Under the pieces are notes generated by a model, which saw only the letters and a list, made by a program, of their open reading frames with translations, did no database searches and was not told the DNA's origin. This document shows positions 1-59,982 of a stretch of 59,982 nt of DNA, piece after piece. Made by a program: the position numbers and the translations under genes. Source of the stretch: a virus (taxonomy: Duplodnaviria > Caudoviricetes); the IMG/VR virus record IMGVR_UViG_3300011114_001028, positions 1 through 59,982 of that record; one strand, written 5' to 3'. Positions within the stretch are counted from its first letter, which is position 1; each line of letters begins with the position of its first letter.

Positions 1-1
1 A

Positions 2-73
2 AAATCAATGATTAAATTCTATCAAGAATGTGGATCACCTGCAAAGATGATTGAAAATATGTATAATTATTAA
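2..73 (+). CDS. 3' end of a small hypothetical protein (partial)
   Basis: Open frame KSMIKFYQECGSPAKMIENMYNY* running in from the window edge. Confidence 0.4.
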   Translation, partial: KSMIKFYQECGSPAKMIENMYNY

Positions 74-121
74 ATGTATTAAAAAATGTATTTGTAAGCG
101 TTAAAAAGTGTAATAATTATG

Positions 122-282
122 AGTGATTAGTGATAGTGATAGTGTTGATTAGTGATAGTGATAGTGTTGATTAGTTAGTGATAGTGTTAGTGATAGTGTT
201 GATTAGTGTTGATTAGTTAGTGATAGTGTTAGTGATAGTGTTGATTAGTTAGTGATAGTGTTGATTAGTGATAGTGTTGAGT
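122..282. repeat. Irregular tandem array of short AGT-initiated units
   Basis: Parses as about 10x AGTGAT, 6x AGTGTTGATT, 3x AGTT and 2x AGTGTT; no C on the + strand from 100 to 292. Confidence 0.95.
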
Positions 283-318
283 AATTAAATGTCTCTGAGA
301 GTGGTGATGTAAGCCAGC

Positions 319-347
319 ACTCTATCACAAACCCTCACAAATGTCAA
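319..347 (-). promoter_or_regulatory. Leftward sigma70-like promoter pointing into the repeat array
   Basis: Minus strand reads TTGACA-17 bp-TAGAGT. Confidence 0.5.
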
Positions 348-350
348 GTA

Positions 351-379
351 TTGACTTCCCGCCCAATTTCACCTATAAT
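351..379 (+). promoter_or_regulatory. sigma70-like early promoter
   Basis: TTGACT-17 bp-TATAAT, 14 nt upstream of the ATG at 394. Confidence 0.8.
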
Positions 380-393
380 AAAAGAGATTTCCA

Positions 394-621
394 ATGAATG
401 TTATGCTCACTCAGACAACGCTTCAGGATGAATCTTTGAGTCTCTTGAATGATATTTTCGGTGATGATATTATCGCCGAGAGTGTATGTATTCAAGACTT
501 AATCGAGTGGAGTGGTAACACTTCATCACCACTCAGTAAACATCAACTTGCTCAACTGATTGTGTATTCTGAAGATAAACTGCGTGAGTTGTTTGATATT
601 TACTGTGACGTTGTTGAATGA
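394..621 (+). CDS. Hypothetical acidic early protein
   Basis: 75-aa ORF directly after a consensus promoter; overlaps the next ORF by ATGA. Confidence 0.65.
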   Translation: MNVMLTQTTLQDESLSLLNDIFGDDIIAESVCIQDLIEWSGNTSSPLSKHQLAQLIVYSEDKLRELFDIYCDVVE

Positions 622-809
622 TATCAATGGTTTTTGCACCTAAGTATCAAACACCTGGAGTTACAGTTAGAGTTAGAATTCCAGAGTATTATGCTGAGCA
701 AATTGAAACAATTCTGCTGAGAGTTGATACACTCCCACCAGTTAAAGGTAAACATATTTTAAGCAAGTTTATTCATTACCTTAACACTATTACGGCAAAC
801 GCAAATTAA
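618..809 (+). CDS. Small protein, possible ribbon-helix-helix DNA-binding protein
   Basis: PKYQTPGVTVRVRIPE (alternating beta-strand) followed by two predicted helices; coupled to the upstream ORF. Confidence 0.5.
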   Translation: MISMVFAPKYQTPGVTVRVRIPEYYAEQIETILLRVDTLPPVKGKHILSKFIHYLNTITANAN

Positions 810-818
810 TACTTAGAG

Positions 819-905
819 TGTGCCAGTTGAATAAGTGGCACAAGGTTTGGTTTTAAGGTTGAATATCTGATAATCTTAAAAGGTAATCAAATCACTTCAA
901 ACCAA
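819..905 (+). promoter_or_regulatory. Early promoter cassette, copy 1 (palindromic box, -10, leader)
   Basis: TGTGCCA-GTTGAATAAG-TGGCACA then GATAAT at 869-874; 836-905 repeats at 1266-1335 with 2 mismatches. Confidence 0.8.
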
Positions 906-1231
906 TGTCAACTCTCACAATCAAATCAAACTACGCTAAACGCGAGTGCACAATGGGTCAATGGTTGCCAGGATTCGGATGTTTGAATCCTGGCAGTTTA
1001 TATAATCAACTGCGCGAACAGTTTGATTACCTTACTGAGGATGAGTTCGATAGTAATGAATTCTTTAAGTATAAGGGTAATTGGTACGACGTATCAGAAT
1101 TTTTACGTGTTGAGAATAACTCTGCTTTTGGTAAACAGTGGGATGGTTATTCCTCAGATTCCTACTTCAGTGGAATAGTATTAAAGTATTGCTACGATGG
1201 CACTGTTATTGTGGGCACTTACTTTAGTTGA
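905..1231 (+). CDS. Hypothetical phage protein (aromatic-rich)
   Basis: 108-aa ORF starting at the end of cassette 1; FFKYKGNWYD and WDGYSSDSYFSG motifs. Confidence 0.75.
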   Translation: MSTLTIKSNYAKRECTMGQWLPGFGCLNPGSLYNQLREQFDYLTEDEFDSNEFFKYKGNWYDVSEFLRVENNSAFGKQWDGYSSDSYFSGIVLKYCYDGTVIVGTYFS

Positions 1232-1244
1232 TTAAATGTTAGTT

Positions 1245-1335
1245 ACCTTGTGCCACTTATTCAACTGGCACAAGGTTTGGTTTTAAGGTTTAATATCTGA
1301 TAATCTTTAAAGGTAATCAAATCACTTCAAACCAA
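1245..1335 (+). promoter_or_regulatory. Early promoter cassette, copy 2
   Basis: ACCTTGTGCCA-CTTATTCAAC-TGGCACAAGGT (11-bp arms), GATAAT, and a leader near-identical to copy 1. Confidence 0.8.
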
Positions 1336-1347
1336 AGGAACCCTCCC

Positions 1348-1695
1348 ATGCGTAAAGTTGAAACCCAGATGCTCGAAGCAGTTGCGAATCAACTTAATTG
1401 GCAGTCTGCTAACACTGAAGTGATCAACTCTGAACTGGTAATTGATGGATCTATTGTGAGTGTAGTTAAACTTCACGGGCATAAGATTGCCGTGATCGGT
1501 GATAATTTTATTCAACTATTCGATGGCGGGTTTCAATCTGCCACCACTAAAAGTAGGTTGAATGCAATACTCAAAGGGTTCGGAGTTGCTGGTGAAGGTG
1601 TATTTCAAAAAGCAGGAGAATGGTTCGTTCGTATACATGAGGATTTTAAAGTTGACTTCGAAGTTGTTAAGTTTACCAGTGGAATGGTGATCTAA
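1348..1695 (+). CDS. Hypothetical cyanophage-type early protein
   Basis: 115 aa with AAGGA RBS; LHGHKIA and DGGFQSATTKSRLNAIL motifs recalled from cyanophage early hypotheticals. Confidence 0.8.
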   Translation: MRKVETQMLEAVANQLNWQSANTEVINSELVIDGSIVSVVKLHGHKIAVIGDNFIQLFDGGFQSATTKSRLNAILKGFGVAGEGVFQKAGEWFVRIHEDFKVDFEVVKFTSGMVI

Positions 1696-1703
1696 AGTAA
1701 CAC

Positions 1704-1730
1704 TTAAGGGGCAGCAATGCCCCGCCTTAA
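1704..1730 (+). other. Intergenic GNRA hairpin
   Basis: GGGGCA-GCAA-TGCCCC (1708-1723) with flanking TTAAGG/CCTTAA; no U-tract. Confidence 0.55.
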
Positions 1731-1760
1731 TTAACACTTATTCACCCTACTTTCTGAATC

Positions 1761-1961
1761 ATGTATTACGATCGTTTTGACATTGTTTCCGCTCACTATC
1801 AGTTTGCTGCCGATAATCATGGCGGGCAGAATAGTGAATTGTATGCTAAGTTATGCCGTATTGGCAAATACTTTAGACCATCAACTTTCTGGAGTGGATA
1901 TGATTCACTAACAGAGAATGGCAAGGTAATTTATGACAATTTAAGTGAGGCGACTCATTAA
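1761..1961 (+). CDS. Hypothetical phage protein
   Basis: 66-aa ORF, MYYDRFDIV and HGGQNSELYAKLCRI. Confidence 0.7.
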   Translation: MYYDRFDIVSAHYQFAADNHGGQNSELYAKLCRIGKYFRPSTFWSGYDSLTENGKVIYDNLSEATH

Positions 1962-1970
1962 CACTCACTG

Positions 1971-2005
1971 CACTGGGGAGTAGGTGATACTTACTCCCGA
2001 CAGTG
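1971..2005. other. Stem-loop opening a GC-rich non-coding tract
   Basis: CACTG-GGGAGTAGGT-GAT-ACTTACTCCC-GA-CAGTG with one G-U pair. Confidence 0.6.
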
Positions 2006-2287
2006 TTGATGACAGTTAAGGGGGCGATGTTGGGCGGCGTTGATGCCGAGCGATGCGTTCAAAAAAAATGGGTCCTTCTAAGCTATAAAACTTTGAAACC
2101 ACGAGCTCGATATGAATCCCTCTAAAATAAAAAAAACCCCGCCATACTGGAATTTCTGGAAGGTGATTTTCGCCGGATGGTTAATTCGACATCCAAAATT
2201 TTTTTTCAATATTTTTTTGATGATTTTCGGAATTATTTTAGTTAGAATTTTAAAATGAATATATAAATTTGAAAGTGAAATCTTACA

Positions 2288-2446
2288 ATGGACTATACAG
2301 CAGAATTCAGATACGATTCAGAAAAAGAAGAATACTACATACATATTCCCCCAGAGTTACAAGAAACACTTGAATGGCAAGAAGGAGATATTCTTGATTA
2401 TTCATTTCATGGTGACAAATTGACTATTGAAAACATTTCACTTTAA
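2288..2446 (+). CDS. Small AbrB/MazE-like DNA-binding protein (not in ORF track)
   Basis: 52 aa; YYIHIPPELQETLEWQEGDILDY fits the AbrB swapped-hairpin pattern. Confidence 0.65.
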   Translation: MDYTAEFRYDSEKEEYYIHIPPELQETLEWQEGDILDYSFHGDKLTIENISL

Positions 2447-2468
2447 ATTTTTTTCCCCATAATTTTTT

Positions 2469-2648
2469 ATGTCTGATACCAATTCAGTTTATCATGTATA
2501 CTGTGCAAAGTCAAAATCAAAAGTAATTGCTCATAATTTAACTCATGATGAATTAAGCAATAAAATTTTAAACGATGAGTTTGATTTAGAATCTGTAGAA
2601 ATTTTAAAACTTTCAGAAGAAAGATATCACGAAGATGTCTCCTATTGA
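2469..2648 (+). CDS. Hypothetical protein (not in ORF track)
   Basis: 59-aa ORF MSDTNSVYHVYCAK...EDVSY* filling the gap between genes. Confidence 0.6.
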   Translation: MSDTNSVYHVYCAKSKSKVIAHNLTHDELSNKILNDEFDLESVEILKLSEERYHEDVSY

Positions 2649-2673
2649 CAAACTCTAAATAGGACGTTAAAAT
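2645..2673 (+). promoter_or_regulatory. sigma70 promoter with an embedded late-like motif
   Basis: TTGACA-17 bp-TAAAAT; CTAAATA inside the spacer. Confidence 0.7.
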
Positions 2674-2696
2674 TATAAAGTTACTCTGACATTTTT

Positions 2697-3446
2697 ATGG
2701 CAAAAGGATTTACCGTATTGGCAAACACGCCAAAAGAGAAAAATAAAGATGAGTTTGATATTGAAGTTGCAAAGGAAATGATTAAAGGCAAATCAATTGT
2801 CTTTTGTCTTCCTGGTCGTGGTTGCTCTTATATCTTTCTTAAAGCATTCGTACAACTTTGTTTTGATTTGGTGCAGGCAGGTGCAAGCATTCAAATTTCC
2901 CAAGACTATTCATCCATGGTTAACTTTGCACGTTGCAAGTGTCTTGGTGCAAATGTATTAAGAGGTCCCAATCAATTACCTTGGGATGGAAAACTTGAAT
3001 ATGACTATCAGTTGTGGATTGATTCTGATATTGTTTTCGATACCGAAAAGTTTTATCGTCTTGTCTATCATGACAAGGATATTATGTCAGGATGGTATTG
3101 CACCGAAGATGGTATGACAACTTCTGTTGCACATTGGTTAGAAGAAGAAGACTTCTCCAAGAATGGTGGAGTTATGAATCATGAAACACTTGAAACAATG
3201 CCCAAGCGTAAGAAAATCTTCACTGTAGATTATACAGGTTTTGGTTGGGTTTTGATTAAGAAGGGAGTCTTTGAGTCTCTTGAGTATCCATGGTTTGCTC
3301 CGAAGATGCAAAGATTTGCGTCTGGTACAGTACAAGATATGTGTGGAGAAGATGTATCCTTCTGTTTGGATGCAAAAGAAAAAGGTTTTGAAATTTGGTG
3401 TGATCCGACAATTCGAGTCGGACACGAAAAAACTCGTATCATTTAA
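2697..3446 (+). CDS. GT-A fold glycosyltransferase-like protein
   Basis: LWIDSDIVF (DxD), TGFGWVLIKKGVFE, GEDVSFC and VGHEK motifs typical of GT2-like enzymes. Confidence 0.75.
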   Translation: MAKGFTVLANTPKEKNKDEFDIEVAKEMIKGKSIVFCLPGRGCSYIFLKAFVQLCFDLVQAGASIQISQDYSSMVNFARCKCLGANVLRGPNQLPWDGKLEYDYQLWIDSDIVFDTEKFYRLVYHDKDIMSGWYCTEDGMTTSVAHWLEEEDFSKNGGVMNHETLETMPKRKKIFTVDYTGFGWVLIKKGVFESLEYPWFAPKMQRFASGTVQDMCGEDVSFCLDAKEKGFEIWCDPTIRVGHEKTRII

Positions 3447-3453
3447 ATAACTT

Positions 3454-3597
3454 ATGACAAATCGTAAATCTCTGAGTGGATCAGCAGGTATTGAATCTCA
3501 TCCAAAAAATACTCGACAGGGTAATGGGAAACATACAAAATATACTGCAACTAGCAGAAACAATGCACGAAAACCTCGTAGAGGGCAAGGCAAATAA
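3454..3597 (+). CDS. Small basic protein (not in ORF track)
   Basis: 47 aa, K/R/G-rich, ends RKPRRGQGK; TTAAATA late-like motif upstream. Confidence 0.65.
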   Translation: MTNRKSLSGSAGIESHPKNTRQGNGKHTKYTATSRNNARKPRRGQGK

Positions 3598-3606
3598 ATC
3601 TTCAAA

Positions 3607-3640
3607 GCATTCAGAGTTTTCTGAGTGTCTTTTAATTTTT
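3607..3640 (+). terminator. Putative intrinsic terminator
   Basis: GCATTCAGA-GTTT-TCTGAGTGT stem followed by CTTTTAATTTTT; a second hairpin AGCGC-GAAGTG-GCGCT with TCTCTTTT lies at 3668-3691. Confidence 0.5.
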
Positions 3641-3719
3641 TATAACTAGTTAAGAATTTATGTTTATAGCGCGAAGTGGCGCTTCTCTTTTGAAGAACAC
3701 TTAAAGAAAGAATCAACCA

Positions 3720-4172
3720 ATGAGAAAATCTGAGGTCGAAAGAAACATTCTTAAATGGATCAAAGAAGTATCAAAGGTAAGAAAGGAACTAGGTAATTTT
3801 TCTATCTGTCCATTTGCAAAAAAGTCAAGATATCTAATTGTAGAGTGCGCTGCAGACGCCATCGTGCCGGTCGAAGGGTATCAGGTGATCATATATGCCA
3901 TTGAGAATTCATTTGACCTTTTAGAGGTTCAGAGATGGGTTAAAATTCATAATGAAAGATATCCTGATTGGAAATTTTTTGAAGACTGTGCATCATATGA
4001 TACCTATATAAAAAATATAAAGACAAATAATGGACTTTATAATCTAATTCTATCTCAACCAAAAGAAGAACTACGAGAATTTCGAAAAAAATTGGCAAAA
4101 ACTGATTATTATAATAACTGGAACGAAGAATATCTAAAAGAAATTCTTCAAGATGATTACGATTTAATTTAA
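3720..4172 (+). CDS. Hypothetical protein with CPFA motif
   Basis: 150-aa ORF; LGNFSICPFAKK. Confidence 0.7.
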   Translation: MRKSEVERNILKWIKEVSKVRKELGNFSICPFAKKSRYLIVECAADAIVPVEGYQVIIYAIENSFDLLEVQRWVKIHNERYPDWKFFEDCASYDTYIKNIKTNNGLYNLILSQPKEELREFRKKLAKTDYYNNWNEEYLKEILQDDYDLI

Positions 4173-4225
4173 AAGGGATAGCAACCCCGAAAAAAGTTCT
4201 GATTTACCAAATCAGGAGCAACTCA

Positions 4226-4453
4226 ATGGGAAAACCATCAGATAGAGATTCTAATTACATGTATGATCAATGGGGAACTACTCACTTAGTTACTGACTAT
4301 CAAGCACCACGTATGCTTAGAGAAATATATAATGACGATATCACACCAAAAAGACATGATTTTCATATCCAAAAAGAAATTCATGAAAAAATTCGTAATG
4401 ATGATGACTATGATGATTGGGAGTATGGAACTGAGCCTGTTTTTGGCATATAA
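4226..4453 (+). CDS. Hypothetical acidic protein
   Basis: 75 aa with AGGAG RBS; immediately upstream of gp25. Confidence 0.75.
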   Translation: MGKPSDRDSNYMYDQWGTTHLVTDYQAPRMLREIYNDDITPKRHDFHIQKEIHEKIRNDDDYDDWEYGTEPVFGI

Positions 4454-4456
4454 ATA
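4449..4456 (+). promoter_or_regulatory. T4 late promoter for the baseplate operon
   Basis: TATAAATA 21 nt before the gp25 start. Confidence 0.8.
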
Positions 4457-4477
4457 AGTTAGTATTTCCATATCTTT

Positions 4478-4879
4478 GTGGCGTTAGAAAACATCTCCAG
4501 GTATTTTAAAGATGTGAGTCTTTCTTTTAAGTCTCATCCAATTACCAATGATATTTTAACGCTTACAAATGTAACTTCAATTAATCGGTCATTGAGAAAT
4601 TTGGTTTTAACGTTAAATGGAGAAAGACCTTTTAATTCACTTCTGGGCACTCAACTGAGTGCCTCATTATTTGAAATTCTTGATACTCGAATTACTTCAT
4701 CAATTGAATCTGAAATTAGAAATGTAATCTCAAACTTTGAGCCAAGAATTGAAATCAATACTATTAACGTAACTCCAGATTTTGATCAAGATTTATATGA
4801 TGTATTGGTTGATTATAATGTTATAGGAGCAACAATTCCTTCACAACAATTAAACTTTGTACTCCAGACGGTACGATAG
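4478..4879 (+). CDS. gp25: Baseplate wedge subunit gp25
   Basis: SLRNLVLTLNGERPFN and FEPRIE motifs; precedes gp6; GTG start. Confidence 0.93.
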   Translation: MALENISRYFKDVSLSFKSHPITNDILTLTNVTSINRSLRNLVLTLNGERPFNSLLGTQLSASLFEILDTRITSSIESEIRNVISNFEPRIEINTINVTPDFDQDLYDVLVDYNVIGATIPSQQLNFVLQTVR

Positions 4880-6799
4880 ATGCCACAGATAAATTTTTCA
4901 AATTTAGATTTTGATCAGATTAAAGTTTCAATTAAAGACTATCTGAGGGCAAATTCGGATTTTACTGATTTTGATTACGAAGGATCAAACTTATCTACAC
5001 TCATAGATATTTTAGCATACAATACATATTTAAATTCCTTTAACGCAAATATGATTGCGAATGAGGTTTTTATTGATAGCGCAACTCTCAGAGAAAATGT
5101 AGTCTCTCTTGCGCGTAATATTGGTTATGTACCCCGCTCAAAAACGTCTGCTAAGTCGTTTGTTTCATTTGTAGTAGATACATCAGGAGCAACCATACAA
5201 CCCCTCTCATTGACTCTGAAGGCAGGTATATGTGCAGTATCAAATGCATTTGGATCTGAAAGTTATTCGTTTTCAATTCCAGAAGATATTACAATACCCG
5301 TAACCAATAAAATTGCCAGTTTTAATGATATACAAATTTATGAAGGATTTTTAGTTACTCAAACTTTTACATATAATTCATCACTCTACAATCAAAGATT
5401 TATATTAAACAATGGTGGAATTGATACTTCTACCCTTAAAGTTAAAGTAAAAAATAGTAATGATGATTCTACAACATACAATTACAATTTAGTTGATAAC
5501 ATCTCAAATGTAAACGATACTAGTAATATATTTTTAATTCAAGAAGTTGAAGATCAAAGATATGAATTATTATTTGGTGATGGTATTTTTGGTAAAAAAC
5601 TTCAAAATGGTAACATTATTACTGTAACATATATTGTTACAAATGGAAAACTTGCAAATGGAGTTTCTTCATTTTCATTTTCGGGAAGAATTGTTGACAA
5701 TAATGGACAAACTGTAAACATTGGTATTTCAAATTTAGCAACATCAACAGCATCAACAGGTGGTGGAGATATTGAAACTACTTCATCAATTAGAAATTAT
5801 GCTCCAAGAATTTACTCAACACAAAATCGTGCAGTAACTTCAAGTGATTATGAAGCGTTAGTGTATAAAATTTTTTCAGAAGCAGAATCTGTGTCTGCAT
5901 TTGGTGGGGAAGATTTGTCTCCACCACAATATGGAAAAGTATTCATTACAATTAAACCAAAAAACTATAATTATATCTCAGATTATACAAAAAGAAATAT
6001 AGTTAGAGATTTAAAAAAATATTCAGTTGCTGGAATTATACCAAAAATTATTGATATTAAGTATCTATTTGTTGAAATTACTTCTTCAGTATATTATAAT
6101 TCAAACTTAGTCAATTCTTTAGATTCTTTAAAAACTAATATTATCAATTCTTTAACTACTTATGCAAAATCTAGTGATGTAAACAATTTTGGAAGTAGAT
6201 TAAAGTATAGTAAACTACTCAAAACAATTGATGATGTTGATTCTGGAATTACTTCAAACATAACTCTTATAAAAATGAGAAGAGATTTGGGAGTTGTGTT
6301 AAATTCCTTTGCAGATTATGAAATATGTTTTGGAAATTCTTTTCATCTTAAATATGATACTACTGGTAATAAGACTCCATTTAATATTAAATCTACTGGA
6401 TTTCAATTAAGTGGTATATCTGGTGATCTATATCTTTCAGATTATCCAGATTTAACCAATAATGAAAAGGGAACTATTTTTGTATTTCGAAAATTATCAG
6501 ATAATGAATATCAAATAGTCAAAAGATCAATAGGAACTATTGATTATGTTAAAGGAGAGATTATTTTAAGTCTATTAAATATAGTATCAACTCAAATATC
6601 AAATCCAACAAATATTATAGAAATTGAAGCAATACCAGAATCGAATGATGTAATTGGGTTGCAAGATTTGTATTTACAAATTGATATGAATAATACAAAT
6701 ATAACAATGATTCCCGATACCATTTCTTCGGGCAGTGATACTTCAGGTTATTCTTATTCAAGAACTTCTAGTTTTTCTAACGGATCAATAACAAGGTAA
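4880..6799 (+). CDS. gp6: Baseplate wedge subunit gp6
   Basis: LDFDQIK, FTDFDYEGSNLS, SATLRENVVSLARNIGY, FGDGIFGK, QNRAVT motifs. Confidence 0.95.
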   Translation: MPQINFSNLDFDQIKVSIKDYLRANSDFTDFDYEGSNLSTLIDILAYNTYLNSFNANMIANEVFIDSATLRENVVSLARNIGYVPRSKTSAKSFVSFVVDTSGATIQPLSLTLKAGICAVSNAFGSESYSFSIPEDITIPVTNKIASFNDIQIYEGFLVTQTFTYNSSLYNQRFILNNGGIDTSTLKVKVKNSNDDSTTYNYNLVDNISNVNDTSNIFLIQEVEDQRYELLFGDGIFGKKLQNGNIITVTYIVTNGKLANGVSSFSFSGRIVDNNGQTVNIGISNLATSTASTGGGDIETTSSIRNYAPRIYSTQNRAVTSSDYEALVYKIFSEAESVSAFGGEDLSPPQYGKVFITIKPKNYNYISDYTKRNIVRDLKKYSVAGIIPKIIDIKYLFVEITSSVYYNSNLVNSLDSLKTNIINSLTTYAKSSDVNNFGSRLKYSKLLKTIDDVDSGITSNITLIKMRRDLGVVLNSFADYEICFGNSFHLKYDTTGNKTPFNIKSTGFQLSGISGDLYLSDYPDLTNNEKGTIFVFRKLSDNEYQIVKRSIGTIDYVKGEIILSLLNIVSTQISNPTNIIEIEAIPESNDVIGLQDLYLQIDMNNTNITMIPDTISSGSDTSGYSYSRTSSFSNGSITR

Positions 6800-6800
6800 T

Positions 6801-9800
6801 ATGATAGAAACAAGAACATCTGCAAAAACTGTAGTTGAAGGACAAATCCCGATTTTTTTGCAAGAAGAATATCCAAACTTTGGACCGTTCCTAAAACAAT
6901 ATTACGAATCTCAAGAATATTTTTCTTCACCATTAAGTATTGTTAAAAATATTGATCAACTGTTGAAAGTTGGCACATATACATCGGAAATAATTAACTC
7001 TCAACATACAAACGTAACTCAATTTGTTGATTTGGGTGATACAACAATTTATGTTGAAAATACTTCTGGTTGGCCAGAAAGATTTGGGTTGCTTAAAATT
7101 AATGATGAGATTGTTACATACACTTCCATAGGAAATACTTTTTTTGATGGATGTATACGTGGATTTAGTGGAATTACTACATATCGGTATTTAAGCGCAC
7201 CAAATCAAATAGCGTTTGAAACTACTGGAATTCAAACTCATGCTGTAGGAGAAAAGGTTGAAAATTTAAGTACATTATTTTTAAACGAATTTTTTAAAAA
7301 ACTCAAATCTCAATACACTCCAGGATTTGAAAATGTATTTTTTCCTGGAGATTTAAATCAGAAAAATTTTGTTTTACAATCTAAAGATTTTTATGCAACA
7401 AAAGGAACTCCACAAGCAAATTCAATTTTATTTAAATCCAATTTTGGTGTAGATGCAGAAACAATTAAACCACAAGATTATTTAATTAAACCTTCATCAA
7501 CAAACTTTAAAGTTTTAAGAAAATATGTTGTAGAACCTGTAACAGGAAATCCTTTAGATTTAATTGGAAATACTTTATTTCAGGAATATAATGAAAGTTT
7601 GGGAATTAATACTGCATATGGATCAGTTTCTGATGTAGAAAGTCAGTTTTTTGATAACAAAACATATTACACTTTAGGAATAGATTTTGGTTATGATAGA
7701 GACTTATCTGTATTTGGAAGTTTATATGGTAATTTTTCAATTCACCCCAAAACTAAGTTAGTTGGGCTTGCACAATCATCTTTAATTGTTGATTCTACTG
7801 TTGGGTTTGCAAATAGTGGATATCTATCCATAAACAATAATGTATTATCATATCAGAAAAAAACATTAAATCAATTTTTAAATTGCATTGGAATTACTAC
7901 AGAAAAGATTGGAGACGACATAGTAGCAGATTATGTTTCATATGGTTTTAGTGGAGATAATAGAATTGAGGTAAGAATTAGTGGAGTGTTAGATAATTTA
8001 AATTTACCAGAAGAAACAAACTATTTTGAAATAAATGATACTGTTGAAATCAAAAGTATTGGTTTAATTAAAGAAAAAAACGATCACAAATTTAATTCTT
8101 GGATCTTTAACACTTCAACAAAATTTGAAGCATCTTCGATTACATATGATGGAAGTTATTTCGTAGTTGAAACTTATGAAAATCATCAACTAAGACTTAA
8201 AGATAATATTGAATTTATCAATAAAATTGACAATACTATTATTTCTGGTCAAGTTCAAAAAATTTCTTCAGATAATAAATTTTTAGTTTCATCAAACTTA
8301 GATTCAAATCAAACAAATTTATATGAAAAATATGATATTCGCAGAATTGTAAAAACAATTTCCAATAGTGTTGCTAAAAATGAATATACAACTGATGTAC
8401 AAAATGTTTATGATTTAAATTCTGATGCTATTGTTGCTTCACCATCCATACCTTCATATGAAATTTTTTCAACCAATGAATCAAAAGGAATAACATTAGC
8501 AGGATTTACAACCACTTCATATTTAAATATTCCAGATCATGATTTTATAACTGGGCAAGCAATTTATCTAACTTCTGATTCTGATATTATACCTTCAAAA
8601 AATTTATTTGTCAATAAAATTGATAGTAATATATTACAACTATCTTCTAGTCCATCAAATATTAGTGATGGACTGTTTGAATCTTTTTCTAATTATTTAC
8701 CATCAACTATAAATTTAAGTCTAATTCCAATAAAAAATAAAGATAGGAAACTTGATTCCCAAAAAATAATTAGAAAAATTAATACTCCAAAATTAAGTAG
8801 TGCCATACAAACAACCATACCAAACAGAAGATTGGGAATCTTAGTCAATGGTGTGGAAATTTTAAATTATAAATCAAATGATGTTATTTATTATGGTGGA
8901 TTAAATAAAATAGATGTTTTGGGTGGTGGTCAAGATTATGATGTAATAAATCCTCCAGTTTTAGAAATAACAGATTCCGTTGGAGTTGGAGCAACAGGAA
9001 CATGCGCTGTCAGTGGAAGTTTAAAGGAAATACAAATTATAGATGGGGGATTTGATTATCTAGAAACTCCCACGATTACAATAAGTGGAGGAAATGGAAA
9101 AAATGCAACAGCAGCAGCAAAATTGAAAAAAGTTAAGAGTGTTGTATATTTTAATGCTAATGGTATATCAACTTCTTCTGGTGGATTTATTAGTACTTCT
9201 ACCAATATTATTGGTTTTAATACTGAGCATAAATTTAAATCTGGTGAAGCAGTCATTTATAATTCATTCAACGCAACGAAAATCGGAATAGGATCTACTT
9301 CTGGAGATACAAGCACTCAAAATTATTTGCAAGATAATTCTGCATATTACGTATCAATTGTTGATCAAAAAACTATAACATTACATAATAACAGTCAAGA
9401 TGCAATTTTAAAAATTAATCCCATCAACATAACATCAGTTGGTGATGGAAATCAAAAATTTGAATCTTTATTGGATAGAAAAATTATATCTTCCGTAATA
9501 GTTACTAATCCTGGTAGTGAGTATCAAAACAAAAAAAGATTAGCAACTGTCTCTGGAATTAATACTTCATCAGATTCTATTTACATAAAAGATCATGATT
9601 TTAAATCTGGAGAGTTTGTAGTTTACGATTATGTTGGAGCACCAATTGGTGGATTGAGTACACAAACAAATTATCAAATTATAAAACTAAATTCCGATAT
9701 TTTTAGATTATGTTCTGCTGGAATAGGAACAACTTTAAGTCAATTTAATTACGAAACAAATCAATATGTAGATTTAACATCTTCAGGAAGTGGATATCAT

Positions 9801-12800
9801 TATTTCAATTATCCACAAATATCAATTTCAGTTGTTGGTAATATTGGAGTTGGTACAACTAATTCATATGAAAAATATAATGCAGTTTTGCAACCAATTT
9901 TTAGGGGAAAAATATCATCAATTCAATTAACAGATGTTGGAAGTGGATATGGATCTTCTAATATTATTAATTATAATAAGCAACCAAACATAGTTTTAAA
10001 TTCTGGTAAAAATGCCGAAGTTAAACCAATTGTTGTAGATGGAAAAATTAAAAGTATTGTTGTTCTAAGTCAAGGAAGTGGATATAATTCTCCACCAACA
10101 TTTAAGTTTTATGGAGATGGCGGATATGCAAAATTAACTCCAGTATTACAAGATGGAAAATTGATAGCAGTAAATATAATTAATGGTGGTGTAGGATTTA
10201 CTACCAACAAAACTTTGATTGATGTAATTCCAAATGGAAATAGTGTTTCATTAAGAGCAGATATTCAAAAATGGACTATAAATTTATTTGAAAGATATAA
10301 ATCTGTATTTTCCAAAACAAAAGATGATGGTCTTTTAGTAGAAGGAATTACAGAAGAATTGCAATATGTAAATTTATATGCACCAAGAAAACTAAGAGAA
10401 ATTTTACCATCAAAAAATATTGATGGAAGCAACAATTATCAAAAATCGGATTTAATTTTTAATAATAATGAAATATTATCACAAAATCATTCACCAATTA
10501 TTGGTTGGGCATATGATGGAAATCCAATTTATGGACCATATGGATTTGAGAGATATGATGGTGGAAGTATTAAAGCATTAAAATCTGGATATGAATATAG
10601 ATCTCAATCAAATCGCCCACCATTTTCTGATTTTCCGGAGGGATTTTTTGTAGAAGATTATGTTTTTACAAATAGTGGAGATTTGGATGTTCATAATGGA
10701 AGATATTGTAAAACACCAGATTTTCCAAATGGAACTTATGCATATTTTTCTACAATAAATTCTGAGCAAAATGGATTTGACTCTACATTTGATAATTATA
10801 GAAGGTCAATATTTCCATATTTAATTGGAAATAGTTATTATTCAGAATTAAATTCATATAACTTATTACAATCATCAAACCAAAATATTATAAACATTAA
10901 TAATGAAAATTATATTAGAAATACTTATCCATACAAACTAGATCAGTCTCATGCAGAATATGAATTTTTATATCAATCGGATAAAATTATAAATCAAAAT
11001 GCAGTAATTGATTTTACATCATCTGGAAAAATTGAAAAAATTGGTATTATAAGTGAAGGATATAATTATTCTGTAAATGATGAGTTAGTATTTGATAATG
11101 CTTTTGGTGGTGGATTTGGAGCATCTGCAAAAATCTCAGAAGTATCTGAAAATAGAATATTATCAATCAACTCCTCAACAATAAATTTGGAGAATGTTGT
11201 ATTTAATATTATAGATTCTAAAGGAGGGTTTGAAGGAATTACAACTTCTCCTCATAATTTAAAAAATTTAGATGTTGTTAATATTACTGGTTTATCTGAT
11301 CAAAATTTTTCTGGAATATCTGGATTTAAAACTGTTGCAGTTGATACAAATATATTATCACTTTCTGTTGGATTGGGAACCACTGGAGTTACTGGAATTA
11401 CAACTTTCATTTATGTTTATGGAAATGTTGATCAATCGATTTTAAATGCAAATGATGTTTTACAAATTACAAATACTGGAGTTGGAACTGAAAAACTTTT
11501 AGTTTTAAATATTGATAAGGTTTTTTCGAGGATAAGAGTTAAAAGAGAGCATGACAATACTGTTGGATATGCATACAGTGCTGCAACTTTAGTGGAATTA
11601 AATCCAAGAAAATTTACATTTTCTTCTGGATTTTCTACTGATAGATTTACTTCAAAAAATTCCATAATTTATTTCAATCCACCCAATTCTGTTGCAATTG
11701 GAACTGTTGCTGTTGGATCTGGCACAACAATTTCAACTATTGGAATGGGAAATTCTACCATTTCAAAATTTGTAAAACTTCAATCAATTTATCTTCCTGA
11801 ACATAATTTAATTACCGGGCAAAAGTTATTATATTCAAATGGTGGAGGCACTTCTTTAGGAGTTTCAACCGATAGTACAAATACATTTACACTATCTGAT
11901 AACTCACCCGTTTATGTTGCAAAATTTACTGATGATTTAATTGGAATTGCTACTACTAAAATTGGAATAAACTCGACTGGAGGATTTTCTGGGGTTGGGT
12001 CTACTGGATATCTATTGTATTTCACATCTTTTGGTAATGGAAATCGTCATAACTTTACTACACAGTTTGATTTAATTACTGGAAAAGTCCAAAAAAATAT
12101 TGCAACAATTACATGCAACCAAACTCACAATTTACAAACAAGCGATCAAATTTCATTGGTGGTAAATCCAGGAATAACAACAACAGTAAAAATTAAATAT
12201 AATGCTGTGAATCGTAGATTGGTTGCAAATCCATTAGAATTCAATGGTTCTGGAATTAATACTACTACAAATGTTTTAACATTGTTAGATCATAATTTAT
12301 CAACTGGAGATAAAATTATATATTCATCCTCCAATTCTGCTTCCCCATTAATTAATGATCAAATATACTATGTTGTAAAAGTTGACAATAATAGTATTAA
12401 ACTTGCTTCAAATTATTACCAAACAACTTTAAAATCACCAGAAGTTGTATCAATTGCATCTACAGGATTAAATCATGAAATTTCCACAATAAATCCACCG
12501 TTGTATGCAATTTTAAAAAATAATTTAAAGTTTGATCTTTCAGATTCATCATTATCCGATATTGATGGTGGATCCAGAGTGCAGTCTTTTGATTTTGATA
12601 TTTTTACAGATTCTGGATTAACTAATAAATTTTTAACAACTGAAAAAGAGACAACTTTTGAAATTTCAAAGGTTGGAATTGTTGGAGTTACTAATAATGC
12701 TTCTGTTACATTAAAAATAACAGAAAATATTCCAAAAAAATTATATTATCAATTAACTCCTCTTTATGGAAAAACCTATCTTTCAAAAGAAAAATCTGAA

Positions 12801-15800
12801 ATAATTAAAGATACTGATGTTGTTGGAAATAATTCATTAAGCATTAGCAATAGTAAATTTAATGGATCATATAATGTATCTGGAATTGGAAGCACAACAA
12901 TACTAATTAATTTAAATTCTTTTCCAGAAAAAACTTCATATACTCAACTTGAATCTTTATTAAAGTATTCAACAAAATCATTAACAGCAACAGGATCAAT
13001 ATCAAAAGTAAAAATAATTTACGGTGGATATGGATATAAATCATTACCAGGAATAACATCAATTTTTTCCACAACAGGATCTGGTGGAATATTAATTCCA
13101 GAAAGTAATAGTATTGGAAAAATTATAAAAACATCAATTCCAAATTTTGGATTTGAATATTCTTCAGATAAATCATTAAAACCAATTGGTCAACTTCCAA
13201 ATAGGTTGTTTGTTGACCAATTATCATCTATTGATTCGATAGTTGTTACAAATGGTGGAAAAAATTATACTGTTGCTCCAGGATTTGTAACAATTGATAC
13301 TGTTACAAATGAAGTTATAGATGATGTTGTTTTAAATTCTACAGTTAAAGGAAACAAAATTGTAAGTGTATCTGTAATTAGAAATACAAATAGATTATAT
13401 AACTCTCCACCCAAAATTATTGCAACAAATAACGTCAATGGAATTGGAATTACAAATATTTCATACAATTCAAACACAAAAGAAGTAACAGTAACTCTTG
13501 CTGTAGGGTTTAGCACAGCATCTGCATTTCCATTTTCTGTCGGTAGCAAAATTTTTGTTGAAGGAGTTGGAATAATTCCAAATTCTGGAAATGGATATAA
13601 TTCATACAATTATAACTATGAGTTTTTCACATTAATTGGAGTTACTAGCGCAATTGGTGGATCTAATGGATCTTTAGTTTACAAATTAGATAAAGGTTCT
13701 GTTGGACCAGGAACATTTTATCCTTCAGGATCATATCAAAACCAAAATAGTGCTTATGGCAGGGTAGTACCAGAAAGTTATTTACCTAAATTTGAAATTA
13801 AATTGAAAAGAGGCGAATTTAGTGTTGGGGAAAATGTATTAGTAAACAATACTTCTGTTGGAAAAATTACAAATTGGAATCCAGTTAATAAATTATTAAA
13901 AATAAGTGAATCTTCATTCAATATAAAGGAAAATAGTATTATTTTAGGAGAATCTTCCAAAACATTTGCTGTTGTAAAGAAAAAATTAACTTCTTATGGA
14001 GATTTTAATGTTACTTCTTCAAATATTCCAAAAGGAATTTCCGAAGATAATGTTGGAAAATTAAATACATTTTTACAGGTTATTCCTGATAATGATTATT
14101 ACCAAAATTTTTCATACTCCATTAAAAGTCCAATAGAGTATGAAAAATGGAATCAAAATGTAAACAAATTAACACATACTTCTGGATTTAAAAAGTTTTC
14201 AGATTTACAAATTGAATCTACACCAGAATCTAATCTTAAAATGAGTCTTCCTACACAATTTGATATTGATACAAGAGTTGATTTTATTGAAGAAATTGAT
14301 TTTGATTGTTATCAAAATTTTGATTTTGTTACAGAAACAACAAAAACAATTAATGATTCTTTAATTTCGGATCAAATTATTTTTAACAACAGAATTTTAT
14401 TAGACTATACAGAATTTGTATCAAATAGAGTTTTAAAACTTGATGATTTAAGTAGTCAATTTGACGATACTCCAAGTATTTTTAATTACACTACAGTTGG
14501 AACATTTGACGTAACTCAATACAATTCTGCACAGTTTTATATTTTAATAAAAGATGTAAGGTATTATGGAGAAAAAGAAATTATAATCGTCAATATAACA
14601 TACGATGGTGCAAATGCATATTTGACTGCGTATGGTAGAAATGAAACAGTATTAGATCTTGGGGATTTCTCATTTAGAAGAAATGGTAATTTTGGTGAAG
14701 TCTTATTTTATCCCAAGAAATATCAATATAATAGTTACAATATTTCAAATATAAATGTTAATTTTGCAAATAGTGGAATAACTGGAATTGGCACATCGTC
14801 TTTAGGAAATACCGTAAGTTTTGCCTCAACATCTGTAGCAATTACATCTTCAATTACTCCATCTGCAAATACTATTGTTTCAATATCAACCAATTCATAT
14901 ACATCTGGAAAAATATTAATTTCAGCTTCAGAAAGCACTGGAAATGTGCAGTTTGGAGAAATTAATTTTGTAAGCAATGGATCTAATGCATATTATGACA
15001 TTTTTGGAGAAGTGGATTCTGGAGATAGATCTCCAGCATTTGGAGTTGGTATTGTTGGAACAATTGGCGTTACAACAACAACTGGTAATGTTTTAATTAC
15101 ATTCACCCCAAATCCATCGTTAACCGTCGATGTGAAAGCACTTTCAATATTAATGAGTGATACAACTAAAACTGGAGTTGGATCTATAGCATTACATAAA
15201 GGAGAATTATCTTCACATTATGTTTCTATAGCATCATCAACTTCTCCGGTTGAAACTACAATTGCTGGATTTAGCAGTGCAACAAGCGATGCTGCACATT
15301 ACTATCTACAAATTAACGATACAACAAACAATAAAATTTATTTTTCTGAGGTTATTTTAGTTAATGATTCAGAATATAATCCACAAATCTCAGAATATAG
15401 CATAGTAAATTCTCACAACTCACTTGGAGTTGTTGGAGCAGCAAAATCAACTCTAAACACTTATTTGACATTTACTCCAAATTCAAATATTAATACTCAA
15501 ATTAGAGTATTCCAAAAAACTTTACAAATATCACCAAAACAAGATTCGCTCGAAGTTGATTTGAATAGTGCGATTATCAGATCGGATACAATTCCATTAT
15601 TTTATGAAGGAACTGAGATATCCACAAAAAAAGAATTTAATCTCACTCATAGATCTTCACCAGTATTTTCAAAAATAATTGATGGTTCTTCTTTAGTTAA
15701 TGTAAATATTTCCGGAGATTCAATCGTAATACCAAATCATTTCTTTGTCACGGGAGAAAAAATAGATTATTCAATAGCATCCGGTTCAACAAAAATTGGA

Positions 15801-18800
15801 ATTGCTACGACTTCTGTTACTGGAATTGGAAATACAACTCTTCTTCCGTCAACGCTATACGCAGTTAAAATTGATGAAAACACAGTAAAATTTGCAGAGA
15901 CTCCAGAAAAAGCATTAAAACTTAGTCCAGAAGTATTCAAATTATCCTCAGTTGGAGTTGGAAATTCTCATCAATTTGCATCAAATTATAAATCAAATTC
16001 AAAAGTAATTGTATCAATTGACAATATAATTCAAAACCCAGTTGTTTCTACAGCAAAAACAACACATATTACTCAAGATGTAGATAATATAAATTCCACA
16101 TCTATAATCAATTTTAATAGTATTGATGGATTTTATACAAAAGATTTGATTAAAATTGAGAATGAATTTTTACTGATTACTGATATTGGAATTGGAGGTA
16201 CAAATAAAGTTTCATGTAGAAGAGAGTGGTTGGGTAGCGTATCCGCAGCACACTCTACTGGCGCTGCTATTACAAAATATTCAGGAAACTATAATATTGT
16301 AGATGATATAATTTATTTCGTTGAGGCTCCCCATGGTGATGCCTCAAACACTTCAAATGCTCAACAATTTTCATCATTCAATGGAAGAGTATTTTTGAGA
16401 AGTGCTGTTGTTGGAACAGCAAACAGTGCATATTTTGAAAACAATATTTTTGATGATATATCATCACAATTTAATGGAATTAGAAATTCATTTACATTAA
16501 AATCTTCTGGATATGATGTAACCGGTATTGTAAGCACAAATTCAGTATCTGCAGGGATACTGTTAGTTAATAATATATTCCAAAAACCCAAATATCCAGC
16601 AACAGGAATTGGTCAAACTTTTACTTATGAAGTTACACAAAGTTCCGGTATTTCAAGTGTAGTTTTTAGTGGTAATCCTGTTGGATTAACAACTAATAAT
16701 ATAACTGGACCAATGAAGTTTGATATTAACAGTGCATCTTTACCTAGAGGTGGAATAATTGTTTCTGTTGGATCAACTCAAGGATTTGGATATCAACCAT
16801 TAGTTTCTGCAGGAGGAACAGTTATTGTTTCTGCGGCAGGAACAATTCAATCAATTTCTATTGGAAATAGTGGATCTGGTTACAGAGCAGGAATTCAAAC
16901 CACAATTACAGTTTCTGTTGCAACTTCAACAGGAAAAATTTCAATTGGAACTGCATCTGCGTATAATGGAAATATTGTTGCAATTGCAATAACAAATCCT
17001 GGAACTGGATATACTTCCACAAATCCCCCAAAAATTACAATTGATGCTCCGTTAAATTATGAAAATATTCCATTAGTATATCATTCATCAAATAGTGGAG
17101 TTGGCACAGAAGCAACTGTAGATATTGTTGTTGGATATGGAAAAAGTGTAATAGAATTTAATTTATCAAATAGTGGATATGGATATTCTGTTGGAAATGT
17201 TTTAACTGTAAATGTTGGTGGATCAACTGGAATACCAACAGACTCTTCAGTTTCATTTAGACCATTTAAACTCACAATAGATGAAGTGTTTTTTGATCAG
17301 TTTAATGCTTGGTATCCAGGACAATTTGTAGTGCTTGATGATTTTGATGGTGAATTTAATGGTTTTAAAAAGATTTTTGCATTAAAGGAAAATGGAGTTT
17401 CTTCAAATTTTCAAGTAACTAGGGGATCACCAATATTTTTGGATCAAAATTTATTAGTTTTTATTAATGATATTTTACAAATTCCAGAAGAATCTTATAT
17501 TTTTAATGGTGGATCATTTATTGAATTTATAGAAGCACCAAAGGTTGGTGACAGTGTTAAAATGTTATTCTTTAAGGGATCCGATGCTGATATCAGAGAA
17601 GTGAATATAATTCCTACAGTTAAAGTTGGAGATAGTTTAAAAATAAAAGATGATCTTCAACAAAGAAGAAATGTTTATACAGAATCTTCTAGAGTTGTAA
17701 CTTTTTTACAAAATATTGATTCAGTATATACCACACAATACAATGGATCTGGAATAACAACAGATACTTCAGTTAAACGAGTTGTAGAATGGTGCAAACA
17801 AAAAAATGATATTATTTTAGATGAAAGAGTTATATCTAAAAGTAGACCAGAATTGCTTGCTAATGTATATCCAACTACAACTATCATTAGATCTGTTGGA
17901 GTTGGGAGCACATCAATTTTTGTGCAAAATACACGACCACTCTTTAATTACATTCCAGAAATTCTCGGAAGTGGTGATCAAAACATTACAATAATTTCAC
18001 AAAATCCAAAATCTGCATGTATTGCAACTTCTATTGTTTCAATAGCAGGGACAATATCTGAAATTATTGTAATAGATGGTGGTCTTGGGTTTAGCACAAC
18101 ACCTTCAATATCAATATCTTCCCCCACATCTGGGGTTACGGCAATAGCAACATGTAGTATAAGTGGAGTTGGCACTATATCACAAATTCAAATTACCACT
18201 GCGGGATCTGGATATACTTTCACCAATCCACCAAAAGTTTTAATAGAATCTGAATCCTTTACACTTGAAACATTGACTGGGGTAAGTTATGAAGGAGATA
18301 GTGGAATAATTACTGGGATAGGTACTACTTCAATTGCAGGAGTTACTACTGGAATAACTTTTGATTTTTACTTACCAACAAATTCTTTATTCAGAGATTC
18401 TTATTATGTTGGAAGTGCTCAAACAATTACTGGAATACAAACTGGATATTATTTTATGGTTTATGATTCTATAATTGGAAATGGAGTAACTTCATTTAAT
18501 GATAATGGGTCTGTTTTGGGAATTGGCACCTCATATTTAAATAATGTATATCAAGCATTTTCAGTAAAAAATATAACATCTAATGCTGTTGGAATTGGAA
18601 GCACTACTGATATTGTAAGAGTTACCGCAAGTGTAAAATCTTACAATGGATTAAGTGGTATTGGAAATAGTCAATATTTTGCAAACTATAGTTGGGGAAG
18701 ATTATATAATTTTAGTAGGTCATCTTCACCAAAACAATTTAATCTCGAAATACTTGACGGTATAAGTGGATTATCTACCGCTCCCCTTGTAATAAGATCT

Positions 18801-18830
18801 ACGCCAATGAGATCACTATATACTTCATAA
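6801..18830 (+). CDS. gp7: Giant baseplate wedge protein (gp7-like), 4009 aa
   Basis: Lies between gp6 and gp8; KDFYATKGT and THTSGFKKF gp7-like motifs; many beta-rich repeats; YHYH-type motif SPIIGWAYDGNPIYGPYG. Confidence 0.8.
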   Translation: MIETRTSAKTVVEGQIPIFLQEEYPNFGPFLKQYYESQEYFSSPLSIVKNIDQLLKVGTYTSEIINSQHTNVTQFVDLGDTTIYVENTSGWPERFGLLKINDEIVTYTSIGNTFFDGCIRGFSGITTYRYLSAPNQIAFETTGIQTHAVGEKVENLSTLFLNEFFKKLKSQYTPGFENVFFPGDLNQKNFVLQSKDFYATKGTPQANSILFKSNFGVDAETIKPQDYLIKPSSTNFKVLRKYVVEPVTGNPLDLIGNTLFQEYNESLGINTAYGSVSDVESQFFDNKTYYTLGIDFGYDRDLSVFGSLYGNFSIHPKTKLVGLAQSSLIVDSTVGFANSGYLSINNNVLSYQKKTLNQFLNCIGITTEKIGDDIVADYVSYGFSGDNRIEVRISGVLDNLNLPEETNYFEINDTVEIKSIGLIKEKNDHKFNSWIFNTSTKFEASSITYDGSYFVVETYENHQLRLKDNIEFINKIDNTIISGQVQKISSDNKFLVSSNLDSNQTNLYEKYDIRRIVKTISNSVAKNEYTTDVQNVYDLNSDAIVASPSIPSYEIFSTNESKGITLAGFTTTSYLNIPDHDFITGQAIYLTSDSDIIPSKNLFVNKIDSNILQLSSSPSNISDGLFESFSNYLPSTINLSLIPIKNKDRKLDSQKIIRKINTPKLSSAIQTTIPNRRLGILVNGVEILNYKSNDVIYYGGLNKIDVLGGGQDYDVINPPVLEITDSVGVGATGTCAVSGSLKEIQIIDGGFDYLETPTITISGGNGKNATAAAKLKKVKSVVYFNANGISTSSGGFISTSTNIIGFNTEHKFKSGEAVIYNSFNATKIGIGSTSGDTSTQNYLQDNSAYYVSIVDQKTITLHNNSQDAILKINPINITSVGDGNQKFESLLDRKIISSVIVTNPGSEYQNKKRLATVSGINTSSDSIYIKDHDFKSGEFVVYDYVGAPIGGLSTQTNYQIIKLNSDIFRLCSAGIGTTLSQFNYETNQYVDLTSSGSGYHYFNYPQISISVVGNIGVGTTNSYEKYNAVLQPIFRGKISSIQLTDVGSGYGSSNIINYNKQPNIVLNSGKNAEVKPIVVDGKIKSIVVLSQGSGYNSPPTFKFYGDGGYAKLTPVLQDGKLIAVNIINGGVGFTTNKTLIDVIPNGNSVSLRADIQKWTINLFERYKSVFSKTKDDGLLVEGITEELQYVNLYAPRKLREILPSKNIDGSNNYQKSDLIFNNNEILSQNHSPIIGWAYDGNPIYGPYGFERYDGGSIKALKSGYEYRSQSNRPPFSDFPEGFFVEDYVFTNSGDLDVHNGRYCKTPDFPNGTYAYFSTINSEQNGFDSTFDNYRRSIFPYLIGNSYYSELNSYNLLQSSNQNIININNENYIRNTYPYKLDQSHAEYEFLYQSDKIINQNAVIDFTSSGKIEKIGIISEGYNYSVNDELVFDNAFGGGFGASAKISEVSENRILSINSSTINLENVVFNIIDSKGGFEGITTSPHNLKNLDVVNITGLSDQNFSGISGFKTVAVDTNILSLSVGLGTTGVTGITTFIYVYGNVDQSILNANDVLQITNTGVGTEKLLVLNIDKVFSRIRVKREHDNTVGYAYSAATLVELNPRKFTFSSGFSTDRFTSKNSIIYFNPPNSVAIGTVAVGSGTTISTIGMGNSTISKFVKLQSIYLPEHNLITGQKLLYSNGGGTSLGVSTDSTNTFTLSDNSPVYVAKFTDDLIGIATTKIGINSTGGFSGVGSTGYLLYFTSFGNGNRHNFTTQFDLITGKVQKNIATITCNQTHNLQTSDQISLVVNPGITTTVKIKYNAVNRRLVANPLEFNGSGINTTTNVLTLLDHNLSTGDKIIYSSSNSASPLINDQIYYVVKVDNNSIKLASNYYQTTLKSPEVVSIASTGLNHEISTINPPLYAILKNNLKFDLSDSSLSDIDGGSRVQSFDFDIFTDSGLTNKFLTTEKETTFEISKVGIVGVTNNASVTLKITENIPKKLYYQLTPLYGKTYLSKEKSEIIKDTDVVGNNSLSISNSKFNGSYNVSGIGSTTILINLNSFPEKTSYTQLESLLKYSTKSLTATGSISKVKIIYGGYGYKSLPGITSIFSTTGSGGILIPESNSIGKIIKTSIPNFGFEYSSDKSLKPIGQLPNRLFVDQLSSIDSIVVTNGGKNYTVAPGFVTIDTVTNEVIDDVVLNSTVKGNKIVSVSVIRNTNRLYNSPPKIIATNNVNGIGITNISYNSNTKEVTVTLAVGFSTASAFPFSVGSKIFVEGVGIIPNSGNGYNSYNYNYEFFTLIGVTSAIGGSNGSLVYKLDKGSVGPGTFYPSGSYQNQNSAYGRVVPESYLPKFEIKLKRGEFSVGENVLVNNTSVGKITNWNPVNKLLKISESSFNIKENSIILGESSKTFAVVKKKLTSYGDFNVTSSNIPKGISEDNVGKLNTFLQVIPDNDYYQNFSYSIKSPIEYEKWNQNVNKLTHTSGFKKFSDLQIESTPESNLKMSLPTQFDIDTRVDFIEEIDFDCYQNFDFVTETTKTINDSLISDQIIFNNRILLDYTEFVSNRVLKLDDLSSQFDDTPSIFNYTTVGTFDVTQYNSAQFYILIKDVRYYGEKEIIIVNITYDGANAYLTAYGRNETVLDLGDFSFRRNGNFGEVLFYPKKYQYNSYNISNINVNFANSGITGIGTSSLGNTVSFASTSVAITSSITPSANTIVSISTNSYTSGKILISASESTGNVQFGEINFVSNGSNAYYDIFGEVDSGDRSPAFGVGIVGTIGVTTTTGNVLITFTPNPSLTVDVKALSILMSDTTKTGVGSIALHKGELSSHYVSIASSTSPVETTIAGFSSATSDAAHYYLQINDTTNNKIYFSEVILVNDSEYNPQISEYSIVNSHNSLGVVGAAKSTLNTYLTFTPNSNINTQIRVFQKTLQISPKQDSLEVDLNSAIIRSDTIPLFYEGTEISTKKEFNLTHRSSPVFSKIIDGSSLVNVNISGDSIVIPNHFFVTGEKIDYSIASGSTKIGIATTSVTGIGNTTLLPSTLYAVKIDENTVKFAETPEKALKLSPEVFKLSSVGVGNSHQFASNYKSNSKVIVSIDNIIQNPVVSTAKTTHITQDVDNINSTSIINFNSIDGFYTKDLIKIENEFLLITDIGIGGTNKVSCRREWLGSVSAAHSTGAAITKYSGNYNIVDDIIYFVEAPHGDASNTSNAQQFSSFNGRVFLRSAVVGTANSAYFENNIFDDISSQFNGIRNSFTLKSSGYDVTGIVSTNSVSAGILLVNNIFQKPKYPATGIGQTFTYEVTQSSGISSVVFSGNPVGLTTNNITGPMKFDINSASLPRGGIIVSVGSTQGFGYQPLVSAGGTVIVSAAGTIQSISIGNSGSGYRAGIQTTITVSVATSTGKISIGTASAYNGNIVAIAITNPGTGYTSTNPPKITIDAPLNYENIPLVYHSSNSGVGTEATVDIVVGYGKSVIEFNLSNSGYGYSVGNVLTVNVGGSTGIPTDSSVSFRPFKLTIDEVFFDQFNAWYPGQFVVLDDFDGEFNGFKKIFALKENGVSSNFQVTRGSPIFLDQNLLVFINDILQIPEESYIFNGGSFIEFIEAPKVGDSVKMLFFKGSDADIREVNIIPTVKVGDSLKIKDDLQQRRNVYTESSRVVTFLQNIDSVYTTQYNGSGITTDTSVKRVVEWCKQKNDIILDERVISKSRPELLANVYPTTTIIRSVGVGSTSIFVQNTRPLFNYIPEILGSGDQNITIISQNPKSACIATSIVSIAGTISEIIVIDGGLGFSTTPSISISSPTSGVTAIATCSISGVGTISQIQITTAGSGYTFTNPPKVLIESESFTLETLTGVSYEGDSGIITGIGTTSIAGVTTGITFDFYLPTNSLFRDSYYVGSAQTITGIQTGYYFMVYDSIIGNGVTSFNDNGSVLGIGTSYLNNVYQAFSVKNITSNAVGIGSTTDIVRVTASVKSYNGLSGIGNSQYFANYSWGRLYNFSRSSSPKQFNLEILDGISGLSTAPLVIRSTPMRSLYTS

Positions 18831-18833
18831 ATA
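18826..18833 (+). promoter_or_regulatory. Late promoter
   Basis: CATAAATA before gp8. Confidence 0.7.
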
Positions 18834-18848
18834 GATAAAAAACACTAA

Positions 18849-20423
18849 ATGTCTGCGATAATTACAAATCAATTTAGAATTTTAAATTCAGAGAATTTGA
18901 TAACTGGGATAGCATCTACTTCTTCAAGTAGTTATTATATGTTTGTGGGTTTACCAAATCCAACTTTTATACAAACGGATTGGGATTCTGCCACACCTAG
19001 CCCCATAGATAATTTTGATCAACAAAATTCAGTTTGGGATACAATTATAGCACTTAAAAAAATTAATCCATCAGATATTACCAGAGTAATTTCCAAAAAT
19101 CGTTGGCAATCTGGAATAACTTATGACATGTATAAACATAATTATTCGGCAAATAATCCAACCCCAAATAGTGATTCTTCAAATTTATATGATTCATCTT
19201 ATTATGTGTTAAACAGCGATTATAGAGTTTACATTTGTATTAATAATGGTTCTAGTCCAGAAAATTTAAAAGGAAGACCTTCCTTAGACGAACCAACCTT
19301 TACAGATTTAGAACCAAGAGCTGCCGGAGTAAGCGGAGATGGTTATCTTTGGAAATATCTTTTTACAATTAAACCAGATGATTTTATAAAATTTGAATCT
19401 ACAGATTATATTCCAGTACCAAAAGATTGGGCAACAAATACTATTAATGCTTCAGTAAGAGATCATACTTTAATTAGTGGTCAATTAAAAACTGCAGTTA
19501 TTATAAATCGTGGTCAGGGATATACTGAAAACACTTATAACAATGTGCCTATTAAAGGTGATGGTAATGGAGCATTGTGCTCAATTGTTGTGGGAGCGGA
19601 TCAAAAAATATCTTCTATAATCATAACAAATGGTGGGTCTGGATATACTTTTGCAACGGTAGATTTAATTTCAGTTGGAATTACAAATTCAGCAACAAAT
19701 AAAAATGCAGAATTTGAAGTAATCATTCCCCCACCTGGAGGTCATGGATATGATATTTATAAAGAGTTAGGAGCAACAAAAACTCTTTTATATTCAAGAT
19801 TGGAAAATGATGATTTAAATCCAGATTTTATAATTGGAAATCAATTTGCAAGAATTGGAATTGTAAAAAATCCAACATCTTATAATTCTACAAGTTTATT
19901 GACCACACAAAAAGCAAGTGCATTATATGCTTTAAAATTGACTGGATTGACGACATCAACAACCTTTACTTTAGATTCAAATATTACACAAACAGTTGGA
20001 GTTGCATCAACTGCAATTGGAAGAGTTGCTGCTTGGGATTCCAGAACTGGGGTTATAAAATATTGGCAAGATAGATATGTTGCAATCTCATCACAAAAAG
20101 ATGCTTACGATAATTATATTTCTCCACAATATGGTTATAAATTGAATGATTTTACAGCAAATCCGGATACTGGAGGATCAATAACAATTGTTGGGGGAAC
20201 AAACAATCTTGCAATTCAAACCAATTTTGGCACTTCAAATAATCCTGGTATTACTACTACAATAAATAACTTTACCTACTACCTTGGTCAATCTTTTATC
20301 AAAGGAGTATCAACTCCAGAAGTGCAAAAATATTCTGGAGAAATGTTGTATATTGACAATCGTCCATCCATAACTAGATCTTCAAATCAAAAAGAAGATA
20401 TTAAAGTTATATTACAATTCTAA
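18849..20423 (+). CDS. gp8: Baseplate wedge subunit gp8
   Basis: YRVYICINN, DGYLWKYLFTI, and C-terminal SGEMLYIDNRPSITRSSNQKEDIKVILQF. Confidence 0.93.
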   Translation: MSAIITNQFRILNSENLITGIASTSSSSYYMFVGLPNPTFIQTDWDSATPSPIDNFDQQNSVWDTIIALKKINPSDITRVISKNRWQSGITYDMYKHNYSANNPTPNSDSSNLYDSSYYVLNSDYRVYICINNGSSPENLKGRPSLDEPTFTDLEPRAAGVSGDGYLWKYLFTIKPDDFIKFESTDYIPVPKDWATNTINASVRDHTLISGQLKTAVIINRGQGYTENTYNNVPIKGDGNGALCSIVVGADQKISSIIITNGGSGYTFATVDLISVGITNSATNKNAEFEVIIPPPGGHGYDIYKELGATKTLLYSRLENDDLNPDFIIGNQFARIGIVKNPTSYNSTSLLTTQKASALYALKLTGLTTSTTFTLDSNITQTVGVASTAIGRVAAWDSRTGVIKYWQDRYVAISSQKDAYDNYISPQYGYKLNDFTANPDTGGSITIVGGTNNLAIQTNFGTSNNPGITTTINNFTYYLGQSFIKGVSTPEVQKYSGEMLYIDNRPSITRSSNQKEDIKVILQF

Positions 20424-20428
20424 GAATT

Positions 20429-23400
20429 ATGCCCCAAGAAACTAATTTAAACGTAACTCCATATTATGATGATTTCAATGATGAAAAAAACTTTTATCGA
20501 GTTTTATTTAAACCAGGCAATTCTATACAAGCTAGAGAATTAACAACATTACAATCAATACTCCAAAATCAAATTGAAAAATTTGGAAATCATTTTTTTA
20601 AGGAGGGTGCAAGAGTAATTCCTGGTCAAATATCATTCACCTTAGAATATGATTGTATTCAAGTTGAATCTGAATTTTTGGGAATACCATTAAGTTTGTA
20701 CTTAAATTCTTTGTTGGGAATTAAGATACAGGGGTCTACAAGTGGAGTTACAGCAAAAATTTCTAATATATTAACCCAAAGTGAATCGGATAATGGTAAT
20801 ATTACATTATACTTAGAGTATGAAAAATCTTCAAATGATTTTTCAACAAAATCTTTTTCTGATGGTGAAAATTTAATAACTTTATCTAATATAACATTTG
20901 GTCTATCAAATCTCATATCTTCTGGTGAGCAGTTTGCCAAAGCAATAGATCAAAATGCAAGTGCGGTTGGATCTGCATCTTTTATTTCAGAAGGAGTATA
21001 TTTTTTAAGAGGTACTTTTGTAAAAGTTCCTACTCAAACATTAATTTTAGATCAATATTCAAATTCTCCAACTTATAGGGTTGGATTGTATGTAAAAGAA
21101 GAAATTATAACAGCGGATCAGGATGAATCTTTATATGATAATGCAAGAGGATTTTCAAATTATTCAGCTCCAGGAGCAGATAGGTTAAAAATTAGTGCTG
21201 AATTAATTAAAAAAGAAATTGACGATTTTAACGACGAAAGTTTTGTCGAATTGATGAGAATTCAAAATGGAGCTATTGATAAATTTGTCAATAGAACAGA
21301 ATATAGTATTTTTGCTCAAGAATTAGCTAGAAGAACTTTTGATGAATCTGGAAATTACTATGTTGCACCATTTAATTCAGTAGTAAAGGAATCATTAAAC
21401 AGTAGAGAAGGAAATAATGGGATTTATTATGAAAATCAGTTAACACAATCTGGAAAAACTCCATCTGAAGATTTGATGATATATCAAATCTCCCCAGGAA
21501 AGGCATATATTAGTGGATACGAAGTTAATTTGGATGGATCTACTCTTATTGATGTTGCAAAACCAAGAGATAAAGGATCAGTTTCTGGAGAAGGTATTCA
21601 ATTTGATACCGGACCAAAATTTACAGTAACTAATGTTTATGGTCAACCAAGTGTTGGTGTTGGAACTACTGCATATTTAAGTCTTAGAAGTGATAGAATT
21701 GGTGCATCCAAACTTTCTCCTTCTGGAGATGAAATTGGTGTTGCAAGAGCATATGATTTCAGTTTAAGTAGTACAGATTATCTTGGAATAACAACCACAT
21801 ATTCATTAAGAGTTTTTGATTTACAAACATTTACTCAGATTGGATTAAGTACAAATATATCTCTAACTAAACCAATATTAATTCAAGGTAATAGTAGTGG
21901 AGCAAGAGGATATTTAAAATCTTCAGTATCAAACTCTAACATATTAACATTATATGGAGTAGAGGGGCAATTTATAAAAGATGAAGGTGTAAATATTAGT
22001 GGTATTACAACATTTGGACACACAATAAGAAATATTAGAGATTATAAACTATCTGATATCAATTCAATTTACAGTTACAGAAGTTCTGCTTCAAATAATT
22101 GTGGATTTAATGCCGATTTGGTATTAGATAAGTCAATTATTCCACCAGTAACAATTCAAAATAGTGCTGTATCTTCACCAACAATTCCATCTTTCATAAT
22201 TACTCCAGATTCTAATGGATTTAGCACCGTTACATCCACTGCATGTAATTTTATTGGAGTAGCAACTGTTGGAAATATTGTAAGTTACCCAAGAGTAGGA
22301 TTTAATACAATAACTTATAATAAAATTTCAAATATTTCAAATGATGGAAGACAATTAACACTAGTGAGCATCAGCACAGTTTCTGGAATTTGTGATGGTA
22401 GCATCGTTCAAGGAATTAGTACTGTAACGACATCTGATTTTTCAATACGATCTTCAGCAATTAAAAACATTTCAGATCCATCATATACTGTTAGATTAAC
22501 AAAGGGGAATGTTTCAGAAATTGATGTTGAAAATACAGATATTGCTTTGAAAACACAATATTTAATTTCAAGTTTTAGTAATAATATAATTGTCGCAACT
22601 ACACTAACATCTGGATATACTTATCAACCATATACAAACGATAGATATTGTCTTGCGTATAGTGATGGAACAAGTGAACCTTTATCTAGTGATAAATTTA
22701 TATTTTCAAATGGATTTAAAGATTTATCAATTAAAAATTTAACTGTTGCAAGTGGATCAAATGCAACTTTGATTGTTTCAATCAAAAAAGAAAAACCAAA
22801 AGCAAAAACAAAAAATATTTTAAAGGCAAATACTTTAGTTATTAATAAATCTTCAAATTCAGCTTCTGGTGTTGGTAATTCTAGTTTAAATGATGGTTTA
22901 ACATATAGTGCAATTTATGGTACAAGAATTCAAGATAAAGAAATTTCTTTAAATGTGCCAGATGTAAGAAGAATTTTAGCAATATATGAGTCATCATCTA
23001 CATCAGATCCAGTTTTACCAACAATTACATTTGTATCCGGATCACTAACTGGACCAAATCAAGATGCAACTGATGCTATCATTGGTGAAAAAATAATTGG
23101 AGAAACTAGTGGTGCAGTTGCAATTGTAATTGAAAAAACCACAAATACTCTCGGATTTATATATCGAAATGGAAATTTCTTTATTGCTGGTGAAAATATT
23201 ATATTTACTGATTCTGGAATTTTGGGAGTATGCAACTCAAAGACTGATGGAGATAGAAATATAAATGAAAAATATGCTTTAGATTTTGGACAAAGATTAA
23301 ATTTTTATGATTATTCAAGAATTATAAAACTTGATGATAATTTTAATCCAACTAAAAAAATAAAAATTGTATTTCAAAATTATGTTATTGATGCAAGTGA

Positions 23401-26400
23401 TGTTGGAGACATTGTTACAGTTAACAGTTATCCATCAGAAGAATATAAGTATTCTCAAATTTTTAATGAATCCTCAACTTCAGACATAATTGATATTCGA
23501 CCAAGAGTATCAAACTATAGTGCGACATCAGCAATTTCTTCACCATTTGAATTTGAATCTCGAAATTTTACTGCTTCTGGACAATCTTCAAATTATTATA
23601 TCGCACCAAATGAAACTATAACAGTAAGTTTTAGTTATTATTTACCAAGAATTGATAGATTATTCTTAACAAAGGAAGGAAATTTTCAGTTACAAAAAGG
23701 AGTTTCAGCAGACAATCCTTTACCACCAGGACAAGTTGATGGTGGATTAGAAATTGCAACATTTTATTTGCCAGCATTTCTTTATAAAACTTCTGATGTA
23801 AGATTGAATTATGCAAGTCATAAAAGATATAGAATGCAAGATATTTCTAGATTGGAAACTAGAATTTCCAATTTAGAATACTATACAAATTTATCTCTCC
23901 TTGAAACTTCCACCGAATCACTATCGATTAAAACAAATGGTGTAGACAGATTTAAGTGTGGATTTTTTGTAGATAATTTTAAATCACATGCTTCACATTC
24001 AATTGCAAATGTAGATTTTCGTGCAAGTATTGATAAGCAGCAGGGATATTTAAGACCATTGAATTTTACAACAGCAGTTGATTTAATTGTTGGATCAGAA
24101 TCATTAATTGGAATTGCTGCTACTCCAAATTCTTCTGTGGATTTGGGATTCGTGCAAGATTTGCAAAATTCAAACGTTAAAAAGAATGGTAATATTGTAA
24201 CATTAAGTTATACTTCTACACCGTTTGTTAAAAATGAGTTTGCAACTAGGATTGAAAATGTAACACCATTTCTTGTTGTTTTTTACAGTGGAATTATAGA
24301 ATTAAATCCATCATCAGATACTTGGGTTGATACAACAACTGTTGCTGCAAATCGAGTAAATATTGAAGGTGATTATAAATCTACAATACAACAACTTCAA
24401 GTTGATGAAAGAACTGGTTGGAGTGAAACAGATTGGGGAGCTTGGCAAACCGATTGGGTTGGAACAGTAGTTCAAGATAATGTTAGTCAGTCTATGGTTC
24501 AAGTAAGCACAGAATTTAGTGATACTTTTTCAAGAGCTGGACAATCTGGTTGGTTAACAGATTCTGTTGCTGCAAGAGGAGGACCACCTCCAGATTGGGC
24601 AGCAGGTGATCTTAGAGGACAAAGGGGATTTTGGGAATTTGAAGTAGAGCAAAAAGGTACGGTAACTTCAGATCGTACAACAATTTCAAATGAAAGAACT
24701 ACAACAACTAGTGCAAAACAATCTAGAACTGGTGTTGCTTGGAATGTAAGTGAAAGAGTTGATACGGCAAATCTCGGAGAAAGAGTAGTCAATACCGATA
24801 TTATTCGTTTTATGAGATCTAGAAATGTTGAATTCATTTCTAGGAAATTAAAGCCTAGAACGAGAATGTATGCATTTTTTGATAGGGTAAATGTCACAAG
24901 TTATTGCTTTCCAAAACTTGTAGAAATTCGTATGACAACCGGAACATTTCAGGTTGGAGAAACTGTTAATGGAAGAATATCTTCATCTTCTGGCACAAGA
25001 ATTGGAATAACTCCAGAAATATCATTTAGAGTTGCTACATCAAACCACAAATATGGTCCTTACAATTCTGCAACAGATGTTTATACAATTAATCCGTATG
25101 ATGATACACAAACTCTTTCTTCAACATATTCATCTACTTCTAGTATTTTAAATGTTGATACATCAAGTTTACAGAATATAGTTACTGGTGGATTTTCTGG
25201 TAGAATTGTATCTGGAATGACTTTAAGTGGGCAAACTAGTGGTGCTCAAGCAGTTGTAACTAATGTAAGACTTGTTTCTGATAATATTGGCACATTAATT
25301 GGATCTTTCTTTATCCCAGACGGAAATATAAGTCCAAATCCAAAATTTGAAACAGGGAATAAAACTTTTAGATTGACAACTAGTGATACAGATTCTCAAG
25401 TTGCCAATATTATAACCACTAGTGCTCAAGAAAGTTTCTTTGCATCTGGAGTTCTTCAAACAAAACAAGATACAGTTCTTGGCATAAGAAATGCTAATGT
25501 AAGAAAAGAACCAAAAGTAGATACACCAAGAACTATCAGTAGTACAAATAATGACGGTGGAGGAGTAATAGCAACCTTAGATGTTAACCAAAGAATTAAT
25601 GTTACAGGAGAACAAATAACTTCCTCCGTTTATAGGGATCCTTTAGCACAATCCTTTATTGTAAGTGAACAAAATGGTGTATATGCAACCAAATTAGATT
25701 TATATTTTCAAGCAAAAGATGATACTTTGCCAGTTATTGTGCAATTACGATCTATTGAAAGTGGATTACCCACTACAAAAGTATTACCGTTTTCAGAAGT
25801 TGAAGTGCTTCCATCACAAATTGCAATTTCAACTACCGGACAAGTTGGAACATCGGTAACATTTAAAGCTCCAGTTTATCTTGAAAATACAAAAGAATAT
25901 GCAATTGTATTACTTTCAGATTCTACAAATTACACTGTTTGGATTTCTAGAATGGGAGAAGAAGATGTAACTACTGTAAATCTTCCAGAATCTGCTAAGA
26001 AAATTGTTTCAAATCAACCATATCTTGGATCTCTCTTTAAATCTCAAAATGGAAGCACTTGGGAACCAAGTGGTTATGAAGATTTAAAATTCATACTCTA
26101 TAAAGCTCAATATACAACCACACCGGGCACTGTGACCTTCTACAACCCATCAGAAGGAATTTCTAATGGTACTTTATGCAATTTACCTAAAGACGCTGTG
26201 CAGTCATTCTCTAAGAGAATTACGATTGGTGTATGCACAAATATTAGTAACTATGCTGGTATTATTCCTGGAGTAAGTATTGGAATTACCGATATGAGTG
26301 TAAGTGGTAAATTGATCGGTGTTGGTGGATCAGTATCACAATCTGTCGGAGCTGCACTTTCTACTGTTAGTGCTGGTATTGGGTATACAACTTTTGGTGC

Positions 26401-28114
26401 TACGGGAATTTCTCTAGACACAATTACTGGTGAAGGATATGGATTGACAGCAGATATATATTTTGTCAACAATTCTTTAGATACGACAAGTTCTGGAATT
26501 GTTACAGTTACTAATGGTGGATTTGGATATAGAGTTGGTGATATTGTGGGAATCCCAAGTTCAATTTTATTTGGAAATGGTGCAACTTTAAAAGTACAAA
26601 CTTTGGGATCAGTAAATACTCTATTTTTGGACCAAATTCAAGGAAATTTTGATTCAAGCATTGCGATTGGAAAAAGATTAACCTATCAATCTACAGCAAT
26701 TGCTGGAGTTTCAAGTTTTGTTGGATTGGCAACAGTTTCATCAATTTTAGAAAATACAACATACGATGGACTTCACCTTAAAATTAAGCATAGAAATCAT
26801 GGAATGAATCAAACAAATAATTTGGTAAAAATTAGTGGTGTTTTAAGTGATGTTTTACCAACTACTTTGTCTGCAGATTATTTGAATACATCAACAAATT
26901 CAATTTCTGTTGTTTCTTCTTCTAATTTTTCTACTTTTGAAAATGTTGGTGTTGCTTCAACAAATCCGGGATATTTACTTGTTGACGATGAAATTATTTC
27001 TTACACTGGAGTTTCTGGAAATACTTTAACTGGAATTTCAAGAGGAATTGATAATAGAAAAATATTCACTCATACTGCTACATCAAATGTTTACAAATAT
27101 GAGTTTAATGGTGTTTCACTGAGAAGAATTAATAAAACGCACGATATGGCATCACCATTGGTTTCAGTTTCAAATCCAATTAGCATTGATAATTATCATA
27201 TAAAAATTAATATGGATGATACTAATTATGGAATTGATAGATCTGGAAATTCAAATGGTATTCCAAATCTTTATTTCAATACAACAAAAACTGCTGGTGC
27301 TAGTGGGATTGTAGCAAGTCAAAATTTAATATTTGAAACTATAACACCAAATGTGCAAATATTTACCCCAAAAGGAACTGGAATTGGATCTAGAATGAGG
27401 TCTATTTCTGGTAGAAGTGTGAGTGGAAATGAAGTTGCATTCTCAGATTTGGGATTTGAAGAAATAGAATTAAATAGATCCAACAATCTAACTTCTACAA
27501 GAATTATTGCATCCAGAGTAAATGAAACAAGCAAACTTACAAGTCTTCCAGGAAATAAATCGTTTACTTTGGCAATTGACTTATTTACTTCTGACACAAA
27601 TGTATCTCCAGTAATAGATCTTGAAAGAGTTAATATGATTCTCACAACAAATCGTATTGATAAACCAATAACGAATTTTTCCACAAATAGATCTATTAAA
27701 CAAATTGGGCAAGATCCACATGCAGCAATTTATGTTTCAAATACAATTTCACTTCAAAATCCATCTACTTCTTTGAAAGTTTTGTTTGGAGCATATCGTC
27801 ATTCTTCTGCAGATATTAGAGTCATGTATAAAACTTATCGTGATGATGGATCAGAAAATCAACAACCATATGTGCCATTTCCCGGATACAATAACTTTGA
27901 TGATGCCGGAAATGTTGTAAATTTTGCTCAGAATGATGGAAATCCCGATAAAATAATTCCACCAAGCGATTCTCTTTCTGATTGGAAAGATTATGAATAT
28001 ACTGAAAACCAAATACCAGAGTTTACAAAATTTTCAATTAAGATAATTATGGCTGGTACGAATCAAGCGTATCCTCCACAAATTAGAGATCTTAGAGCAA
28101 TTGCTTTGGCATAA
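20429..28114 (+). CDS. Large virion structural protein (DUF4815/VrlC-like), 2561 aa
   Basis: PYYDDF, YRVLFKPG, QARELTTLQSILQNQ, DPLAQSF and DLRAIALA motifs of the cyanophage protein found after gp8. Confidence 0.85.
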   Translation: MPQETNLNVTPYYDDFNDEKNFYRVLFKPGNSIQARELTTLQSILQNQIEKFGNHFFKEGARVIPGQISFTLEYDCIQVESEFLGIPLSLYLNSLLGIKIQGSTSGVTAKISNILTQSESDNGNITLYLEYEKSSNDFSTKSFSDGENLITLSNITFGLSNLISSGEQFAKAIDQNASAVGSASFISEGVYFLRGTFVKVPTQTLILDQYSNSPTYRVGLYVKEEIITADQDESLYDNARGFSNYSAPGADRLKISAELIKKEIDDFNDESFVELMRIQNGAIDKFVNRTEYSIFAQELARRTFDESGNYYVAPFNSVVKESLNSREGNNGIYYENQLTQSGKTPSEDLMIYQISPGKAYISGYEVNLDGSTLIDVAKPRDKGSVSGEGIQFDTGPKFTVTNVYGQPSVGVGTTAYLSLRSDRIGASKLSPSGDEIGVARAYDFSLSSTDYLGITTTYSLRVFDLQTFTQIGLSTNISLTKPILIQGNSSGARGYLKSSVSNSNILTLYGVEGQFIKDEGVNISGITTFGHTIRNIRDYKLSDINSIYSYRSSASNNCGFNADLVLDKSIIPPVTIQNSAVSSPTIPSFIITPDSNGFSTVTSTACNFIGVATVGNIVSYPRVGFNTITYNKISNISNDGRQLTLVSISTVSGICDGSIVQGISTVTTSDFSIRSSAIKNISDPSYTVRLTKGNVSEIDVENTDIALKTQYLISSFSNNIIVATTLTSGYTYQPYTNDRYCLAYSDGTSEPLSSDKFIFSNGFKDLSIKNLTVASGSNATLIVSIKKEKPKAKTKNILKANTLVINKSSNSASGVGNSSLNDGLTYSAIYGTRIQDKEISLNVPDVRRILAIYESSSTSDPVLPTITFVSGSLTGPNQDATDAIIGEKIIGETSGAVAIVIEKTTNTLGFIYRNGNFFIAGENIIFTDSGILGVCNSKTDGDRNINEKYALDFGQRLNFYDYSRIIKLDDNFNPTKKIKIVFQNYVIDASDVGDIVTVNSYPSEEYKYSQIFNESSTSDIIDIRPRVSNYSATSAISSPFEFESRNFTASGQSSNYYIAPNETITVSFSYYLPRIDRLFLTKEGNFQLQKGVSADNPLPPGQVDGGLEIATFYLPAFLYKTSDVRLNYASHKRYRMQDISRLETRISNLEYYTNLSLLETSTESLSIKTNGVDRFKCGFFVDNFKSHASHSIANVDFRASIDKQQGYLRPLNFTTAVDLIVGSESLIGIAATPNSSVDLGFVQDLQNSNVKKNGNIVTLSYTSTPFVKNEFATRIENVTPFLVVFYSGIIELNPSSDTWVDTTTVAANRVNIEGDYKSTIQQLQVDERTGWSETDWGAWQTDWVGTVVQDNVSQSMVQVSTEFSDTFSRAGQSGWLTDSVAARGGPPPDWAAGDLRGQRGFWEFEVEQKGTVTSDRTTISNERTTTTSAKQSRTGVAWNVSERVDTANLGERVVNTDIIRFMRSRNVEFISRKLKPRTRMYAFFDRVNVTSYCFPKLVEIRMTTGTFQVGETVNGRISSSSGTRIGITPEISFRVATSNHKYGPYNSATDVYTINPYDDTQTLSSTYSSTSSILNVDTSSLQNIVTGGFSGRIVSGMTLSGQTSGAQAVVTNVRLVSDNIGTLIGSFFIPDGNISPNPKFETGNKTFRLTTSDTDSQVANIITTSAQESFFASGVLQTKQDTVLGIRNANVRKEPKVDTPRTISSTNNDGGGVIATLDVNQRINVTGEQITSSVYRDPLAQSFIVSEQNGVYATKLDLYFQAKDDTLPVIVQLRSIESGLPTTKVLPFSEVEVLPSQIAISTTGQVGTSVTFKAPVYLENTKEYAIVLLSDSTNYTVWISRMGEEDVTTVNLPESAKKIVSNQPYLGSLFKSQNGSTWEPSGYEDLKFILYKAQYTTTPGTVTFYNPSEGISNGTLCNLPKDAVQSFSKRITIGVCTNISNYAGIIPGVSIGITDMSVSGKLIGVGGSVSQSVGAALSTVSAGIGYTTFGATGISLDTITGEGYGLTADIYFVNNSLDTTSSGIVTVTNGGFGYRVGDIVGIPSSILFGNGATLKVQTLGSVNTLFLDQIQGNFDSSIAIGKRLTYQSTAIAGVSSFVGLATVSSILENTTYDGLHLKIKHRNHGMNQTNNLVKISGVLSDVLPTTLSADYLNTSTNSISVVSSSNFSTFENVGVASTNPGYLLVDDEIISYTGVSGNTLTGISRGIDNRKIFTHTATSNVYKYEFNGVSLRRINKTHDMASPLVSVSNPISIDNYHIKINMDDTNYGIDRSGNSNGIPNLYFNTTKTAGASGIVASQNLIFETITPNVQIFTPKGTGIGSRMRSISGRSVSGNEVAFSDLGFEEIELNRSNNLTSTRIIASRVNETSKLTSLPGNKSFTLAIDLFTSDTNVSPVIDLERVNMILTTNRIDKPITNFSTNRSIKQIGQDPHAAIYVSNTISLQNPSTSLKVLFGAYRHSSADIRVMYKTYRDDGSENQQPYVPFPGYNNFDDAGNVVNFAQNDGNPDKIIPPSDSLSDWKDYEYTENQIPEFTKFSIKIIMAGTNQAYPPQIRDLRAIALA

Positions 28115-28115
28115 T

Positions 28116-28343
28116 ATGATTCAAAATAATTTAATTCCTGTAGAGGGAAAACCAAATCTTTACAGGGATTCAAGAAGTAATGCTATCGTATGTGCTGATA
28201 ATACCGCGTATAATCAGCACATGAAATATATAAAGGAAAAGGAATATGAAAAAATTAAAATCCAATCATTAGAAAGTGAAATTTCAAGCATTAAAAGTGA
28301 TGTAGCAGAAATAAAACATCTACTACTTAATATGATAAAATAA
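28116..28343 (+). CDS. Small coiled-coil hypothetical protein
   Basis: ATG at 28116 right after the upstream stop; LIPVEGKPNLYRD then heptad repeats. Confidence 0.75.
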   Translation: MIQNNLIPVEGKPNLYRDSRSNAIVCADNTAYNQHMKYIKEKEYEKIKIQSLESEISSIKSDVAEIKHLLLNMIK

Positions 28344-28368
28344 ATATTTTATATAAAAAGAAAAAGTA

Positions 28369-29211
28369 ATGGCACAGCCAACAACCAGGCAAGAATTAAT
28401 TAATTATTGTAAAAGAAAACTTGGTTATCCAGTATTGGAAATTAACGTTGCTGATGAGCAAATTGAAGATCTTGTTGATGATGCTGTACAGTATTTTCAA
28501 GAAAGACACTTTGATGGTGTTGAGCAAATGTATTTAAAATATATAATTACTCAAGATGATATTAATAGGGGTCGAGCATCAACAACAGGATCTGCAGGAA
28601 TTACTACAACTAGTGCAACATCGTCAATTGTTGGAGTTGCTGTTACATTTAATTATGTAGAAAATTCAAACTATATTCAGATTCCTCCAGCAGTTATTGG
28701 AATTAATAAAATTTTTAAAATTGGTGGAAATAATACAATATCGCAAAGCATGTTTAATGTGCAATATCAATTAATGTTAAATGATGTTTATTATTTTAAC
28801 AGTATTGAATTGTTATCATATACTATGGTTAAAAGATACTTAGAAGATATAAGTTTTCTTTTAACTCCAGAAAAAAATATTAGATTTAATCAAAGGCAAG
28901 ATAGATTATATCTAGATATGGATTGGGGAGCACTTTCTGTTGGTCAATATATAATTATTGATTGTTATCGAGTTTTAGATCCAAATGATTATCCTAGAGT
29001 TTGGAATGATTCATTTTTAAAACCATATTTAACCTCATTAATTAAAAAACAATGGGGTCAAAATTTAATTAAATTTAGAGGTGTAAAACTTCCCGGTGGA
29101 GTTGAGTTAAATGGAAGAGAAATTTACGAAGATGCAATAAATGAATTAGAGGATATTAAAAAAAGAATGATGAATGAATTTGAATTACCTCCATTGGATG
29201 CTATTGGATAA
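28369..29211 (+). CDS. gp13: Neck protein gp13
   Basis: YCKRKLGYPVLEINV and QWGQNLIKFRGVKLPGGVELNG; AATAAATA upstream. Confidence 0.95.
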   Translation: MAQPTTRQELINYCKRKLGYPVLEINVADEQIEDLVDDAVQYFQERHFDGVEQMYLKYIITQDDINRGRASTTGSAGITTTSATSSIVGVAVTFNYVENSNYIQIPPAVIGINKIFKIGGNNTISQSMFNVQYQLMLNDVYYFNSIELLSYTMVKRYLEDISFLLTPEKNIRFNQRQDRLYLDMDWGALSVGQYIIIDCYRVLDPNDYPRVWNDSFLKPYLTSLIKKQWGQNLIKFRGVKLPGGVELNGREIYEDAINELEDIKKRMMNEFELPPLDAIG

Positions 29212-30581
29212 TGTTAAACCCATTTTTTCTTCAGGGAGCTGCCTCTGAGCAAGGATTAGTTCAAGATTTAATAAACGAGCATATAAGAATGTTTGGGGTG
29301 GAAATTTATTATCTTCCAAGAAAATATTTGACAGAAAGATCAATCATTAAAGAAGTTATACAATCAAAATTCGATAAAGCATTTCCTTTAGAAGCATATA
29401 TTTCAAATTTTGATGGATATGCTGGAAATACTGATGTTTTGTCAAAATTTGGAATTTCAATTAGTGATGAATTGACATTAATAGTATCAAAAGAAAGATA
29501 TGAAAATTATATTCAAGAATTAATAAAAGATGATACTAATGTAAAATTATCCTCAAGACCAAAGGAAGGTGATTTAATTTATTTTCCTTTGGGGGATAAA
29601 TTATTTGAAATTAAATTTGTAGAAAATGAGAAACCATTTTACCAACTTGGAAAAAATTATGTTTATGAATTGAAATGTGAATTGTTTGAATATGAGGATG
29701 AAGATATTGACACTGGAATATCTGAGGTTGATAGCATTATTCAAGATGAAGGATATATTGCAACACTATTACTTTCTGGTATTGGATCAACTGCAACAGC
29801 AATAACATCTCTTGCTGTTGGTGGAGTGAAACTGATAAGTCTTATAAATGATGGACAAGGATATTCATCTACACCAACAATCAATATTTCTCCTCCTGGA
29901 GTTGGAAATACTGCAACTGCAGTTGCAATTATGACTTCTAGATCTGGATTAACAACTGCATATTCAATTAAAGATATCTTTATTACAAATCCAGGATATG
30001 GATATACATATTCTCCGTCAATATTTTTCATTGGTGGCGGTGGAAATGGAGCAATTGCAACTGTGTCAATTTCAACTTCATCTGTAGGAATTGTTACTAT
30101 TACTGGTGGAGGAAGTGCTTATACAACTTCACCAACAGTTACATTCTCTTCACCAAATGTATCTTATGGTACAACTGCAACTGCAATTTCTGTTGTTTCA
30201 TCTGCAGGAACAATTTCACAAATTAGATTTACAAACTCTGGAGTTGGATATACTGTAACTCCAACAGTTATAATTTCAAATCCATCAATGATTGGATCTG
30301 GATCATATGAATATAACGAAATTGTTGTTGGATCTGCAACATCAACAACAGCAAAAGTTAGAAGCTGGGTTTTATCCACAAAAACTCTTGAAGTTTCAAT
30401 TGTTGATGGAGAATTTTCTATGGGTGAAAGTATCACTGGACAAACTTCTGGTGCAACATATACATTAAAGTCTTTCAATAAAGATAATTTGGTAGATTCT
30501 TATAATCAAAATGCAATAATTGAATCCGAAGGAGATGCAATTACAGATTTTACAGAAAGTAATCCATTTGGAGATGTTTAA
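29211..30581 (+). CDS. gp14: Neck protein gp14 with inserted beta-repeat domains
   Basis: RPKEGDLIYFP, FYQLGKNYVYELKCELFEY, DFTESNPFG. Confidence 0.93.
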   Translation: MLNPFFLQGAASEQGLVQDLINEHIRMFGVEIYYLPRKYLTERSIIKEVIQSKFDKAFPLEAYISNFDGYAGNTDVLSKFGISISDELTLIVSKERYENYIQELIKDDTNVKLSSRPKEGDLIYFPLGDKLFEIKFVENEKPFYQLGKNYVYELKCELFEYEDEDIDTGISEVDSIIQDEGYIATLLLSGIGSTATAITSLAVGGVKLISLINDGQGYSSTPTINISPPGVGNTATAVAIMTSRSGLTTAYSIKDIFITNPGYGYTYSPSIFFIGGGGNGAIATVSISTSSVGIVTITGGGSAYTTSPTVTFSSPNVSYGTTATAISVVSSAGTISQIRFTNSGVGYTVTPTVIISNPSMIGSGSYEYNEIVVGSATSTTAKVRSWVLSTKTLEVSIVDGEFSMGESITGQTSGATYTLKSFNKDNLVDSYNQNAIIESEGDAITDFTESNPFGDV

Positions 30582-30610
30582 TTGTTAAATATATGTAAAG
30601 GATAATACAA

Positions 30611-31654
30611 ATGTTTGGACATTTTTATCACGAAATTTTTCGAAAAACTATAGTTGGGTTTGGAAATATTTTTAATAATATTGAAATACATCACAAAAAT
30701 AATTCCGATGATAATTTTAGTATCATTAAAGTTCCACTTGCATATGGACCGACTCAGAAATTTTTAGCAAGAATTGATCAAGATCCTACGGCTTTAAAAC
30801 CAATCAAAATAACATTACCAAGAATGTCCTTTGAATTTGTTGGATTGAATTATGATTCATCTCGAAAAGGATCTTCAACTCAAACCTTTATAACTACACC
30901 ATCCACAAATTCTTCTCTGGCAAAAAAGGTCTACATGCCAGTTCCATATAATATGCAATTTGAATTGAATATTATGACTAAATTAAATGATGATTCTTTA
31001 CAGATAATAGAGCAAATATTACCATATTTTCAACCGCATTATTCAATTACAATTAATTTAGTTACTCCAATTAATGAAAAAAAAGATGTGCCAATAGTAC
31101 TGGAAAGTGTTTCTTTTAATGATGATTATGAGGGAGATTTTGATAATAGAAGAGCATTAATTTACACTCTTAGATTTACAGCAAAAACTTATCTGTTTGG
31201 TCCAGTGCCAGATTCTTCTACAGGAATTATCAAAAAAGCAACTTTGGACTATATGACAGATACAAATACTCAAAAGCGAGAAGTTAGATATTCTGTAACT
31301 CCAAGAGCAACTAAAGATTACAATTCTGATGCAACAACCACCTTGTCATCTGATGTTGATGATGAATCCATTTACATCTCAGTTTCTGATGCATCATCTA
31401 TAATAGTTGGAAGTAGATTATATGTTGATACAGAGCAAATGTATGTAAAATCAAAAGATGGTAACAATTTGGTTGTAATTCGAGGATATGAAACTGGTGG
31501 AATCACTGGACACCCAGTTGGATCTACAGTTGATCTAATAACTTCATCCGATGATAGTTTAATTCAAATTGACGATGATTTTGGATTTAATGAAACTACT
31601 ACATTTTTTCAAGATTTTAAAGAATATAGTCCTTCACAAAATATTGATTTGTAA
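30611..31654 (+). CDS. gp15: Tail sheath stabilizer/terminator gp15
   Basis: KVPLAYGPTQKFLAR, LPRMSFE, QIIEQILPYFQP. Confidence 0.95.
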   Translation: MFGHFYHEIFRKTIVGFGNIFNNIEIHHKNNSDDNFSIIKVPLAYGPTQKFLARIDQDPTALKPIKITLPRMSFEFVGLNYDSSRKGSSTQTFITTPSTNSSLAKKVYMPVPYNMQFELNIMTKLNDDSLQIIEQILPYFQPHYSITINLVTPINEKKDVPIVLESVSFNDDYEGDFDNRRALIYTLRFTAKTYLFGPVPDSSTGIIKKATLDYMTDTNTQKREVRYSVTPRATKDYNSDATTTLSSDVDDESIYISVSDASSIIVGSRLYVDTEQMYVKSKDGNNLVVIRGYETGGITGHPVGSTVDLITSSDDSLIQIDDDFGFNETTTFFQDFKEYSPSQNIDL

Positions 31655-31656
31655 TT

Positions 31657-32094
31657 ATGAAGGAAAAGTTTAAGAATTTAAATGATTCTTTTGATGTTTC
31701 TTCAACCTTTGCCGAAATAATCAATCCAATAGAATCTAAAGTAGTTGAGTCCGAAATAGAAAAACCTGAAAGTATTAATATTGATAATGAAATATTAAAA
31801 GATTATGAATATACAAGAGGAAATCTTTATTCATTAATTGAAAAGGGTCAAGAGGCAATTAATGGAATTTTGGAATTGGCGCAAGAAAGTGAAATGCCGA
31901 GAGCATATGAAGTTGCAGGACAACTAATTAAAAATGTTGGAGATGTTGCAGACAAATTAATGGATCTTCAGAAAAAATTAAAAACTATTGATGAAGTTAA
32001 ATCAAAAGGTCCAACAAATGTTACTAATGCATTGTTTGTTGGATCTACAACAGAGTTATCAAAATTTATTAAGGCGCAAACTCAAAAACAATAA
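31657..32094 (+). CDS. gp16: Terminase small subunit
   Basis: DYEYTRGNLY, PRAYEVAGQLIK, NALFVGSTTEL. Confidence 0.93.
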   Translation: MKEKFKNLNDSFDVSSTFAEIINPIESKVVESEIEKPESINIDNEILKDYEYTRGNLYSLIEKGQEAINGILELAQESEMPRAYEVAGQLIKNVGDVADKLMDLQKKLKTIDEVKSKGPTNVTNALFVGSTTELSKFIKAQTQKQ

Positions 32095-32133
32095 ATTAAA
32101 CCAGGAATAAATACTATTAAACTTTAGTGAATA

Positions 32134-35100
32134 ATGGAATTTCATCAAAATGATATTTTACCATCTATAAATGATGTAATAGAAAAAACAGATGATTTAC
32201 CATCAGTAAAAGATTTTATATTTGAAACCGTAGATGAAGAAAATTTAGAAATTGTCGAAATAGAAGAAGTAAAAAAAGATAATCAAGATTTAACTGAAAT
32301 TGTCAGATTGATTAATGATGTTAGAAAAGATATTCCAAAAATACCAGAAATTAAATATTATGATGAAGAACTTTTAATTATTTCAGAAAGATTAGAAATT
32401 TTAAAAAATTATATTACATCTATTCCAGAAATAAAATATTATGATAGTGATTTAGAAAATTTAGACCATAAAATTGAAAATCTAAAAGAATCTATTCCAA
32501 CTCTTCCAGCATGGATTAATGAAGTAAATGAATTTCCCGATTTTTCTTGGATTGGAAAAACTTTTAATGTTATAGATTCAGATTTTATAAATCTCAATAA
32601 TAACATAGAATCTATTAAATTTAAACTTGATACTCAAATTGATCAATTAATAGAATCAATAGGCACTAAGGAATTTGAAATAAACATCAATGTTAAGGAA
32701 ATTGATCAAAAATTAAATACAATTAAAGATAGTATTTACAAAGAATTAAAAGAATCGGCTTTAAAAATTTGGCAGTTAAAAAAAGATACTAAAGAAGATT
32801 ACAATTCTTTAAATGATAAAATTAAAAATGAATACTTTATACTTTATCAAAATATTGAAGAAAAACTTGAAAATGAAAATGATATTTTAACAAATGATAT
32901 TGTTTCATTAAAAAATTATTTTACTTCATTAAAAGAAGAAATTTTAAATTTACCAAAAATAAAATATTATGATGAGGATATCAATTTTTTAACAAAAGAA
33001 ATTTCCTTCAATTCTAAGGATATTAAAGAACTGAAAGATATTGTACAAAATATTAAGAGTAAACAAAAGGAGTTACAAGAAGGTCTTTTAAATATTCCAC
33101 CAAATGTAAAAAATTCAGATCCATTAACACCTTTAGATCAAAATTTTGCAACTCTTGATGATCTTGCAAATCATTATAGAATTTTTATTAATAGAATTCA
33201 AACACAACTTTCTGCGATTGGTGGAGGTGGTGCAGGATTCATTAAAGATCTTGATGATGTTGATATTACTGGAATAACTACAGATTCAATATTAAAATGG
33301 AATTCAACATCTAACAAATGGGTTATTGGATCATTATCTGTTGGTGCGGGTGGAACATGGTCAACAAATTCAATTGGTATTCATACAACTAAAAATGTTG
33401 GAATAGGTACTACAACTGCACAATCTCAATATTCATTGTATGTGCAGGGAGATGCGTTTTTTACTGGAAATGTTTCTGTTGCGGGAACAATTACATACGA
33501 AGATGTAACCAATGTTGATTCAATTGGATTCATAACAGCAAGAAGTGGTCTTCTTGTTGGATCTGCAACTACATTTACGGAAAAATTGGTTGTAGACGGA
33601 AACGCTCGTGTAACTGGTATTCTTACAATTGGTACTGCATCTATCACAATTGATGGTGTTAATAATAGAATATCAATTGGTAATGAAAATGTTGTTATTA
33701 ATAACTCAAGTATTACAATTGGATCAGGTGTTTCAATCAGTGCATTTGCTTCCGGTATTAATACTGCTCCAAATGTATTATATGTTGCAAAGGATGGAAA
33801 TGATTCAAATAATGGTTCTTCAATTGACAATGCATTTTTATCTATTAAATCTGCTGTTGGAATAGCAACAACAGGAACTACAATTAAAGTTTTGGCCGGA
33901 ACTTATATTGAAAACAATCCGATAGAAGTGCCACCTTTTGTTTCTATTGTTGGAGATGATTTAAAAACAGTAACTGTTGTTCCACAAACAACAAATCAAG
34001 ATTTATTTCATGTCAGAAAGGGTTGTTATATTGCAGAAATGACTTTTATTAATCATGTTTCCCCAGCAGCTGCAATTTCATTTCCAACAAATACTGTTGC
34101 ACTTAATGAGGGTGGTGGTAAATGGGAAAGTCCTTATATTCAAAATTGTACCAGTAACACTACAACTGGAACTGGATTAAGAATTGATGGTGCTCAAGCA
34201 GATGGTCTTAAATCAATGGTTTGTGATAGTTATACACAATACAATCAAGGTGGAGTTGGAGTAGCAGTTACAAATGAAGGATTTGCTCAATTAGTTTCAG
34301 TCTTTACAATTTGTTGCAACCAAGCAATTACTTGTTATAAAGGAAGTCAGGTTGATCTCACAAATAGTAATTCTAGTTTTGGAACTTATGGTCTAGTTGC
34401 AGATGGTGTAAGTGATCTTCAATATACTGGAGTTGTAACATCATCTGCTTCAGCATCTCAAGATAAGATATCCGTATCAATTACAACGTCTATAAGACCT
34501 TATGATGGTCAGGTTGTTTACTTTGATAGATTATATCAATCTGTTGCTTCTGTAACAGTTTCTGCTGGAGGTACTGGATATACAAGTGCTCCAACAATCA
34601 CTATAGATTCACCAACTGGACCAAACGGAGAAACTGCACAAGCATTTGCAACATTAAATAATGATTCGGTTTCAGAAATTACGATAATTAGTAGTGGAAA
34701 TCAATATGAGGCAATACCAAATATTATAATTTCTGCTCCAAATGTTGGAGTAAATACTGCTATCGCTTCTGCATTAATGTCTCCAATTTATTATACAATA
34801 AATAGTTCAACTCCCATTTCCTCAGGAATTTCCACTTTAACACTTGACGAAAATCTTATTAATACAATAAGTATTGGTACAACAGCATATTTTCAACAAG
34901 TAAGCAAAATTGTTGCAAGTTCACATACATTTGAATATATTGGATCTGGAAACACAATTACATCAGCAACACCAAAAACTGGTGGTGTAACTATTCAAGA
35001 AAATGAAATTGTTACATCTAATGGTGGAAAAGTTGTTTACACTAGTACAGACCAATCTGGTAATTTTAGAATTGGAGATGGATTAAAAATTAATCAAAAT

Positions 35101-35178
35101 ACTGGAACTATTAGTGGAAGAGCATTTACAAAAAGTTTATTTACAGAAATGACACCCTTTATTTTAGCACTTAGTTAA
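32134..35178 (+). CDS. Chimeric virion protein: acidic coiled coil, fibre-like segment, beta-helix domain
   Basis: Three (I/L)P(E/K)IKYYD repeats; NVGIGTT fibre motif; LYVAKDGNDSN...VLAGTYIENNPI pectin-lyase-like start; AATAAATA at 32106. Confidence 0.8.
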   Translation: MEFHQNDILPSINDVIEKTDDLPSVKDFIFETVDEENLEIVEIEEVKKDNQDLTEIVRLINDVRKDIPKIPEIKYYDEELLIISERLEILKNYITSIPEIKYYDSDLENLDHKIENLKESIPTLPAWINEVNEFPDFSWIGKTFNVIDSDFINLNNNIESIKFKLDTQIDQLIESIGTKEFEININVKEIDQKLNTIKDSIYKELKESALKIWQLKKDTKEDYNSLNDKIKNEYFILYQNIEEKLENENDILTNDIVSLKNYFTSLKEEILNLPKIKYYDEDINFLTKEISFNSKDIKELKDIVQNIKSKQKELQEGLLNIPPNVKNSDPLTPLDQNFATLDDLANHYRIFINRIQTQLSAIGGGGAGFIKDLDDVDITGITTDSILKWNSTSNKWVIGSLSVGAGGTWSTNSIGIHTTKNVGIGTTTAQSQYSLYVQGDAFFTGNVSVAGTITYEDVTNVDSIGFITARSGLLVGSATTFTEKLVVDGNARVTGILTIGTASITIDGVNNRISIGNENVVINNSSITIGSGVSISAFASGINTAPNVLYVAKDGNDSNNGSSIDNAFLSIKSAVGIATTGTTIKVLAGTYIENNPIEVPPFVSIVGDDLKTVTVVPQTTNQDLFHVRKGCYIAEMTFINHVSPAAAISFPTNTVALNEGGGKWESPYIQNCTSNTTTGTGLRIDGAQADGLKSMVCDSYTQYNQGGVGVAVTNEGFAQLVSVFTICCNQAITCYKGSQVDLTNSNSSFGTYGLVADGVSDLQYTGVVTSSASASQDKISVSITTSIRPYDGQVVYFDRLYQSVASVTVSAGGTGYTSAPTITIDSPTGPNGETAQAFATLNNDSVSEITIISSGNQYEAIPNIIISAPNVGVNTAIASALMSPIYYTINSSTPISSGISTLTLDENLINTISIGTTAYFQQVSKIVASSHTFEYIGSGNTITSATPKTGGVTIQENEIVTSNGGKVVYTSTDQSGNFRIGDGLKINQNTGTISGRAFTKSLFTEMTPFILALS

Positions 35179-35179
35179 T

Positions 35180-35515
35180 ATGGCAGAACTAGCACTCAAT
35201 AGATTCAAAACAAAAACACTCGAAATTACCAATACTGAACAGACTGCATATACTGCTCCTACTGGTTATACTTCGATTGTTTTATACGCACATATAACAA
35301 ATATAGGAGCATCCTCAGCAACATTTACAATGTCTCATGTCAGAAGTTCTACAACAACTGAAATAAGTAAAGGTGCATCTGTTCCAATTTCAGATGCTTA
35401 TATTCCACTTGATGGAAAATTAGTTTTAGAAACTAGTGATTCGATAAAAATAATAGCAAGCGCAAACAATACTCTTAAATTAATTTTAAGTATATTGGAG
35501 ACCGCGAATGCCTAA
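35180..35515 (+). CDS. Small beta-rich virion accessory protein
   Basis: YTAPTGYTSIVL and KLVLETSDSIK; coupled to the upstream fibre-like gene. Confidence 0.7.
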   Translation: MAELALNRFKTKTLEITNTEQTAYTAPTGYTSIVLYAHITNIGASSATFTMSHVRSSTTTEISKGASVPISDAYIPLDGKLVLETSDSIKIIASANNTLKLILSILETANA

Positions 35516-35852
35516 ATTGATTAGTCAAAAAAATTTTTCAAATTTAATTATTTCTGGATTAACTACTTCTACTACCAATCAAGTAGTACTTCATGAATTT
35601 CAAAAAAATTTTTACAGATCAATAAAATATCAAATACAGATAACAGAAAGTACATCATATCACAGTACAGAATTTATTATAATGCATGATGGAAATACAA
35701 CTTATAATACAGAATATGGAATTATAAAAACTAATATTTCATTAGCATCATTTGATAGTGATATTTCTGGAGACACAGTTAGGCTTTTAACTACACCATC
35801 TTCATCAGAATCAACATCTTTTAAAATTATTGGCACTGCTATTAAATCATAA
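35508..35852 (+). CDS. Small virion accessory protein (module repeated in gp7-like protein)
   Basis: YRSIKYQIQI...EFIIMHDG...YNTEYG. Confidence 0.7.
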   Translation: MPKLISQKNFSNLIISGLTTSTTNQVVLHEFQKNFYRSIKYQIQITESTSYHSTEFIIMHDGNTTYNTEYGIIKTNISLASFDSDISGDTVRLLTTPSSSESTSFKIIGTAIKS

Positions 35853-35867
35853 ATATTTTAAAAACTC

Positions 35868-36209
35868 ATGGCAACTATTGTAGAAAATATAACAATTGAA
35901 AAGGGAACTACTTTTAATAAAATTTTTTCAATTATAAATTCTGATGGTAGTGCTTTTGATTTATCAACCTACACATTTTCAGCAAAAATAAAAAAGTGGG
36001 GTGGTGCAACTAATTCAGTTTCTTTTGCAACTACTTATGGATCTAATGCTACTCTGGGAAAATTAACAATCTCATTAACAAATAACCAAACCGGAATTTT
36101 AACCGCAGGGAGAAGTGTTTATGATGTATTAATTACCTCTGGGGTAGGCACAGTTACAAAAATTAGAGAGGGCACTGCAATAATTAGAGAAACTGCATCA
36201 TATCAATAA
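35868..36209 (+). CDS. Ig-like/BppU-N-like virion protein
   Basis: NITIEKGTTF, DLSTYTFSAKIK, AGRSVYDVLIT; CATAAATA at 35848. Confidence 0.7.
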   Translation: MATIVENITIEKGTTFNKIFSIINSDGSAFDLSTYTFSAKIKKWGGATNSVSFATTYGSNATLGKLTISLTNNQTGILTAGRSVYDVLITSGVGTVTKIREGTAIIRETASYQ

Positions 36210-36217
36210 ATATAAAC

Positions 36218-38038
36218 ATGAGTAAATTTAAATCACACAAATCTCCAGAAGAAATTGCAAAGAAACATCGATTAAATGTTTCTTTAATAAATCACCAACT
36301 TCAAATGGGTATTCCAATTGAGCATGAGCATACTCAAAACAAAGAGTTAGCAACTTACATTGCACTTCAACATTTAGATGAAATCCCAGATTACTACACT
36401 CGTCTTAAAAAAATGGAAGCAGATGCTAAAAAAAATCATAAAAAATTTACTGATGTGAAAGAAGATTTACGTAATTGGTTTTCAAAAGATCATCCAGAAG
36501 GAAATTGGAGAAGATATAATACTAAGGGTAAAGCAATTGGTCCTTGTGCTCGTGAACCAGGAGAACCAAAACCAAAATGCTTATCAAATGAAAAAGCAGC
36601 AAAAATGACTCAAAATCAAAGAGCATCTGCAGTAAAAAGAAAGAGAAGGGAAGATCCAGTAGCAGATCGTTCGGGTAAAGGGGGAAAACCAATCATGTCT
36701 TCAAATGAGAATTTCCAATTTCAAAATGTTGTAGAAGAAAAATGTGGTAAAGGAATGTATTGGTGCAATACAAATAAAGAATGTAAACCGCTTCCAACTG
36801 GATTTAATGTTCCTGGACAAAAAATAAAACCAACAGAAGTGGGTATTGGTAAACCAGTGGAAGGTGCATGTAATCATACAAAAAAAGGAAAAACTTGTCC
36901 TACACACGGAAATGAGGATTGTTCGATGAAAGAATCAAAAGATCACGAGTATTCTATGGCTCGTTCTGAGTTATCAACTATCATGAATGCAGCAAAAAGA
37001 TTACAAACAAAAATGAGTAAAGGTGAGGGAAATGTTGAAGCATGGGTGCAATCAAAAATAACTAAAGCAGCAGATTATCTTGATAGTGCTGCAGATTATG
37101 TTGATAGTGGTGAAATGGATGAGGCATGTTGGGTTGGATATAAGCAAGTTGGATTAAAAAAGAAAGGAAAGAAAATGGTGCCAAATTGTGTTCCAGAAGA
37201 ATTGAGTTTTAATGTAGGAAAACCATCAAGAGGTGTTGGTGCATTAACTCCAGATGCAGCTAAGCAATTAGGAACAAAAGCAACTGAATTGCAAAAGAAA
37301 AGAGCAGCAGAAGTAGATCTTCCACCAGTAAAAAAGGAAGAATATACTGGTATTGTTTCCAAAATTTTAGAGCAACTTGATGGGGAAGAAAAATTAAATT
37401 ATTTGGAAGAAAAAAATAAACCCACAAATCCATCGTTGTGGTCAAAAGCAAAATCTCTTGCAAAACAAAAATTTGACGTATACCCAAGTGCTTATGCAAA
37501 TGGATGGGCTTCTAAATGGTATAAATCAAAGGGAGGTGGATGGAAATCTGTAAGTGAAGAAACTATTGAAGAATCTACTTATATGCCATCTAGAAATGGA
37601 CAAGTAATTTCTGTTTTGGTTTCCTGGAGAGGTCTTTCTTATATGATTAAAATGTTTTTTCCACAACCAAGAATTCCAAACAGAAGGGAAGTCAGTGATC
37701 AAATTGAGAAAGTTTACCCAGGTGGTAAAGTATTGATGTTTAAAGTTTCAACAATTCAACCAGGAGAGCCAATTGTTCAAGTAACAGAAGAAACTATAGA
37801 AGAAGTTGCAGCATGGCAAAAAAAAGAGGGAAAAAATCCTGAAGGTGGACTTAATGAAAAAGGTCGAAAATCTTACGAAGCAGAAAACCCAGGAAGTAAT
37901 TTACAAGCACCACAACCACAAGGAGGACCTCGTAAAAAATCTTTCTGTGCTCGTATGGGAGGAATGCCTGGTCCTATGAAAGATGAAAAGGGAAGACCTA
38001 CAAGAAAAGCATTAGCACTAAGAAAGTGGAATTGTTAA
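36218..38038 (+). CDS. Modular basic protein, candidate head-internal polyprotein
   Basis: About 10 short K/R-rich modules separated by hydrophobic-x-E(E) linkers; AATAAATA at 36205. Confidence 0.8.
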   Translation: MSKFKSHKSPEEIAKKHRLNVSLINHQLQMGIPIEHEHTQNKELATYIALQHLDEIPDYYTRLKKMEADAKKNHKKFTDVKEDLRNWFSKDHPEGNWRRYNTKGKAIGPCAREPGEPKPKCLSNEKAAKMTQNQRASAVKRKRREDPVADRSGKGGKPIMSSNENFQFQNVVEEKCGKGMYWCNTNKECKPLPTGFNVPGQKIKPTEVGIGKPVEGACNHTKKGKTCPTHGNEDCSMKESKDHEYSMARSELSTIMNAAKRLQTKMSKGEGNVEAWVQSKITKAADYLDSAADYVDSGEMDEACWVGYKQVGLKKKGKKMVPNCVPEELSFNVGKPSRGVGALTPDAAKQLGTKATELQKKRAAEVDLPPVKKEEYTGIVSKILEQLDGEEKLNYLEEKNKPTNPSLWSKAKSLAKQKFDVYPSAYANGWASKWYKSKGGGWKSVSEETIEESTYMPSRNGQVISVLVSWRGLSYMIKMFFPQPRIPNRREVSDQIEKVYPGGKVLMFKVSTIQPGEPIVQVTEETIEEVAAWQKKEGKNPEGGLNEKGRKSYEAENPGSNLQAPQPQGGPRKKSFCARMGGMPGPMKDEKGRPTRKALALRKWNC

Positions 38039-38044
38039 TTTAGT

Positions 38045-38926
38045 ATGAGTGATAACATTTATCTTGGTAATCCAAATCTAAAAAAAGCAAATACTCCAAT
38101 TGAGTTTACTCAAGAAAATATTGAGGAGTTTATGAAATGTAAAGAAGATCCTGTATATTTTTCAAAAAATTATATTAAAATTGTTTCACTTGACGAAGGA
38201 TTGGTTAATTTTAAACCATATAAATTTCAAGAAAAATTAATTCGAAATTTTCATAATCATAGATTTAATATTTGTAAGATGCCTCGTCAAACGGGGAAAA
38301 GTACTACTGTAGTTTCATATCTTCTTCATTATGCCGTTTTTAATGATAATATTAACATAGCAATTCTTGCAAACAAATCATCTACAGCAAAAGATCTTTT
38401 GGGGAGGTTACAACTTGCATATGAAAATCTTCCAAGATGGATGCAGCAAGGAATTCTTTCTTGGAATAAACAATCATTAGAATTGGAAAACGGATCAAAA
38501 ATTGTTGCTTCATCCACATCAGCATCAGCAGTTCGTGGTGGATCTTATAATATCATATTTTTGGATGAATTTGCTTTTATTCCAAACAATATTGCAGATC
38601 AATTTTTTGCATCTGTATATCCAACAATTTCTTCAGGTAAAAGCACAAAGGTTATTATAGTTTCTACTCCACATGGTATGAATCATTTCTACCGTATGTG
38701 GCATGATGCAGAAAGAAAGCGTAATGAATATGTTCCAGTTGAAGTGCATTGGTCTGAGGTGCCAGGAAGGGATCAGAAATGGAAAGAACAAACAATTGCT
38801 AACACAAGCGAACAACAATTTAAGGTTGAGTTTGAATGTTTGGGAGGTGAAACTAAGATAGAAATACTTGATAGTAAAGGTAATTCTCAAAATATTACTA
38901 TGGAAAAACTCTATCATAGAATGTGA
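38045..38926 (+). CDS. gp17: Large terminase N-terminal half fused to split-intein N part
   Basis: Walker A PRQTGKST, Walker B IIFLDE, VSTPHG; ends EFE-CLGGETKIEIL...LYHRM*. Confidence 0.95.
   Translation: MSDNIYLGNPNLKKANTPIEFTQENIEEFMKCKEDPVYFSKNYIKIVSLDEGLVNFKPYKFQEKLIRNFHNHRFNICKMPRQTGKSTTVVSYLLHYAVFNDNINIAILANKSSTAKDLLGRLQLAYENLPRWMQQGILSWNKQSLELENGSKIVASSTSASAVRGGSYNIIFLDEFAFIPNNIADQFFASVYPTISSGKSTKVIIVSTPHGMNHFYRMWHDAERKRNEYVPVEVHWSEVPGRDQKWKEQTIANTSEQQFKVEFECLGGETKIEILDSKGNSQNITMEKLYHRM
38837..38926 (+). mobile_element. Atypical split intein, IntN (29 aa)
   Basis: Block A CLGGETKIEI directly after extein EFE. Confidence 0.92.
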
Positions 38927-38937
38927 GTTTTTTGGAT

Positions 38938-38945
38938 TATAAATA
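38938..38945 (+). promoter_or_regulatory. Late promoter inside the fractured gp17 locus
   Basis: TATAAATA between the gp17-N stop and the endonuclease ATG. Confidence 0.8.
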
Positions 38946-38954
38946 TTAATAAAA

Positions 38955-39524
38955 ATGTATTATATCTACACACTGAAAGATTTAAACAATACTGTCAAAT
39001 ATGTTGGACAAACTAAAGATCCAACTACTAGAAAAAGAAATCATAAAAATAATAAACCTCAACATATTTTTGAAGTTATAGAAGAAACAAATATTATGAA
39101 AGAAGCAAAAAATTTGGAAATTGGTTATATAAAAAAATTTGATACTTATCAAAATGGATGGAATAAATCTACCGGTGGTGAGGGTTTTGATAATTATAAA
39201 AGAAAAGGAATAGGTGGTGTAGATAAAGGAAATATTCCTTGGAATAAAGGTATTAAAAATTGTTTCTCTCAAGAAACAATAGAAAAAATGAAAAAAAATA
39301 GAAAGGGTAGAGTTTTTAGTAGAAAAATTACTAATGATCAAATAATAGAAATACGAAATCTATATGAAATAAAGCCAAATTTGCCATCGGAAGGATTAAT
39401 TATGAAAAATGGAAAAAAAATGTCATATGTTCAAGCATTTTGTAAAGAATATTCCGATAGTTATAATTTAACATCACAAGGACTTAAAAGAATAGTTTTA
39501 AAGGAGTGTTGGAAAAATGTTTAA
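38955..39524 (+). mobile_element. Free-standing GIY-YIG homing endonuclease
   Basis: YYIYTL...KYVGQT...R...H, E..YIKKF...NGWN, then NUMOD3-like PWNKG...SQETIEKMK and an HTH-like tail. Confidence 0.85.
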
Positions 39525-39825
39525 ACTTAATAAAGATCTATTAATAAAAACTCCTACTGGATTTAAAACTTTTTCTGGAATCCAGAAAATATATAAACCT
39601 TTCTATCATTGGATAATTTTTGATGACGAAACAGAAATAAAATGCTCAGAAAATCATTCATTTGGTAGTGAAAAAATAAAAGCATCTAATATTAAAGTAG
39701 ATGATTTTCTGCAGGGGAAGAAGGTTGTATATAATGAAATAGTAGAGGAGGAAATATACCTTTACGATTTATTAGATGTTGGAGAAGATAATTTATATTA
39801 TTCAAACAATATAATATCACACAAC
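39517..39825 (+). mobile_element. Atypical split intein, IntC (103 aa)
   Basis: Block B IKCSENHSF, block F YLYDLLDV, block G ISHN followed by Cys+1. Confidence 0.92.
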
Positions 39826-40680
39826 TGTGAATTTTTAGGATCAGTTGATACTTTAATTAGTGTTTCAAAATTAAAAACTTTAATATATGAAGATCCAATT
39901 AAAAGTAATAAAGGTTTATCAGTATACAAAGAACCAACAGAAGACTCTAGTTATTTAATTACCGTTGATGTTGCAAGAGGAATTGGTCAAGATTACTCAG
40001 CATTTATTATTTACGATATATCAAATATTCCATATCAAGTTGTCGCAACATATAAAAATAATGAAATAAAACCAATGCTATTTCCAAATATTATACATGA
40101 ATTAGCAAAATCATATAATATGGCATATATTTTAGCAGAGGTTAATGATATTGGAGATCAAGTTGCTTCAATTTTACATTATGACCTCGAATATGAAAAT
40201 GTTTTAATGTGCTCGATGCGTGGAAGAGCTGGACAAATTGTTGGATCTGGATTTAGTGGAAAAAGATCTCAACTTGGAGTAAGAATGACTAAGGCAGTCA
40301 AAAAACTTGGGTGCTCCAATTTAAAAGCTTTGATTGAGGATGATAAACTTCTTACAAGTGATTATAACATTATCAGTGAATTGACAACATTTATTCAAAA
40401 AAACCAATCATTTGAAGCAGAGGAAGGTTGTAATGATGATTTAGCAATGTGTTTGGTTATCTTTTCTTGGTTAGTTGCACAAGATTATTTCAAAGAAATG
40501 ACTGATAATGACGTTCGTAAAAGAATTTATGAGGAGCAAAAAACTCAAATTGAGCAAGACATGGCTCCATTTGGATTCATTGTTGATGGATTAGATGATA
40601 CTAGTTTTGTAGATCAAGATGGAGATAGATGGCATTTAGATGAATATGGAGATAGTTCTTTCATGTGGGACTATAGTTAA
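39517..40680 (+). CDS. gp17: Split-intein C part fused to large terminase C-terminal nuclease half
   Basis: SHN-CEFLGS junction; YLITVDVARGIGQDYSAF, EVNDIG and GCNDDLAM nuclease motifs. Confidence 0.95.
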   Translation: MFKLNKDLLIKTPTGFKTFSGIQKIYKPFYHWIIFDDETEIKCSENHSFGSEKIKASNIKVDDFLQGKKVVYNEIVEEEIYLYDLLDVGEDNLYYSNNIISHNCEFLGSVDTLISVSKLKTLIYEDPIKSNKGLSVYKEPTEDSSYLITVDVARGIGQDYSAFIIYDISNIPYQVVATYKNNEIKPMLFPNIIHELAKSYNMAYILAEVNDIGDQVASILHYDLEYENVLMCSMRGRAGQIVGSGFSGKRSQLGVRMTKAVKKLGCSNLKALIEDDKLLTSDYNIISELTTFIQKNQSFEAEEGCNDDLAMCLVIFSWLVAQDYFKEMTDNDVRKRIYEEQKTQIEQDMAPFGFIVDGLDDTSFVDQDGDRWHLDEYGDSSFMWDYS

Positions 40681-40692
40681 AAACCAGTTAAT

Positions 40693-40700
40693 TATAAATA
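40693..40700 (+). promoter_or_regulatory. Late promoter
   Basis: TATAAATA before gp18; AGGAG RBS downstream. Confidence 0.8.
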
Positions 40701-40737
40701 TTTTTAGATAAAATATGAGACTTCTTAGGAGAAGAAT

Positions 40738-42936
40738 ATGGCAGTAGCTCTTGTTTCACCTGGAATATTAGTAAGAGAAGTTGATCTTACCGTAGGTAGA
40801 GCGGATAATTTTGGAGTTAGTGCTGGCGCAATTGCTGGTCCATTTCAACAAGGACCTGTAGATTTTCCAGTAACAATTACTAATGAGCAAGATTTGCTTT
40901 CAGTATTCGGTAAACCAATTTCATCCGATAATCAATATGAATATTGGTTAAGTGCTTCATCTTTTCTTTCCTACACTGGGATTCTTCAAGTTGTAAGAAC
41001 TGATGGTAGCACATTAAATAACGCAAACGTTGGAGTTGGAATTGCAAGCACAACTTCAGCAAAGATTAAAAATTATGATGACTATCAGCAAAATTACGAG
41101 TCTGCTACAAATTTTTATTATGCAGCAAAAAATCCTGGAACTTGGGCAAATGGTTTAAAACTTTGCTATATCGATGATTTTGCAGATCAAACTTTGGGAA
41201 TTAATACTACCAATCCTGCAAATATTGGAGTTTTGGTTGGAAATGGTGTGACAACCAATTTAACTAATGTAGTTATTGCTGGAACAGGATCTACCTCATT
41301 GTTTACTGGATACTTGAAGGGAATTATTACTGGTGTTAGTACAGATTCTTCTAGTGGAAACAGTAGTTTTTCTGTAAAAGTTGTTTCGAGAGTTTCATCT
41401 GGTGGAACAGAAACTGCAGTTTATTATAGGCAAGGAAGTGACTACGAATTTAAAACATCAAGAACCGCAAGTTTTGTTCAATCAACTAGTGGAATCGTAA
41501 CATATTCTGCGGCAACTCTCACATCAGCAAATGATTGGTATGGAGATCAAACTTTAGGATTGACAAATAGTGTTGTTTACTGGAAATCAATATTAGATAA
41601 ACCTACCACAAACAAATATGTTTCGGATAGAAGTGGTAATGGTGATGCTTTACATATAGTTATAGTTGATGATACTGGAGTAGTAACCGGTATTCAGGGA
41701 AATATTCTTGAAAGACATGCCAATTTATCAAAAGCTTCAGATACAATTTCATCTGCTAATGCTCCAGAAATTGTTTACTATAAAGATTATCTTGCTTTAA
41801 ATTCTGCATATGTATTTGCTGGATATAGTCCATCAAACGCAAATGATGCAATTCAAGGAACTTTCCCAAGAGCAGTAGGTTTCTCGTCAGGATATACTCC
41901 AATAACAACTTCTCAAGGTCTCTGGGGAGGATTAGCACAAAATACTACATTTACAGCAATTGGAAATAAAACATATAACCTTGGTGGTGGTGTAAATTAT
42001 AATGCTTCTAATGGATACACTGCGGCATTATCAAATTTAATTACCTCATATGATCTTTTCAACAACCCAGAAGATATTGATGTTGATGTTTTAATTAATG
42101 GTCCCGGTTTAGCATCAAAAGAAGATTCTCAAGCAAAAGCAAATTATCTAATCAGTATTGCGGAAGCAAGAAAAGATTGTGTTGCTGTAATTTCACCATA
42201 TAGATCTGCTGTTGTTGGAACAAACTTAAACAATACTTCTTCTGCATCTCAAACCACAAACATTGTTACATTCTTTGATTCAATTACATCTTCATCTTAT
42301 GCAATTTTTGATAGTGGTTACAAATACATGTATGACAGATTTAACAATACTTTTAGATATGTGCCATGTAACGCTGATATTGCGGGATTGATGGTTAGAA
42401 CTGATCTAAACCAATTCCCTTGGTTTTCTCCTGCTGGGCAACAACGAGGAGTGTTTAACAATGCAGTTAAACTTGCATACAATCCAAGTAAGTCTCAAAG
42501 AGATTCACTTTATGTTGCTAGAGTCAATCCTGTAATTCTTCAACCAGGAATTGGAGTATTACTTTTTGGTGACAAAACTGGATTAGCATACAATTCAGCG
42601 TTTGATAGAATTAATGTTAGAAGACTTTTCCTAACTCTTGAAAAGAGTCTTACAAATGCTGCAAAAGCACAATTGTTTGAATTTAACGATGAAGTTACAA
42701 GAGCAAACTTTGTAAATATTGTAGAACCATTTCTCCGTGATGTCCAAGCAAAACGAGGAATTTATGATTTCTTAGTAATTTGCGATACTACTAATAACAC
42801 ACCAGATGTTATTGATAACAACGAATTTAGGGCTGATATTTATATCAAACCTGCAAAATCAATCAACTTTGTAAGTCTGACATTTGTTGCTACCCGTACG
42901 GGTGTGAGCTTTAGTGAAGTAGCTGGTAGAGTTTAA
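40738..42936 (+). CDS. gp18: Tail sheath protein
   Basis: SPGILVREVDLT, PWFSPAG, FDRINVRRLF, FEFNDEVTR. Confidence 0.97.
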   Translation: MAVALVSPGILVREVDLTVGRADNFGVSAGAIAGPFQQGPVDFPVTITNEQDLLSVFGKPISSDNQYEYWLSASSFLSYTGILQVVRTDGSTLNNANVGVGIASTTSAKIKNYDDYQQNYESATNFYYAAKNPGTWANGLKLCYIDDFADQTLGINTTNPANIGVLVGNGVTTNLTNVVIAGTGSTSLFTGYLKGIITGVSTDSSSGNSSFSVKVVSRVSSGGTETAVYYRQGSDYEFKTSRTASFVQSTSGIVTYSAATLTSANDWYGDQTLGLTNSVVYWKSILDKPTTNKYVSDRSGNGDALHIVIVDDTGVVTGIQGNILERHANLSKASDTISSANAPEIVYYKDYLALNSAYVFAGYSPSNANDAIQGTFPRAVGFSSGYTPITTSQGLWGGLAQNTTFTAIGNKTYNLGGGVNYNASNGYTAALSNLITSYDLFNNPEDIDVDVLINGPGLASKEDSQAKANYLISIAEARKDCVAVISPYRSAVVGTNLNNTSSASQTTNIVTFFDSITSSSYAIFDSGYKYMYDRFNNTFRYVPCNADIAGLMVRTDLNQFPWFSPAGQQRGVFNNAVKLAYNPSKSQRDSLYVARVNPVILQPGIGVLLFGDKTGLAYNSAFDRINVRRLFLTLEKSLTNAAKAQLFEFNDEVTRANFVNIVEPFLRDVQAKRGIYDFLVICDTTNNTPDVIDNNEFRADIYIKPAKSINFVSLTFVATRTGVSFSEVAGRV

Positions 42937-42959
42937 TTTAATTAACGGAGATTAAAACA

Positions 42960-43556
42960 ATGGCAATTCCAATTAGAAAGATCACAGATTTTAAAGGTCA
43001 ACTTACTGGGGGTGGTGCAAGAAGCAACCTTTTTGAAGTTGAAATGGCTTTTCCCTCAGATTTATCAACTGTTGCTGGTAATGAAGTTTTGACAAAAAGT
43101 AGATACCTTTGTAAAACTGCTAATCTTCCAGCATCCACTGTAGCACCAATTGATGTACCATTTAGAGGAAGAATTTTAAAAGTTGCTGGAGATCGAACGT
43201 TTGATCCTTGGACAATTACTATTATTAACGATACAGACTTTAAAATTCGCCATGCTTATGAGAGCTGGGCAAACATTTTGAGTAAGTTGGATAACAATAC
43301 TGGGTATATTGATCCAGCAAGTTATCATGCGGATATGGTAATTTACCAACTTGGAAGAGATGTTGATGGAACAAAGAAAAGTGGTGCCACTGGAAACGTT
43401 TCAACATTAAGAAGTTATAAACTTTTTGGAACTTTCCCAACTTCAGTAAGTGCAATTGATGTTTCTTATGATTCAACAAATGCGATTGAAGAATTTACTG
43501 TGGAACTTCAAGTTTTATACATGGAAATCAATGATGGTCCTGGTACACTCGCATAA
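42960..43556 (+). CDS. gp19: Tail tube protein
   Basis: GGARSNLFEV, FRGRILKVAGDRTFDPWTITI, IEEFTVE. Confidence 0.96.
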   Translation: MAIPIRKITDFKGQLTGGGARSNLFEVEMAFPSDLSTVAGNEVLTKSRYLCKTANLPASTVAPIDVPFRGRILKVAGDRTFDPWTITIINDTDFKIRHAYESWANILSKLDNNTGYIDPASYHADMVIYQLGRDVDGTKKSGATGNVSTLRSYKLFGTFPTSVSAIDVSYDSTNAIEEFTVELQVLYMEINDGPGTLA

Positions 43557-43588
43557 ATAAGATATCAAAACATAATTAACTTTACAAT

Positions 43589-45232
43589 ATGGCAAATCTT
43601 TTTGGATTTTCGATTGAGGATAATAATCGTTTACCAAAATCTGCGACATCTCCAGTACCTCCCAATAGTGAAGATGGAGTTGAGCATTTTGTAAGTAGTG
43701 GATTTTATGGACAATATGTAGATATTGAGGGAGTATATCGTACTGAAGCTGATTTGATTAAAAGATATCGTGAGATGTCTTTGCATCCAGAATGCGATAT
43801 GGCAATTGAAGATGTTGTAAATGAAGCGATTGTGAGCGATTTGTATGATACTCCCGTACAAATTGATCTCACAAATCTAAATGCAAGTGATGGAATCAAA
43901 AAAATTATTCGTAAAGAATTTGATTACATTAAATCACTTTTAGATTTTGATAAAAAAAGTCATGAAATTTTTAGAAATTGGTACATAGATGGAAGAATTT
44001 ATTATCATAAAATTGTAGATTTGAAAGATACTGAATCTGGTATTCAAGAATTGAGATTTATGGATGCCATTAAAGTAAAACATGTGCGTCAACTCAAAAA
44101 AAGTGGAAAAATACTTAGTGGTATTGATAGAGCTCAAGGGAATAGTCCATTAGCAAGTTTTCCGGAAATTGAAGAATATTTCATATACACTCAACAAGAA
44201 AAATATCCAAATACTTTACAATCTGTAGATCAGTCAATCAAAATTGCAAAAGATGCAATTACTTGTTGCACTTCTGGATTGGTTGATAGAAATAAAGGTA
44301 ATGTACTTTCATGGCTTCATAAAGCAATCAAATCCCTCAATCAACTAAGAATGATTGAAGATAGTCTTGTAATCTATCGCCTTTCTCGTGCTCCTGAAAG
44401 AAGAATTTTTTATATTGATGTTGGAAATCTTCCTAAAATTAAAGCGGAGCAATATCTTCGTGATGTAATGCAACGTTATCGCAATAAACTTGTTTATGAT
44501 GCACAAACAGGTGAAATTCGTGATGATAAAAAACATATGTCCATGATGGAAGATTTTTGGTTACCTCGTCGTGAAGGTGGTAGAGGAACTGAAATTACTA
44601 CACTTCCTGGTGGTCAAAATCTTGGAGAATTGGCTGACATTCAATATTTTCAGAAGAAACTTTTTCAATCATTAAATGTACCATCATCAAGACTTGCTGG
44701 GGATGGTGGATTCAATATGGGTCGTTCATCAGAAATTTTAAGAGATGAATTAAAATTTAGTAAATTTGTAGGAAGACTTAGAAAAAGATTTAGTGGAATT
44801 TTCAGTGATATTCTTAGAACTCAATTAATTCTTAAAAATGTCATCACTCCAGAAGACTGGGATAAGATGAGTCAGCATATTCAATATGATTTTCTTTACG
44901 ATAATCATTTTTCAGAATTGAAAGAAGCAGAACTTTTAACGGAAAGATTAAATCTTGTTGTTGCTGCAGAACCTTATGTTGGAAAATATTATTCTCAAGA
45001 TTATATGAGGCGTAGAATTTTACGTCAAACTGATGAAGATATTATTGAGCAAGATCAATTAATTAAACAAGAAATTGAAGATGGTATTATACCAGATCCA
45101 AGTATTCCCGTAGATCCCATGACTGGAATGCCTATGGAAACTAGTGGAGAATTGTTAGGTAAAGTACCAAAAGAACCAGATATGGAGTCCCAAGCAAAGG
45201 TTGTTGAAATTCCAAAAGGCGGAGAGATATAA
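43589..45232 (+). CDS. gp20: Portal protein
   Basis: YRLSRAPERRIFYIDVGNLP and EDFWLPRREGGRGTEITTLPGG; CATAAATA at 43552. Confidence 0.98.
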   Translation: MANLFGFSIEDNNRLPKSATSPVPPNSEDGVEHFVSSGFYGQYVDIEGVYRTEADLIKRYREMSLHPECDMAIEDVVNEAIVSDLYDTPVQIDLTNLNASDGIKKIIRKEFDYIKSLLDFDKKSHEIFRNWYIDGRIYYHKIVDLKDTESGIQELRFMDAIKVKHVRQLKKSGKILSGIDRAQGNSPLASFPEIEEYFIYTQQEKYPNTLQSVDQSIKIAKDAITCCTSGLVDRNKGNVLSWLHKAIKSLNQLRMIEDSLVIYRLSRAPERRIFYIDVGNLPKIKAEQYLRDVMQRYRNKLVYDAQTGEIRDDKKHMSMMEDFWLPRREGGRGTEITTLPGGQNLGELADIQYFQKKLFQSLNVPSSRLAGDGGFNMGRSSEILRDELKFSKFVGRLRKRFSGIFSDILRTQLILKNVITPEDWDKMSQHIQYDFLYDNHFSELKEAELLTERLNLVVAAEPYVGKYYSQDYMRRRILRQTDEDIIEQDQLIKQEIEDGIIPDPSIPVDPMTGMPMETSGELLGKVPKEPDMESQAKVVEIPKGGEI

Positions 45233-45268
45233 TTCATAAATACAAACATAACAACTACATCTATAAAA

Positions 45269-45490
45269 ATGGAAGAGTTAATGGATATTATTGCGACTAA
45301 TGAATCACCATCACAAGTAAGTGATAAAATTAAAGATTTACTTTTTTCAAAATCTGCAGAAAGACTTGAAAATATGAGATCCGCAGTTGCCTCACAATTA
45401 TTTGGTGAAAATGAAAGTGAGGAAGAAACTGATGAAACTGAAGATGAATATGAAGATGAATATGAAGAAGATGAGAATGAAGATAATTAA
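45269..45490 (+). CDS. Small acidic prohead core protein (gp67-like by position)
   Basis: Follows gp20; very acidic tail; CATAAATA at 45235. Confidence 0.65.
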   Translation: MEELMDIIATNESPSQVSDKIKDLLFSKSAERLENMRSAVASQLFGENESEEETDETEDEYEDEYEEDENEDN

Positions 45491-45525
45491 TTATATTATA
45501 AATAATTAATAAACTTATTGTACAT

Positions 45526-46083
45526 ATGGCTCATAAACCAGTAGGATCGGGATTTACAGCAACCTCAAATGGAACTAGTTCTCAAAGTGATACTTTTACA
45601 CAATATACTGATACTTTGAGAATTGTTGCTGTAGGTAAAAATGGACACGTTGCTGTTGGAACAAATCCCACAGCATCTCATGTTGATTATTTTTTAGTTG
45701 ATGCACTCCCAGAAACTTTATCTATAGGAAAACCAAAATCACAAAAAGTTGTTGGAATTACTACTGGAACTACAACGATTTTAGATTTTCCTGAAGGAAC
45801 TGGATCCCCCTTCGATGTGAATGATACAGTTACTTTAACTGTAAGCAATCAACCATATTTTGATTTTTCACATAAAGTTGTTACCTCTGTAAATAATTCT
45901 TCAAATATTTCAGGATTTTATAGCACCAGAATTACCGTAAATCATAACACATCTGGAATTGCCACTGCATACAATTCAAACAATTATGCAGATTTAAAAA
46001 AATCATTAAAGGCTGCATTTATGTCTGATGGTGGTAGTGGATTTGCATATTTTCAACAAATTCAAATTTCAGGAGATCAATGA
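45526..46083 (+). CDS. Hypothetical virion-associated protein
   Basis: 185-aa beta-rich ORF between the gp67-like gene and gp21; TATAAATA at 45497. Confidence 0.75.
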   Translation: MAHKPVGSGFTATSNGTSSQSDTFTQYTDTLRIVAVGKNGHVAVGTNPTASHVDYFLVDALPETLSIGKPKSQKVVGITTGTTTILDFPEGTGSPFDVNDTVTLTVSNQPYFDFSHKVVTSVNNSSNISGFYSTRITVNHNTSGIATAYNSNNYADLKKSLKAAFMSDGGSGFAYFQQIQISGDQ

Positions 46084-46733
46084 TGAAACTTATCAGAGAA
46101 GAAATCGAATCAGTAGAGTTTATCGTTGAAAGTCATAACGGTAAAAGATCACTTTATATTGAAGGAGTTTTTCTTCAGGGAGATATAAGAAATCGTAATG
46201 GTCGTATGTATCCAATGGATGTTTTGCGCCGTGAAGTTTGTAGGTATAGTGAAAATCATATTCAACCTGGAAGAGCACTTGGGGAGTTGGGACATCCAGA
46301 TGGTCCAACTGTAAACCTTGATCGAGTTTCTCATAAAATAATTTCATTAAAGGAAAGTGGATCAAATTTTGTTGGAAAGGCAAAAATTCTTGGCACACCT
46401 ATGGGTAAGATTGCAGAGTCTCTCATTAGTGAAGGTGTGAAACTTGGTGTTTCTTCTCGTGGTGTTGGATCACTTCAACTTACTCGTGAAGGAATTAATG
46501 TTGTGGGTGAAGATTTTATGCTTGCAACTGCTGCTGATATTGTTGCAGATCCTTCTGCTCCAGATGCTTTTGTATCGGGAATTATGGAAGGAAAAGATTG
46601 GGTATGGGACGGAGGTATTCTTCGTGAAAAATATGCTACTAAAACATATAAAAGAATTAATACCCTCGTAACACAAAAAAAACTTGATGAAAATAAATTA
46701 AATCTTTTTAATGATTTCCTCACAAATCTTTAA
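46080..46733 (+). CDS. gp21: Prohead protease
   Basis: NRNGRMYP, ALGELGHP, GVSSRGVGS, DIVADPSAPDA. Confidence 0.97.
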   Translation: MMKLIREEIESVEFIVESHNGKRSLYIEGVFLQGDIRNRNGRMYPMDVLRREVCRYSENHIQPGRALGELGHPDGPTVNLDRVSHKIISLKESGSNFVGKAKILGTPMGKIAESLISEGVKLGVSSRGVGSLQLTREGINVVGEDFMLATAADIVADPSAPDAFVSGIMEGKDWVWDGGILREKYATKTYKRINTLVTQKKLDENKLNLFNDFLTNL

Positions 46734-46779
46734 ATTATAAATAAATATAGATTTAACATAGGTAAATCGGAGAGTTCAA

Positions 46780-47883
46780 ATGTCCCGTGGTAAAAACTTA
46801 CAAGAAATGGAAACAGGCACCGCTCAATCTCGTACTGCTGTGAATGCGAATGCTAAAGCTGCAGAACCAATGCCACATTTAACAGGAAATATTCCTGATG
46901 GTCAATCTGCAAGTTGGGAAGACTGTGGAGGACCAACTCCAGAAAATTACAAACCAGATGACGATTCTGCAAAAATGTCCCCAGGATCAACATTGAAGCA
47001 AGTAAGAGATGTTGTGACTAGGGGTGCTAAGGCTGCAGAGGCAATGAAAAAAATGAAAGAAGAAAAGGAGGAAAATAAAGAAGAAGATGATGATGAAGAA
47101 GATGAAAAGAAAAAAAATAAAAAGAAAAGCGAAGATGATGATGATGAAGATATGGAAGAAGAGTATGACATCGAAAGTGATGTAAATGCGTTAATTAGTG
47201 GAGAAGATTTATCAGAGGAATTCAAAGAAAAGGCAAAAACCATCTTTGAAGCTGCTCTGAAATCCAAAGTTAACGAAATTAAAGAAGCACTTGAATCTCA
47301 ATACGTTGAAAGACTTAATGAAGAAATTGAAGAAATTAAAGAAGAGTTTCAAGATAGGGTTGATTCTTACTTAGAATATGTTTCTGAAGAATGGATCGAA
47401 GAGAATCAACTTGCAATTGAGCACGGGCTCAAGTCCGAGCTTACTGAATCATTCCTTATGGGAATGAAACAACTTTTTGAAGATCATTATGTATCAATCC
47501 CTGAAGATAAATATGATGTAGTCCATACTATGGTTAATAAACTTGATGAAATGGAAACAAAACTCAACGAACAAATTGAAAGAAATATTTCTCTGAATAA
47601 GAGACTGGCGGAATCAGTTGCTGATGGGATTGTTAGCGAGATATCTGAGGGTCTAACGATCACTCAAAAAGAAAAACTTGCTTCTCTTGCTGAAAATGTT
47701 GAGTTTGAGGGTGAAAACGATTTTCGTGAAAGAGTTGAAACTCTAAAGGAATCTTATTTCCCAAGAGTAGTAAATCAAAACAGAAATTCAGACAATTTAA
47801 ATGAAAGTGTTGAGAGTCAACCAGAATACACTGGTACTATGGCAACTTATTTGAATGCTCTGTCTGCTGTCACTAAGAAATGA
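46780..47883 (+). CDS. gp22: Prohead core/scaffold protein
   Basis: LSEEFKEKAKTIFEAA and VDSYLEYV; acidic coiled coil; TATAAATA at 46736. Confidence 0.93.
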   Translation: MSRGKNLQEMETGTAQSRTAVNANAKAAEPMPHLTGNIPDGQSASWEDCGGPTPENYKPDDDSAKMSPGSTLKQVRDVVTRGAKAAEAMKKMKEEKEENKEEDDDEEDEKKKNKKKSEDDDDEDMEEEYDIESDVNALISGEDLSEEFKEKAKTIFEAALKSKVNEIKEALESQYVERLNEEIEEIKEEFQDRVDSYLEYVSEEWIEENQLAIEHGLKSELTESFLMGMKQLFEDHYVSIPEDKYDVVHTMVNKLDEMETKLNEQIERNISLNKRLAESVADGIVSEISEGLTITQKEKLASLAENVEFEGENDFRERVETLKESYFPRVVNQNRNSDNLNESVESQPEYTGTMATYLNALSAVTKK

Positions 47884-47930
47884 ATTTAATATTATAAACA
47901 AACCCACAAACAAAAACAAGGTAAAAACAA

Positions 47931-49346
47931 ATGTTTGAGAACATTCACCAAATTCAAGAGAAGTGGAAACCACTTCTAGATTATGACGGTCTTGATACAA
48001 TTAGAGATCCCCATCGTAGAGCGGTAACTGCTGCCCTCCTCGAAAACCAAGAAAAATTCCTCAGAGAGGAAAGAGCTTTCATGTATGAGTCCCCTGTTGG
48101 ACTCTACGAAACCCCAACCATGTCAGGCAACGCTGCTGGCGCTTCAGGCGCATTTAGCGGGTCTGCTACTACATCTGGTCCTGTTGCTGGTTTTGATCCA
48201 GTTTTGATCTCTCTGATTAGACGCTCGATGCCTAATCTGGTTGCTTATGATCTTGCTGGTGTGCAACCAATGAATGGTCCTACTGGACTCATCTTTGCAA
48301 TGCGCTCACGTTATGTTAATCAGTCTGGCACAGAAGCATTCTTCAACGAAGTAGATACTGCATTCTCTGGAGAAAACTCAAACTTCAGTGCAACTGCAGG
48401 ATTCTCTTCAGCAACATCTGGTTTTGGTACTACTGCACAATCAGGAACTAACCCAGGTCTTCTCAACCCAGAATCAAGTCAAGTTCCAGGAACCTACAAC
48501 GTAGGTCAGGGTATGGTTACTGGAGATTCTGAGAATCTTGGAGTTTCTGGTGGTGCTCAGTTTAACGAGATGGCTTTCTCAATCGAGAAGGTAACCGTAA
48601 CTGCAAAGTCACGCGCTCTGAAAGCCGAGTATTCACTTGAGCTTGCACAAGACCTTAAGGCAATTCATGGTCTGAATGCTGAAGCGGAATTGGCAAACAT
48701 TCTCTCAACAGAGATTCTTGCTGAAATCAACCGTGAAGTTATCAGAACCATCTATAAGGTTGCTGAATCTGGTGCTGCTGTTGGTACTGCCACTGCTGGC
48801 ACATTCGACCTTGACGTTGATTCAAACGGTCGTTGGTCAGTTGAGAAATTCAAAGGACTTCTTTTCCAAATCGAGCGTGATGCTAACGCAATCGCACAAA
48901 GAACTCGTCGTGGAAAGGGCAACATCATCATGTGCTCTGCTGACGTTGCTTCAGCATTGACCATGGCTGGTGTGCTCGATTACACTCCTGCACTCAATGC
49001 TAATCTTAACGTTGATGACACTGGCAATACTTTTGCTGGAACAATCAATGGTAAGTATCGTGTTTATATTGATCCTTACGCTGCTAACGTAGCTTCAACT
49101 CATTACTACGTTGTAGGTTATAAAGGTTCTTCACCTTATGACGCAGGTATCTTCTACTGCCCATATATTCCTCTCCAAATGGTTCGTGCCGTTGGTGAGA
49201 ATACCTTCCAACCAAAAATCGGGTTTAAGACTCGTTATGGTATGGTTGCCAACCCATTCGCTGCTGGCACATCCCAAGGTATGGGTGGACTATATCCTAA
49301 CGCAAATCGTTACTACAGACGTGTTGCTGTTACAAACCTTATGTGA
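47931..49346 (+). CDS. gp23: Major capsid protein
   Basis: GVQPMNGPTGLIFAMR, SRALKAEYSLELAQDLKAIHGL, FQPKIGFKTRYG; C-ending codon bias. Confidence 0.99.
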   Translation: MFENIHQIQEKWKPLLDYDGLDTIRDPHRRAVTAALLENQEKFLREERAFMYESPVGLYETPTMSGNAAGASGAFSGSATTSGPVAGFDPVLISLIRRSMPNLVAYDLAGVQPMNGPTGLIFAMRSRYVNQSGTEAFFNEVDTAFSGENSNFSATAGFSSATSGFGTTAQSGTNPGLLNPESSQVPGTYNVGQGMVTGDSENLGVSGGAQFNEMAFSIEKVTVTAKSRALKAEYSLELAQDLKAIHGLNAEAELANILSTEILAEINREVIRTIYKVAESGAAVGTATAGTFDLDVDSNGRWSVEKFKGLLFQIERDANAIAQRTRRGKGNIIMCSADVASALTMAGVLDYTPALNANLNVDDTGNTFAGTINGKYRVYIDPYAANVASTHYYVVGYKGSSPYDAGIFYCPYIPLQMVRAVGENTFQPKIGFKTRYGMVANPFAAGTSQGMGGLYPNANRYYRRVAVTNLM

Positions 49347-49366
49347 GTTATTCTCACAAAATTCTG

Positions 49367-49394
49367 GAGGGTCCCAAAAGGACCCTCTTTTTTT
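49367..49394 (+). terminator. Rho-independent terminator after gp23
   Basis: GAGGGTCC-CAAAA-GGACCCTC followed by T7. Confidence 0.92.
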
Positions 49395-49411
49395 GTCTAA
49401 ATACTTCAAAA

Positions 49412-49978
49412 ATGGCAATAAAAAACCCGTATAATAGACAGATAAAAAATAGAAATTTTTTATCTCCATCAGGATTTAAGTTTATTTTAGCAAATTATCC
49501 TCAAGTTGATTTTTTTTCTAATGAAGCGAACTTGCCAGGAATTACTTTAGGAACTGCAATTCAACCAACTTATTTGAAAGATATTGACATTCCAGGTGAT
49601 AAATTAACTTATGAAGATTTTTCTTTACAATTTATTGTAGACGAAGATATGAAAAATTATACTCAAATTCACAATTGGATGCGAGGGCTTGGATATCCAG
49701 AAAGTATTCAAGAAATTGCAAATTTAAAAAGTGAAAATGATTATAATCCACCAACAGTTAATAATACAGATATTCAATATTATTCAGATGGAACTTTAGA
49801 AATTTTAGATAGTAATCAAAATCCAAAATTTTTGGTAAAATTTTATCAACTATTTCCAATATCACTATCAACTTTAATATTTGATGCTACCATTACAGAT
49901 ACAAATTACTTTACAGCAACAGTAAATTTCAAATATACTTTATATGATATAATGAATACATTTAACACCAAAGTATGA
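49412..49978 (+). CDS. gp3: Tail completion protein gp3
   Basis: NFLSPSGFKF, ANLPGITLG, FIVDEDMKNY; ATG at 49412 after late motif CTAAATA at 49397. Confidence 0.9.
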   Translation: MAIKNPYNRQIKNRNFLSPSGFKFILANYPQVDFFSNEANLPGITLGTAIQPTYLKDIDIPGDKLTYEDFSLQFIVDEDMKNYTQIHNWMRGLGYPESIQEIANLKSENDYNPPTVNNTDIQYYSDGTLEILDSNQNPKFLVKFYQLFPISLSTLIFDATITDTNYFTATVNFKYTLYDIMNTFNTKV

Positions 49979-50406
49979 ATTTAGAATTGATACAAAAAAT
50001 GTGGTCTCAAGACTGCATAATTGATAGAGATAATCTTCATGAAGAATCTCTGAAAATACCACAATTACATGCAAAATATTATGAATTATATAACAATATT
50101 ATTCTATTAAAAGCAAAAGCAGAGCAACAAAGAAAAAATATTAGACATGAAAGATTTGAGTATTATTCTGGAAAAGCAGATCCAGAAATTTATGTAGAGA
50201 ATCCATTTCCAAAAAAGATAAGAGATAAGGATACCCTTCAAAAATATTTGGATGCTGATGAAAAACTTTCGGAAATATGTTTAAAAATTGACTATTATGA
50301 AACTCTTATAAATTACTTACAGGACATTCTAAAAGTAATTGCAAATCGCACTTACCAAATTAAGAATGCTGTGGAATTTATGAAGTTTCAGGCTGGATAT
50401 GGTTGA
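49975..50406 (+). CDS. uvsY: Recombination mediator UvsY
   Basis: ESLKIPQLHAKY and RTYQIKNAVEFMKF; gp3-uvsY-uvsW synteny. Confidence 0.92.
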   Translation: MNLELIQKMWSQDCIIDRDNLHEESLKIPQLHAKYYELYNNIILLKAKAEQQRKNIRHERFEYYSGKADPEIYVENPFPKKIRDKDTLQKYLDADEKLSEICLKIDYYETLINYLQDILKVIANRTYQIKNAVEFMKFQAGYG

Positions 50407-51862
50407 TATTAAAATAATCAAAAAGAATGAAATTTATATCAAACTAATATGCGAGTCACACATATTATATGAATTTTCTTCACATTTTACATTTGAAGTA
50501 CCTGGAGCAAAATTTATGCCCCAGTATAGAGGAAAATATTGGAATGGTGAAATAAGATTATTATCTACACATACTGGAGAAATATATTGTGGTCTTCTTG
50601 ATAAAGTTATTTCTTTGTGTGATCAATATAATTATTCATATGAATTTGAAGAAAATAAATTTTATGGTTTACCATTTGAAGTAAATGAATTTATTTCCGA
50701 AGAAGGAACTAAAGATTATATTAAATCAATCTGCAATCTGGACCCAAGAGACTATCAAATTTCTGGTGTTTATGATGCTTTAAGACACAATCGGAAGTTG
50801 TTGGTAAGTCCAACTGGGTCCGGAAAAAGTTTGATGATTTATGCCTTAACTCGATATTATACTGACAAAGGAAAAAAAACAATTTTAATAGTTCCAACTA
50901 CAAGTCTTGTGGAGCAAATGTATGAAGATTTTAAGTCTTATGGTTGGAATGTAGAATTATATTGCCATAAGGTTTATTCAGGAAGAGAAAAGGAAAGTGG
51001 TATGCCTGTTACAATTACTACATGGCAATCAATTTATAAATTGGAAAGATCATTCTATGAAGATTACGAAGTTGTAATTGGAGATGAAGCACATTTATTT
51101 AAATCAAAATCACTCATATCAATTATGACAAAACTTGATAATGCAAAATATAGATTTGGATTTACTGGAACTTTAGATGGAAGTCAAACTCATAAATGGG
51201 TTTTGGAAGGTTTGTTTGGTCCATCATATAAAACTACAAAAACTCATGAATTGATTGAAAAGGGACATCTTTCAAAATTAAACATTAAAGTTTTATTATT
51301 AAAACATAAGGAATGTAAATTTGAAACTTATGAAGATGAAATTCAATATTTAATTCAACATGAAAAAAGAAACAAATTCATTTGCAATTTATCATTGGAT
51401 TTAAAAGGAAACAGTTTAATTCTTTATAGTAGAGTTGAAACTCATGGTGCTCACTTATATGAGATGATAAATAGTAGAGCAAGTGAAAATAGAAAAATCT
51501 TTTTTATTCACGGTGGAGTGGACACTGAAGAAAGGGAACAAGTTAGAGCAATTACTGAAAAGGAAACTGATGCTATTATTGTAGCATCTTATGGAACATT
51601 TTCAACAGGAATTAATATTAAAAATCTTCATAATGTTATATTTGCTTCTCCAAGTAAATCAAGAATTAGAAATTTACAAAGTATTGGAAGAGTTTTAAGA
51701 AAAGGAAAAAATAAAACTGGAGCTTTACTTTATGACATTGCTGATGATATTAGTACAAAAACTAGAAAAAACTATACTCTCAATCATTTGATTGAAAGAA
51801 TTAAAATCTATAATGAAGAAAACTTTCAATATGAAATAATTAACGTTAAATTAGAAAAATGA
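50399..51862 (+). CDS. uvsW: SF2 helicase UvsW
   Basis: SPTGSGKS, DEAH, GFTGT, QSIGRVLR. Confidence 0.96.
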   Translation: MVDIKIIKKNEIYIKLICESHILYEFSSHFTFEVPGAKFMPQYRGKYWNGEIRLLSTHTGEIYCGLLDKVISLCDQYNYSYEFEENKFYGLPFEVNEFISEEGTKDYIKSICNLDPRDYQISGVYDALRHNRKLLVSPTGSGKSLMIYALTRYYTDKGKKTILIVPTTSLVEQMYEDFKSYGWNVELYCHKVYSGREKESGMPVTITTWQSIYKLERSFYEDYEVVIGDEAHLFKSKSLISIMTKLDNAKYRFGFTGTLDGSQTHKWVLEGLFGPSYKTTKTHELIEKGHLSKLNIKVLLLKHKECKFETYEDEIQYLIQHEKRNKFICNLSLDLKGNSLILYSRVETHGAHLYEMINSRASENRKIFFIHGGVDTEEREQVRAITEKETDAIIVASYGTFSTGINIKNLHNVIFASPSKSRIRNLQSIGRVLRKGKNKTGALLYDIADDISTKTRKNYTLNHLIERIKIYNEENFQYEIINVKLEK

Positions 51863-52251
51863 TTGAAGACGATTTTTACGCAACAATTAAATTAAAGACT
51901 GGTGAAGAAATTTTCTGTATTGCAGCCGCAATAGAAGAAGAAGATCGTACCTTATTAATTATATCAAATCCTATTGTAGTAACTGAATTAAAAGGAAAAT
52001 CTAATGTAGTGGGATATAAAGTAGAACCTTGGTTAAAAACTACAACAGAAGATATGTTTATAATTAAACTTGATGATATTTTAACTCTTTCTGAATCTTC
52101 AGATATTGAAATGGTTGAGTTACATCAAAGTTATCTTAGACAAGTTGATAAGATGAATACTAATTATAGTAAATTAACTAAAGAAATGGGTTATGTCTCT
52201 AGTGTTGATGATGCTAAAAAAACCTTAGAGAACCTTTATAATAATTATTAA
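51859..52251 (+). CDS. Conserved hypothetical protein (Sm-like fold possible)
   Basis: YATIKLKTGEEIF; usual cyanophage position between uvsW and gp55. Confidence 0.8.
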   Translation: MIEDDFYATIKLKTGEEIFCIAAAIEEEDRTLLIISNPIVVTELKGKSNVVGYKVEPWLKTTTEDMFIIKLDDILTLSESSDIEMVELHQSYLRQVDKMNTNYSKLTKEMGYVSSVDDAKKTLENLYNNY

Positions 52252-52297
52252 TTACTCTAAGTACTTAGTATTATGTTTTTCAACCTCCACAAAGGTA

Positions 52298-52326
52298 ATT
52301 ATACAGATGTTTGAATACCTTGTCAA
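52298..52326 (-). promoter_or_regulatory. Perfect-consensus antisense sigma70 promoter
   Basis: Minus strand reads TTGACA-AGGTATTCAAACATCTG (17 bp)-TATAAT. Confidence 0.8.
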
Positions 52327-52348
52327 GTGTTTTAATTGATGTTATAAT
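52320..52348 (+). promoter_or_regulatory. sigma70 promoter for gp55-gp47-gp46
   Basis: TTGTCA-17 bp-TATAAT with TGn extension. Confidence 0.8.
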
Positions 52349-52374
52349 AACTACATATTAGATAAGCAATTAAA

Positions 52375-52869
52375 ATGATTACGACTACAGTTATGACTAA
52401 GAAAAATAGATCACAACATTATGTCAACAATAAAGAATTTCTTGATGCGATGATTGAGTATAAAAAACTCTTGCAAATTGCAAAAGATCTTGGAGAAGCA
52501 AAACCACAAATACCAAGATATATTGGAGAGTGTTTTTTAAAGATTGCAAATCATCTTTCCTTTAAACCAAATTTTGTAAACTACATGTTTAAAGATGATA
52601 TGATTTGTGATGGTATCGAAAATTGTGTAAGATATATTAATAATTTTGATCCAGAAAAATCCCAAAATCCTTTTGCTTATTTTACTCAAATCATTTATTA
52701 TGCTTTTTTAAGAAGAATACAACAGGAGAAAAAGCAATTAGAAATTAAAAATAAAATTCTTGAAAGAACAGGATTTTCTGAAGTTTTCTCCGATGATGGG
52801 GTTGACGGATCCAATACTTCGGATTATAATTCTATCAAAGATGCAGTCTACAACAAACTTAGATACTAA
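52375..52869 (+). CDS. gp55: Late transcription sigma factor
   Basis: HYVNNKEF, YIGECFLKIA, NPFAYFTQIIYYAFLRRIQQEK. Confidence 0.97.
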   Translation: MITTTVMTKKNRSQHYVNNKEFLDAMIEYKKLLQIAKDLGEAKPQIPRYIGECFLKIANHLSFKPNFVNYMFKDDMICDGIENCVRYINNFDPEKSQNPFAYFTQIIYYAFLRRIQQEKKQLEIKNKILERTGFSEVFSDDGVDGSNTSDYNSIKDAVYNKLRY

Positions 52870-53903
52870 TGCGAGTAGCAATTTTTACAGATAGTCACTG
52901 GGGTTGCAGGAAAGGATCTAAATTATTTCAAGATTATTTTGAAACATTTTATAAAAATATATTTTTTCCAACTTTAGAAAAAGAAAATATTACTACTGTA
53001 TTGCATCTTGGTGATGCTTTTGACAGTCGTAAATCAATTGATTATCAAAGTCTTGAATGGACCAAAAGAGTAGTTTTAGATCCTCTTTTAAAATATGATG
53101 TTCATATGTTAGTGGGAAATCATGATGCATATTATAAAAATACTAATAGTATAAATTCTCCTTCATTACTTCTTCAAAATTATTCTAATATTAAAACTTA
53201 TAGTGATCCAGAAATTGTAAAACTTGGAAATTTAAATGTATTATTTATTCCTTGGATTTGTGTAAATAATGAAGAAAGAACTTTACGACTAATTAAAACT
53301 AGTGGTTGTAAAGTTGCAATGGGTCATTTAGAATTAAATGGGTTTCAAGCACATCATGGACATATAATGGATGATGGTATGGACTCTGTGGTTTTTGATG
53401 GATTTACAAAAGTATTTTCTGGACATTATCACACTCGATCCAATAATGAAATTGTCTATTATTTGGGCAATCCATATGAAATGTTTTGGAATGATGTAAA
53501 TGATACTCGTGGATTTCATATTTTCGACACAGAAACTTTGGAACATGTCCCAGTAAATAATCCATATCGAATGTATCATATAATTTATTATTCTGATACA
53601 AACTATCAAACTTTTGATACTCGTAAATATGAAAATAAAATTGTAAAAGTAATTGTCAGAAAAAAATCTGATGTTAAAAAATTTGAAAAGTTTATTGATA
53701 AACTTTATTCTTCAAATGTTGCAGAACTTAAGATAGTTGAAAATTTTTTAGTTGAAGAAAATGAAAACTTTGAGGCATTTGAGTCTGAAGATACTCTTTC
53801 AATATTGAATAGATATGTAGAAGAAGCAGAAATAAATTTTGATAAATCTAGTATTAAAAAATTATTTCAAGAGATTTATCAAGAGGCGTGTGAGATTGTA
53901 TAA
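52869..53903 (+). CDS. gp47: Mre11/SbcD-like nuclease
   Basis: DSHWG, LGDAFD, GNHD and SGHYH phosphoesterase motifs. Confidence 0.96.
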   Translation: MRVAIFTDSHWGCRKGSKLFQDYFETFYKNIFFPTLEKENITTVLHLGDAFDSRKSIDYQSLEWTKRVVLDPLLKYDVHMLVGNHDAYYKNTNSINSPSLLLQNYSNIKTYSDPEIVKLGNLNVLFIPWICVNNEERTLRLIKTSGCKVAMGHLELNGFQAHHGHIMDDGMDSVVFDGFTKVFSGHYHTRSNNEIVYYLGNPYEMFWNDVNDTRGFHIFDTETLEHVPVNNPYRMYHIIYYSDTNYQTFDTRKYENKIVKVIVRKKSDVKKFEKFIDKLYSSNVAELKIVENFLVEENENFEAFESEDTLSILNRYVEEAEINFDKSSIKKLFQEIYQEACEIV

Positions 53904-54163
53904 TGTTTATACTTACAATTTATGGAAAGGAAAGTGAAGGTGTATATGCAGTTGTTGATGCAGATGGTGATAAGATATTATATCTTTTTGAGGAAGAGGA
54001 TGACGCTATAAGATATGCATTATTATTAGAAGAAAATGAATATCCAAAAATGAGAGTAATTGAAATTGAAAATGAGGTTTTATTAAAAACTTGTAAACTA
54101 TATTCATATCGATATACAATTATTACTAAAAATGACATTGTAATACCCCCCAAAACAAAATGA
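53903..54163 (+). CDS. Hypothetical protein
   Basis: 86 aa between gp47 and gp46 with coupled start/stop overlaps; LYLFEEEDDAIRYA. Confidence 0.8.
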   Translation: MFILTIYGKESEGVYAVVDADGDKILYLFEEEDDAIRYALLLEENEYPKMRVIEIENEVLLKTCKLYSYRYTIITKNDIVIPPKTK

Positions 54164-55869
54164 TAACTTTTAAAAAACTTCGTTGGAAAAATTTTTTAAG
54201 TACTGGTAATCAATATACTGAAATTAATTTTACTTCAAATTCAACTAATTTAATTGTTGGAACAAATGGTGCTGGAAAAAGTACTGTTTTAGATGCTCTT
54301 ACATTTTCATTATTTGGAAAACCTTTTCGAAAAATTAATAAAGCACAACTTATTAATTCCGTTAATGAAAAAGATTGTGTTGTTGAAGTTTATTTTTTAA
54401 TTGGAAATACTGAATGGAAAGTTGCTCGTGGAATCAAACCAAATATTTTTCAAATTTCTAGAAATGATAAGATTTTGGATCAAACTTCTGCTGTTATAGA
54501 TCAGCAAAAGTGGTTAGAACAAACAGTTCTCAAAATGAATTATAAGTCTTTTACTCAGATTGTAATTTTAGGATCAACTGCTTTTGTTCCTTTTATGCAA
54601 CTTTCTGCCGCTAATCGACGAGAAGTAATTGAGGATCTTTTAGATATTAAAATATTCTCTTCTATGAATATGGTAATTAAAGAAAAGATTCGTCAAATTC
54701 GTGAAGAAATAAAAACTTTAGATTTGAAAAAAGAATCTCTCTTTGATAAGGTTGAGATGCAAAAAAATTTTATTGAAGAGTTGGAAAATCGTGGAAATTC
54801 CAAGATAAATGATAATCAACAAAAGATTGCCAATTTAGATTCTGAAGTTGATATTTATATGAGAGAAAATTCTTCACTTGAGGAGAGTGTTTTTAAATAT
54901 ATAAAAGAACAAGAAGAGGTTACTGGTGCATCAGATAAACTTCGTAAGTTGGGAAATTTAAAAGGTAAAATATCTCAAAAAGTATCTTGTATTAATAAAG
55001 AGCATAAATTCTTTACTGAGAATACGGTATGCCCTACTTGCACTCAAGAGATTGATGAAAAATTTAGACTAGATAAAATAGACGAATCTCAATTAAAACA
55101 AAAAGAATTGCAATTAGGTTATCAAGAACTTGAGCAAACTATTAAGGATGAAGAAGAAAGAGAGCGTCAATTTACCATTCTTTCTAAGGAGATTACAAAA
55201 CTTACGCATGAAGTTTCTCAAAACAATACTAAAATCTCCGGATGTCAAAGACAAATCAGAGATTTTGAATCAGAAATTCAAAAAATTACCAATCAATTTG
55301 AAAATAGAAATACTGAAAATGAAAAACTAGAATCTTTCAGAGAAAGTCTTCAAAAAACCTATGATGAATTGGCGATTAAAAAAGATTTAATTAATCATTA
55401 TGATTTTGCATATGGATTGTTGAAAGATGGTGGTGTTAAGTCTAAAATTATTAAGAAGTATTTACCATTGATGAATCAACAGGTAAATCGTTATTTGCAA
55501 ATGTTGGATTTTTATATTAACTTTACTTTGGATGATGAGTTTAATGAAACAATTCAATCTCCAATTCATGAAGATTTTACTTATGAAAGTTTTAGTGAAG
55601 GTGAGAAAATGAGAATAGATTTAGCACTTCTTTTTACATGGCGTGAAGTTGCAAGATTTAAAAATTCTGTGAATACAAATCTCTTGATTATGGATGAAGT
55701 TTTTGATTCTTCTTTAGATGGATTTGGAACTGATGAATTTCTTAAAATTATTAAATACGTTGTAAAAGATGCTAATATATTTGTAATTTCCCATAAAACT
55801 GGACTTGAAGATAAATTTGAGAGTGTGATAAAATTTTGTAAAGTGAAGGGATTTAGTCGAATTGAATAA
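54160..55869 (+). CDS. gp46: Rad50/SbcC-like ATPase
   Basis: GTNGAGKS, CPTC zinc hook, FSEGE signature, LLIMDE. Confidence 0.97.
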   Translation: MITFKKLRWKNFLSTGNQYTEINFTSNSTNLIVGTNGAGKSTVLDALTFSLFGKPFRKINKAQLINSVNEKDCVVEVYFLIGNTEWKVARGIKPNIFQISRNDKILDQTSAVIDQQKWLEQTVLKMNYKSFTQIVILGSTAFVPFMQLSAANRREVIEDLLDIKIFSSMNMVIKEKIRQIREEIKTLDLKKESLFDKVEMQKNFIEELENRGNSKINDNQQKIANLDSEVDIYMRENSSLEESVFKYIKEQEEVTGASDKLRKLGNLKGKISQKVSCINKEHKFFTENTVCPTCTQEIDEKFRLDKIDESQLKQKELQLGYQELEQTIKDEEERERQFTILSKEITKLTHEVSQNNTKISGCQRQIRDFESEIQKITNQFENRNTENEKLESFRESLQKTYDELAIKKDLINHYDFAYGLLKDGGVKSKIIKKYLPLMNQQVNRYLQMLDFYINFTLDDEFNETIQSPIHEDFTYESFSEGEKMRIDLALLFTWREVARFKNSVNTNLLIMDEVFDSSLDGFGTDEFLKIIKYVVKDANIFVISHKTGLEDKFESVIKFCKVKGFSRIE

Positions 55870-55901
55870 ATATAAATAATAGTGTATAGTGCGTGTCCCT
55901 A

Positions 55902-56582
55902 ATGAAAAATATTTATTATACCTATGCCTGGTTGAGGGAGGATATGACCCCTTATTATGTGGGTAAGGGTATTGGTAATAGGGCATATCGTTCTCATAGA
56001 AGAGGGGATACTTATATGTCTCCTCCACCAAGAGATAGAGTGCTTTTTTTGAAGAAAAATCTAACAGAGTTTAACGCTTATAAACACGAAAACTATATTA
56101 TCACTATTTTGGGGTTAAAAAGTGAAGGTGGTATATTAATCAATATGTCTTATGGTGGGGAAGGAAGTTCAGGTAGAAAAGCAAGTGAATATTGTATTCA
56201 AAGAACAAAAGAAGTTAATATAGGAAAAACTCTTACAGAAGAACACAAGAAAAAAGTTTCACAACAAGTATTACAAAGGAGGTGGTGGAATAATGGTAAA
56301 ATAGATAAGCACACTATTGCATGTCCTGGTGATGGTTGGGTATTGGGAAGATTATTTACCAAAGAGTGTGAAAAGTATAAAACAAAAGAGTTTGCTGAAA
56401 AATCAAGAAAAAATAACTTGGGTAAAGTTGTTAGTGATGAAACCAAGAAAAAGCAAAGTGAAATGAGAAAAGGTAGAAAATGGTGGAATAATGGTATTGA
56501 AACAAAGTTATGTTATGAATGTCCTGCGGATGGGTGGGTCGTTGGGCGACCAGGACACTTGATGAAGTGTCCCACCACTTAA
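55902..56582 (+). mobile_element. Free-standing GIY-YIG-like homing endonuclease
   Basis: YYTYAWLR...PYYVGKG...R...H; two NUMOD3-like segments each followed by WWNNG...CPxDGWVxGR; TATAAATA at 55871. Confidence 0.8.
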
Positions 56583-56609
56583 AACGATTAGTCGTGGGGC
56601 GGGTATAAT
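56553..56609 (+). promoter_or_regulatory. Early promoter with palindromic box
   Basis: GGACACTT-GATG-AAGTGTCC, 31 nt, then TATAAT. Confidence 0.75.
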
Positions 56610-56632
56610 ACTTTCATATCGCACATCCTCAA

Positions 56633-58771
56633 ATGTCCGTCAATATTGAAGTAAAGGGAATGCTTGCTCGTCTTCTGGCTACAGAAGATATTGTTGTTGA
56701 GCATAAAAAAGTAGAAACCGCTTGCTTTAATGTCCATACCAGAGTTCTTACTCTCCCGATGTGGGAGAAGGCTAGCAATAATATCTACGATTTGTTGGTC
56801 GCCCACGAGTGCGGGCATAGTATTCACACTCCCGATGATGACTGGTTTGAGAATACTACAATTCCTCAACAGTTTGTGAATATTGTAGAAGATGCCCGTA
56901 TTGAAAAATTAATGAAACGCAAGTATGAGGGACTTGCAAAGACTTTTTATAATGGATATAAAGAATTAAGTGATCAAGACTTTTTTGAGATTGCTGATGA
57001 AGATTTAGAAACCTTAAATCTTGCTGATAAAACAAACCTTTACTTTAAGATTGGTAATTTTCTTTCTCCTTTAAATTTTAATTCCAAAGAAAAAGAAATT
57101 GTTGAGTGTATTGATTCCTGTGAAACTTTTACAGATGTGATTATTGCCGCAGAGAAACTTTATGAGTATTGTAAGGAAGAACAACAGAAACAACAAAAGG
57201 TTGCTAATCTAGATTCTCACGATTCTCAACAACAAGGTAATTCTTCTTCTGGTGAGCAAACTGGAGAAACGGAAGAAAGTGATAACGATCAACAAGAATC
57301 TTCACAACCAGAAGAATCTTCCGGAAATTCTAGTGGAAATCAAACAATACCAGATCTTTCTTCACAAGAACCCGAAGTTCGCACTGCTGATGCTCTTCGT
57401 GAAAAAATTGAGAGTCTTGTAAGTAGTGATAACCGAGATAATGTTTATGTTGAACTCCCACATCTCAACCTAGAAACTATAATTGCTAAAAATTCAGAGA
57501 TTCATCAATATATTGATGAAAATTTTGAAAAACAAAAAAAATATATTGACTTCAATAATGATACAACACATATTCTTGATTTATATGAAGAGGTAGATAA
57601 GTCATATAAGCAATTTAAGACCTCTGCTCAAAAAGAAGTCAACTATCTTGTAAAAGAATTTGAGTGTCGTAAGGCAGCAGATTCTTATGCCAGAACATCA
57701 ACTGCTCGCACAGGAGTTCTTGATACTGCCCGTCTTCATACCTACAAGTATAATGAAGATTTATTTAAGAAAATAAGTGTGATTCCTGATGGTAAAAATC
57801 ACGGGTTGATTTTTATTCTTGATTGGAGTGGGTCAATGAATGAAGTTATTCAGGACACCTGTAAGCAACTTTTCAATCTAATCTGGTTTTGTAAAAAAGT
57901 CTCAATTCCTTTTGAGGTTTATGCCTTTACAAATGAATGGAGAAGCCCATCAAAGTCTCAAGAAGTTTATTCTCCACATTATGAAAAACGAGAAGGATTG
58001 ATTTATGTTGCTGATGATTTTTCTTTATTGAATCTTCTTACAAGTAAAGTAAATATGAAAACTCTGGAGCATCAGATGCTCAATATTTGGAGACTGACTA
58101 TTGCTCTTCGTAATCCATATGGGTGTGGATGTAGATATGTTGCTCCAACTCGATTATATCTCTCCAGCACTCCACTGAATGAGGCACTGATTGCCCTACA
58201 TCAAATTCTTCCTAATTTTCAGAGAGAAAATAAACTTCAAAAAGTTCAGTGTGTAGTTTTGACTGATGGTGAGGCAAACTGCCTTCCTTATCATATTGAA
58301 GTCAAACGTGGATCTCAACCTTATATTGGTGTTCGTGGTATTTCTCCTGGACAAACTTTTCTTCGTGATCGTAAGATTGGAACTACTTATAAGTTTGGGT
58401 ATGAATATCATAAATTTACCGAAGTTTTAATATCAAATCTCAAGGACAAGTTTCCAACAGTCAATATGATCGGTATTCGTGTGCTTCAGAATCGTGATAC
58501 ATCCAATTTTGTGAGTCTTTATTACAACAAATTATCTCCCCAATACGTTAAAATTTTATCTGATTGGAAGAAGAATCGGAGTCTAAATATTTTAGATTCA
58601 AGTTATGATGCCTACTTTGGACTTTCTGCATCCACTCTCTCACAAGATTCTGAATTTGAAGTTGCCGAAGATGCCACAAAGTCACAGATTAAAAGTGCCT
58701 TTGTAAAAAGTCTCAAGATCAAAAAATTGAATAAAAAAGTTCTGGGACAGTTTATGGAGTTGGTCGTATGA
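56633..58771 (+). CDS. Zincin-like peptidase plus VWA domain protein (CobT-like)
   Basis: HECGH (HExxH) with NIVEDARIE; acidic linker; MIDAS DWSGS and LTDGE. Confidence 0.85.
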   Translation: MSVNIEVKGMLARLLATEDIVVEHKKVETACFNVHTRVLTLPMWEKASNNIYDLLVAHECGHSIHTPDDDWFENTTIPQQFVNIVEDARIEKLMKRKYEGLAKTFYNGYKELSDQDFFEIADEDLETLNLADKTNLYFKIGNFLSPLNFNSKEKEIVECIDSCETFTDVIIAAEKLYEYCKEEQQKQQKVANLDSHDSQQQGNSSSGEQTGETEESDNDQQESSQPEESSGNSSGNQTIPDLSSQEPEVRTADALREKIESLVSSDNRDNVYVELPHLNLETIIAKNSEIHQYIDENFEKQKKYIDFNNDTTHILDLYEEVDKSYKQFKTSAQKEVNYLVKEFECRKAADSYARTSTARTGVLDTARLHTYKYNEDLFKKISVIPDGKNHGLIFILDWSGSMNEVIQDTCKQLFNLIWFCKKVSIPFEVYAFTNEWRSPSKSQEVYSPHYEKREGLIYVADDFSLLNLLTSKVNMKTLEHQMLNIWRLTIALRNPYGCGCRYVAPTRLYLSSTPLNEALIALHQILPNFQRENKLQKVQCVVLTDGEANCLPYHIEVKRGSQPYIGVRGISPGQTFLRDRKIGTTYKFGYEYHKFTEVLISNLKDKFPTVNMIGIRVLQNRDTSNFVSLYYNKLSPQYVKILSDWKKNRSLNILDSSYDAYFGLSASTLSQDSEFEVAEDATKSQIKSAFVKSLKIKKLNKKVLGQFMELVV

Positions 58772-58777
58772 TAAATA
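58770..58777 (+). promoter_or_regulatory. Late promoter
   Basis: GATAAATA 15 nt before ATG 58793. Confidence 0.75.
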
Positions 58778-58792
58778 CCTAAAAAGATTAAA

Positions 58793-59308
58793 ATGAAGAC
58801 TTTTCAAGAATTTGTGTTAGAATGCTATTCTATTCAGGAGACTTCTCTGACTCGTGTGATGAGTAAGTCAAAAAAAGGTGGAATGGCAATTATGTCTGCT
58901 CAACGTGGTGATAAATCTTCATCGGAAAATAAAGCACGTTCAAAACAACTTGAGCGTGATATTAGGGGTGCTGGTCTCCCAGGTCCCACAAAAGTTGCTG
59001 GTAGATACACAGAAAATCCGGGCACTCCAGAAGAAAAAAAAGTAGGAGAAAAATCACACGTTATTACTCCTGGAAAGAAAGGTAAGAGAAAATTTAAGAA
59101 AGCAATAGAAAAGTTAGGTAAAAAATACAATCAAGATTCTGTTTTGATTCAACGCAAACCAGGAGGAAGTTCAACTCTCAAAGGAACTTCTAAAACATCT
59201 TGGCCAGGCAAGGGAAAGAATGTTAGTATAGGGAGCATGAAACCAGGTAGAACTGGTGAGTTTGATACTAAAGTTAAAAACAAAACATTTACAGTTGGAG
59301 ATGATTGA
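58793..59308 (+). CDS. Putative SAM lyase (T3 SAMase-like) with T4-type capsid-targeting sequence
   Basis: N-terminus MKTFQEFVLE; ordered motifs SAQR, N..R, GRYTE, EKS and YNQDSVLI. Confidence 0.7.
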   Translation: MKTFQEFVLECYSIQETSLTRVMSKSKKGGMAIMSAQRGDKSSSENKARSKQLERDIRGAGLPGPTKVAGRYTENPGTPEEKKVGEKSHVITPGKKGKRKFKKAIEKLGKKYNQDSVLIQRKPGGSSTLKGTSKTSWPGKGKNVSIGSMKPGRTGEFDTKVKNKTFTVGDD

Positions 59309-59523
59309 TTATGTCTAAAAACAAAGTGAATGAAACCGAAATCTGGGGAATGCCCTGTGCTGTAGATCACAAAAATAAAAGAGTTTATTTAAAGTGTGAG
59401 AGTGCCATTACTGCGATGGGTATTGGTGCTCTTGTAGAAAAGTATTATCCCGGATATAAAGGACATTTAGTAAGTCTAAATCGTCTGAGTGAAATTAGAG
59501 ACAGTTTGGAAACCGTCCAATAG
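59305..59523 (+). CDS. Hypothetical protein
   Basis: 72 aa, ATGA-coupled to the upstream gene. Confidence 0.65.
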   Translation: MIMSKNKVNETEIWGMPCAVDHKNKRVYLKCESAITAMGIGALVEKYYPGYKGHLVSLNRLSEIRDSLETVQ

Positions 59524-59555
59524 GGTGGTTTTGAGACTCTGATTGCTGTTACAAT
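59499..59555 (+). promoter_or_regulatory. Early promoter with degenerate palindromic box
   Basis: AGACAGTT-TGGA-AACCGTCC, 31 nt, then TGn-TACAAT. Confidence 0.7.
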
Positions 59556-59581
59556 GACTATGTTGAAACAAACCACTCACT

Positions 59582-59982
59582 ATGCTCCGTCTCAAAATGA
59601 CTCCCGATTATATCGTTTCTTCTCTGAGATCACTTTTTGGATCGGAAATTACTGGTGCCGACATTCGTGGTTGGTGTGCCAGTAATGGAAGTGCCTATCA
59701 AACCGTTACAAAAAATCTTGAAAAATATAAGACTTCTCGTGGTAAGTGGAATTTAGAAGTGACACAAGAAAAGGTAAAAGAAATAGAACGTAGTTTTTCT
59801 TCTCCTGCTGCTCTTCCTGCTTTGGAACAAAATCTTATTCCTGATAAAGATGATACTTTCGTCAAGTTTGGTAACTTCAACGATATTAAAAAAATTATTC
59901 AGTCCCGTATTTTTTACCCAACGTTTATTACGGGTCTCTCGGGTAATGGCAAGACGTTCTCTGTGGAGCAAGCTTGTGCTCA
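59582..59982 (+). CDS. cobS: CobS/MoxR-like AAA+ ATPase (runs off the window; not in ORF track)
   Basis: Open frame MLRLKMTPDY...PDKDDTFVKFGNF...FITGLSGNGKTFSVEQACA with Walker A. Confidence 0.9.
   Translation, partial: MLRLKMTPDYIVSSLRSLFGSEITGADIRGWCASNGSAYQTVTKNLEKYKTSRGKWNLEVTQEKVKEIERSFSSPAALPALEQNLIPDKDDTFVKFGNFNDIKKIIQSRIFYPTFITGLSGNGKTFSVEQACA

Follow-up and report, generated by a model that had tools for sequence, protein, structure and literature searches.

A predicted SAM lyase with a T4-type capsid-targeting start, probably delivered from the head of a cyanomyovirus

After entry, a phage is known to make its SAM lyase before its other proteins. In a 59,982-nt stretch of cyanomyovirus DNA (the window), a gene for a protein of this type follows a late-promoter-like motif and opens with a peptide resembling the head-loading signal of T4 internal proteins, which raises the question of whether the enzyme is made late, packaged, and brought ready-made into the next cell, as the original prediction proposed. 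Delivery of this kind would close the interval in which unprotected DNA meets SAM-dependent restriction or BREX. Our analysis supports that reading indirectly; we infer packaging, processing, catalysis, and timing for this phage, and we consider it probable that its product is a catalytically competent SAM lyase from the T3 gp0.3/Svi3-3 family, joined to a T4-type capsid targeting sequence and delivered from the head.

Identity of the gene product

The gene lies at positions 58793 to 59308 of the + strand (171 aa plus stop) and opens, by ORF check, at the first start codon past a stop. Its product is basic, as had been claimed (pI 10.16; K+R = 38 versus D+E = 17), and the translated N terminus, MKTFQEFVLECYSIQE, agrees with the MKTFQEFVLE-CYSIQE start given originally. 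We divide the precursor into a decapeptide resembling a capsid targeting sequence, MKTFQEFVLE (residues 1 to 10, with F4, F7, V8, and E10; 58793 to 58822, + strand), a spacer, CYSIQE (residues 11 to 16; 58823 to 58840, + strand), which ends in a second I-x-E site abutting the enzyme core, and the predicted mature enzyme (residues 17 to 171, pI 10.4; 58841 to 59305, + strand). Contigs from RNA libraries span parts of the gene, these being assembled contigs that carry no timing, strand, or transcript start and in which gaps in coverage have no meaning. When the region was compared with phage records by megablast, the matches were short pieces of neighboring genes only.

The family model, the predicted fold, and the residues of the active site all identify the ORF product as a SAM lyase with predicted activity. 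Residues 33 to 156 matched positions 2 to 114 of the 133 in PF23780 (E = 1.2e-14; 54.8 bits, with the cut-off at 28). The AlphaFold2 model of the 171-aa protein (pLDDT 87.8, pTM 0.78) was least confident in the N-terminal 20 residues, where the first two ten-residue blocks had pLDDT values of 72 and 62. Foldseek ranks 1 to 7 were all T3 SAM lyase (8bb1_E, 7ock) or Svi3-3 (6zm9, 6znb), with T3 SAM lyase 8bb1_E as the best match (E = 4e-6, TM 0.62/0.71) and the next fold at an E value of 0.14. A single-protein phmmer search of PDB sequences gave no match, and a family profile was needed to reach T3 (E = 1.1e-4 against chain 7ock_L); in this profile alignment, all five short matches to T3 SAM lyase that had been made by eye were reproduced in order. 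Together with the Pfam family, the top structural match, and the conserved residues, this upheld the earlier assignment of the protein body.

Across 61 sequences, R38, N46, E86, and Q114 were invariant and G70, Y72, E74, S88, and D115 nearly so (G70, Y72, and D115 in at least 90%). Residues G70, Y72, E86, Q114, D115, and S116 correspond to G56, Y58, E69, Q104, E105, and S106 of Svi3-3, for which substrate-binding roles (G56, Y58, E69, Q104, and E105/S106) have been described (PMC7877911). Because the SAM-binding residues are all conserved, the protein likely acts as a catalyst on SAM or a SAM adduct and not in a purely structural role. The label "SAM-dependent methyltransferase" of phrog_2226, which the protein also matched (E = 4.2e-10), was regarded as a mislabelling of a SAM lyase family, and a DUF3293 match in the Pfam search of the 171-aa protein fell below threshold.

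The N-terminal tag and its distribution

The decapeptide is identical to the MKTYQEFIAE of T4 ipII and ipIII at 7 of 10 positions, the differences including F in place of Y at position 4 and V in place of I at position 8. The T4 record, in which ipII and ipIII start MKTYQEFIAEA and ipI starts MKTFKEF, confirmed the N termini from which the likeness had been drawn, and the position 4/7 pair here, F4/F7, is that of T4 IPI, IPIII having Y4/F7. The gp21 cleavage consensus is written L/I-x-E; candidate sites in the protein are V8-x-E10, in which V at P3 is a conservative departure from L/I, and a second, I14-Q15-E16. Published passages on gp21 cleavage give just a logo and "LIE-9." The likeness falls at the experimentally defined positions of the T4 sequence, described in a passage on its determinants as 4 and 7 for targeting and 8 and 10 for processing (PMC9026906).

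Among the 117 representatives in which the core motif was found, of 150 examined, 114 had L, I, V, or M at P3 of an x-x-E ahead of the core. A conserved [LIV]-x-E at this place could belong to the N-terminal helix region of the enzyme itself. The hydrophobic moment of residues 2 to 12 was unremarkable (1.46 versus 0.89 ± 0.43, equalled by 10% of shuffles), and a motif scan of all 59,982 nt of the window found no second tagged ORF. Since T4 gp61.1 also starts MKTFKEFIKE, its record annotation being only "hypothetical protein," the tag alone is not conclusive. By analogy with T4, the enzyme probably carries a head-loading tag and hence would be injected with the DNA.

An MK.[FY]..[FY] start was found in 106 of 120 close homologues. 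The core began at residue 16 or 17 in 38 of these 106 and at residues 51 to 138 in 68, where inserts take the place of the short spacer, with 0 to about 120 variable residues between tag and enzyme core overall; the strict tag was present in just 42 of 149 distant representatives. On contigs of relatives, at least seven unrelated ORF families share the tag start, one of them a cytidyltransferase (phrog_395, E = 1e-103) with AATAAATA upstream, and the cytidyltransferases of P-SSM2 (PSSM2_194) and Syn9 (gp184) start MK.F..FL.E. The MK.F..F DNA pattern was rare in Syn9 (three places), S-PM2 (four), and P-SSM2 (four); three of the places in Syn9 and P-SSM2 were looked up. Judged from these sequences, the tag behaves as a transferable module on unrelated cargos.

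We lean slightly toward the broader view that the capsid targeting sequence of T4 has been conserved throughout the cyanomyoviruses (Kyanoviridae) and marks a sequence-readable repertoire of head-packaged, injected proteins. If this is true, the repertoire would comprise the SAM lyase, the cytidyltransferase, an APH-like kinase, and several small basic proteins, and the SAM lyase would be the first cofactor-destroying counter-defence enzyme delivered ready-made by the head-tag route. The tag would extend the T4 head-loading signal to cyanophages, account for nonstructural enzymes in cyanophage virion proteomes, and provide a rule by which injected proteins could be picked out of metagenomes by sequence; in the form "MK.F..F(hydrophobic).E plus NATAAATA," this rule would make it possible to search systematically for injected effectors in uncultured phages from marine and fresh waters.

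Promoter, neighboring genes, and virion evidence from a relative

A late-promoter-like motif, GATAAATA, lies at 58770 to 58777 (+ strand), overlapping the TGA stop of the upstream gene, with 16 nt from its end to the SAM lyase ATG; it is of the NATAAATA type, described as the cyanomyovirus late promoter (PMC2984593). The late motif that had been claimed for this gene is conserved before homologues: at 66 of the 80 homologous loci surveyed, ATAAATA or TAAATA lay no more than 40 nt upstream, the TAAATA variants being mostly CTAAATA among the matches listed. Across the window, ATAAATA is depleted (26 observed versus 43.3 ± 5.6 expected), and 15 of its 20 copies on the + strand sit 6 to 38 nt ahead of an ATG ORF start, a 16th lying 22 nt ahead of a GTG ORF at 4478.

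The upstream neighbor (712 aa; 56633 to 58771, + strand) matches the PHROGs "peptidase" family phrog_459 (E = 7.3e-255), Pfam giving just a weak CobT-like match, and 75 of the 80 related loci have this gene ahead of the SAM lyase. A 70-aa ORF (59311 to 59523, + strand) begins 2 nt past the SAM lyase stop, is the next gene in 70 of the 80 loci, and probably shares the SAM lyase transcript; it had no Pfam family and only a PHROG match at an E value of 0.49, and its likeness to S-CREM2 ORF7 was confined to 9 residues. Downstream follows a cobS-like ATPase gene (59582 to 59980, + strand; phrog_249, E = 2.7e-25, and synteny), which is cut by the window end. The original prediction had taken the neighbors for early-promoter genes; this was not supported, as a scan of 55700 to 59982, with a model that may not suit cyanophage early promoters, found no sigma-70-type site directly before the gene at 56633 or that at 59582. 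Elsewhere in the window are genes for a gp21-type prohead (head maturation) protease (46080 to 46733, + strand; phrog_207, E = 1.4e-79), the expected remover of the tag by analogy with T4, and a gp22-type head scaffolding protein (46780 to 47883, + strand; phrog_237, E = 2.3e-108), its expected docking partner.

Virion evidence comes from Synechococcus phage S-CREM2, typed as a T4-like cyanomyovirus (PMC10665884). Its ORF6 is 50% identical to the SAM lyase here over residues 1 to 168 (tblastn), starts MKDFDSFLEE, and has TATAAATA upstream. By mass spectrometry, ORF6 was found in purified virions (19 peptides, 26.3% coverage), and the 2023 paper on S-CREM2 described a virion-associated SAM hydrolase whose entry with the DNA was proposed to counter restriction-modification (PMC10665884). 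The claim that this delivery route was undescribed for a SAM lyase was thereby overtaken. The text of that paper contains no mention of a targeting sequence, propeptide, internal protein, or late promoter (PMC10665884), and in the literature searched, which covered few subscription journals, no capsid targeting sequence was linked to cyanophages or SAM lyase. The exception in that literature is a T4 review naming cyanophages only in a reference. Linking a SAM lyase to a capsid tag and a prohead protease appears to be new.

A tag-motif scan of the whole S-CREM2 genome found six ORFs (0 in the reversed-genome control). Five of the six, including the SAM lyase homologue, are among the 52 virion proteins detected by mass spectrometry (221 annotated features), a figure that is biased upward because the motif was written after the N termini had been seen. 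Further tagged ORFs are 13, 14, 136, and 154, and ORF154 (cytidyltransferase) is a virion protein by mass spectrometry (PMC10665884). A pre-set MK.F..F DNA pattern occurred 3 times in S-CREM2 and 2 times in S-N03 versus 2 and 3 times, respectively, for the reversed-pattern controls; at ORF starts, the positions that alone are informative, it marked only ORF6 and ORF154 of S-CREM2. Since the virion sample also held scaffold and protease peptides (PMC10665884), immature particles or carry-over of abundant late proteins are possible.

Proposed course, alternatives, and known systems

If the enzyme is head delivered, the gene would be read late in infection from GATAAATA by a gp55-type late transcription apparatus, as the motif suggests. 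As in T4 IPIII, the first ten residues would dock the 171-aa precursor on the scaffolding core of the prohead, and the gp21-type protease would cut after E10 (V-L-E) and/or E16 (I-Q-E), leaving a basic enzyme of 155 to 161 aa. Like T4 internal proteins, the enzyme would remain in the head with the DNA and exit with it at the next infection. To judge from its family, it would convert SAM to methylthioadenosine and homoserine lactone in the new cell before phage gene expression, and the loss of SAM would starve SAM-dependent defences such as type I/III restriction and BREX. The T4 head loads 20 to 200 copies of capsid targeting sequence fusion proteins (PMC9026906), and Svi3-3 turns over 9.5 SAM per second (PMC7877911). 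We estimate roughly 200 to 2000 SAM per second per infecting particle. In an assumed picocyanobacterium of about 0.2 to 1 fL with about 0.1 mM SAM, the whole SAM pool would therefore be gone in seconds to minutes.

A packaged and injected enzyme may have a job other than depletion of the SAM pool against restriction or BREX, which we regard as unlikely. Options for such a job are degradation of a SAM-derived signal such as SAM-AMP (CorA-type type III CRISPR), a block of host SAM synthetase through binding, which T3 SAMase is known to exert, and service mainly as a basic DNA-associated internal protein. A SAM-lyase-family enzyme is described as cleaving SAM-AMP more readily than SAM, and SAM-AMP lyases from mobile elements have been proposed as anti-CRISPRs (PMC10600005); further, the top structural matches, 8bb1 and 7ock, are T3 SAM lyase complexed with host SAM synthetase, and the mature protein is strongly basic (pI 10.4). 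Against this, every SAM-binding residue is conserved, and the features here do not separate SAM from SAM-AMP as substrate. It is quite unlikely that the late-made enzyme stays unpackaged and acts only in the producing cell, the tag likeness being due to chance or to the subfamily fold; there it might, for example, halt host metabolism or SAM-dependent methylation at a late stage of infection. Many distant homologues do fuse an M..F..F..E start to the SSLSR core in a form readable as one helix, the tag start of T4 gp61.1 comes without a head-protein annotation, and scaffold and protease peptides were present in the S-CREM2 sample. However, the tag is retained despite 0 to about 120 unrelated residues before the core, unrelated proteins are headed by the same tag, and five of the six S-CREM2 motif ORFs were detected in virions by mass spectrometry. 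Moreover, model confidence is lowest in the N-terminal 20 residues, the segment is absent from T3 SAM lyase and Svi3-3, and the Pfam model begins at residue 33.

Very unlikely, in our judgment, is middle or early-plus-late expression from overlapping promoters, by which the enzyme would be newly made early, like T3 gp0.3, and its packaging would be incidental. Earlier expression is possible because a weak sigma-70-like site, GGGACA-17-TATGAT (9/12; 58744 to 58772), overlaps the late motif, as in the cyanomyovirus "middle" genes for which overlapping early and late promoters have been discussed (PMC2984593). Yet such sites were no commoner between 55700 and 59982 than in shuffled sequence (18 versus 13.3 ± 3.5) when scanned with a sigma-70-type model, which may not fit cyanophage early promoters, and the element conserved before homologues is ATAAATA or CTAAATA plus flank.

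Among known systems, S-CREM2 ORF6 (OR473000.1) resembles the head-delivered SAM lyase proposed here in core homology, type of N terminus, and origin in a T4-like cyanomyovirus. It differs in its greater length (414 aa), with roughly 245 additional aa at the C terminus that have no counterpart here, and in its position after a small ORF and a gene for a Dam methylase, whereas the gene here sits between the gene for the 712-aa "peptidase" and cobS. Fold, motif order, and substrate-binding residues are common to T3 gp0.3 (8bb1, 7ock) and Svi3-3 (6zm9, 6znb), with identities of about 14 to 19% in structural alignments. T3 SAMase, reported to be expressed ahead of every other protein during infection (PMC8406200), has neither the N-terminal tag nor the helix at residues 19 to 28; in contrast, the protein here is far more basic, its gene has a late-promoter motif upstream, and ready-made delivery is probable. 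With T4 IPI, IPII, and IPIII it has in common the matching decapeptide positions 4, 7, 8, and 10, a small basic cargo, and gp21 and gp22 homologues. T4 IPI* is an injected anti-restriction protein. The cargo here is an enzyme of another family and is predicted to attack a cofactor, whereas the T4 cargo binds a nuclease, and the phage here is a cyanomyovirus, with processing and ejection predicted. In the cyanomyovirus cytidyltransferases (S-CREM2 ORF154, P-SSM2 PSSM2_194, and Syn9 gp184), finally, the tag is common and the enzyme unrelated, so that what these cargos share is the tag and not kinship of the proteins.

SAM lyase gene and its locus

The 59,982-base contig, which is the whole assembly (G+C, 31.3%), belongs to a T4-like cyanomyovirus. 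It encodes tail sheath, tail tube, portal, and major capsid proteins (the last 79% identical to the capsid protein of Synechococcus phage S-B43) and gp47/gp46-type nuclease subunits, and genes for a gp21-type prohead protease and a gp22-type scaffold are present. Two giant ORFs, of 4009 aa (6801-18830) and 2561 aa (20429-28114), lie in the structural region.

The SAM lyase ORF (58793..59308, plus strand) encodes 171 aa, of which residues 33-156 matched Pfam S-AdoMet_lyase (PF23780) with 54.8 bits (cut-off, 28; E = 1.2e-14). A single-protein search of PDB sequences gave no match; the family profile matched T3 SAM lyase (E = 1.1e-4) and aligned, in order, all five motifs that the original prediction had paired with this enzyme by eye. 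The AlphaFold2 model, made with 61 homologues as input (mean pLDDT, 87.8; pTM, 0.78), was compared with the PDB by Foldseek, as the original prediction had proposed, and T3 SAM lyase came first (8bb1_E; E = 4e-6; TM, 0.62/0.71); ranks 1 to 7 were all T3 SAM lyase or Svi3-3, with the next fold at an E of 0.14. In Svi3-3, SAM is described as bound by G56, Y58, E69, Q104, and E105/S106, E69 being critical (PMC7877911). These residues correspond to G70, Y72, E86, Q114, D115, and S116 in the window protein; among 61 sequences, E86 and Q114 were invariant and G70, Y72, and D115 were at least 90% conserved. In view of the family-model match, the T3/Svi3-3 fold, and the conserved SAM-binding residues, which together uphold the T3-like enzyme body first proposed, the window protein is taken to be a predicted active SAM lyase.

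Upstream of the gene lies a 712-aa gene (phrog_459, "peptidase"), and downstream lie a 70-aa ORF without a family (59311-59523), which begins 2 nt past the SAM lyase stop, and then cobS. The order gp46, 712-aa gene, SAM lyase, 70-aa ORF, cobS was kept across related IMG/VR loci (n = 80), with the 712-aa gene 5' of SAM lyase in 75 and the 70-aa ORF 3' of it in 70. Between gp46 and the 712-aa gene, the window carries a homing-endonuclease-like ORF of 229 aa (55893-56582; phrog_314 and others) preceded by two overlapping ATAAATA motifs; it is probably mobile, since it was seen in only 6 of the 80 related loci and sometimes at a different position. In a contig of run X1 (depth, 14.7), position 58775 was joined to 59338 with 13 other letters between, and therefore, at that very spot, the SAM lyase ORF is missing altogether from a related phage. 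The gene resembles a present/absent cassette situated directly after the late-promoter motif. In phages S-CREM2 (L001, 2947-5245) and S-N03 (L002, 2949-5113), the SAM lyase gene is 3' of a phage Dam methylase gene and a small ORF; Dam methylase is SAM dependent, and thus a SAM consumer is placed next to a SAM destroyer. The small ORF of S-CREM2 and the 70-aa ORF of the window had only a VEKxYPGYK-like stretch in common.

N-terminal tag and the site before the core

The window protein begins with the decapeptide MKTFQEFVLE (the tag). In the T4 record, ipII and ipIII begin MKTYQEFIAEA and ipI begins MKTFKEF; the tag is identical to the ipII/ipIII start at 7 of 10 residues, its F4 standing in place of Y and its V8 in place of I. 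A T4 review states that packaging of IPIII needs the first ten residues only and that in the capsid targeting sequence (CTS) residues 4 and 7 mainly serve targeting and residues 8 and 10 processing (PMC9026906). The tag fits all four positions, and the T4 capsid-targeting-type N-terminus named in the original prediction was thereby borne out. No second tagged ORF was found across the window.

A start of the form MK.[FY]..[FY] was present in 106 of 120 close homologues, and MKT[FY].[EQ]F[ILVM].E in 88; the other 14 comprised 9 near variants (MI.., MR.., MN..) and 5 apparently truncated gene calls. The strict tag was present in only 42 of 149 distant representatives. The enzyme core, which follows E16 in the window protein, began at residue 16-17 in 38 tagged close homologues and at residues 51-138 in 68. 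When 150 representatives were examined, the core motif (E, then S/T-S-L-S/T-R) could be located in 117, and 114 of these had L, I, V, or M at P3 before the core, a pattern also kept where the core sits ~200 residues into a longer protein. The residues directly before the conserved core are, by their pattern, a gp21-like site. Because the decapeptide is kept despite inserts, a gp21-like site precedes the core, and the same start occurs on unrelated proteins, these comparisons show the tag to be a module separate from the enzyme. In some relatives (P0125, L022, and L070), a basic N-terminal domain of ~200 aa (start, MQFPEELLDE) is fused ahead of SAM lyase, and the old tag is retained internally with its Met gone (..CKSFKQFMLECNSIQE..).

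On the forward strand of five larger contigs from relatives, MK.[FY]..F, searched as a DNA pattern, gave 7, 9, 3, 7, and 2 matches, compared to 1, 0, 2, 0, and 2 for the reversed-pattern control. Tagged proteins of no known family had 51 aa (basic; locus L098:1501-1653), 56 aa (L117:1501-1668), 77 aa (L125:115-345), 126 aa (L106:647-1024), 208 aa (L106:1501-2124), and 105 aa (phrog_1742; L110:1501-1815). The small tagged proteins of relatives were mostly basic and began MK[TS]F..F, and several tagged ORFs of relatives had a TAAATA-type motif upstream; the small proteins are candidate internal proteins. Also tagged was a cytidyltransferase of relatives (414-426 aa; phrog_395, E = 1e-103); the P-SSM2 and Syn9 cytidyltransferases begin MKSFSQFLTE and MKKFSAFLSE, respectively. 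After the tag, cytidyltransferases had a module A..(K)LGL.GDGHGGW.D in common (L129:44-1318, L131:56-1204, and L112:1501-2778), and in S-CREM2 (L005) both ORF12, annotated Cas9-like, and the kinase ORF14 have a similar stretch past their N-termini. The module could serve as another packaging or linker element that these proteins share.

Late motif, virion proteins, and a proposed course

A late-promoter-like motif, GATAAATA, lies at 58770-58777, 16 nt 5' of the SAM lyase ATG, and fits NATAAATA, the reported late-promoter motif of cyanomyoviruses (PMC2984593). ATAAATA was rarer than expected in the window (26 versus 43.3 +/- 5.6). On the plus strand, 15 of 20 copies lay 6-38 nt ahead of an ATG ORF start (sheath, portal, core, and scaffold genes being among those preceded), one further copy lay 22 nt 5' of a GTG ORF at 4478, and only 4 were deep within genes. 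Among the 80 related loci, ATAAATA was found no more than 40 nt 5' of the homologous gene in 32 and TAAATA without the leading A in another 34 (mostly CTAAATA in the rows printed); neither was found in 14, 3 of which were cut by contig ends. Upstream of the homologue, S-CREM2 has TATAAATA and S-N03 has AATAAATA. The motif, positionally enriched before ORF starts, supports a candidate late promoter as originally predicted; early promoters on both neighboring genes, also predicted, gained no support from a scan for sigma-70-type sites.

SAM lyase homologues were found by tblastn in 13 phage records, among them S-CREM2 ORF6, annotated as "S-adenosyl-L-methionine hydrolase (virion protein)" and reported among the proteins of the virion (19 unique peptides; coverage, 26.3%; PMC10665884). 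The whole S-CREM2 record was scanned for.[KRQN].[FYL]..[FY][LIMVF].E (ATG/GTG starts; ORFs of at least 50 aa), and 6 ORFs matched. Mass spectrometry places 5 of them in the virion: ORF6, ORF13, ORF14 (kinase), ORF136, and ORF154 (cytidylyltransferase). In total, 52 proteins are on the virion list, against 221 annotated features in the record, and no match came from the reversed genome. The 5/6 figure is descriptive and no clean test, because the motif was composed after these N-termini had been seen.

The best reading, drawn by analogy, is that of a SAM lyase precursor that would be made late, docked to the scaffold core by residues 1-10, and cut by the gp21-type protease after E10 and/or E16. 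The resulting basic enzyme (155-161 aa; pI 10.4) would be kept in the head with the DNA and ejected into the next host, where it would destroy SAM ahead of any phage gene expression. Several observations weigh against this reading: a weak sigma-70-like site overlaps the late motif, scaffold and protease peptides were also reported in the S-CREM2 virion sample (PMC10665884), the strict tag is confined to a minority of the distant representatives, and the window yielded no second tagged ORF. Moreover, the T4 pattern search that recovered ipI, ipII, and ipIII also gave gp61.1 (54 aa; NC_000866 18966-19130, gene 61.1; L132:667-831), which begins MKTFKEFIKE; as this protein is annotated only as "hypothetical protein" yet has a near-perfect CTS-type start, the tag alone is no proof of packaging. 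The ultimate target of the enzyme could be type I/III restriction, BREX, SAM-AMP signaling, or host SAM synthetase.

Relation to known systems

The SAM lyase family and the packaging route were both known before. The original prediction held the delivery route to be undescribed for a SAM lyase; the SAM hydrolase of the S-CREM2 virion is in print, and its authors suggested that ORF6, by entry at infection, may shield phage DNA from restriction-modification (PMC10665884). The terms targeting, CTS, N-terminal, internal protein, late promoter, and propeptide are all absent from that paper, and a literature search of incomplete coverage gave no paper on a T4-type tag marking cyanophage SAM lyase or virion proteins. 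The apparently new point is that a cyanophage SAM lyase carries a putative T4-type tag and processing site; the same tag also marks further virion proteins of cyanophages.
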